A stretch of DNA of 64,000 nt from Heteronotia binoei (Eukaryota). Both the position numbers and the translations under genes were made by a program. Positions within the stretch are counted from its first letter, which is position 1. Every line of letters begins with the position of its first letter. The stretch is from the NCBI RefSeq assembly GCF_032191835.1, contig NC_083233.1, positions 35,030,001-35,094,000 of the forward strand, given 5' to 3'. The notes below the pieces were generated by a model. That model did no database searches and was not told the DNA's origin. It saw only the letters and a list, made by a program, of their open reading frames with translations. This document shows positions 1 to 64,000 of this stretch, piece by piece.

Positions 1-100
1 TTTGCTTTATAGAATAAATGTTTAGATCATTTTTGCATGCCTGTGATTTGTAAGCTGATGTTGTGTTCTTATATGCTTAATACAGTGTTCTGGATTTTAA

Positions 101-7215
<7,115 letters not shown>

Positions 7216-8059
7216 ACTGTTTGCTTCCTCCTGATAGAGAACAGACTTGAACTGACATTGGTGAAACTCACCTGCTATGGTGGTTTGCAAACAGGTTGTC
7301 CAGTAAAGCTGCCTCAAATCTTGGGAAACAATTCCTGTGTACTGTCTTTTACATTCTTGCTTAAAAGAATACTGGACCTAGTGTGTGACAGAATGAAAAT
7401 CGAGGTGATATCTTTTATTGGACCAGAGACTCAAATAAAGATGATCCAAATAAATTGTCTTCAATCCTGTAAGCCCAATAAAACAGCAGTGCCCTTAACA
7501 GGAGCGCCCTCTCTTAAATGCCAGTGGTTTTTGTTGTGCTTGAATTTTAATAAAGCAGAGTGGCTTAATTTTATAGATTCCTGTAGATTTGGTTTCCTCA
7601 CTTTGGACTTATTATATATATAATATATAAAACTGAGATCCTGATGTATAGTTTTACAAAATGAGAACTGCTTGAAGGAAGACATTTTACCGCCTGATGT
7701 TGTCATGTAAATAATGTTTTGCTGGGTGGAGGGGTGGCAATCTGTAGGTCATGGTAGGGTAAACCTAATGTTTTTATTTTAGATATTCAGTTTCTTGATT
7801 CATAGTCATCTGAATCATGGTCAGTGCGGGTGAATACCATGTGGCAGGACTTTTGGGTAGGGCCCCTACTGATTCTGAAAGTTTCCCATACGGCTTACTA
7901 AGCTGTTTCTGAAATTCAGAGGAACTTCAGGAGTTTCTCCAACCCAAAGGGAGGAACTGCAATCTGGTAACATTAGGGGGGCGGCTTTGACTGGTGGGAT
8001 CCAAATAGCTCCCTCTCTGCAAAACTGAGTGTTTATTTCCCAAAATATGTATATTTTTA

Positions 8060-8065
8060 AATAAA
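8060..8065 (+). terminator. Candidate distal polyadenylation signal of NKAP; other AATAAA at 7449, 7477 and 7549
   Basis: AATAAA hexamers downstream of the stop at 7215. Which one is used cannot be determined from sequence. Confidence 0.4.
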
Positions 8066-8662
8066 GCATTTACTTGGATGCACTTGGTTATTTTTGTGTT
8101 GTGATATTGTTTAATATGTGGTATGTCATATTGAAGCCCTGACTGTCTGAATTTTTTTTAGCATGTTGCCAGCAGAAGAAAAACAATGTCACTGTCTCCT
8201 TTCAAGAACATTGAAAGTATTAGTTGTCATTGGAAAATTCGTTTTTTACTTTGGAATGGGGGATAGTGAGCAGTTTTTAAATGAGGAGTGAATGTCAAGG
8301 TGGCTTCACATAGAGAAGATTTTATCATTGGTAATGTACACACTCAGTCTGGTTCCTTCTTATTCTGGGCTTGATTACTTCTGCCTGTGTAGGCTCAAAT
8401 TGTGAATTAAACAGGTTACCATGAGCATTCATCCTTCCTAGAACAATCTGCAAGGTAAGCATCTTGGTGTTGGATTGTGGATGAATGTATGTTTCCTCTG
8501 AGGAACCAACACTGTTTGTGTCTCTCTGCTTTGGTGTCCATGTGATAGCTGAATTAGCTACTTAGAGGAATGTGGAGAGGTCAAAAATGGAAAGCTGATT
8601 ACAAAAACAACTTTTATTGGTCAAAACACAGAGAAAAATAGAATTCTTAGTGGGTAACAGAA

Positions 8663-11600
8663 CTAAAAGTTGACCGTTTCCATCAGGGTGACTTTGCTTT
8701 CAATTACATCTTTGAGCCACTTTTCTTTAAATCTGCACTCTCCTGGCCTACAAAAGACAAAATGGGGAAATTTAAGAGCACAGTAGTACTGTATTACAAA
8801 ACTTAATTCAATTGAAAACAATGGTTGCTATTTCTTAAAATTTCTGTGCTAAATATAATCAGATATAGAAGGTCAGGAAGCAGCCACTTGTATCTTATCA
8901 GTCTGCTCTGCAGTATTTGAAGCTTTCCTACAAGAGGTTTTTCCTCTGGTAGAAGAACTAAAGCTACACTTTTTAAGCTGCAGAAAGGCATCAAAAGCTG
9001 CTGAGCAGCTAACAACCAACAATGTGCAACATTTGTGAGTACCAGCATCTGACAAACGTAAGTTTTCCATGCCCATGTTTTCCTTGCATATATCCCAGCA
9101 ATTATCTGTAACTTGTGTAGGTTTCAGTTTGGGGCAATTTCTCCACAGAATTAAGCAGCATGTGGGTCTCAACACGTACAGACTATTTCAAAGTTTCAAA
9201 GTTTTCCTAAATGTTGTATTTAATTATTGGTTTGAGAAGTTGGGACAATTGCCATATTTTGTTGGCATTGGGTCAAATTCTGGAGGGAGCCATTTAAACT
9301 CAGGAATCCAGTGGCAGTTTAAAAGCTAAGAGTTTATTCTAGCACAAGATTAGTGTGTCAGAGATCACTCAGTCAAATGCATGTAGTAACCAGTGTTCCC
9401 TCTAAGCTGAGTTATCATGAGCTAGCTCATAGATTTTTAGCCTCCAGCTCACACATTTTTGTCTTAGCTTAGGAAAAATGGCCCCAGAGTACAATAATTT
9501 ATGCAATAGCTCACAACTTTAATGCCACTGTCTCACAACTTTAATACCAGTAGCTCACAAAGTAGAATTTTTGCTCACAAGATTCTGCAGCTTAGAGGGA
9601 ACATTGGTAGTAGCCATCTGTAATACCTTAGCATAAATATAGCTGCTATGGATCTGTGATGCATTGGATGAAGTGAGCTCTGACTCACAAATATTTATGG
9701 TGGTTTGAAGTCAATTAACTTGAAAGGAGGTAAAATAGTTACACCCTGTGGCGGAAAAATTCTAAGTTGGCCCTTTATGAAACACTCAGTTTACTATATG
9801 GAACACTCAAAACATTCACTGACTACAAGCCCCAGGATGCTTTGCAGGAAACAGCTCTCTTGAAAGTGGAAGTTAGGACACTATAGGTAGATTAAGGTAA
9901 TTGAGATGGGAGGGCCAGGAATGAGCACCATTGGCATGAAAATTGTTTAGGTTTACCAGAGCTGGGAAATAAGGTTTATCAAGATTTTCTCTCTGGACAT
10001 CATCAGAAGTCCAGATTGGCATCAAAAGGGTATGGAAATTATCCTACACTTAAGTGCTTCTGTTCTCTAGTTGTTGAGTGATATGTCAGAATAATGATTT
10101 TATAAGCAAGATGTTTATATTAAAAAAAGTCTTTGATGGTAAGGGGTTCACACATCCAGATAGTATATAAAGGTTGAATTTTTCACTATTTCTTGCTGCC
10201 ACGTCAGAGAACTGAACTGTTCTCTGGGGTGCCAGCCAATTCTCCTTTAGAGATCTCTGTTAGAAATTCTTTCAAGATAATCTAAAAGCTTTGGGGCACT
10301 TAGAATCTGCAATGCTTAAAGGACTTAGAATTTAGCAGGTATAATGTATAAGTATAGTTTATAAGAATAAGGTATAGCTTATAAATTGTATAAACTGAGA
10401 ACTGGAAATTGTTTTTCCCTCCACTGTATTTTGGGTACATAGAGGAATACAAGCTATCATATGTTTAAGGAATACCGTGAGCTGGGTCTGAGTCTCATGA
10501 ATTTAGCTGCTGAGAACAAAAACGTGAGAATTGGTAAGTCTTGTGATTGGGTAAACTTCAAGAAGTGTCTATAAAATTAAAGGCAATAAAGACATAATTT
10601 CCCCCACACACCCTTCAAAGTCCTTTGAAGGCAGTGGACTTCAAAGGATATAAAGTTGCTTAGGATGCCCTGTAATAGGGTTACCCTCTGTAATTATTTA
10701 AACTCATGAAGCCTAAACAAAATATTCTGCTTTCATTTGTGAACTTAATGGTGAAGACTATATCAGTAAATGAAAGTTGCAAATAAGGATTGCTAAGGTC
10801 TTGACTGATTGCTGTTGTTGTATCTCTTAGCAGCAGCAAGTTCATCTGTAAACATTAAAAGGCAAAGATGGTTATTTCTTTGAAATAAAACACATATGGT
10901 TCCAGCAAATCAAAGAGTTGGATCCAACCAGCTTTTCCACCGGTGAAAAAGATTAGCCCCACAAAAGGCTAGATGGAGATTTTAGAACCTGCATTGACAA
11001 ACAGTATGAAGGACTAGGATGGCAGTAAGGAAAGGAATAGAAGGAAAAGGCTTGGATGGATCCAACAGAAACTGTTTAGAACTTTGGGGGTGGGGGGGAG
11101 GTTTCCACCCATCTCAACTCCCACTGATAAGTATGATTACAAATCCATGGGATTTACTTAGTTGGAATTGTGCACCTGTTGGATCTATTGACATAAGCTG
11201 GCTTTATCAATAGCAAAACATTAAGCAGTTTCCAGTATGGATAGATACATGAGAACAGCATAAGTATAAATTATCTGGTACTTAAGTAATTACAGGAAAA
11301 TATCTACCTGTGTATGAACCTGTTGGTCTCTACTACAAAGAATACTTCAACAGGTAATGTCTGCAACAGGTATAAAAGTAGATGGTTAACACAATGAGGT
11401 CTTAAGGATTTCATTTTACTGAAAGAAGTCCCAGGTATCCAAGGTTTTCCAGTCCTCATGGAAACTGACAATCGATAATCACATTCAAGCAAGTGATGAC
11501 CACATGCTCTCAGATAAGAGGACCTGGTACATAATACGCTCTGATATACAAAGAGGAGTTGTAGAGAATTCAAGCCATATTTGCAATCAGCCCTTACCTC

Positions 11601-14600
11601 CCCTTCTTCAGTTTGTATCAAGTTTATCCCCCCAAATTCAGACCTTTTTGGGTTGCTACTATTACAGATGCAATGGTTAAAAGCCTTGGTTGCTTACAAA
11701 TTTATAGAAGAAAATGGATGTTATCAGATCACTGCAAATAACGGTTTAAGGATCAAAACAGATCTTCACTAAGACACTCTAAGAAGGCTTGTACTGAGTA
11801 TATTCAGAAAATAAGAGGCTGGAAGTATAAGAATTCTTACATCTGGTTTGATTTTGGAAACTTCTATGATGAAATAAACATTTGCAGTTGCTCGGGGGAT
11901 GGGCTTCCTACGGGTTGGGATGCTCCAGCGTACCCGATAATGATATCTAGTACTGTACTGCAGTTCTTCATCTTCTAGATAGTTTGTCCAATGTAGCCAG
12001 CTCTCATGAAGCTCCCATGTCTGCAGAATAATTTCAAGTCATTCTGAAGTTCTTTGTACATGTTCCTTACCTTCACAGTCTAATTCTTATTATACAATAG
12101 CACAGCTCCATTTGTAATACCAAGGGTACAATCCAGAGGAGATCAGGCATGCCGAAGGCTCATTGAAATCAGCAGGCCTTGCAGTGGAACTGTGATGCTT
12201 AGACAGTTCCTTGGGTGTCAGTCCCATTCTTTTCTTTTAGATGAGGTATGGCAGGGGCTACCATTGGGTCAAGGATATTACTCTGTGCATCTGGTGCAAC
12301 AAAGCACACCTAGCTGCAGGCTGGAAAAGGGACAAGGGAGAAGAAGAGGGAAGTCTACATGGAATTTCCACACAGATATTCTTGAGATCATTGACTGTGA
12401 GCTAAGATTTCATTGTCCCTGAAGTGCCAAACCAATGTCCGGGCTGTACCTATTCAGAATGCAAGTGGGAAGCTCATGTGATTTAATGCTTCTCCATTAA
12501 AAAAATGAAATCCTGCATATAGGCATGTTAGTTCTCTATCCATTAGTAAGATATTGTAGTCAGTCAAGTGAATGCTAAGTCTGAAGTGGAACAGCCCGGA
12601 CACCGATTTGCAATCCAAGTGAGAATCAGGACGAAGTCTCACATTTTTGTTTATACACAGTTCAATAAGAAATCAGGCAGCTCTCACTTTTTAGTATTCT
12701 GACCAAAGAGTTGCAGCCAAATGCATCGAGATGATAAATGTTTGGACCCTTAACCTACAGTAATCAAAAATGTTATGACAGGTTAATTTGATATTACAAA
12801 CAACCAAGGCTTTTTTTTTTTTTTGTAGAAAAAGCCCAGTGTCAAGCATGGTGAAATCCCATTGATAATTGATGGTGTAAGGGTCCTGCCTAACCTGGTC
12901 TGTGAAACATCATGGAGGATCCAACTTTCTTAGCTTGTTATTCTTTCCCTTTCCCCTTCTTGCTTTATGGCTATTAATTAGAAGTAGTGAGAACTGAAAC
13001 CAAGTAATCAGCACCTTCCCATACATTCCAGTAAGGGAGTGAGAGACATCTGGAGAAAGCAAGGACACAGTCCTGATAACACTATGGGAATGTAGACATT
13101 TATGATAGTTTATGTGTGAATGCTACCCCCCAACCCCATCCCTTGGAATCCCTTTGAAGTAGGGTTTAAAATTATTGTATCAATGTGTATTTGGCATTAC
13201 TCTCAATAACCTGTTACCAAAGTATCGGTCTATCAATAACCTAGTCTTTGTATCAACTTCGACTCGTCACTGAACCCACATGCTTGACACCCAGCAGGAA
13301 TTCATTTGTATATTAGGCCACACCTGCTGATGCCAAGCCAGATAGAACTGTGTTCCTATGTGTTCCTGCTCATAAAAAGCCCTGCGAACAGCCATCTAAT
13401 GCAGGTTGTGTTGCTGAACACCCAAAGACCACATGTTTCTCAAATAATAAACCATGTATTTATTGCTGATTTTTAACACAATGGGTTATGTTATACTGTT
13501 CTGCAGAGCCTTCCAGTGTAAGAAGCCTTCCTCCAATGCAAGAGACTGAGCCTTCATTCCTTGGAGTAAGGTTCCTTGTGAAGGAAAGGTGCCAGTGGCC
13601 CCATTCACCCACCCTGCTTTCCCCTTCACTGATTCTCTTTTTTAGTCTTGTGTTACAATTACCTTCATTGTTACAAGATAACATCATTTTCGATCAGTTG
13701 TATACTGCTGTTCTACTCAGTTAACAATGACACCTTTGATTAGACTAAGGAGCCAAACATTTATCAACTGGAAGCTACCAGCCTCCAGATGGGGCTAGAG
13801 ATCACCTGGAATTACAATTGATCTCCAATTGGACTTTTATTGTTTGCTGATCTATGACCATTATAAATAAATTCAATTCAATTGATCTCCAGACTACAGA
13901 GGTTGGTTCCCTTGAGAAAAACAGTTGCTCTGGAGGATGGACCCTATGGCATTTATATCCTGCTGAAGTCCCTCCCCTTCCTAGGATCCACCCCCAAATC
14001 TCCAGGAATTTCCCAACCAGGAGATAACTCTAGGTCAATAAATTAGGGCTACCAGCCCCCAGGTGTGACCTGAGGATCCCTTGGAATTACAGCTCATCTC
14101 CAGACTACGGAAGATACTTCTCTTAGGGAAAATGGCAGCTTTGGAGGGTGGACTCTGCAGCACTGTATCCCACTGAGGACCCTGGCCTACCCCGCCTGCA
14201 TCTGCAAATCTCCAGGAGTTTCCCAACCTGGATCTCGCAACTGTATCCCCTCCCCATCCCCTGCCGGTAGCTGAGGGGGACCTGGCAACCCTGGCCAAGG
14301 TTATGTTTCTGGGTTTTGTTTCTTGACTAAAATAAAAGTATTTAATCTTACTGTCATCAGCATAAAGCATCAGTAAATAAGTAACTTTTACGTAAGTAGA
14401 AATGTACCTTAATAAAGCCAATATAAATTCTTTGATAGCATTTCAGAAGTTAAATTTGTCTTTTGGAACTACTTGTAGGTACCTCGACTAGCTACAGGCC
14501 TGCATCTAGCCAACTTCCAACCCTCGATTCACACATCCGGCAAGGCTGGGTCTGAAGGTAATGAAGTTCATAAATACCAGCCTTTCTCCTTACTTTCAAG

Positions 14601-14898
14601 TATGCCTCAATCTGCAGCAGCCCTTTTGCTGTTGTGAAGTCCTTGCACATCAGCCACTTGATGTTTCTCACCTCGTATTTGGCTCCTGCAACTGAAGAAG
14701 GCACAGCTTAGTGCCCAGCACAGATGGATTTCCCACCCTTTTGGAAATTTCAAAGATAGAACCAGTAATACCTGCCTCCTTTGGTTGTTCTTCTGGTCCT
14801 GCAATAACCTCCACAGCGCTTCTGATTGCATCGTCAACAACTATGTATGCAAGCTCGGGGAGAGAGTCAAAGGGAATTTCTGTGTTTTTCCAGGCCAT
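8663..14898 (-). CDS. AKAP14: A-kinase anchor protein 14 (AKAP28), 178 aa. Exons 14898-14772, 14685-14594, 12020-11841, 11360-11308, 8747-8663
   Basis: 537-nt spliced ORF with GT-AG introns: MAWKNTEIPFDSLPELAYIVVDDAIRSAVEVIAG (RII-binding amphipathic helix)...NIKWLMCKDFTTAKGLLQIEAYLK/TWELHESWLH...YRVRWSIPTRRKPIPRATANVYFIIEVSKIKPD/TLPVEVFFVVETNRFIHR/PGECRFKEKWLKDVIESK...F*. An in-frame TGA lies just before the ATG. AATAAA on the minus strand at 8613-8618. Position is syntenic. Confidence 0.94.
9391..9606. mobile_element. hAT-type MITE, family A
   Basis: Same TIRs; TSD gtagtaac/gtagtagc. Confidence 0.85.
9747..10608 (+). mobile_element. Solo LTR (862 bp)
   Basis: TG...CA ends with short inverted termini (TGTGGCGGAAA / TTTCCCCCACA); perfect 5-bp TSD caccc; TATATAAA at 10164; AATAAA at 10585. 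Confidence 0.8.
12805..13384. mobile_element. Family B MITE interrupted by a solo LTR
   Basis: Left half ends aaagcccag; right half resumes cccagcaggaa...aaaaagccctg. Confidence 0.75.
12840..13289 (+). mobile_element. Solo LTR (450 bp)
   Basis: 11-bp inverted termini TGTCAAGCATG/CATGCTTGACA; perfect 5-bp TSD cccag. Strand is tentative. Confidence 0.8.
13760..14295. mobile_element. Two tandem TAGGGTTGCCA-family MITE copies
   Basis: Shared internal sequence (gatctccagactacag...ggactctatggcatt...caaatctccagg); boundaries approximate. Confidence 0.6.
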
Positions 14899-15229
14899 TG
14901 TTCACAACCTTCCAAAAAGAGATAAAACTAATTAGATTGCATGGGATCATGAGGGTGTTCTGCAGCAGGGAAAGAAAGTGCTTTGTGATAGGCAAGGTTC
15001 TTGCATACCCTGCAGTAATAAACAACAGGATTTTGCACAAGGAAAAGTTAAATAATTTTACCTGATACATGAGGTTGGATCCAACCAGGTTTTTCACTGG
15101 TGCAAAAAGGAGGAGGGGGACTCCTGTGATCTCCAAAAAGGATGGATCCACCCCAAAAGGATGTATTTAGTCAAGAACAGCTGGCTGTCTTTGGGGCCAG
15201 AGATCACCAGCACATCGTTCTCAGCAGAG

Positions 15230-16060
15230 CATAACGCTCTTCAGGGGACATATCAGAGGATGCGGTCCTGAAGGCACATGGGTCCCTGACCACTCACAGC
15301 CTTAAAAGTCAATGCCAGCACCTTGAACCTGACTCAGTACTCCACTGGAAGCCAGTGTAATTGGTACATCACAGAATGAATATGTGCCATCCGTAATATT
15401 CCCATCAGGATTTAAACCACCACATTCTGGATCAGACTCTCAAAGGAAGGCCAGCATACAGCAAGTTACAACAGTCTAGCCTGGCGGCGACTGCTGTATG
15501 AATTACTGTGGCTAGGTCAGGGCACAACAAGAAAGGGACTAATTGCTGGGCTTAGTGTAGATGGAAGAATACCAGCCTGGCAACATTTGTGACCTGGGCC
15601 TCCATGGAAAAGGAATTATCCAGGGCCAAACTCCTGATGGTTTGTGCCGGTGTCAATGATGCCCCGTCAAGAGTGGGAAGTCTGTGCCCCAACCCTGAAG
15701 CCACACAACCTCCATCTTTGTTGGATTCAGTCAGCTCTTTTTTAACCATCCCACCACAGACTCCAAACCCATCGCCAAATTATGTGAGATGGTATCTGGG
15801 CAGCTGTCCATTAACAGTTATAGCTGGGTGTCATCAGCGTACTGATGACGCACCAGCTTGGCAAGAGGGTGTTTATAGATGTTAAATAATATTAGGGAGA
15901 TGATTGCTCCCTGAGGAACCCCACATATTAAGGGATACCTAGCTGACACCCTCTCCCCCACTGTCTGTCCCTGACCAAGTCGAAATGAGGAAAGCCATTT
16001 CAAGGCTACCTCACAGATTCCCACTTGCCATTTGCTCATCTGCCAGACAGACTGGATGGA
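15230..16060 (-). mobile_element. L2 LINE RT fragment
   Basis: WLSSF...GVPQGAIISLILFNIY...QYADDTQL. Confidence 0.8.
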
Positions 16061-16069
16061 TAGCTGTTT

Positions 16070-16144
16070 TTAAACATGATCTGGGTATGATAACCATTAA
16101 ACACGATCTGGGTATGATAACCATTAAACACGATCTGGGTATGA
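16070..16144. repeat. 27-bp tandem repeat, about 2.8 copies
   Basis: Unit ttaaaca(t/c)gatctgggtatgataacca starting at 16070, 16097 and 16124. Confidence 0.95.
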
Positions 16145-17216
16145 AGATAAATGCAGCAAGCAGTGCATTCCAGGTCAAACTCTCAAAGGCAGGCCAGTGT
16201 AGAGAGAGTTACAGTAGTCTGTCTAGTCTAAAGGTGACTACAGCACTACATGCATTTTCCTGTTTAATAAAGCAGACTGGGTTTCAGCTCCTCCCCACAA
16301 CATCTTAGATCATTTGTTATGCTCATACGCATATGCACAAAGGGGGACAAGTAATTGGAAGGCTCTGTCCTTTGTACTTGTTCAGAGACTGTCTTTACCA
16401 GGATTCCCCAAGGCACTGGTAGCATAGGAAGAGAAACATACTTTACATGCAAGCAAGCACATAATACATATATAAGAACACAGAGAGACCCAGGGTGGGA
16501 CAGGCTAAACTGGAGATTATGGGCCCTGACTGGGTGAAAGAGATGGGGGATATAGTAAGGAGAGTAATTAGAAGAGATGAAGTAAAAAGGCTGGCTGGAT
16601 ATGACCTGTGTTATGCAAGTTAATCCCATCTACATACAGCTCTGCTTAGTTCTGCATTCTTTGCTGTTTCTGCTAGAGCAGGGGTGTCAAACATGCAGCC
16701 CGCACAAGGCTCAAATCCGCCCCCCCCCCCAAGCCCCCCAGAGCTGGCAACCTTTACGCTCCACCACAACTGCTCGTGATGAAAACGTACAGCCCCTGAC
16801 ACAAGAAGGTAGGTGTCATAGAAACAGGGCATTTATTCTGGGGAAAAGGGTGCCAGAACTCTCAAGTGGGAAACGAAGGAGAAATGCAGCGAGTGCCTCT
16901 CGTGAACTTTTAAACTTTTTTTTAGACTTTTGTTTCCATGAAGAGATTCTGGAATTCCATTCCACCATGTTCCCCCAGAAAAAAATAACAGCCCTTGGAA
17001 ATAATGATCAAGCCTGCTTCACTAGGCATCCAATTGATCACAGCACTTCTTCCTCCCAAAAGCAGCTTGGGGATGTTTAATTACCTGTGTGATTCTACCT
17101 TCCAAGTTCTTCTCTCTTGTGATGAGATGTGCTTTATTTCTCCCAGGGACGCTGCTCCCCAGGGCTCATTATGCAGTGGACTGGCAGGCGTCCCTAGTAA
17201 GTGTTTGGTCATAATC

Positions 17217-17245
17217 GTCACCCAGGCAACACCAGTTCAGCCAAT
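17217..17245 (-). promoter_or_regulatory. RFX X-box plus CCAAT box; putative AKAP14 promoter
   Basis: GTCACCCAGGCAAC at 17217-17230 fits GTNRCC(N0-3)RGYAAC. CCAAT at 17241-17245. A minus-strand donor CACAG/gtaatt lies at 17085/17084. Confidence 0.5.
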
Positions 17246-18109
17246 AGAACGACAGCATTGATGTACAGGCATTCCATCCTGTTTAAAAGAAGTGTGCTGT
17301 TGAAGAACGGTTTGTTGTGCACATCAATGTTATCATTGGGCAGTGAGAGGCCAGAAGGAGATCACTGCCAAGTTTCTGTTTTCCATTTTGGAGTGGTGCA
17401 GGATCTTTACCCTCCATCCATTGCTAAATGTTGGCTGGGCAGTGTTGGAAACAAAATGTAATATGGACTTTGGCCTGTCTCATATGCAGGGCAGTCCTAT
17501 ATGAAAAAAAATGTAACAATTGGGGCCTGATTTCAATGTACTGCCTGATATGCCAAAGAACTCACTCATGCAACTTTGCAGTCACATAACACCTTATTGG
17601 CTGCTATTCATGCAAAGTAGCTAATTACAATGCCAGCATAACTCCCACCTCCCAGAATTACAATGGATTTCCAGACTACAGAAATGAGCTCCCCTGAGAA
17701 AGTGGGGGGAGTGGAGGAAGGAGAGCTAGCTTTACCAAGCTCTCTCAATTGCACAGCAGAGCTACTGAACCAAGACTCTCTTCCTTCTGTTGACTGAGGC
17801 TCAACAAGCCAGTGAGGTGGATTAGGCTGAGTGTGTGCGTTTGTCTGTGTCCTTTATAAAGTTTATATTTCCCCTACCTAACATTACATTTTATGACACA
17901 CATGGCCTGGCCCAAGAAGGTAAACGGCCCTCATAACAAATTAGTTTGACACCCCTGCTTTATGTACCACTTCCCCACATCAAATTCCCTCCCTTCTCAG
18001 GAACCACCTCCAAATCTTCCAGATTTTTCCAGTCTGGAGTTGGCAACCCTAGCTGTACATCTCTGCATGAGTCGCTGCTCTGGGCTTATTTCTGCTAATT
18101 AGATTAGTT

Positions 18110-18313
18110 CAGGGCTTTTTTGGTAGAAAAAGCCCAGCAGGAATTAATTTGCATATCAGGCTATACCCCCTGACATCACCATTGTTCCACACAGGGCTTT
18201 TTTTTGTAGAAAAGGCACAGTAGTGATTCATTTGCATATTAGGCCACACCCCTGATGCCAAGCCAGCTGAAACTACATTCCTGTGCGTTCCTGCAAAAAA
18301 AAAAAAAGCCCTG
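18110..18313. mobile_element. hAT-type MITE, family B
   Basis: TIRs; TSD gattagtt/gatgagtg. Confidence 0.8.
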
Positions 18314-19529
18314 GATGAGTGAATCCTGCAGACACAATGGGTGGGGTAGGCTCCCTGGCAGGTGGGTATTTCTTGTTCTCATCCTAAAAGTGTTCCTGTA
18401 AGAGTAAGTTCTGCCTCCAGTGTTAACTTTAAAAAAAAAGATCAAGGTAGGCAGCCATGTTGGTCTGAATAGAACAAAGTTAGAGTCCAGTGGCATCTTC
18501 AAGACCAATGAAGTTTTATTCAAGGTGTGAGGTTTTGTGCACAAGCACGCTTCCTCAGACAATGAAATGGAAATAGAAATAGCAGTTGCACATAAAGAGG
18601 GTGGGTTGTAAATTAGCATGCAAAAGAATGTAGATGTTTTTAACAAATTAAAAGAAGAACAAGCTTGACTTGTGTTTATCCGTTTGTGTTCAGCTATGGG
18701 GGCAGGGATAACATAGTATGTTTCAGAACTTTACGAAATGATGACTGCAACCACCTGATCCCTGCTTTTCATGGTTTTGCCAGAGCAGCCAATGATGTGA
18801 GTGAGAGCTTTAAGAGACATTCCGAATTATCAAGATAATGCCCAGGAATTACAGAAACGTACCATGCTTTTGGGCACAGTACTAATTTCCCTAACTTCTT
18901 TTAATTTCTTCAGCTTGTGACAGGAAATCTGGGTTTCAGCTTTAATCAATTTCCAAGCTCAGACCCACTTCCTTTGCAGCGAGGTGCTAGATTTCCCACA
19001 GCTAATGGCTGGGGTGCTTTGTAGAGAGATCTCACTCCCTGCAAAAGACAAATTCAGACAGGAAGTATGATGAGTTTGTCATGGGTTAGCATTTCCAGCC
19101 CTGTCAACCTTTGCAGTATGCTTTTTTGTTCATTCCTATGACATCCCAAACTTTATGACATCCCAAAAAGAAGGTGGGAGGCATATTTGTCTGCTTTTTC
19201 TTTTCCTTATAATCGGCTAAGATACCGGTGAGAACAATTGTGCATTTGTTGTCAAACTACAAAGCAAACGCAGGTGACCTTGAAGTTTGGCAGAGCAGCC
19301 ACTGATGTGGAGACTTTGAAGAGACAGTTCAGTCTTATCAAGGTAGTGTCCAGGAATTACAGAAATGTACCATGCTTGTGGGCTACCTTTCCCTGAAAAC
19401 TCTTGATCTCTTGGGTTCAACATCCACATATTTCTCATACTAATAATAGCTCTTTGCCTTGAAAACTGTTTAAAGTGGGAACAGGGAAAAGCGACTTTAA
19501 AAATCTTCAAATATACTTTGGAGCAATAT

Positions 19530-19742
19530 ATGAACATGAACATATGAAGCTGCCTTATACTGAATCAGACCTTTGGTCCATCAAAGTCAGTATTGTCTTC
19601 TCAGACTGGCAGCGGCTCTCCAGGGTCTCAAGCTGAGATTTTTCACATCTATTTACCTGGACCCTTTTTTGGAGATGCCAGGGATTGAACCTGGGACCTT
19701 CTGCTTCCCAAGCAGAAGCTCTACCACTGAGCCACCGTCCCT
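19530..19742 (-). mobile_element. tRNA-head SINE with CR1-like tail (Squam1/2-like)
   Basis: Reverse strand reads ggtggctcagtggtagagc...ggtcccaggttcaatccctggc; aacatatgaag tail. Confidence 0.65.
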
Positions 19743-19975
19743 TCCCGAGTATGTATAATAAAGAGCTGATGCAACCGTACTAGAATTTTGTGCGTTTGGA
19801 TGCAAGAAGTCCTGACTCCTGAGTTCAAACTTCACTGCAATCATGAACTTACTTGCCTATCTTACAGAGTTGATACAAAAATATGTAATGTGAACTTTTC
19901 AGTAACAGCACCAAAGCATATAAGGCCCCTCCTGAAGGAGGTCCAATTGGCAGGCTTACCAAATTGCTTAACACC

Positions 19976-20495
19976 TAGGCTTCCCAATCCCCAGGTCCCA
20001 GCGGGGGATCCCCCGGTTTTACAGCCTTCCCCCCTCCCCCAGCCAGCTGGCTGGCGGGGGAAGCCCCACCCCCACAGCCATTATGCACCTCCAGGAACGA
20101 TTCCCATAGGGAATGATGGGGAATTGATCTGCGGGTATTGGGGGCTCTGGGGGGGGCTGTTTTTTGAGGTAGAGGCGCCAAATTTTCAGTATAGCATCTA
20201 GTGCCTCTCCCCAAAATACCTCCCAAGTTTCAAAAGGATTGGGTCAGGGGGTCCAATTTTATGAGCCCCAAAAGAAGGTGCCCTTATCCTTCATTATTTT
20301 CTATGGAAGGAAGGCATTTTAAAAGGTGTGCTGTCTCTTTCAATGTGATGGCCAGAACTCCCTTGGGAGTTCAATTATGCTTGTCACACCCTTGCTCCTG
20401 GCCCCACCCCCATGTCTCCTGGCCCCACCCCCAAAGTCTCCTGGCCCCACCCCCAAAGTCCCCAGATATTTCTTGAATTGGACTTGGCAACCCTA
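19976..20495. mobile_element. TAGGGTTGCCA-ended non-autonomous DNA transposon (8-bp TSD, hAT-like)
   Basis: taggcttcccaa...ttggcaacccta ends; perfect TSD ttaacacc. Confidence 0.82.
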
Positions 20496-20502
20496 TTAAC
20501 AC

Positions 20503-20686
20503 CAGGACTTTTTTGAGCAGGAACACACAGATACACAGTTCTGGCTGGCTTGGTGTCAGGAGGTGTGGCCTAATATGCAAATCTTTCCAGATTGGCTTTT
20601 TCTTCATGCCCTGTATGAGACAATCAGGGGGTGTGGCCTGATATGTAAATTAATTCTTACTGGGCTTTTTCTCCAAAAAAGCCCTG
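20503..20686. mobile_element. hAT-type MITE, family B (reverse orientation)
   Basis: TIRs; flanked by ttaacac on both sides. Confidence 0.8.
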
Positions 20687-21237
20687 TTTAACACTATTTG
20701 GCTTGGGGGGGGGGGTTGAGAGGTGTGTGTGTGTGTGTGTTTGGCTTGTTTTTGTCAGTTATTTTGATGGTTTTGGTTCTGACTGATCTTCAACTTTGAG
20801 ATAAATAGGAATATTTAGTTATTCTCTGGACGCTTTAACAGATTTTGCATGCATAAACAATGCAATCATGTGAACCAGAATTAAATCAATATGGGAAAGT
20901 AAAGAGCTACCTCCATGTAGGGGAAAATGTGCAAACTGCACATCATTATTTCACCAAATACAGACTCCAGAAAGCAACGCCCCTCATGGGTACATGCCAT
21001 GAAGCAAATGCATTCAATGATCATGCTTTTCCAGACACAGAAGTCCTTTTCAGTGGAGGTAAATTAGTATCCTTTCAAAGGGGCAACGCACTGTGTAATC
21101 TTTGACTGTGCAAATTCCTAAATCCATCTCCTTATTTTTCCCTGAGAGGAAACCTAGTTCCCAGTAAAAAGAAGCGACATGTGAACAAGAGGTCTTTTGA
21201 ATCCAAAATGGGCAGAAAATGAAATTGTTATGGCTCA

Positions 21238-21248
21238 ATGACTCAGCA
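21238..21248 (+). promoter_or_regulatory. ARE/MARE plus AP-1 motif ATGACTCAGCA upstream of the reeler gene
   Basis: Perfect NFE2/NRF2/BACH-type consensus about 100 nt before the ATG at 21349. Confidence 0.4.
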
Positions 21249-21348
21249 GGGCCCTCCCTTTAATTTTAAAGATTTTTTTCCCAAGTCTCAGATAGTTCGT
21301 TATTGAGATCAAGGAGAGCAGGCATAACAGCTCCTTTTCTCCTTGGCT

Positions 21349-24300
21349 ATGGCTCACTGGAATTTCTCCCTTCTCTTTGGCTCCGCAGTCCTTTGGGCTA
21401 TGCTGATTCCATGCCGTGCCTTCCCAACAGGAGCTCCTGCCTCAGCCTGTGAGAACATGTTACCTGTGCACACTGGGGTCCAGCCCCAACCAACTCGGGC
21501 TCCCTATGAATTTCTGTTGAGCTCACCGTCTTTCCTAAACGGGCAACCAATTAACAGTAAGTACCTCTTTCTAACTTTTGTTGAAATAATTCGCTTCAAA
21601 GCTATAATATTGGGGCGATCAAGTGAGATTACTTTTATCCTCCCTAATCTTTGGTTATGCTAGTAATTGAGGATATTTCCTTAATAGTCACAAAGGGTTG
21701 GGAAATGTTTTTGACCTGGCATTTGATAGCTGCTGGCTACTAGGGAGAGTTGCCAGCTCTGAGTTGTGAAATTGCTGGAGATTTGGGAGGTGGAGCCTGG
21801 GGTGTGCAGAGTTTGGGGAAGGACAGACCTCAGTGGGCTGTAATTGCATAGTGTTCACATTCCAAGTAGCCTTTTCCTCCAGGGGAACTCACCCATTTTA
21901 CCTGGAGACTGGTTGTAATTCCAAGAGATCTCCTGCCACCACCTGGAGACTGGCAACCCTACTATTAGTTTGGAACCTTGAAGGGGAGATGGCTGAAAAG
22001 GATCAGTAAAGTAAAAAAAAATGCAATCTTTAAAAAGAGAACAACCCCATGTAAGACTGAGGCTGGCTAGGACCCTTGGGGGAAAAGACAAAACGCCAGC
22101 ATGGATAGGGTGAAGTAGACCTCCATTGAGAGGGAGTTCCAGAGTTGTGCAGGCTCTGAAAAGAAGACTCGGTCTTCTGCAATGCATGTCCACATAGAGC
22201 AGGTCCTCTAAGATGATATAACCTTTTTTCACTCAGATTCACCCAGTTTCCCTCCTTACTGTGCCTCATGGACTTTTTTGTCCACGCAAAGCCTGTAATC
22301 TTCAAAACAGCCTTTTTTGTGGTCAAAGTGATCTTTTCAGCAGCAGGTAATTATATCTAGCCCTGATTTCAGTGCCAAAGTCTATATAGAAGGAGGTGAA
22401 GTAAGGTAGTCTGAATTTGGCACTGGTGACCAAGCTGTCTTTCCGGAATTGGGTACTACAATTAATCCAGAGGATCATAGTTTCCTATGAAACTATGAAA
22501 GAGCACCCAGACCTGGTTTACACATGCAAGAGAATGAAATGGCAGGACATGAAATGGTGGAACAACATACTAAAAATGTTGGGCAGCTAAAATAGATTTT
22601 GCCATGTTGGCCTACAGGGAATGGGGATGGATTCTAGCTCTGAATGTCCCTTGAAAGAAAGAGAACTAGCGCTGCTAGATGCAAGGTCTTCTCTCGTGGT
22701 TGGCTGCACTGGTTCTACATTTACAGGGAGTCTTTAAACGTCATGGAACATTATAAAATGTGATTATCTGTTATTTGAAATGGCATGATCCATTCCACCA
22801 CCCTGAGTCTCCACTACCTCATTGCTCCTGTTATGTTTGACAAAACCGAGTATTTGTTCCATGTGATTATTGGCTTGCAGCCGATCAGAGTTTCCTGTAG
22901 GTGGTAGGGTCTCTGACCATGTATTGCAGCTTTCCCATTTTCCCTTTTCCTGCTGCAGCCTGAAATGCCCCCTTTAAATGCTGGCAACCCCCACTCCCTT
23001 GTCCATGCAGATGTGTGTGACAGGATCCAACCCCCTGTTCTCTCTCCAGTTCAGATCCTTGGCCCTGCCTACAAAGGACTGTTATTAGAGGCTCGCTCCT
23101 TTGGCTCCAACGCTGCCCTGGGCATTTGGAAAACTCCACCTAACAACACAAAATTCTTGCAGGTAAGAGACACAAATCCATTCCTCTTTTCTAGCCCAGA
23201 AGTCCTGGAAGTTGAGCAGAAAGCCTAAAGATTGAACTGTACAATTCTTAAATAATGGATTCAGTTTGGTATTAAGTGGTTCTACCACCCACACTTTCCT
23301 TAAAAATTATAATTCTATAATCTGGCTCTTACATGACACCCCCCCCCAGTATCTTCCCAACTTCTGACTAGGTCACACCTGCTTCGTTTCAGTAAATTGG
23401 CTGTATCTAATGTTTTTTAGAGTATTTGCTGGTCCCAAGGAGGGAAATTTCTTACCAGTACTGTCTTCTTTTAGCAGGCTTGAAGCAGAGGAGGAGGGAG
23501 AGTGTACTATTTCAACCATTTGCTTACTGGTGGTCTGCATTGGCTTATTCCAAATTACATACACTCAGGGCTTTTTTGGTAGAAAAACCCAGCGAGAACT
23601 CATTTGCATATTAGGCCATACCCTCTGACATCACCATTGTTTTGCATAAGGTTTTTTTGCAAAAAAAGCCTAGCAGGAACTCATGTGCATATTAGGCCAT
23701 ACCCCCTGACACCAAGCCAGCCAGAACTGCGTTCCTGTACATTCCTGCTCAAAAAAAGCCCTGCATGCGCCTTGCTGGGTTCCCTAATGCTGTGCAAATG
23801 CGACTGGACCCCCACAGCCATGGTCTAGCAAATTGGCTGATGATGGTAATGTGTTTAGACCAAAGGGCTGTACTAAAACTATTTTGCAAACCATTTGTAA
23901 TTTTATTTAGTGGAAAATGTAATGCTATTATATTGCCATGATATTTGAAGGGACCAACTGGCAGAAGAGACCAAGAGCCCTGTAACTACTGTTCCCAAAT
24001 CTTTGCAGAAACCATATAAATATTACTGGAGGCTGGGACCGTGGGTCTGGGATCATAAGAGCTGCTTAGAGATACAACCAAACAGCTTGAGTATGCTCAG
24101 TGGGATTTTTGATTAGCAGCCTCCCAGTTCCTGTTGTACAACATGTATTTGGAAGCCCTTCCCAGGGGCAAAGCACTTGGCCATGGAACATGATGGGAGG
24201 CTGTTCAGTATGCACAAATTCTTGGGCACATAGAACAGGCTGTTCTACGGATACTGACAGGGTCACTGAGAGCAGGAGAATGGGTAGACAAGATTGTGGG

Positions 24301-27077
24301 GAGCTTAATCACTCAGGGGGCCTGTGCAGCATAGGAAGTCATGTTTTGCTTGGGTCCAAGTGGTGGAGGAGATAAATCTTTAACTGGGGAGGACCCCGAG
24401 GTTCTCAGCAGCCTCTGGTTGCCAACCAATGCTATTATAAACTCATTACTATACTTCAATGATGTGCCAGTCTTTTGAGGAACAGTCACAAGCTGACCTT
24501 TCTTTTAAACAACAAGAACTAGAAGTTGATGCTTCAGCTTTAAGAAAGCCGGAAGATCCATGGACAAAATGTGTAATGCTAGGGGTCTGCAATCAGACTC
24601 TCCCATGCATAATTTAGGAGCATAAAGCAGCTGTAGGGTGATAGAGGAATGGGGCCTGCAGGGGTTAGGCTGCAGCAACACCAGGGAAAGGGGTTGAACT
24701 AGAGTTGCCAATCTCCAGGTAGTGGATTGAGATCTCCCACTATTACAACTGATCTCCAGGTGAGAGAGCTCAGATCACCTGGAGACAATGGCTGCTTTGG
24801 GAGATGGACTCTATGGCATTATACCCCATTGAAATCCCTCCTCTCCCCAAACCCCACTCTCTTCAGGCTGCATCCCCAAAATCTCCAGATTATTTCCTAA
24901 AACAGCCCTGGCAACTCTAGGTTTAACTCTGCCATTCACCATGTTGTTTCCCCAGTGGAAAATACCTTCTCCGAGTTGCTTTGATTCCCAATAGAGAGAA
25001 AAAGGCAAATAAACATATTGGGCCTGTCTTATTTCTGTCATAACACCAGAGAAGGGGCATTTTCAGTCAAGAATACCCCCTTTCCCCAGCACTGAATCCA
25101 TGTCAATCTCCTCCATGGCTTTTTGTGACATATCTGGGATATCGGGTCACATAATGACACTGTCATGTGCAGAATAGCCTTTAGGATGAGAAAAAGTTGT
25201 ACAGCCACAGTTGTACAGATTATGTAAATAGCTTTCTCCCCTTTTGCAGTGCTCTGGAAATCCACATGGAGCTGTGACTCACTCCAACACTAATTTAAAA
25301 ACAAGGCAGACTACGTATACATGGCTCCCGCCTAACTCTGGCTGCCCCCCAGTGGTTATGTTCATGTAAGTTTCATGAATTCTTTTTAAAAATGATGCCT
25401 TCCTTTAAATGTATTTTAGTTCCATTCCTTGTAGAAACAGAAAGTTCTTTAAATGGGCATAAGGGCTGCCAAGAAACCAACACAAGCTTCTTTCTTACTG
25501 TTCACGGTAATTTTATTCTTCCAGGATGCAAAGGATGTTTTTTTAAAAAAAAAAGTAGAAAAAATTTTCAGAGACTGAATCCTCCCCCATGCACATAAGA
25601 AGTGCCCTGCTGGATCAGACCAGTGGTGCCTCTCATCCAGCATTGTTTGACAAAGAGGCCACAGACAGGACATAGAACCCAAGGCCTTCCCTGGTGCTGC
25701 CTCTTAGCACAAATATAAAGAAGAGAATAATAATAAGAAACTGGATTTATACCCCACCCTTCACTACCTGAAGGAGTCTCAGAGCAGCTTACAATATCCT
25801 TTCCCTTCCCCTCCCCTTTCCCCACAACAGACACCCTTTGAAATAGGTGGAGCTGAGAGAGCTCTGACAGAAACTGCTGTTGAGAGGAAAAGCTCTGTGA
25901 GAACTTGCGACTGACTCAAGGTCTACTGCCTCTGAATGCAGAGGTTCCCTTTAGTCATCATGGCTGGAATGTTGATGGATCTCTGCTGCATGAATCTCTC
26001 TCATCCCTTTTTAAAGCTGCCTATGCTTGTGATCACCATTATGCAGTGCATTTCACAATTACTTGTCAAGTGACAGAGTACTTCCTTTTTTCTATCCTGA
26101 ATATATTGTCCCATCAACTTAATTGGGTGTACCTGAGTTCTTAAGTAAAAGGGAGTTTTCTCCATCCATTTTTCTGCACCCCATGTATAATTATGTAAAT
26201 TTCTATCATGGCAGATTGCAAAGGTCTATTTTTAAATGTATATTAGAAATCTTGTCTCTCTGCCTCCCCCCCCCCTTTATTTTTTAAATCAGAGCAACGG
26301 TTGCCCAATCTCGTGAAATCTACTGGACCAATGTCAAGTCTAAAGTGATCTGGAAAAGTGAGTAATTCTCTAAAGTGCTATTTTGAAATAAGGCCCTGCT
26401 TTCAAGGTAACTAACGGCTTCCACTAAAATAGCATATTATGCATGGAAAGAATACATTGTATTTGGGAGAGCAAGACAGCACTGCATTTATCATTACAGA
26501 TCTGATCCCTCTACTTGGAATCAAAAGAATGGTTTCCTGTTTATCTAGCAACTAACTCTTGGCATTTCTGATACAGTGCATGGCTTTCCAATGGTACAAA
26601 AAGTATGCACAAAGTAAATAAATTAACAAAATGTCATTCCTGAGCTGTTTGGAGAAAGAACAGGATAAAAATGAGATAAAGTCCAAGAAAATTGTTACAG
26701 CTCATTAAATTGTTACAGATCACTAATTTGGCCCTCCGAGTACAAAGGAGATATATATTTGACAATGGTTAGGAAGGATATCACCTGGCTACATTGTCTC
26801 TGTCCATCTGGTTAGTCTTGGAAATAAGAGTGTAGTGGACTGAATGACCCTTGGTCTAATCCAGAAAGACAATTCTTAATGTCCTTGAGTAAAATAAAAA
26901 CTGAACCTCTGGTTTTATATTGTTTCAACTTTAGCCCAGAGTAGAAAAATCTTAATCTAATTTTCTTTCTATACTACAGATCCCAAAGCTACTTGTGGAG
27001 CCCAGATGCTAACCAGAACATGGCCTGCTGCAGCACTGTTATCATCTATGCTACTCATTTTGCTTGTATACCTTTAG
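21349..27077 (+). CDS. Single reeler-domain protein (putative defense protein / FRRS1 N-terminal-like), 199 aa, with signal peptide and GPI-type tail. Exons 21349-21556, 23050-23162, 25250-25365, 26293-26357, 26980-27077
   Basis: 600-nt spliced ORF with four GT-AG introns in compatible phases: MAHWNFSLLFGSAVLWAMLIPCRA|FPTGAPASACENMLPVHTGVQPQPTRAPYEFLL...KGLLLEARSFGSNAALGIW...CSGNPHGAVTHSNTNLK...YTWLPP...ATVAQSREIYW...NPKATCGAQMLTRTWPAAALLSSMLLILLVYL*. The motifs FPxGAPxxAC, GxLLEAR, C...AVTHSN and ATVxxxxxxYW are reeler hallmarks. AATAAA at 27359. Confidence 0.9.
21745..21961. mobile_element. TAGGGTTGCCA-family MITE
   Basis: TIRs; TSD ctactagg/ctattagt. Confidence 0.75.
23566..23763. mobile_element. 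hAT-type MITE, family B, in reeler gene intron 2
   Basis: TIRs and family-typical internal repeats; TSD degraded. Confidence 0.8.
24700..24919. mobile_element. TAGGGTTGCCA-family MITE
   Basis: TIRs; TSD ggttgaac/ggtttaac. Confidence 0.8.
25723..25925 (-). mobile_element. Squam3-like SINE 3' part
   Basis: Reverse complement of the 37653 SINE body and tail. Confidence 0.65.
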
Positions 27078-28979
27078 AGACCCTTACAAAAATGACTACT
27101 TGGTAGTTGTGAATGAATGGAAACAGAATAATAATTTTTGTCCAAATATTGAAGAAAATCCTCTTTTCAGCTCTTCCCTAAGAAAAGAATGGTGTTCCAA
27201 CAAGCCTCTTCAAATAGAATTTATGTTTCTTATAATATAGGGCAACTAGCCCCTAGAATTCTAGCCCCTAGAATGGGAGAAGTGAAAATAGGACATTTCG
27301 TATTTAATGAAAATATGATTCCATTGCTAGGATAAACACTATAGATTTTCAGTGTACAAATAAACCCTATCACATTGTTTCCACATCATCTGGTTTGGCG
27401 TAGAACTTTTCAGATTTATTGTGGGCAGTGAAACTACTGGATAAATGTCACTTAGTGTAGCTTAATTACCCAGATCTGGCAATGTTATCTCGAGTAAATG
27501 AACCATTAATAATCAGGACTAGGGATGGGCACGAACCAAGCCATAAACCGCGTGGAAGAACATGCCTTCTGCAAACCCTCCCTGAACTCCATGGAAGTTC
27601 ATGAGCTTTGGGGAGGGTTCATACAGATTACTCCAAAGGCATTTAAATGCTTCCAGAGCTTACTTCTAGGTCAGAGCTCACTCCCAACAGGCCAAATTAT
27701 GAACCAGGGGAACTGGTTCATAAAATGAAGGAGTTCATTGGAGGTTCAAGGTTTGTGAAAACTCTGAACCACAAACCTCCGTTTTCCTGGCCTATGCTTA
27801 ATCAGGACTATAATTAAGTCTGCCCTTACAGGAAAGAATATTTGAGCACACCATGAAGTAGGTATGAAATGTTAACACACCTGATGCAAATATTAGCATA
27901 ATATTGCATGAAGAGGAATTCTTCAGAAATTATAACCAGTACGTTGGATTAGGATTTGGAAGAGGAAATGGGGATGCCCAAGCAGAAGACTACCAGTCTC
28001 CTCTTTAGCCAGATGAATAAAAGCATGGCCTCCCCCCTATATAGCTTGGGACCAAAGTATCTGAGGAACTGCTTGCTCTTCTATATATAGCCTGGACACT
28101 GATGTCATCTTTACAGGCTATTGTTTTGCATTCAGAAGTAAGGTGTGCAGACATAAAGACAAGGCCTTCTCAGCAGTGGCACCCCAACTGTTTCCATCCT
28201 GTCAATTCGCATCAGTGTTTACTGCCTATCATAGTATTTCAGGAGGGTAGCCACATCAGTCTGTACAAGCAGAACAAAATTCAAGTCAGTAACACTTTAA
28301 AGGTCAACAAAATCTTTCAGGGTACAAACTTCTGTGAGTCACTTTGTCAGACATACTCTCATCTGTATCTGATGAAGTCAGCTTTGACTCACAAAAGTTT
28401 ATCCCCTGGAAAATATCATTGGCCTTTAATGTGCTACGTGTATTTTGCCTGCCAGAGATGAGCTAAGACTTTTTAAAAAATCCCAGATCATGTGTCTCCC
28501 ACTCTCCCATGTTTAATGGTTCATTAAATTTAATCAATTGGAATGAAATTGATACTAAATTAATTATATGTATTTGCTAATTTGAAATTAATTGGATTTT
28601 GTTCGTACTGATTGACTTATTAATTGGCTGCTGGGAGGGTTTTAGTAATTGATTTAATGGGTTAGTATTTATTCATTCTGTTTAACTGTTGAGAATTTTT
28701 AGACACTAAATTAATGATTGAACTGCTGATTAATTAGATTTAATTTATTAATTTATTACAGTACTAAATTAAGAGGGAGAAATTAGCATTGGGTAGGGTG
28801 TTATATTAATTTAGTGGGTAGACATAAATTGGGAATCCAATCAGACTTAGTGGGAAATAGGAAAAACGAAACTAGTGCAATATTATATTACCAAATTGGA
28901 GTATACCAGGTATTGAACGATTGGTTTAATAGTGTGGTTACTAAGTGCTCCATCTTGATTCGTCTGAAGCTCCTACGAA

Positions 28980-31020
28980 GGCCACTAATGTGAGATGACT
29001 GAGCTGGGGATCCCGGTGTTCCTGGGGAGGGGAAAGTATAGTGGTGGGAACAGGCATTTATGTAAGGGAAGGAGGCCAAGATCCATGAATGCTCGACCTC
29101 CTTCCAGCCTGCATCCCATCCCAACAGTTGCAAGCAGTGGGTCCAAGTTAAAGCATCCGCCTCTGTCATTGGTGCTGTGCCTATTAATAATAAGACCTCT
29201 GTCCTGTGAGAATACCTGCAGGAGCAGAATATAGACCTGGCTTGTGTGACTGAGACCTGGGTGCGAGAGGGGGAGACAGTTGCTCTCTCCCAAGTAGCTC
29301 CTCCTGGGTTCTCAGTCCTCCACCAATCACGGACCAGCGGATGTGGGGGGGAGTTGCGCTGTTCATTCGGAAGGATTACTCCTTCTGGGCACTTCCGGCC
29401 CCAAAGATCACCGGTGTTGAATGTGCCGGCATGTTGGTTGAGGCGCAAGAGAGTTTGGCTATTTGGCTGGTGTACCGACCGCCCTCTGCACCAGCCAATG
29501 CCCTGCCAATCCTTGTGGAGGCTATAGCAGGCTGGGTGTTGCAGCACCCTAGACTTCTGGTCCTGGGAGACTTCAATGTCCATGCCGATGATGTGGGCTC
29601 CACATTGGTGTTGGACCTGGTGTCATCCATGGCAGTGCTAGGACTCTCAAAATATGTAACAACTCCCACCCATCAAGCTGGTCACATCCTGGATTTGATC
29701 TTTGCGGCAGGAATGACAGTGGACCGAATTACTGCAGATGCAGTGCCGTAGTCAGACCACTACTCCCTGAAGGCTCATCTGAATGCCCCGCTCCAACCCT
29801 GCTTGGGCGGTAAGCATTATTTTTGCTCGCCCACAGAGCCAAATGGATCCTATGCAGTTTCAGATGGCTCTTTGGGATCCTTGGTCCCCTGGCGATTCCC
29901 TAGATGAGCTAGTGGAGACCTGGCAAAACAGGCTCACCACAGCCATCAATGAAATCACTCCCAGGCTCCCTCTGTGCCCCCAAAGTTGGTGCCCTGGTAT
30001 ACACGGGGGCTACGGCAAATGAAACGGAGGCTCAGACAACTAGAGGCAGTGGCGACAAGCCCGCGACGAAGTGACAAGCAGCTTATAGGATATTTATGAG
30101 AACCTATAAGATGGCGGTCAAGGCCGCTAAGAAAGTATACTTTACAGCCATGATCGCGTCTGCGAACTCGCGCCCAGCACAATTATTTAGAACAGTTCGG
30201 TCTCTAACTACCCTACTGATGGGTATACCAAATGCTAGGGAATTCGATAACAGTGAGGCCTTTTCGAGCTTCTTCGCAAATAAAGTCCTGTCACTCTGCT
30301 ATGACCTCCCAGTCACTTTAGAAACAGTAACAGAACTCGAGGCTCCGAGCACATCTTCTAGTCCAGTTTTGGATTTTTTCACTCCACTCAGCCTGGAGGA
30401 AGTTGACAGAATACTCTCTACTGTACACCCAACTACCTGTAGGCTGGACCCGTGCCCCTCTTGGCTAATAAAAACTGGCTGTGAGGGGCTACGAGCTCCC
30501 CTAAGGGAAATTGTCAACCAGTCCCTTCTTGAGGGAATCTTTCCCCGGCCTCTTAAGGAGGCAAACTGGCAAACTACCAGCCGGTGTCCAACTTGTCGTT
30601 TTTAGGCAAGATTATTAAAAGGGCTGTGGCAGTGCAGCTTCAGAGTTTTCTGGATGACGCTTCTGTGCTAAACCCACATCAATCCGGTTTTCGTCCAGGT
30701 CATGGGGCAGAGACAGTACTGGTCGCCTTCACAGATGACCTCCAGAGACACCTGGATAGAGGTGGCTCGGCGGTGCTGATGTTATTAGACCTGTCAGCAG
30801 TGTTCAACACAGTTGATCATCAGTTACTTACCTGTCGCCTCACCGGCGCTGGAATCCAGGGGTTAGCCTTGCAGTGGCTTTCCTCCTTTCTCCAGGGTTG
30901 AGGACAGAGGGTGGCACTAGGGGAAGAACTATCCCGGCAACACCCACTTATTTGTGGCCTTGGCGGGGAAGGCAGGATATAAATTAAATAAATAAAAATA
31001 ATAAAATAAAATAAATAAAA
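28980..31020 (+). mobile_element. L2-clade LINE, degenerate ORF2 (AP endonuclease plus 5' half of RT), internally deleted, with (AAAT)n tail
   Basis: GGVAL...VYRPP...LGDFNVH...THQAGHILDLIF (endonuclease); QSGFRPGHGAETVL...LLDLSAVFNTVDHQLL (RT); stops and frameshifts; tail at 30962-31020. Confidence 0.88.
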
Positions 31021-31151
31021 TTCCTTGGGATCTAAGACATTTATGCCCTCTTTCCCCATTCTCAAGTCTATACTCAATATGAGGTACACTTTGTCAAATA
31101 CATATTTATTCATATTAGGTTGGTTCTGGTAGAATTTATCATGCCGTGGGT

Positions 31152-34100
31152 TTAGTCAATATTCTCCAAGCCCTGAAAAATATAAAATTAAACAATGTTA
31201 AAGGCTTCTGCCAGATATAACATTGATGCCACCCAAGAGTTAACAAATCCCTTTCCAAGGTACTTTTCTGCTTATTTTTGCTGACAATATAAAGGTGGTG
31301 ATCATGTGCAGTGCAAGCAGTGTTGCACTGCATGATGGGTGATTTTCCTGCCTAGCTGCCCCCTCCCAATGCAGTCTTCTGTTCCCCACACATGCCCCCC
31401 TAGGTTGGTTGGCCGATTCCCAGGGACAGCATGAGGGTTTATATATGAGGCTGCCATGAGAGGAGAGGAATCAGTAAAAATCACCTCCCTTTCTGCGTGG
31501 AAGTATCTGCCTCCAGAACTTCTTAGATGCAGCATCAGGCAGGCAAGCTCTCAGCACTGTTATTTGATCTCCAGCACTCAGCATTGTTATCAGTGATTTT
31601 ATTTTCTGTCTGAAGGCCATATCCTACTCTGGTTTCTCCTTGAGATGTGTGGCTGTTAACAGATGTCAAGGGGCGCAGCCTAGCCCAGAAGTCACTCAGG
31701 GACCAAGGCAGAGGCTAACTGCTGATGAATGTATTTTTATCTGATGTACATCACCCAGAGCCTGGCCGTGGCTAGGATGGGGCAATTAATTAAACTGAAA
31801 TAACAACAACCTTTCAGTACTAGTTTTGCCCTAACCACTTTGTACCAAGACATCTGTTCAGAACTCACCTTTGATTCATAGTAGCGATCAGTTTCGGAAA
31901 CACGCCTGTCCCTCTCCATTAGGTACCACTGATAGGCATTCCGAGCAATCCTCTTCTCCTAAGGGCACAGAAACACATCAGAGAGTATAAAGGAAAGGAA
32001 AAAAAAAGAAAGATGGCATGTAACTGGAAAAAAATATAGATGCAAAGCAAACCTGACATCAGAAAGAGGAATTAAGTACAAGTGATGCTGGTTAAAGTGC
32101 AAAGATTTTTCTGCAACCACACAACATTACAATCTAACATGTGGCACAATTAAATTTGTAGGTAGGGATACAGTTCAGCAGAGATGATTAAAAATGTTTC
32201 TGTCCCATTTCAGACTGCTAGTGTGGGTTTTTGTCACTAAATGTTTCCCCATTTTAACATACAGAAAACTAGCCATGATGTGTAATTGAAAGAGCACTAC
32301 AAATAGTCTGTTGGTCCTGGTCCAAATGTTGTTAATTCTGAAATGGCTTTTACTGTTGTGATTTCACTTACCGGTACATTTTTACCACATATACCTGTTA
32401 TGGAGCTGGATATAGTGTGGATGGGCCTCTATGTCCCTGAATTACCAATTATTTGACTAGTCCAACAACATCCACTTAATCTAGCGCAGTTCAGTAGAGA
32501 CCTAAACACAGATCTATGCCGTTTATTTATTCAATTCCTATTGCACTTTTCCTCAAAGGAGCTCATGATGGTATACATCAGTTGCCTCTCCCTTGGTTTC
32601 AGCATCACAACAACCCTGTGAGGTAATTTAGGTTTAGAAATTGAGTGATTAACTTTTTTGCCGCCTAGTAAATTTCATAAAGGATCTGAACCCAGCCTTA
32701 TTGTCACTTTAATCAATCCTCAATGCAGGCTACTGTCAGTCACTTTATACATGGTATAGAAAGGCTACAAAAATCTTGAGATAAAAAGAAATTTATAACG
32801 TGAGACAAGATGGTGGATGGTTAGTGTCAAGCTACTGGGAGATTAAGGTTACCAAAAACCCCTACTCCATCTTTTTGAAGCTTGCTTGCTTTATCCTAAG
32901 TTCCCAAAAGTACGGTATTTCTTTGCTTTGGAGTCAGTTCATGTTTAGGCCGACAAAGGGTCTAAACCCACAGCAGTGCCACCCCCCAAATACAAGCCAA
33001 CCAAGCACACCCCAATAACAAGGACGCTCAATCTGTTATCGCAGCCATGCAGTTCTTGTGAGATGGAAGTGGAATCACACTGCAAACATGAGCTGTCCAG
33101 CAGCTATGCTTTGACTTCGTTCTCCCTGACAGGAAGCCATGCCAAGGATCATTCCCAATACACTGTCTTTGGGTTTCTTCCGGTATACCTGGATGCCATG
33201 AGAGCAAAGCGAGAGCCCCACGTACACAGGGTGTGACTAGGATGCTTTTATTGTATAGACAATGTTATCTTGGGACTGATCCAATCAGTCATCAAAAACC
33301 AGACTTCACACAAAGACTCTGCCATACAATCTGAGTGGATCATTCGGACTTGTGAACAACACAGAGACTCTCACTTTTGTGTAGTTCTGGGTGTCACTTT
33401 AGATAACAATTCGGCCCTAAAGATAGTATTATTTAGGTGAGCTAAATCCATCAACGCCATTAAACCTTTCCAAACCTTCCCTTTATGGTGTCATATACCA
33501 CATGTACTAGTGTCAGAGACCACCTAACCCTGGTGTCACAGGTCATCTGACCTCCCCAGCCTGAGGGCACATGGTCATCTTTAAAAGGTCTGACCCATGG
33601 CTCCACAGGTGTGCGTCTTACAGTACCCCTACCTTGCTGTATAGGCCACCCCCAAAACCTGATCAGTTTTGGGTCCCCATAGTAAGATACGCGAGTCATG
33701 TCTTGCTCCCCCTTTTTGCCAGTATTGGATGTTTTATCTGAAGACTGACAGGTAAAGGATCACCTTGTTTGTGTTATACCCTTATGTTGCCCCTATACCC
33801 TTTTTCATTTCTATTATTTCCTAGGCACTGTGTGGTTGATGAATGGATTATTATTCTTGTATGACTATATTTTCCTAATAAAATATTCCTTTAGTTTACC
33901 CAAAGAATATTGCTTCTTTATTAATAGAGAAATTCTTGGGAGACTGACTTCTGTATACACAGGTTTTGATCCTGCTTCAGGTGGTCATCTTTGCCCACCA
34001 AACTAATTCCCTAACTTCTTTTGAGGGCAATATGGTTAACAGCCAGATCCCCCCTGGCCACTGGCAGGGTATTGGGGGAATGCACAGTTGCTAGATCCAG

Positions 34101-35134
34101 GTTGGGAAACTCTTGGAGATTTGGGGAGGGAGCCTAAGGAGGACAGGGGCCTCAATGTGGTACAATACCCTAGAGCAGAGGTGGCCAAACTTGCTTAACA
34201 TAAGAACCGCATAGAATAAAGGTCAGATGTTTGAGAGCAGGCAGGAAGGAAGGAATATGGGGAGAGAGTGGTGGAAAGAAAGCAACTTTAAATGCATTCT
34301 CTAAGCTGCCAGGTGGCTTGGCGAAGTGATTTAAAGAGACAAATGCCTTCACCAAGCTGCACGGAGGGGGGGGGTGCTTTGAGAGTCACACAATATGTGC
34401 AAAAGTGCCACATGTGGCTCCCGAGCCACAGTTTGGCCACCCCTGCCCTAGAGTGCACCCTCCAAAGCATCCATTGTCTCAAGAGGAACTCTCCGTAGTC
34501 TTCAGATCAGCTATAATTCTGGGGGGTCCCCAGGTTCCATGAGGAGGCTAGCATCTCTATGGGAGATCCAGGTTCAAATCCTCACTTCATCAAAAATCTC
34601 AGTGGGTAAGCCAGGGCCTATCACACTCTCTCTCAAACCTGTGTGTTGGGAAATACCTGAAAATTTGGGGGTGGAGTCTGGAAAGGGCTGGTTTGGGGAG
34701 GGGAAGGACCTCAGCAGAGTAAGAGGGCACGGAATTTGCCCTTCAGAACAGCCGTTTTCTCCAGGCGAATTGATCTCTGTCGTCTGGAGATCAGCTGTCA
34801 TTCCGGGAGATGTCCAGGCCACACCTGGAAGGTTACTAACTCTACTCAAAACCCGCACAGGATTGTTGAGGCGATAATGTGGGGTAAAGGAGAACAAGGA
34901 GCGCCGCCCTGAGTTCACTGGAGAAGGGAGGGGATAAAAGTGTGCAACAGAGAAAAAGCAAGACCCAGCTAGAGAGTAAAACGGGAGCTCTCTCGCCGCC
35001 AGATCTCACCACGGCCGACTAGCCAGACATACCTTTCCTCCGTTCGTGTATCTCTGGATCCAGTAGGTGCTGATCCCAGGGATAGTCAAGCACACATACA
35101 TGATAGTCAAGGAAGGCAGGATCTCATACCACAT
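31152..35134 (-). CDS. NDUFA1: NADH:ubiquinone oxidoreductase subunit A1 (MWFE), 70 aa. Exons 35134-35033, 31958-31869, 31172-31152
   Basis: [70 protein letters not shown]. Exons are 102+90+21 nt with GT-AG introns. AATAAA on the minus strand at 31105-31110. Confidence 0.97.
33034..34016 (+). mobile_element. Possible LTR-derived segment
   Basis: TGTTA...CTAAC ends and AATAAA at about 33877 in an LTR-like context, but no TSD found. Confidence 0.3.
34176..34445. mobile_element. hAT-Charlie-like MITE (CAGGGGTGGCCAAAC ends) nested in a TAGGGTTGCCA-family element
   Basis: Perfect TSD ccctagag (Charlie-like target); host element continues on both sides, about 34031-34535. Confidence 0.85.
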
Positions 35135-35605
35135 CGCAGCGGCACCTGCGCACTCCTCCAATGCGACCACCTTTTTTCTCTCTGTCCTCAACACACACAG
35201 TAATCACTACGCATGCGCGAAAATATCTCCCCGACCGCCAGGCCTTTCCCAGAATGCGTAGCGCACTACGGTAGTAGTCGGCGGTTTTGCTATGGATCCA
35301 GTAGGTGCTGAGACCAGGGAAGCGAATAAAACAAGTCGGCTAGATCCGTGAGTGGCTAGGGCATGCCGGGAACGAGGAGGTCTCTGGAGCATGCTGGGAG
35401 CTGCAGTCCCTCCCGGGGTATGTCGGGAAGAGGAATCTCCATGACAACAATGAGGCCTGGCGTGGCGGTGCGTCCCTGTGCCGCTGGAGGAGGTGTTGCT
35501 TTGGGGGCGGCTCTTTTTTCGCTACTCCCGCGAGAGGAGGGATGGCCAATGCGTGCCCCAGTCAGAGCTGAGGCGGACGGAGGACGAAGGCCGGTTTGTT
35601 CTGCG
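35135..35605. promoter_or_regulatory. CpG-rich bidirectional promoter shared by NDUFA1 and UPF3B
   Basis: The two ATGs are head-to-head, 471 nt apart. NRF1-like ACGCATGCGCG at 35209-35219; ZNF143/Staf core TTCCCAGAATGC at 35246-35257; high CpG density. Confidence 0.85.
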
Positions 35606-38600
35606 ATGAAGGAGGATAAGGAGAATGCCAGGCCGAAGGAGAAGCGAGGCGGGCCTCTCACCCCGACGGGGCTAGGAGTTGCCATGGCCGGAGCGGACGC
35701 CAAAGGGGGCGGTGAGCCTGATAAGCTCGAGCGGCCTAAAGAAAAGAAAGAGACGCTCAGCAAGGTGCGGTCCTGCCTGCGCTCAGAGGGGCTGCCCCAG
35801 GTGGATGCAGTCGGGCGGTGGAGCTGTTCAGTGGACTCTGCTTATCCGGGCTGCGTTGTAGTTAGACTGTTTCTATGTCTGTAGAAAACTAGCACGTCAA
35901 GATGGACTCATCTCCTCGACGTGCAAGTTTTCTGGCTCTGAGGATTTTTGTTGCTGTTGGCGGGAGAGTAGACAAGCATACGAATTCCTGTGGCGCCTTC
36001 CGTACATTCAGTTGCTAAAACAGGGGTGGCCACACTTGCTTAATATAAAGGCCATACAGAATAAATGTCAGAGGTCTGGGAGCCACAAGACAAGCGTTTC
36101 AGATGCTTGAGAATTCCAAGACAAGGAAGGAAGGAAGGAAAATAGATTGGGAGAGGGGAGGGAAAAGAGGAAAGAAAGCAACTTTAACGTTAAATATAGT
36201 GATTTAAAGAGAGAAATGCCTTCTACAAGCCAGCCGACCAGGCTGTGGGGGCTTCAAGAGACACATGTGGCTCCCGAGCCAGTTTGGCCACTCCTGTGCT
36301 ATAATGTGGAGCTTTTCCTGAACTGTATTGTTTTTAGCTGCCCTGGAATGGTGGGTTTTCATATTTGACTAGTTGCATGTAGAAAGATAGCAAGGAGAAT
36401 GCTAGGCCAAGCCTAACAAGGTAGTTTTCCACGTGCAGGAAAACGGTGGACAATATATTAAATTTTTCCCTGCCTTAAGCATCTGATTTTGTTGATCTAG
36501 CTTACAGGCAGCTGCTGGAGCTGTCCCTTGACATTACTCTTTCAGGGTGAGTTAAAATATGTTTCCATTTTTGACGAATTGTGTGTTAGCAACCAGCACA
36601 CCAAGTAGGAAAGGTAGGATGAACCCCTTTCCCTGGCATGGCTGTTTTTCACTAGAACAAATCAGGAGTCAAGTTGTACCTTTAAGACCAACAAAGTTTT
36701 ATTCAGAATGTAAGCGTTTGTGTGCTAGAAGCACACTTCATCAGACCTTCTAGCACACAAAAGCTTACATTCTAAATAAAATTTCATTGGTCTTAAAGGT
36801 GCACCTTGACTCCTGATTTGTTCTACTTCAGACCAACATGGCTGCCCACTTGGATCTGTTTTCCAGTAGAACTGTGTGTACTACATTGAGGACATATAAA
36901 CTCCCTATTGGCATCGTTAGTAAGCTTGAAGTTGTGTGATCAAAGTCAAATTTTGATTGATTTTGTTGACTTTGTATACCGGCCTCAAGTTGTGCCCCTT
37001 TCCTCTGTTAGGCTTTTGGAGAGGTGAGGTCACAAATGAGCTGTCTTTGCCTTTGGTGGTCACTACTGCAAGGTACTAAAGTGGCACACACTGGGCTCTG
37101 TAATAACAAAATACAATCATAGAGCCCTTTTGTGTATATCTGCTTTCTAGTTGTTGTACAAAACCATTTATAAATGATCATTCTCAGTCTATCATCAGTG
37201 TGTTTTAGTTGGGAGAATATGGTCTGAGAAAGTTTTCTACCCACATTTAAGTTCTTAATTTCCACCTGTGGTGTGCTTTTGGTAGCACTATAGATTTCTA
37301 AAAAGTTAGAAGTTGCCACCAAGAACCTGTACCAATTTTAATCCTCTCAGTAATTCCTTCTGATTGTTCCAGAATTCAAATATATTAGATCAATAGCAGC
37401 TCAATGATTTGATTTTTGGTTGTCACACCATCTATTTGAATCAGCTTCCCAGAAGTGTTCAGGAAGATACCCTTCCCCATTAAAGTATGTAAAGCAATAT
37501 TGGTCAACAGTATATTTGGTGGGGATTGATATCCCCCCCAGTTTCTGGGGAAGAGGCATTGTAATAGTGATGCTTGGTATGTATCTTAGCTGATCTTTCT
37601 GTTTTAGTTGTGCTGTTTCTGTTCTTCGGCACACACTTTTGTATGTTGGTTTGAGAGCCAGTTTGGTGTAGTGGTTAAGTGTGCGGACTCTTATCTAAGA
37701 GAACTGGGTTTGATTCCCCACTTTTCCACTTGCAGTTGTCCTTGAAAGGGCAGCTGCTGTGAGAGCCCTCTCAGCCCCACCTGTCTGTTGCAGGGGGAGA
37801 AGATATAGGAGATTGTAAGCCTCTCTGATTCAGAGGGAAGGGTTGGGTATAAATCTGCAGTCTTCTTCTGACAATGGAGTGAAAGGTAGAATACATATAT
37901 TTTAATTAATACATACCTCAAAATTCATACATTTTGATTAGTAAATATTTAGTCCCTTTTTAAAAGAACCCTGCATGGTCATTTTAGTTTATGAGCCCTG
38001 TGGCAGAGAGTGGTAAGCTGCAGTTCTTCAGTCCAAGCTCTGCTTACGACCTGAGTTAAATCCCGGCGGAAGCTGGGTTCAGGTAGCCGGCTCAATGTTG
38101 ACTCAGCCTTCCACCCTTCCAAGGTTGGTAAAATGAGTACCCAGCTTGCTGGGGGTAAAGTGTAGATGACTGGGAAAGGAAATGGCAAGGAAAGGAAAGG
38201 TCCCCTGTGCAAGCACCAGTCGTTTCTGACTCTGGGGTGACATTGCTTTCACCTTTTCATGGCAGACTTTTTACGGAGTGGTTTGCCATTGCCTTCCCCA
38301 GTCATCTATACTTTCCCCCCAGCAAGCTGGGTACTCATTTGACCGACCTTGGAAGGCTGAGTCAACCTCGAACTGGCTACTTGAAAACCCAGCTTCCGCC
38401 GGGGATCGGACTCGTGAGCAGAGCTTAGGACTGCCGTACTGCAGCTTTAACACTCTGCGCCACGGGGCTCACGGGGCAATGGCAAACCTCCCCATTAAAA
38501 AGTCTACCAAGAACACATTGTGATGTGACGTCACCCCATGGGTCGGTAACATCTCGGTGCTTGCGCAGGGACTACCTTTACCTTTTTTAGTTTTAGTTTG

Positions 38601-41600
38601 TATTACTAGCAACAAAAATATGTCTTGCTAACTTTTTCAAAGGTGATTTTGGGTATTGTCAACTAACTGGTGTAAAGATTTTAGATATTTAGTTTTAGTA
38701 TTATTGAAGGGAAACACCTTATCTGATAGAAAGGACCACTGAATGCGAATGGTATTTATGCAACAGGAACATTAAATATGCACTTACAAAAGTACATTAG
38801 ATGCTGAAAAAGCATTAGGCTCCTATGAATAACATTTGTAAATGAATCTGTAACCAACTGACCATGGGTTGGATCCATCACCAAACTGTAGTTTGCGCTA
38901 AAGCTCTTACTGCAAGTGGAAATGCAAGAAAAAGACAGTGGTACCTGGTAGCACTAAGCAAGACTTACTATTTTCCCACTTGTGCAAGATTTTGGTGTAG
39001 CCTATTTCCAGGCACTAGAATATATAGGGAGAAAAGCACTAGGTGTTGCACAAGATCTTGCTTAGACAGAACTTCTCAAAGTTTATGTTAACACTTGTGC
39101 ATCACTGGATTTAAGCTTATACATGGGGGATTCCCTTAAAAGATCTATAACTTGTTTTGAGAAGTAATAAAATGTCAGAAAAAGAAGTTTGTAGAGTATA
39201 CCTGGAAAGACATTTGTAAAAAATGAAACTTTTCCTCCCCTTTAAGGTAGTGATTCGACGCCTGCCTCCCAGTCTGACCAAGGAACAGCTTGAAGAACAT
39301 CTCCAGCCTTTGCCTGAACATGACTACTTTGAATTCTTCGCTAATGATTCAAGGTAAAAGGAACTTAGGTCCCTTGGTTGTGCTGCATGTAGCAATGGCA
39401 TGTCATGAATGTCTTTCAGTTTTACACCCGTCTGTGTTGTGTATATATACGATCATCACTCAGCAACGTTTCCTTATACATTGCCATTTTTTGTCCTTCT
39501 GCAGTTTGTATCCACACATGTTTTCCAGAGCATACATCAACTTTAAAAACCAAGAAGACATAGTTCTATTCAGGGATCGCTTTGATGGTTATGTTTTTGT
39601 TGATCACAAAGGCAAGTAAGCCTAAAACTTGGTTCTGTCTATCATATCTTTAATCTATTTATATCTAGACATATATTAATTGAGAAGTAATGACTGCAAT
39701 TTTGGAAGCACCCATGTCTTTTAACCAAGATTGCCAAACATAATTTACAGTCTGTGCGAGCTAACTTGTCAGTAAGTCCCACTGAGTTTCAATGAAATTT
39801 ATTTGCAGGTTAGTTTAGTATTTCCGCCTAGCTGCCGCAATAGCCCTTATGTATTTTCCTAAATGTAAGTCCTATTAGCATCAGTCAGTAAGTAAGTATG
39901 TCAGGACATTCAGGGCAGGTGATCCTCTCCTTCTGCAGTTCTGAAGCTGTGACGACCTGAACCCATCCTAAAGGTTCTAGCTTGGGAGCCACTAATGCAA
40001 GATCTGTAAAAAATTGTGTTTGTTTGGTTGTGGGTGTGGTGAAGGAACAGAACTAGTGCCAGCCCTCTTGCTCAAGATCCAGAAGGGCTGTCTTAGGGGC
40101 CCCAGAATTTTTCAGTAAACATTAAGATGCATTGAAAATTTCTGATACAGAACTAAATTGCAGTGGCATGCATGCAGGACTCCAATAGCATATCATAGGA
40201 TGCTGCTTCAGCATCCTCCACTTGAACAGCAGCAGTTGAGCCAGCACTACAGGATCATTCTTCTTGTATTCTTTTCTTTACCATTCTTCATATAACCAAA
40301 TTTATTTTTATAAAGTAGTGCTACGGTAGTCTCTGTTGTTCAAGAAGCTCTTGTTCACTTAACTTCAACAGTTAATCCATGTTCGTCAATTCATTATAAT
40401 AATTTTCCCATTTGAAAAAAAATACATAATCTGCTGTGTCATAGTTTCATGGGCAATTCACAGGACACATTTCTTGCCTGTATGAGCAGAACTGATACGC
40501 AGTAGAATCTGGCCTGCTCGTGTGGGTAAGCAGTGTGTTGTATGAAACTGGTCCTTGAACACATTTTATAAATTGGGGGTGGGGAGTGGGTTTCCTTGTC
40601 TTTAAAACCAATTATGATATTAAGAAATTTTTTCAATGTATGAATAGGTCTGGAGTATCCTGCCATAGTGGAATTTGCACCATTTCAGAAAGCTGCCAAA
40701 AAGAAGAGTAAGAAAAAGGATGCCAAAGCTGGGACCATTGAAGATGGTTAGTGACAATTGTTGCTTATTGTTTGTCATTACAGTGTATTGGTGGACTTTG
40801 TGAATGGACATGGCAGCTGTAATAATAGAAAAGATGATTAAAATTTGTATGTATAATGTATCACCTGACAACTTCAGACCATACTGCCATATCATGCATA
40901 CTTTTTCTTTTTGGTCATAAGCTTTCTGATCTTATGAGGCAGACACAGTACAGAAGCAACAGCTTCTTAAGGTTATTTTCATGATTTTAGTCACAGTAAT
41001 TACCCAAAGTACAATTAAAATGTGGGATGTGCTTGTTTTTTTATTACATTGCTTGCCTTCCAATTAATCTGATGCATTTCAGAGTTAATATGCATTTAGT
41101 TTTAGGGCTTGTTGCAATGCAAGCTTCAGACCTGCATTCTTAATAGTATCTAAAAATAGTCATTTGAAGGAAAGCTGTCTTGGGTAGATAATCATCTGAC
41201 ATTGCTGCTAGGACTATTAACTTGGGGGAGGGGTTGTGTTTTGCTGAACGACGTGCAAAAGTATGTGTTTATGATGTGTACACTTTTTCTTCCTCATCAG
41301 ATCCAGAGTATAAGAAATTCTTAGAGACCTACAGTGCTGATGATGAAAAGCTAACATCCACTCCTGAGACTCTACTGGAAGAAATAGAGGCAAGAAACAA
41401 AGAACTGATAGGTACAAAAAGAATTTTACCACTATGATTCCAAGTATGCTTCCTTGAGAATATTTGGTATGTTTTTGTGTACATTTTTTAAAAAACAATA
41501 TATTGTTATCTCTGCTGCTTTTTCAAAGATCATATCTTCTGAGTGATTGCTTTCATTTTGACAGGAAGAAAATGTATTAAACATTGTACATCTTTGTCAT

Positions 41601-44600
41601 GGTGCTGCTTTAGTCTAAACTCCTTGCTCCTTCATTCTAGCTGTACTTAGTGTGTAAGTGGAGTTAAATGCACCCTTACCTGCATGAAAAGGTAGACAGA
41701 TATTCAGGGCAGAACAAGCAGCTAGAATGTAGCATCAACAGATTTCTTGATTGTTGCAAGTTTGCTCCCTGTGTATGTGCATTCAGCAGGAAATACTTAG
41801 GAGGGAGATAGACAGACAGACAGACAGATACGTATATATTATGTATGTGTATACACACACACGCACATATCCACTTAAATAGGAAATAACCTGGATTTGA
41901 AAATTGTATTTATGTAAAAAGAGTACCCCCACACTCAGCCAAAAGCTTGTGAGGTAGTTTACAAAAGTTTAAAAACAATACCGGTATCACAATATAAAAC
42001 AAATCCACAGCATCAAATCTCAACAGAGGCCACAATATTAAATCCCATCATATAACTGTATTTTCTTAGAGCTAAATAAATAAAATTAGAAAAAGTAGAA
42101 CAAAAATCCAAGTCACTGAAAAGGTTAAAATAGACTAAAGCAGGGGTCCTCAAACCCCAGGCAGTGAACCGGTCTGGGTCTGTGTCCTGTTAGCAACCGG
42201 GCCACAGAGTGAGGCAGAGACCTTCACCTACCCCTTATTTAAAAGACCCCAGGGAGGGGCAGGGATGGGGTGTGGACTTGGGGACAGCCTGGGGCAGCAA
42301 AAACCCAGCACCCCCACCCCAACTGGTCTGTGGAAAAATTGTCTTCCACAAACCTGGTCCCTGGTGCTAAAAAGGTTGAGGATCACTGGACTAAAGCAAC
42401 TACTTGCCTTTGGTATCAAAACACAAATGCCTGAGAGAGAATTGGTTAAAATTTAGTAATCATATTTGGGGAAAGAGTTCCCAAGGTGAGCTGCCATAGT
42501 TTTTGAAGATGGTTGTATGGCGATTAGGCCCTTTTTAACTATTGGATGGATTTGTGTTGAAGAAGTTGATTCTTCAGACACCTTGATTCCAGGCTGTCTA
42601 GGTATTTCAAGATTAAAGTCAGCACTTTGAATTGTATCTGGAAACAAACAGGCTGCCTTCAACAGGAATGGGTCATGATGCTTGTCACCTACATCAGATA
42701 GCATTCTTTCTGAAAGTATTTTAATATTATTAGGTGATTGTGGTTTCTGCATATGTTACCTGCAACAGCGTCCTTTGCAGATAAAAATGACAAGAGTGGA
42801 AGGTTTAAGTACATTCAGTGGGATTCTTTCTAGCATTACATTACAAACTGCTTTTGAAAATTTTATCTGTTTCCATACCATCCTCTAATGTACGTGGGAA
42901 GTTACCTAATGGTTATTTTTGAAGGAAGCATGCTGGTCTGTTTGTCTATGAGCACATTTCTTTCAGAAATAATAAGTGCTGTAAAGCTCTGTCTCTACTA
43001 GTTTACTTCTGTTGTTCTAGTTTCATTAAATGACCTATCAATATTACCAGCTGTGGTATAGTAGGCAGACTCTTTATATACTGAACTGTACATTGACAGC
43101 CCTGGATGTAATCAGTTCACAACTGCAGTACCTGAAAGTAGATACAACAAAAAAAAGAGTTGTAACCAGCGATTGTAATAAGCCCCAAATAGATTTTCTC
43201 AGGCAAGGTAATCTGGTTCTCAGAACAAAATATCTGAGCCCCCATTAAAGGAGCTTTCTGAAATATGCCCCAGGAAATTAGTCCGTCTGAATCTAATGTG
43301 ACTTTCTCCTGAATTAACTGTGCAGACTAGTAGGATAGATCTGTGGTTTACTTTTGTGTTGGGAGATCTTAATCTAATTTTTATAGTTAGAGTGGCAATA
43401 ACATTTTCTCTCTTTTCAATGCGTAGCAAAAAAGACCACTCCTCTGTTGAACTTCTTGAAGAACAAGCAGGTGAGTATTCTTCCAGAGCTAGAGAGAGAG
43501 ATTCCCCTACTCTATTCTGTATATGTGTAAGCTGCATTAAAACTTCTACAAATAATTGGAAGAGAAAGTGCTGGACTTTTCTAATCTTGTTGTAGGCTTA
43601 TAGATATTTTCCACTTTGTTGGGTTAGAAGATCACCCCTTTCCTCGTTTTAATAACTCTGGCCGCTCACTTTCAGTATTGAAGGCTGGGGTAAATACAGT
43701 GCCATTAGACATTTCATTCAGTATTTTTGTGGGTTAGTAACTTTTTCTAGAAGTATATTTGCCCTTTTAAAAAATTAACCATAATTGTGTATTCAGTTCA
43801 CTTGAACAGTCAGGTGCGGGGGCGGGGGGGGGGATGCACACGTGCACTTTCTTAACTCAGAGCCTGGAAGGGTTTTTGCTCTCATTTCATTTTTTCCTTC
43901 CAGAGGCTGAGAGAAGAAAAACGAGAGGAGAGGAGGAGGCGAGAACTAGAGAGAAAAAGGCAAAGGGAAGAAGAGAGGAGGAAATGGAAAGAAGAAGAAA
44001 GGAGGAAAAGGAAAGAAGCTGAAAAAACAAAGAAGGTGGAGAGATGTCCAGAGAAGGAAAGGGACAGATCCAAAGATGAACCAAAGATTAAGGTATCGTT
44101 TTATTCCTGGAGGATAAACAGTGCCTGCATGCACACATATGTAAAATGTTATGACAAGACAAATGTGTACCTTGAATGTGGCCTGGTAGTATTTGCATGC
44201 CATTGTTTCATATGTATAAATACAGTCCTTTATAATTGCCATCCTGTGGATGTTTTCTTGAGAATAAATTCTGAGGGAGCCTACAGATTGACTGCTCTGT
44301 AATAAAACCATAGTTATGCTGTTGAGTAGCTTTGGTTTATGTCCTAACATGGAGAGTCCATGTTACTGTCTTCTCAGTATATAGCCTGGTTGAAGCCAGT
44401 ACTTCAGGTGCACAGAGTGAAATGACTTCCAGTGCAATCCTGTGCAGTTACTCCAAGCTAAGCTGACTGAAATCAATGAGCTTAAGAATGGAGTCAATCA
44501 ACATAGAATTGCACTTCTTCTCTCCCACTCCCCCCCACCACAAAGCTTTCAGTGTCTGCATTTGCTCACATTCATCCCTTGTTTTCCTGCCCTCTCTTAA

Positions 44601-46965
44601 GTTGTCTCTTCCACTGGTTGAAATCTAGGTTGCAGACTCCCGTGAGTGGAGATTTGACTTTTGCACTTGCTGATAATTTGCTGCTCTCAAAAGTGCAATG
44701 TATGTTGTTGGCACTGCAAAAGCAAACAGAACATGTCACTAACATTATAATCGGGAGCGACTAGATCATCTTTATTTCACTAGCAATTTGTTAAGAGTAT
44801 AGAGAAAATAGAATAAATTCATGCAAAACACAGGTAAGTTCCCAGCTGCCATGAATAATAGAAATAACTAGTTCTGGTGATATCCCCTGCTCTTGTATTA
44901 TATAATAGGCCCCTCCTTGTAATGAAAGACTGTCCCCTTAGCACAGGTTAGCGCTAGAATTAATTTAGTAAGGAAAAAAACTAAATTTGTTCTCTTCCTA
45001 GCTACTTAAGAAGCCAGAAAAAGATGAAAGAGACTTTGAAAAAAAGGAAAAGGCCAAGAAACTGGAGAAAGAGAGTCTGAGGGAGGAAAAGGCTGCCAGT
45101 GCAATCAGCAGTGCACCAGCCAAGCGCTCCGAAGGGGAGGTTAAAGAGGAGAAGGCCAAAAAGTTAGTGTTCTCTTCTCAGTACGTATCCTTGTTTAATA
45201 GAATATGCTGGTTAATTAGGTTGTCTTATCCAGGAACTGCTCTTGAATTAAAATCTGCTAGCTGTCCAAAACAACTGCGGAGGGTAAACACATAATCTCT
45301 GGCAAATCACAGAACAGTTCACCATTTGGTCTTTCAAGCAGTTTACAAATGTCTCCAAGCAGATAGTGAATGATGTAACTAAATTAGGGCCTCTTCACAG
45401 TGACTGTAAGAAGCAGGTCTTTGAACTATGTGTACCATATGCGTACATTCATCAAGATGGTGGGACTGGCTCATCACTCCCTATTGAATGTACATATAAT
45501 AGCAAACTTGGGTTTGTTGTTGTGTAATGTGTAGAACAGTCCTGAGAAATCTTAAATCTGTCAGACTGGTCTGTAATTTATCTTGTCTAAATTACAAGGG
45601 ACAGTTTTGTCTTGTGGCTTTCGGTACTGCAACTTGAACTAATACCTAAATTTTGCCTGGAGTTGTCATAATGTTTAGTTATCTGAGCCGATGCTTTCTT
45701 GTTTCACCTTAATTGAATTTTCAAATGTCTTTCTTCACGCAGATTGGAAGATGATTGTGGCAAAGATTACAGAGAAAGAGAGCGAGAGTATGACCGGGAC
45801 AGAGAGTATGAGAGAATCCAGCGTGAGAGGGACAAGCTTAGGCGCCAGGAAGATGAACGGAGGAGGCAGAAAGAACGCTTTGAGAAAGAGAAGGTTTTCA
45901 GAAGAAAAGAGGAAGATATGAAAAAGGAAAGAGACTCTTTGCGAGAGAAAGGAAAGCGGTCTGAACTGCCTGACTATCTAGGCAATATGGAGAAACCCGA
46001 GAAAGTAACCAAAGAGGATAAAAAAGAAGATTTGGCTAAGAGGGATCGCATTAGAAACAAGGTACTGATTCTGTGATCTGTTTTCACTCTTTGCCATGTT
46101 GTGCACTTAGCTTTTGTGATAAACTGCTTAGGGGGGAAGGGTTCGATGAACTGCCACAAATTCATCTGTATTAATATCCTGTTAAGGTCTAAATGTTTTA
46201 TAATGCAGTTTATTTCTAGCTAAAGATGGACACAATTGTAGTTAACGTCCCTTTTCAGGCAAATGTATTTTAAATTAAAAGTTGTCATTATTATGTAACA
46301 ACTAAACATCTGGATTGACACTTGAGTTGCCAGAATGTTTGTTTAGACCCTGCACACTGCAGTTTATGCTGGAATACCTGGCTGTGCTTTAAAAGAGTCA
46401 TCTATAGTTTCTTTGCTGTCCTCAGTTCAACAGCTCTACAGATCACGGTCTTACCTGTTGCTTCTCATTTACACAGTTTTTTTTTAAAATCCTGTTCTTT
46501 CTCTGAAAAGTTCAGGGTGAGTCACAAGCAGTGTTCCCTCTAAGCTGAGTTAGCATGAGCTAGCTCACAGATTTTTAGCCTCTAGCTCACACATTTTTGT
46601 CTTAGCTCAGGAAAGATGACCCCAGAGCACAATAATTTATGCAGTAGCTCACAAAGTATAATTTTTGCTCACAAGACTGCAGCTTAGAGAGAATATTGGT
46701 CACAAGTGACTGTCCAGTCCTTGCTTCCGCCCCACCCCAGTTAGGCTGAGATACAGTAAACCAGCCTAAAATGGAGCAGAAAGTTTCATCACAACATAAT
46801 ATATTGTTAATGTTTCAGGATCGCCCAGCCATGCAGCTCTACCAGCCAGGGGCTCGAAGTCGGAGTCGTTTATGTGCGTATGATGAGAGCTCTTCAAAGT
46901 CACCTGATAAAGCAGTGGATAAAAAGCTGGAATGTGAGATGATAAATGCGAAAGAGGAAGACTGA
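35606..46965 (+). CDS. UPF3B: Regulator of nonsense transcripts 3B, 480 aa. Exons 35606-35764, 39247-39353, 39505-39611, 40648-40746, 41301-41411, 43427-43470, 43904-44092, 45002-45162, 45743-46061, 46819-46965
   Basis: 1443-nt spliced ORF: MKEDKENARPKEK...KETLSK/VVIRRLPPSLTKEQLEEHL...RAYINFKNQEDIVLFRDRFDGYVF...EYPAIVEFAPFQK...KRDRIRNK/DRPAMQLYQPGARSR (RRM domain and EJC-binding motif). Intron 3 needs a GC donor. AATAAA at 47750. Confidence 0.97.
36021..36296. mobile_element. hAT-Charlie-like MITE
   Basis: TIRs; TSD tgctaaaa/tgctataa. Confidence 0.82.
36653..36855. repeat. Penelope-like element remnant folded into a 79-bp inverted repeat
   Basis: Arms 36653-36731 and 36747-36825, 15-nt loop. 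Related pieces at about 2160-2240, 18445-18560 and 28245-28440. Confidence 0.65.
37653..37869 (+). mobile_element. tRNA-derived SINE (Squam3-like)
   Basis: A box (ggtgtagtggtt) and B box (ggtttgattccc); tail tcttcttct. Confidence 0.75.
37993..38587 (+). mobile_element. Sauria-type SINE carrying a nested opposite-strand copy (38189-38470)
   Basis: The 5' part 37993-38188 and 3' part 38471-38587 join into one SINE; the insert is the reverse complement of the same family. Confidence 0.8.
42141..42388. mobile_element. hAT-Charlie-like MITE (CAGGGGTCCTCAAAC end)
   Basis: TIRs; perfect TSD gactaaag. Confidence 0.85.
46529..46698. mobile_element. hAT-type MITE, family A
   Basis: Same TIRs; perfect TSD gtcacaag. 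Confidence 0.88.
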
Positions 46966-48204
46966 TGAGTCGTGGGTTTTTGGACCGACCTGTTAACAGC
47001 CAAAGAGCATGAACTGCGCTGTCCAGAAGTGCCTTGGAGGAGAAAGGGGGACAGTACTTTTGGATGTCTCTGGTTTCAAAGCCTCAATGCAGAGTCAAGA
47101 CTCAAACTGTATTCTCTCAGTTCATTGTCACGGGTGGGAGGAGGAGGTGGTGATTGTGGCAGTGAACTGCAAGGGGGGAAAAAGCTTTCCAGTTCCTTAG
47201 AAATAGGCTTAATTGCCCCCCCCAATAAGTCATGTGACTAAGGGTATCCCAATGCCATGCTCTCTTTGAAATAGTAGCCATGTACCAGTATTTGCACTTA
47301 AATACAGCCATCTTGAACCCTCAGGATTGCTCAAGTGTTAATGCCTTTATCACTGCGCTGTGTGGAATTTGTAACTAACCAAGGTGGGAGGAAGTAGTTC
47401 TAGCATTGAGAGAGGTTTTGTCTGTGGAGCTGCTTGCAGCTGATAGCAGAAATGCATTTTTAGATCAGGAGGCAGCTAAGCTTTGTTTCCCCTTCCCCAT
47501 CACAGCTATAAAATCTTCACTGAAATGAAAGGATTTTTTTGTTCATATCTTGTGTAATATCCAGATACTGATGCAACTTTATTTAGCTGTGTAGTAATTT
47601 CCAGCTTTTCCTGGTACTAGAGGGGGAAATGTTCCATTTCAGTTCATTGTCTTTCCTGAGGCATTAGAGCGTCTTGCAACCCAGGAAGAACTTTTACTAA
47701 GAGTTGTGGCTCCTCCTTTATGCTAACACAACACAGCTATTTTGTACTAAATAAAACTTGAGAGAAACCATTTAAAACTTGCTTAAATTATTTCTGGCAT
47801 GTTCCAGTGTGCATGTGGTTTCCAGTTTTCATTCTGATACGATCTTCCTCTTGATGCGTCCAGAGTGCCTTTAAGTTGATGTTCCTGATCCTGTTCCAAT
47901 TGGTAGTATATTTAAATTTGTATATTGCCTCTGACTGCTAGTGCACTATTGAAGTCAGTTATTCACACTGCACCTCCTGTGCATTACTTTGACACAAGTC
48001 ATTGTCCTAAATCTTTCCTACAGAATGCAATACAAGGGTGTGTCAAAATTATAAATTTACGTATCTAATGCCTTTTGACAGCTCTTCAGTAGTAGTAATA
48101 TTTTAATGTCAGGGCTGCTGCAGCACAGTAGCTAAGCAGGGGAGCTCTGCCTTTCAAAGTCATTGCTTCAAATGTCAGCTCTGCCATGAACTCATCATGA
48201 GAAG

Positions 48205-48425
48205 AAGAGCTGGTTTTTGTACCCCACTTTTTTCTACTGTAAGGAGTCTCAAAATGGCTTACAATCTCCTTCACTTCCTGTCAGTATAACAAGCACCTTG
48301 TGAGGTAAGTGGGGCTGAGAATTTTGAGAGAACCGTGTCTGGCCTAAGGTCACCAAGCAGGCTTTATGTGGAGAAGCAGGGACTCAAACACAGTCTGCTG
48401 CTCTTGACCACTACACCACACTGGC
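48205..48425 (-). mobile_element. Squam3-like SINE
   Basis: Same family body; tRNA-like head at about 48370-48425. Confidence 0.6.
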
Positions 48426-48884
48426 TGTCACACCAGCTTAGGTAGCTTGAGGCCAATCCACTCAGAGATGAATTCAGTCTTCCATTTGCAATGTGAAGAT
48501 AGTAGAAATTGCTGACATTTACAGGCCTGTCTGTAAGGATGTAAAAGCTAGAAGCAGCTTAGAACGCAGAAGAGTAATGCATAAATAGTTAACAGTATTA
48601 GTAAGATCCACCTTGTCCCATGAACAAATGAGGCAGATCACATTTGATCTGCAGACTGGGAGAAGTGCTATCTATGTGACTGCTGTACGACACAACTGTG
48701 AAGGGCCCAGTTAAAGCTCCATGAAGCTCCAGTCCTGTTCTCAGCATGTTTTTTAACCTCCATACAGTTTACATACTGCCACTGAGTTTTGGGGCTTTTC
48801 CATCTAATAGTAAAATTCCAGCAGGTTGCTGTGTTAGGCTGACAAATATACCCATTTAGACTCCTAGCCAAATTTGCTTTCTCA

Positions 48885-49086
48885 AAGGGTTGCCAAACTC
48901 CAGGTAGTGGCTGCAGATCTACTATTACAACTGATTTCTAGGTGACAGATCAGTTCACCTGGCAAAAACAGCTGCTTTGGAAGGTGGACTCTATGGCATT
49001 ACATCTGACTGCTCTCCCCAAACCCTGTCCTTAGGCTCCACCCCCAAAATCTCCAGGTAGTTCTCAACCCAGAGCTGGCGACCCTA
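48885..49086. mobile_element. TAGGGTTGCCA-family MITE
   Basis: TIRs; TSD ctttctca/ctttctta. Confidence 0.8.
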
Positions 49087-49202
49087 CTTTCTTACAACAA
49101 GCAGGGTTTGATTTTCAAAATGGGTGCTGCTCCTCTATCCCATAATCCTTGTGAGTGAAGGTTTGTGCCCCACCAAAAAAACTATTAGAGCTTCAGTAAT
49201 GA

Positions 49203-49390
49203 ACCCTGATCTGGATAGCCCATGCAAGCCCAATCTCATCAGATCTTGGAAACTAAGCAAGGTCAACTCTGGCAAGTACTTGTTCGATGAAAGACTTCCT
49301 TGGAATACCAGGAGGCAGGGGCAGGCTTCACTCAGCCACCCCTCTGAATGACCTCCATGCTCCCAGTAGGGGTCAGTCACCAGTGGCTGC
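49203..49390 (+). mobile_element. 5S rRNA-derived SINE
   Basis: cccaatctcatcagatcttggaaactaagcaaggtc...agtactt resembles the 5S internal control region but is degenerate. Confidence 0.6.
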
Positions 49391-50047
49391 CATTTAAAAA
49401 AAAAAATTAATAATATGGCTTGAGCCCTGGTACAAATTGAGTTCCAACCAAAAGTGCTAATACACTATATTTGAACTATGGCTTCAGAGCACCGTCAGCC
49501 TGTGTCTCATTGCTGGTGAGACATTTGCCTAAACTGCTGCCTTTGCTTTTAAGCAAGGGAAAATGCCACTGTTTTTTCTTCTGTTCCTGCAATCGGAAAA
49601 CTTGTTTGGTACCCAGCACCAATTGATCTAATTCAGTTTTGCTTGCAGCGTGGCCTCTTTGCTACTTTAGGACTACAATTGCAGACTTTGTCACTGTGTC
49701 TTCAAACCCAACCCCCCTTTTTTTGTACCAAACATCCAGCTTAATGGAGAATTCTAGAGAACTCAAAAGCTTGCAGGCTATTTTGTGATATATTTGGTTC
49801 ATCTGATAAAACAGTATTTACACTTCTGTTCTTGAAACTTGTCCACAAACAAGTTACTTGTGACCTGACCTTCAATCATATTACAAATCCATTTACATGT
49901 GTGTGTGCACAAAAGTATAAAATAGACAGTGGCCAATTGTATCGTGGTAAGTAGGAAGTATTAAAACCAGAACATTACATTAATCTTGGTGGAAGAGCTC
50001 TGCAGATTTCAGAACTGACTGCCTTGAACAGTTGATGCCAAATGAGT

Positions 50048-51412
50048 GTAGGAAAAGGAAAGGCACCCTGTGCAAGCACCAGTCATTTCCAGTCGTTTCT
50101 GGGATGACGTTGCTTTCACAATCTTTTCACGGCAGACTTTTTACGGGGTGGTTTGCCATTGCCTTCCCCAGCCATCTACACTTTCCCCCCAGCAAGCTAG
50201 GTACTCATTTTACTGACCTCAGAAGGATGACTTTTGATAAAGGTTTTTGATAAAGTTCCACATACTATCCTAGTTGACAAGTTGGTAAAATGTGGTTTGG
50301 ATCCTGTTACCATTAGGTGGATCTGTAACGGGTTGAGATCACACCCAAAGAAGTGCTTGTGAATGGTTCCTTATCCTCTTGGAGAGGAGTGACAAGTGGA
50401 ATACCTCAAGGATCTGTCCTGGGACCTGTTTTGTTCAACATCTTTATCAATGATTTGGATGAAGGAATAGAGGGAATGCTTATTAAATTTGCAGATTATA
50501 CTAAATTGGGAGGGGCTGCAAACACAGAAGACAGAAACAGGATATAGGATGACCTTGACAGGCTGGCAAACTGGGCTAAAATCAATAAAACAAATTTTAA
50601 CAGGGATAAATGTAAAGTTCTGCATTTAGGTAGGAAAAATCCAATGCATGGTTACAGGATGAGGGAGACTTGTCTTAGCAGTAGTATGTGCGAAAAGGAT
50701 CTAGGGGTCTTAATTTATCATACGCTGAACCTGAGTCAACAGTGTGATGCGGTGGCTAAAAAGGCAGATGCAATTTTGGGCTGTATCAACAGAAGTATAG
50801 TGTCCAGATCACGTGATGTGATGGTATCGCTTTACTCTGCTCTGGTAAGATCTCACCAGGAATATTGTGTTCAGTTTTGGGCACCACATTTTAAGAAGGA
50901 TATAGACAAGCTGGAACGGGTCCAGAGGAGGGTGACAAAGATGGTGAGGGGTCTGGAGACCAAGTCCTATGAGGAAAGGTTGAGGGAGCTGGGGATGTTT
51001 AGCCTGGAGAGGAGGCGGCTGAGAGGTGATATGATCACCATCTTCAAGTACTTGAAGGGCTGTCATATAGAGGATGGTGTGGAATTGTTTTCTGTGGCCC
51101 TGGAAAGTAGGGCAAGAACCAATGGGTTGAAATTAAATCAAAAGTTTCCGGCTCAACATTAGGAAGAACTTCCTGTTAAGAGCGGTTCCTCAGTGGAACA
51201 GGCTTCCTCGGGAGGTGGTGGGCTCTCCTTCCTTGGAGGTTTTTAAACAGATGGCCATCTGACAACAATGAAAATCCTGTGAATTTAGGGGGAAGTGTTT
51301 GTGAGTTTCCTGCATTGTGCAGGGGGTTGGACTAGATGACCCTAGAGGTCCCTTCCAACTCTATGATTCTATGGAAGGCTGAGTCAACCTGGAGCCGGCT
51401 ACCTGAAAACCC
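50048..51412 (-). mobile_element. Sauria-type SINE split by CR1 (50048-50230 and 51373-51412)
   Basis: Matches the 38189-38470 copy on both sides of the CR1. Confidence 0.75.
50231..51372 (+). mobile_element. CR1 LINE 3' fragment, inserted in a Sauria-type SINE
   Basis: [24 protein letters not shown]...[10 protein letters not shown] and YCVQFWAPHFKKDIDKLERVQRR; 3' tail ccttccaactctatgattctat. Confidence 0.92.
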
Positions 51413-51537
51413 TTTAATAACATACGTATTTCACAGGAGTAGAAATGTTCCTTGAGCAACACCAGGGGTCGCTGTAGCTGAGGAGCATCTAGCCCGCTTC
51501 TTCCTGTCTCTGTTCTCTCCCATCACTCAGTGCTCCA

Positions 51538-51555
51538 CCTTTCCTTTCTCTCTTC
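51538..51555 (+). promoter_or_regulatory. Polypyrimidine TCT/5'TOP initiator of RPL39
   Basis: Unbroken pyrimidine run (cctttcctttctctcttcc) about 40 nt before GCCATG, typical of ribosomal protein genes. Confidence 0.7.
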
Positions 51556-51594
51556 CGCTGCGACATAGTGGTGACTGGTTGCGCGGTCTTCGCC

Positions 51595-55936
<4,342 letters not shown>

Positions 55937-56916
55937 AGAGAAGCCGCTCCAGCCCTTGTAGCGCATTTCAGCCTGCATCGAGACTTCATATGGCCCTTTG
56001 CCACCAACCTGCCACAGCCCTGTTTTCAAAGCTGACTCATGTTGTGCATATTTTCTTTTACAGACCTTTATTTTCACAAAGGGTTTTTTGAAAGAATTAA
56101 AACCAAATAATGGAAAGCTTTGTGTACAATTAGTGCCTTTTTAGTTCTCAGTGCATCTATGTTCAAGGAATTCTTGTTGCTGGTTGAGAGAGGTTCATTA
56201 ATAAATATGAGATCACACAGAGTCCAGTGAATTAACAATTTATGGTTGGATTTACTGTTTACACTCGCTGCATACGGGGGAGTTGGCAACAGTACAAAAG
56301 GCTAATGGCTGTGAAATTGGCACCTATTTGAGAGAGGCTGGAAGCTGCCTGCTGTGTTTTAGTGAGTGCATAGCTTGAAACAAGCAGGGGACAGTCCTCT
56401 GTGCCAATGTGGTGCTGAGAAACATATTTCTCAGGGACTGGAAATGCTGTTTGATCGGCTACAGAAGGCCCAAGCAGAGGCTGGGGAGAGGAAAACTAAA
56501 AGGTATAAGGCTTAGCGGAAGCTGTGAAGAAGTAAGTCCTAGGGGCTTGATCTGTTAGAGGAAAAACTTAATTCAGAAAGCATGGCCACTCTGAAATTTT
56601 TTAAGAGACTCAAACCACTTGCTTTCTTGTCAAAACCTGCTGGGACAATGCTTAACTTGCTGTTAGAAGTAGAAAGTGTAGCTAATTTTTTTCATATTAA
56701 TTTCACCCAGACATAGCTTGCAACCAAGAAACCTGGCCCCTGTAGTTCTGTGAAGTTTCTAGCAATCTCCCAAGAAGCCTTAGTGGCCACATAAAATAAT
56801 TCCCAGATTGCCTTTGGGTAGTTCTGGTTACCCCATATAACTGACAGCAGCCAACACAGAAGATCAGAGCCCTGAGAACATTTAAAGATCAAGCATGATG
56901 CTGAGGTTTTTTTCCC

Positions 56917-57280
56917 TAGAATCAGAATCATAGAGTTGGAAGGGACCTCCAGGGTCATCTAGCCCAACCCCCTGCACAATGCAGGAAACTCACAAACGCC
57001 TCCCCCTAAATTCACAGAATCTTCATTGCTGTCAGATGGCCATCAAGCCTCTGTTTAAAAACCTCCAAGGAAGGAGAGCCCACCACCTCCTGAGGAAGCC
57101 TGTTCCACCGAGGAATCGCTCTAACAGTCAGGAAGATCTTCCTAATGTTGAGCCAGAAACTCTTGATTTAATTTCAACCCATTTGTTCTGGTCCTACCTT
57201 CCAGGGCCACAGAAAACAATTCCACACCATCCTGTATATGACAGCCCTTCAAGTACTTGAAGATGGTGATCATATCCCTA
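56917..57280 (-). mobile_element. CR1 3' fragment
   Basis: tagaatcagaatcatagagttggaagggacc is the reverse complement of the CR1 tail. Confidence 0.85.
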
Positions 57281-58438
57281 TAAGAAGCATGTTTGTGCAA
57301 CGAAGCATGCGCTGCTAATTCAGCAGTGTGCGATCCAGATTAATTCAGTGAGTGTTCACAGCTCTTAAGCAGTAATTTTAACTCAAGCTAGTGCTTATGC
57401 TGCTGTTGTAGTGCAATTAGGATGGTAACTGTCATTGTGTCACTAGCCCGTATTGGCTTGTAACTGTACTTCACTTTTCCAAAGGTACAACTCCTGACCC
57501 CTTGATAACTTCCTTTGTTGAATGTTTATGTTTTGTTATTTATAAATTACGTTTTGAAGCATAACAGCCTTGCAGAAGGGGAACATTCTCACCTACAGTT
57601 TAAGGAGAAAACGTTTATGAAAGGCTATCCTCAGTCCTAGCAGATACGGTTTAATTTTAAGACCTGTCTTCTGTCCTGTCAAGTTGTGAATCCCTCCTCT
57701 CCAGTGTTGGAATGCACATGGTCCTTGTTTTTAAAACACAGAAACATCACAATAGGTTGACAGCAGCTCTATAAACCCACCTAAAGTAGATGAGATCTTG
57801 GAACACACACAACACTCCAGTTAATCTGCTTTTTGTTCTTTATTTGAAAGTGCTCTGATTGTTCCAAATTTGCATCTGTATTTTTAGACATGCAAATCTC
57901 TTGAATTTCTGATTACAAAGATACTTATCAAAATGCATGGATGGTGCTTATGAGAAGCTTTGTAGCCAAAGGGGGTGCCTGCCCCAGATTTCCAGGGGCT
58001 TAGGTGTGGGGTTTTACTGTTCAGCATTGCTCCTTCCCCCACCCAAAGCCAGAATAAATTACGCAGAATAAAAACCTATATAAATCAGTAAAATTTGCTT
58101 GCCCAGGTTGCAGAATTTCTCTTTTCCTGGCTCAGTACTTAAAAGGTTAGTTTGTCTTTTAAATTGTCTATTGTTTTCCCTATGGATGGACTTTAGCACA
58201 GCACGAGATGGGTCTTTAGTTCATGTACTACCACTCCTTCATTTTCTTCCAAGACCTTGGACTTCTCACACCTAAGGCTAAACTACGAGTCTGGGCGGGT
58301 TGGCTGAAGCCAGCATCTTACAGATAACCTCACCTACCTCCCAGGCTTCCTCCTGCAGCATTCCCACCCTTTCATGATGGCTTCTGTCACAATCCACCCA
58401 GTCAACAGACTCAAGTGCCTCTGCTACTGAGCAAATGT

Positions 58439-59482
58439 CTACCGCTCTTGGAAGAATGCGATGGCTTGCCTGAACAAGTTCCTTAAAGTGGTCAGTCTGG
58501 CAATAGGCCTGCGGCTGTTCTCTTCCTCTTGAACACCCTCGCAGCCTCTTTTGAACCCGTTGCTCCTACTGCGTCTGGATGACACACAGTTGTTGTTGGT
58601 GTTGAACACTCCTTGGAAGGCTACGTCTTCCTCACAAGCCCCCAAAAGCTCCTTCAGCTCCCTTGGAGCATCTGCTCGGAGATACTGCCATGCTTGGCGG
58701 CCGTTATGATCCCGGAGGCTCGTGTTGGCCCCATAGGCCCCCACCAGCACCTTGATGACCATCTCATGTCCCTGAAGAGCAGCCAAGTGGAGAGGAGTTA
58801 GCCTGCCACTAGCAGTGAATATGTTGACATCAACCGGATAACGCTGCTTCTCAGCAAAAGTGATGACTTCTATCAAGTCCTCATGATGACCATGTTTGGC
58901 CAACCAGTGGAGGACAGTGAAACCGGTCACAAAATCTGTTCTGGAGAGCAGGCTGGGATCCTGGTCCAGCAACCGGAGGATACTCCTTGCATCTCCTTGG
59001 GCCACGGTCAGCATCCACTCATGCTCCAGCGGGTCTAGCACCAATGACAAGTCCTCCAAGTTGGCTTCCACAAGAGGATCATGGCCTTGCTGCCCATCAG
59101 GGACCTCTCCCTTCAGCAAAGCCGCCAGCCACACAGGTTTGGCTTCGCTGCTCTGCAGGAGGATCTCCTTCAGTCCTTTCCTCCTCGTGCTGCTTCCAGC
59201 CGCAGAGAGCCTGGCTGTGTCTGTTCCTGTTGCCCAGTTCTGTGAACGTCTGCTGGCCCTGCTCAGGCTCCTGTTGAAGTTGGACAACTGTGCCCGGCGG
59301 CGCATCAAGCTCTCAGTCCGGACACTGGGGCTGGGGGATTGGCTGCCCACAGCCACCTGCGTTTGAGGTTGGGAGCTGTCCTCTTGCGCACATGTCCTCT
59401 TGCACTCCTGGGATGTCTGCTGTCTATCTAAACTTTTGTCCCTTTGCTGCTCTGACATGCTCTCTCCACCAAGCTCCATCAT
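58439..59482 (-). CDS. SOWAHD: Sosondowah ankyrin repeat domain protein D, about 347 aa from the first ATG, single coding exon
   Basis: MMELGG...LDPLEHEWML...TGFTVLHWLAKHGHHEDL...LTPLHLAALQGHEMVIKVLVGAYGA...RDHNGRQAWQYL...NLFRQAIAFFQER*: ankyrin repeats. Syntenic with RPL39. The ORF-track start at 59593 is a TTG. Confidence 0.92.
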   Translation of the reverse strand: MMELGGESMSEQQRDKSLDRQQTSQECKRTCAQEDSSQPQTQVAVGSQSPSPSVRTESLMRRRAQLSNFNRSLSRASRRSQNWATGTDTARLSAAGSSTRRKGLKEILLQSSEAKPVWLAALLKGEVPDGQQGHDPLVEANLEDLSLVLDPLEHEWMLTVAQGDARSILRLLDQDPSLLSRTDFVTGFTVLHWLAKHGHHEDLIEVITFAEKQRYPVDVNIFTASGRLTPLHLAALQGHEMVIKVLVGAYGANTSLRDHNGRQAWQYLRADAPRELKELLGACEEDVAFQGVFNTNNNCVSSRRSRSNGFKRGCEGVQEEENSRRPIARLTTLRNLFRQAIAFFQER

Positions 59483-60093
59483 TCCTCCAGAGTTTTCTAC
59501 ATTTCTGTTGACGTTAACCAGTTGGGTTTTATTTTTTGTAAACCCACAAGCGCTGCCTTCCGGCTGGTGAGATGGGCGCTCCCGAGCTTTCAACAGCGCA
59601 GCTTCCTGATTCTGCCTGCAAAGGAGAAGAAACAGTTTCGGTACTCAGGAGGAAGAAAACGCTTGTGGTGAAATGGGCTGCATGAAAGGCAGCAATTGCC
59701 TGGTCTGCGAAAGAGCAGACAGGCACAATTGCTTTTGTCAATGGGCTCAGAGCTGGTTGGTATAACCCTGCCTGTAAATTTCTCCGCCTCCCAGCCCTTG
59801 CCTAATACATGCTCCAAATACAGCCCCCCCTCCACATTTCTAAAGCCTGAGTTAAACTTAGTACTTCCCCTTGGGACTTCACATGCACCTGGCATCTCCT
59901 TTAAAGGGGGCCCCTGCGTATGAAAAGCAGCTACATGGCACAGGTAGCTTCTTTGCATGGATAGGAGCTCAGTTCAAACACAAACTGCAGCCTGCACAGA
60001 GTTCCACAGAAGAATGTTTTTGCCTCGTCTTCACCTGGATGACTTTTGAAGTTAGAACAGAAGCATGTTTTTTAAAATATCGAGACAGATAAT

Positions 60094-60275
60094 CAGGGCT
60101 TTTTTTGTAGCAGGAACTCCTTTGCATATTAGGCCACACCCCTGATGTAGCCAGTCCTCCAAGAGTTTACAGTAAGTCCTGGATTAAGAGCCCTGTAAAC
60201 TCTTTGAGGATTGGCTGCATCAGAGGTGTGTGGCCTAATATGCAAAGATGTTCCTGCTACCAAAAAGAAGCCCTG
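60094..60275. mobile_element. hAT-type MITE, family B
   Basis: TIRs; TSD cagataat/cagacagt. Confidence 0.8.
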
Positions 60276-60397
60276 CAGACAGTAGTTTTGATCAAAGCAG
60301 CTGCAGAGAGGCTTCACTGTCCAGAGTCTACACACATTCATATTTGTATTACCTCTGGGGTTAAACAAACCTGACAGGTTTGTAGGATACCAAAACC

Positions 60398-60612
60398 AGT
60401 GTGGTGCAGGGATCGAAGTGTAGGGCTTGGGAGACCAAGGTTGAAACCCCCACTCGGCCATGGAAGCTTATTGGGTGATCTTGGGCCAGTTTTTCCCTCA
60501 CAGCCCTACTCTACCTCACAGGATTGTTGTGAGGATACAATGAAGGAAGGGAGAATTATGCTGCATGCTGCTTTGGAGTGACAAGCAGGCTATAAATATC
60601 CAAATAAATAAA
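60398..60612 (+). mobile_element. tRNA-derived SINE
   Basis: A/B-box head, ctacctcacaggattgttgtgagg body, (AAAT)n tail. Confidence 0.6.
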
Positions 60613-61815
60613 TACAATGCTAACACCAGTCAGGATGACTGAGCAAAAAAACAGGCAGTAGTTAGAATGTTGGAGTAGTTACTAGTACCTGAAATACCTG
60701 GGTTCAAATCCTTTCTCAGGCCTGAAGCTCACCTTGGGCCAGTTCTCTCTCAATTAGCTTGCCTCACAGGGTTGTTACAGGGATAAAATGGAGGAGTGAT
60801 GCGCCACATATGGTACTTTGAGGTTATAAGAAGGAAAGTGAACCCTCTTTCAAAGTGGGAGGGGGGGCAGAGGAATCTGTCTCCAACCTGAAAGTAGCAT
60901 GAATATTCAATGTTTCTGAGTTTTTCCCCTGAATGGCACAGTATCTTAATATGAAATCTATACAGACTTTCATATTTCACCACAATTTTATTATTTTCCA
61001 AGGCTTATTGTTGATTCCAACCCGCCTCATTCTTTTCCTGAGTATCCCGATTGCTGCTTTAATACATTTTTCTCAGTTCTGGTTTTATCTGCTTGCTGCT
61101 TTAATCCCTTTTTCTTTTATACCAGGCTTCTTTCTTTTTGTACTGAGATGTGTTTTAATTACTTCGTTGTCAGGCTGCCCTGGATGTTTGTAATGAAGTC
61201 CTCAGAATATAAAATGTTTTAAAAGAAATTCTCACAACTACCCTGTAAGGCAGGCGCTGCAGTTCGATTCCGTTCCATACTACAGACAGCAACAGACCAA
61301 AAGAGAGGCTAGCTTTGAGGCAACCTTACAAATTCATAGCTGAAGTGAGATTTTTAACAGTCTCTTAATGCTTTGCACTCACCTGTCACTTTATTTAACC
61401 ATAAATTCCAACTCTCAACTGTACTGATTCATTTCTTAAATAAACGCAACCTGCACCTTGCCAAGGACACACTGCTATCTGCTCTGACTTCACAACCTTT
61501 CATGAACTGAGACCCACCACTGAAGTTCTGACTCCAGGCAAGGGTCTAAGTCAGAATTCTGGTTCTTCTATTTGACATGACATTGAATGAGCTTTTGATA
61601 CTTGGTGTGAAAGAAAACAACAATTTAAACAAAATGCTAATTCTACATTCATAATTTATTTATTTACATTATTTTTAGTCTGCCTTTCTCATTGGGACTC
61701 AAGGCAAATTATACAGAGCATAATGTGTAGCATAATGTGGTTTTTAAAAAACATGTTATGCTTATACTATTTTAGTAACAAGGACATCCCTGTAAGGTGG
61801 GTCCAGGTTATAGCC

Positions 61816-62079
61816 CAGGGGTGGCCAAACTTGCTTAATGTAAGAGCCACATAGAATAAACATCAGGTGTTTGAGAACAGACAGGAAGATAGATGGGAGA
61901 GGGAGAGATGGAAAGAAAGCAACTTTAACTTTCAATGCATTCTCCAATGCACTTGGAAAAGTGATTTAAAGAGAGAAATGCCTTCTCCAAGCCAGCCAAT
62001 AGGGTGGTGGGGGCTTCGAGAGCCACAAAATCTCTGTGAAAGACTTTCATAATTCTCGAGCCGCAATTTGGCCATCCCA
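61816..62079. mobile_element. hAT-Charlie-like MITE
   Basis: Perfect TSD ttatagcc; similar to 34176 and 36021. Confidence 0.82.
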
Positions 62080-62759
62080 TTATAGCCCCATATTTAATTG
62101 CTGGCAGGTAGAGGCTTCTTTAAGCCACTACAATAATACTTAATATCTGTACAGCCCTTTTTTGTGTCCAAAGTGTTTCACTTTAATGAGGTTGATCCTA
62201 TGAACACTGATAGCAGGGGGAGCCATGCCTAATTTGTTTCTTTGTTGCCGCCCTTTAGATTTTGTGGCCTTCTGTTTCTCTCGAACCGAGCAATACCCTT
62301 CCAGGAGTCATAGGGGACAGTGAGAGGGGAAACCTACTTTTGCAAGTAGCAGGTTCATCCACCCTGAACCACGATCACCGTACTCCTGACAACATCCCTA
62401 TAAGGCAGATCATACTGGAGCCTGAGCCACAGAGAGATTTGCCTAAAACCAGTTATTAAGTTTAGGACTGGGGCTTAAACCAATGCTCTTGGGGACTGCA
62501 GCACGAAAACTGGGTTTGTTAACCACTGTGTTAAACCAGCTCACTAGCTGAGGTTCACAGGGGCTTTCCAAATCACAGTTTATACTCTCAGTCCCTCTTC
62601 TACGCTGGCAGGCTCCGATCCAGGAAATGCAACCTTTCATTTGTGTGTCACATGTGACTGTTGCTGCTTCCCTCCTAGTGAAACATTTCTCAAGGTGTGT
62701 TTTAAAAAAAAGAGTTAATGTTGTCTTTATTTGGCCCCTGGTAAAAAAAAACTGTTGCT

Positions 62760-63480
62760 CCCACCCACCCGCGAGCGCACCCACCCCTTAGCTAGCATTT
62801 TGGAGGCTGCTGCCACCCGGCCGGGATGATTCCTCACGGGGCAATCGGAAGGACCTTGCAAAAGCAACCAAGATGGCCCAAGAAGCGTCACAGGGAGGAA
62901 GAAAGAATGACAGTCCCCTTCGCTAAGCTACCTTTCCAAATGCACCTCCAGGGCTGCTGGGAGGACGCGGCGACCGGCACCCCCAGCCTGGAAAGCCTCT
63001 CCGCGGACACCTGCACCGGCGCGGCCGACCGCGGCGCTCCCGGGTGCCTCCTGCAGCCGCAGCTCCTTCCGCGCGTCGGCGCCGCTTCCAGACAGCTCCT
63101 CCTCGCCCTGCTCCTTCGGGCAAAGTTTGCCATCGGGGAGTTGCGCCGCACGCTGGAAGTTGAAGCCGCGCCGCCCGGGTGACCTTTGCTCTGCCGGGGT
63201 CGATTCTAAGCCCGCTCAAGCGGCGGCGGCGGCAGCCTGGGATTGGCAGGCAGGCCGGCTGGGAGGCGAGAAGCGACCCCTCTCGTGGGGAGAAGGAAGG
63301 GAGCGCCGGGGCGCCGCCAGCAAAAGGGACAAACAAGCACCCGGGACCGCAGCCAGCAGGCCACGAAGGAAGGAACCCGGAAAACCGGTCGGGTCGGACA
63401 CGCCGCAAGGAGGCTGTTGTCCAAGGTCGACTGGGGGCTCCCTCGCCGGAGGCAGCGTGTCAGGCAGGGATGTACAATGG
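62760..63480. promoter_or_regulatory. CpG island; probable SOWAHD promoter and 5' exon (could also serve the next gene, SEPT6 in mammals)
   Basis: Very GC/CpG-rich. Minus-strand donor AAG/gtagct at 62932/62931 and a strong acceptor at 59616/59615. Confidence 0.6.
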
Positions 63481-63536
63481 TCAGAGTGGTGGACGAGGAT
63501 CTGGAAGACCCAGGTTGGCATTAGGGTTGCCAGGCC

Positions 63537-63732
63537 CAGTGCTCCCTCTAAGCTGAGCTAGCCCGCCGTTTTTTAGCCTCTGGCTCACACATTTTTGTCT
63601 TGGCTCAGGAGAAATGGCCCCAGAGCAAACTAATTTATGCAGTAGCCAGATTGCTTGCTTGCAACTTTAATGCCAGTAGCTCACAAAGTAGAAATTTTGC
63701 TTGCAAGACTCCAAGGCCTAGAGGGAGTATTA
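63537..63732. mobile_element. hAT-type MITE, family A (diverged), inserted in a TAGGGTTGCCA element
   Basis: Internal sequence shared with the other copies; TSD degraded. Confidence 0.7.
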
Positions 63733-63754
63733 CCCAGCCTCCCACTTTTGGCAA

Positions 63755-63975
63755 CCAGTGGTAAGGTTGAGGGGGGGTAGGGCTGCTAGAACCAGCTTGG
63801 GAGACTCCTGGAGATTTGGGGGATGGAGTCTGGGGAGGGCAGGTGCCTCAGTGGGGTACAATGCCATAGAGTCCATCCTCCAAAGCATCCCTTTTCTCCA
63901 GAGGAACCTATCTCTGTAGTCTGGAAATGAGTAATTCCAGGGGATCTCCAGGTCCCACCTGGAGAGTGGCATCTG
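63755..63975. mobile_element. TAGGGTTGCCA-family MITE
   Basis: Family internal sequence; boundaries approximate. Confidence 0.65.
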
Positions 63976-64000
63976 TAGTTGGAATCACCCCATCCCTCTG

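Follow-up and report, generated by a model that had tools for sequence, protein, structure and literature searches.

Between AKAP14 and NDUFA1, the window (the whole 64,000-nucleotide stretch of Heteronotia binoei DNA analyzed here) carries a gene for a small single-reeler protein. Direct splicing of the window sequence joined five forward-strand exons into a 600-nt open reading frame encoding 199 amino acids and a stop codon, with GT-AG boundaries at all four introns and a polypyrimidine tract ahead of every acceptor. The lengths of the internal exons (113, 116, and 65 nt), determined by exact-match exon chaining, were identical in the window gecko, Eublepharis, alligator, and platypus, and exons of 113 and 116 nt in the Spea gene matched window exons 2 and 3. 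Exon mapping was solved for four of five species, the fifth being represented by a Callorhinchus model of 236 amino acids with extra 5' exons. Because the exon pattern was recovered exactly in three other species, the gene model lies far beyond chance, and the five-exon gene is, on its predicted splicing, real and intact. An earlier note on this DNA had described a clean five-exon, 600-nt, 199-residue reading frame, which splicing, the GT-AG sites, and the shared exon pattern confirmed; its description of a hydrophobic leader ending PCRA/FP and of a GPI-like tail with nothing after the hydrophobic stretch agreed with the spliced translation.

In a collinear blastn alignment with the Eublepharis locus (L001), the best-matching block covered positions 21027-21627 (85.6% identity), and similarity extended in the 3' direction to position ~27422. 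Neighboring genes were named by tblastx with genes from orthologous loci, using AKAP28-domain genes from alligator, platypus, and elephant shark as AKAP14 queries; a Pfam scan of the largest open reading frames of the window was uninformative. UPF3B and NDUFA1 are arranged head-to-head, and the NDUFA1 region is collinear with that of Eublepharis. The order AKAP14 (-), reeler gene (+), NDUFA1 (-) was found in the window, alligator, platypus, and elephant shark, in keeping with the position that had been proposed from the letters of the window, and the 10-kb Eublepharis flank contained the reeler gene, NDUFA1, and UPF3B only.

Features of the reeler gene and its neighbors (window coordinates)
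Feature	Position	Strand	Remarks
AKAP14	8663..14713	-	exons ~8663-8755, 11301-11381, 11826-12029, 14570-14713; tblastx
Candidate promoter and 5'UTR	21027..21348	+	conserved upstream of ATG; promoter role putative
Exon 1, 208 nt	21349..21556	+	ATG, signal-like leader, mature start FPTGAP..., first part of Reeler (profile 1-34, 13.9 bits)
Signal-like leader, aa 1-24	21349-21420	+	inside exon 1
Exon 2, 113 nt	23050..23162	+	mid-Reeler (profile 46-79, 15.4 bits)
Exon 3, 116 nt	25250..25365	+	Reeler profile 83-116, 21.4 bits; invariant Cys108 (QCSGNP), THSN, Cys139
Exon 4, 65 nt	26293..26357	+	final Reeler strands
Exon 5, 98 nt	26980..27077	+	Cys173-Gly-Ala, spacer, hydrophobic tail, stop
Cys173-Gly-Ala, candidate omega site	26994-27002	+	exon 5
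16-residue hydrophobic tail	27027-27074	+	after 8-residue spacer, exon 5
TAG stop	27075-27077	+	exon 5
AATAAA, candidate polyadenylation signal	27359..27364	+	282 nt past stop; read from sequence
NDUFA1	31812..35134	-	exons ~31812-31976, 35024-35134; tblastx, MWFE genes of alligator and platypus
UPF3B	35605..45170	+	tblastx with alligator UPF3B; exons up to 100% identical

Multiple observations support assignment of the protein to the Reeler family. In a Pfam PF02014 scan of exon peptides from the window protein and of close orthologs (gathering score 21 bits), the peptides of exons 1, 2, and 3 matched the profile collinearly (see table), and orthologs sharing 80-90% identity with the window protein scored 85-90 bits over profile positions 1-131, within a span of 78-95 bits for close orthologs as a set. 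Reeler was the sole Pfam domain detected in the exon peptides and orthologs, which bears out the single reeler domain, and was the result of the Pfam check, proposed in the earlier note. An AlphaFold model of the Euleptes ortholog (85% identical to the window protein) had a mean pLDDT of 85.6, and in a fold search with this model the top eight PDB matches were all structures of the F-spondin reeler domain (2ZOT, 2ZOU, and 3COO; TM scores of 0.61-0.69 by target, E-values of 6e-8 to 4e-6). A sequence search of the PDB with the family profile returned no Reeler chain, only chance matches with E > 0.1. As judged from the Euleptes model, the window protein is predicted to adopt the Reeler beta-sandwich. 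Cys139 and Cys173 co-occurred perfectly in the family, with both present in 25 sequences and neither in 25.

Searches for relatives, in which exon peptides, the stop-free reading frame surrounding exon 1, and close orthologs stood in for the spliced protein, identified orthologs, auto-named "putative defense protein 3" or "Hdd11", in geckos, lizards, snakes, tuatara, turtles, alligator, frogs, lungfish, ray-finned fishes, sharks, and platypus, with E-values within this family as low as 1e-125. The zebrafish ortholog is present in RefSeq (NP_001313480, si:dkey-251i10.2). The window protein is 80-90% identical to other gecko proteins, and in a phylogenetic tree it was sister to the Gekko japonicus protein (98/96), within Gekkota (99/96) and Squamata (100/99), a placement that follows the species tree. 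Its terminal branch was short (0.054). The dN/dS ratio of the Reeler domain was 0.12 versus Eublepharis and 0.16 versus alligator, and by this sequence measure the domain is under purifying selection. On these comparisons, the window gene is, in the gecko, the ortholog of a single-locus gene that is ancient among gnathostomes and had already been annotated automatically. The idea of a gene kept in squamates thus gives way to a pan-gnathostome one, annotated in many genomes including zebrafish, and we rejected a squamate-specific gene because orthologs include those of platypus, alligator, and elephant shark. The label "uncharacterised" holds for function in vertebrates, although the family itself was already annotated; its name derives from automatic similarity to insect proteins, with no functional test behind it.

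Among annotated proteins of birds and therian mammals, we found no member of the "putative defense protein 3" family, and we therefore infer loss in both groups. Because platypus has the gene between AKAP14 and NDUFA1, the therian state would be a loss. Of the two histories offered previously for the mammalian locus, "never present" is contradicted by the platypus gene, and loss stands as the probable history of the therian lineage.

The two ends of the protein evolved differently from the domain between them. The leader is hydrophobic and ends ...LIPCRA/FPTGAP, with Cys at -3 and Ala at -1; strong conservation starts exactly at Phe25, and an FPxGAP motif starts 15-27 residues from the N-terminus in 97 of 120 relatives. 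At the other end, the protein reads ...ATCGA-QMLTRTWP-AAALLSSMLLILLVYL-stop, in which CGA is followed by an 8-residue spacer and a 16-residue hydrophobic tail, with no residue beyond the hydrophobic stretch. A hydrophobic terminal tail is kept in nearly all full-length family members, but its sequence is not conserved, and dN/dS versus Eublepharis was 0.67 for the leader and 1.19 for the tail. Drift of the leader and tail sequences with persistence of their hydrophobicity is the behavior expected of cleaved targeting signals. For a GPI signal we required that the residues from omega to omega+2 be small, that a polar spacer 5-10 residues long follow, and that the hydrophobic tail then extend to the very end of the protein; by this crude rule of our own, 74 of 102 full-length relatives passed. 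Some features fit less well. Cys is an uncommon omega residue; with omega at Gly174 or Ala175, the omega+2 residue would be Gln or Met; and turtle proteins have short tails of 12 residues that include His. Even so, the C-terminal tail is best read as a signal for a GPI anchor, and we regard such anchoring as reasonably probable on the sequence pattern.

The same gene model and domain would also accommodate a type I protein lacking a cytoplasmic tail, anchored by a hydrophobic stretch that truly spans the membrane. The 16 hydrophobic residues of the window tail, a region predicted to be helical in the Euleptes model, would be consistent with such an anchor, but nothing follows the stretch, it has no flanking basic residues, and tails in relatives can have as few as 12-15 residues. 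Moreover, the tail drifts freely whereas small residues persist 6-10 positions upstream, as expected of a GPI signal that is cleaved off and not of a functional transmembrane helix. We therefore consider a spanning anchor unlikely. Alternatively, if intron 4 were left unspliced, read-through of the exon 4 donor would meet an in-frame TAA two codons on, and the main product would be a soluble, secreted reeler protein ending ...VIWKSE-stop, with exon 5 minor or unused. The tail is missing from a Spea model, as it is from two annotated skink models (P0011 and P0015) that finish with ...VIWRSE, and a secreted isoform may therefore exist. These models may instead have overlooked a small final exon, however, and the in-frame stop sits within a near-consensus donor, GTGAGTAA, and may lack significance. 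In gecko, alligator, and platypus, exon 5 keeps its phase and encodes the CGA motif and a hydrophobic tail, and approximately 100 annotated relatives have this ending, making a mainly secreted product improbable. Finally, although no RNA run was listed for this genome, it is very hard to sustain that the gene is decayed or silent in this gecko, as an intact-looking pseudogene, given its intact reading frame and uniformly canonical splice sites, the low dN/dS values of the domain, the short terminal branch, and conservation of the upstream region versus Eublepharis.

Taken as a whole, we think it quite probable that the window protein is the gecko form of a gnathostome ortholog with a cleavable leader and one reeler domain, GPI-anchored outside the plasma membrane. 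What is demonstrated in this account is the gene model with its domain and fold, its orthology and synteny, and the purifying selection on the domain. We infer the cleavage of the signal, the GPI anchor, and the pairing of cysteines, as follows. The 199-residue precursor would enter the secretory pathway by means of its leader, with cleavage after Ala24, and residues ~25-167 would fold as one reeler beta-sandwich, stabilized by one disulfide between the invariant Cys34 and Cys108 and another between Cys139 and Cys173. A GPI anchor attached at Cys173, Gly174, or Ala175 would then replace the last 24-26 residues and hold the domain at the outside of the plasma membrane. There, speculatively and by analogy with arthropod proteins, the reeler domain would probably bind glycans or other polymers at the cell surface.

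Comparison with known systems places the window protein among the vertebrate "putative defense protein 3/Hdd11-like" genes (Eublepharis, Gekko, Sphaerodactylus, Podarcis, turtles, alligator, platypus, and zebrafish), to which it is orthologous; they have the same leader, Reeler, and hydrophobic-tail layout, and we noted no substantial difference. The F-spondin reeler domain has the same fold as the Euleptes model, with an identity of just 17-19%, but lies at the N-terminus of a matrix protein that is large and multidomain, whereas the window protein is reeler only. FRRS1/SDR2 (ferric-chelate reductase 1) combines an N-terminal Reeler domain with DOMON and cytochrome b561 domains. Some database entries label members of the present family "ferric-chelate reductase 1-like", and these labels are erroneous. 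We rejected membership of the window protein in FRRS1/SDR2 because it has neither a DOMON nor a cytochrome b561 domain and ends at 199 residues. REELD1, which presumably has an N-terminal Reeler domain, judging from its name, is a separate gene retained by birds and mammals and was set apart here by description.

The arthropod single-reelers (Noduler, Hdd11, tick PIXR, crayfish PcReeler, and shrimp LvReeler1-3) are likewise small, secretory, and nearly all one Reeler domain, and are the source of the NCBI names of the vertebrate genes. Clusters of mollusc "putative defense protein" sequences were among the language-model neighbors. Arthropod reelers are described as secreted and soluble, with biofilm-limiting activity, binding to bacteria and to microbial polysaccharides, and immune induction (PMC10149183; PMC5543126). 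By contrast, the vertebrate family has a conserved, predicted C-terminal GPI-type signal and appears membrane-tethered, in a comparison for which the arthropod set was taken by description. By analogy, vertebrates might keep a GPI-anchored, cell-surface counterpart of the biofilm-limiting arthropod reelers, acting in microbe- or glycan-binding defense, fixed between AKAP14 and NDUFA1 before the split of sharks and bony vertebrates and lost independently in therians and birds. We regard this proposal as doubtful; if it is true, the independent losses would explain how the gene escaped study in the usual models.

From the viewpoint of annotation, the locus is ordinary, being a correct gene call in a family already present in RefSeq. 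The family is nonetheless old, with its domain under purifying selection and its microsynteny kept through the whole of jawed-vertebrate history, and its seeming absence from birds and therian mammals would explain the scarcity of functional work. A skin data set from goldfish gives a hint of expression in pigment cells. Xenopus or zebrafish would be practical systems for studying binding by a stand-alone vertebrate reeler domain, and the zebrafish si:dkey-251i10.2 protein has been detected by mass spectrometry (PMC7271515).

Script splicing, with window positions 21000-27400 read, joined the five exons of the reeler gene into 600 nt comprising 199 codons and a TAG stop. All four donors were GT (GTAAGT, GTAAGA, GTAAGT, and GTGAGT), and every acceptor was an AG with a preceding pyrimidine tract. 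The encoded protein begins with a hydrophobic leader that runs to ...LIPCRA and is followed by FPTGAP, and it ends with ...KATCGA, QMLTRTWP, 16 hydrophobic residues, and the stop. When single exon peptides were scanned against Pfam, the exon 1, exon 2, and exon 3 peptides each matched Reeler (PF02014), with nothing else of note, and these matches were collinear (profile positions 1-34, 46-79, and 83-116, respectively). An earlier note's gene model (five exons, 600 nt, and 199 residues), its leader and CGA-QMLTRTWP tail, and its single Reeler domain were thus reproduced. Exon mapping in other species gave lengths of 208/113/116/65/89 nt in Eublepharis, 205/113/116/65/98 nt in alligator, and 211/113/116/65/101 nt in platypus.

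Exons of the reeler gene and neighbouring genes, in window coordinates
Feature	Position	Strand	Length	Source
Reeler gene exon 1	21349-21556	+	208 nt	script splicing
Reeler gene exon 2	23050-23162	+	113 nt	script splicing
Reeler gene exon 3	25250-25365	+	116 nt	script splicing
Reeler gene exon 4	26293-26357	+	65 nt	script splicing
Reeler gene exon 5	26980-27077	+	98 nt	script splicing
AKAP14	about 8663-14713	-		tblastx with neighbour genes of other species
NDUFA1	about 31812-35134	-		tblastx with neighbour genes of other species
UPF3B	from about 35605	+		tblastx with neighbour genes of other species

With the stop-free ORF around exon 1 as query, a word search recovered turtle proteins called 'putative defense protein 3' as well as a fragment from Gekko japonicus, and a profile built from these matches found 188 relatives. 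Among the best 120, which were listed, names included 'putative defense protein 3', 'Hdd11', 'Reelin domain-containing protein', and 'si:dkey-251i10.2', PF02014 was the sole Pfam domain of each protein, and nearly all were 160-236 residues long. They came from geckos, lizards, snakes, and tuatara; turtles and alligator; many frogs and lungfish; Polypterus, sturgeon, gar, and teleosts; sharks and chimaera; and, among mammals, platypus. Identity to the window protein was 90% for the Gekko japonicus fragment, 85% for Euleptes, 83% for Sphaerodactylus, and 80% for Eublepharis. In a maximum-likelihood tree, the window protein was sister to Gekko japonicus (98/96) and fell within Gekkota (99/96) and Squamata (100/99); because of this position and because the gene tree broadly matched the species tree, the window gene is a one-to-one ortholog. 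It is a fresh member of a known family that is already annotated in other genomes. The earlier note's evolutionary reading was too narrow, but its gene model, domain, and GPI-like tail held.

Between about 13980 and 40771, the window was collinear with its Eublepharis counterpart, where the called genes were Reeler, NDUFA1, and UPF3B. The alligator order was an AKAP28-domain gene (-), Reeler (+), MWFE/NDUFA1 (-), and UPF3B (+); platypus had the same order, plus RNF113A after NDUFA1, and elephant shark had this order with two reeler genes in tandem. Based upon these gene orders, the reeler gene is the ancestral occupant of the AKAP14-NDUFA1 interval in jawed vertebrates. The proposal of an extra gene kept in squamates fails on its presence at this interval in alligator, platypus, and elephant shark, and the option that it was never present at the mammalian locus fails on the platypus Reeler (+) between the AKAP28-domain gene and NDUFA1. 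The second elephant shark copy (L004:22523-24904, 205 residues) lies between the first and NDUFA1. In the tree, the skate and ray proteins made up a long-branched clade of their own, which may correspond to this tandem paralog. In the window, NDUFA1 (-) and UPF3B (+) are head-to-head across a gap of about 470 bp (35134-35605) with RNF113A not between them, and tblastx with the platypus RNF113A gene (L002:20304-21341) found no match in the window. A single ORF at 58442-59593 (-) encodes 384 residues with ankyrin repeats (Pfam Ank_2 and Ank).

No bird or therian protein appeared among the best 120 of the 188 matches in the first profile search (down to E 4e-48) or among all 47 matches in another search based on the platypus and alligator proteins. 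From these annotated proteins, with lengths 0.55-1.75 times that of the query, we infer that the reeler gene was lost in birds and therians. The platypus ortholog (P0041) had a long branch in the tree (1.06 changes per site versus a median of 0.26), and evolution of the reeler gene along the mammalian stem, ahead of its loss in therians, may have been relaxed or shifted. P0041 also alters motifs conserved elsewhere (LLLEAR to LLLLAQ and YTWLPP to YSWLYT). A 251-residue ORF (P0132) from L007, a Logan contig of SRR22936799, contains a degenerate stretch like platypus reeler exons 2-3, with the platypus-like motifs LLLLAQAENSS..ALG and FLECSGNP; a Pfam scan of P0132 gave no Reeler or other match, and the ORF may be what is left of a decayed mammalian copy of the gene.

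Modelled with AlphaFold and 50 family sequences, the Euleptes ortholog (85% identical to the window protein) had a mean pLDDT of 85.6, a beta-sandwich at residues 54-167 or so, and terminal helices at 6-18 and 184-197. Its eight top PDB matches were the F-spondin reeler domain (2ZOT, 2ZOU, 3COO; 17-19% identity), and the family sequence profile alone reached no PDB Reeler chain. Cys34 and Cys108 were invariant in the 50 sequences. Cys139 and Cys173 were both present in 25 and both absent from the other 25, with no discordant case, which argues for a second disulfide and thus for retention of Cys173 in the mature protein. Values of dN/dS against Eublepharis were 0.24 for the whole protein, 0.12 for the Reeler domain, 0.67 for the leader, and 1.19 for the tail; against alligator, the Reeler domain gave 0.16. 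The Reeler domain is clearly under purifying selection. Across the family, leader and tail vary in sequence and keep their hydrophobicity, as would be expected of targeting peptides that are removed.

In the window protein, a polar spacer of 8 residues separates Cys173-Gly-Ala from the 16 hydrophobic residues at the very end of the chain. This layout is that of a classical GPI attachment signal, with the predicted omega site at Cys173 or an adjacent residue, and it is common among relatives: nearly all full-length proteins have a terminal hydrophobic stretch with 0-4 residues beyond it and a Gly/Ala/Ser-rich linker ahead (in teleosts, for example, ...LATGASAGMAEEKP and then the hydrophobic tail), and 74 of 102 passed a crude GPI-signal rule of our own making. 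Judged by its tail, the window protein is probably GPI-anchored. That the same stretch serves as a transmembrane anchor without a cytoplasmic tail seems unlikely, and a mainly secreted product seems less likely still. Secretion would be served by retention of intron 4, as the exon 4 donor GTGAGTAA (window 26358-26365) places an in-frame stop two codons into the intron and would yield a protein ending ...VIWKSE; two skink models end likewise, in ...VIWRSE. A tail-less secreted isoform is possible.

A literature search found no dedicated study of the vertebrate reeler gene, and REELD1 appeared there in gene lists only. A larval proteomics table (PMC7271515) includes the zebrafish protein under a RefSeq 'precursor' entry, and a goldfish 'putative defense protein 3', matched by name only, is expressed in yellow and brown but not white skin (PMC9854719). 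Arthropod single-reeler proteins, including crayfish PcReeler (PMC10149183) and tick PIXR (PMC5543126), are secreted, bind both bacteria and polysaccharides of microbial origin, and limit biofilms. If the analogy holds, the vertebrate protein would display a binding domain of this type at the cell surface.
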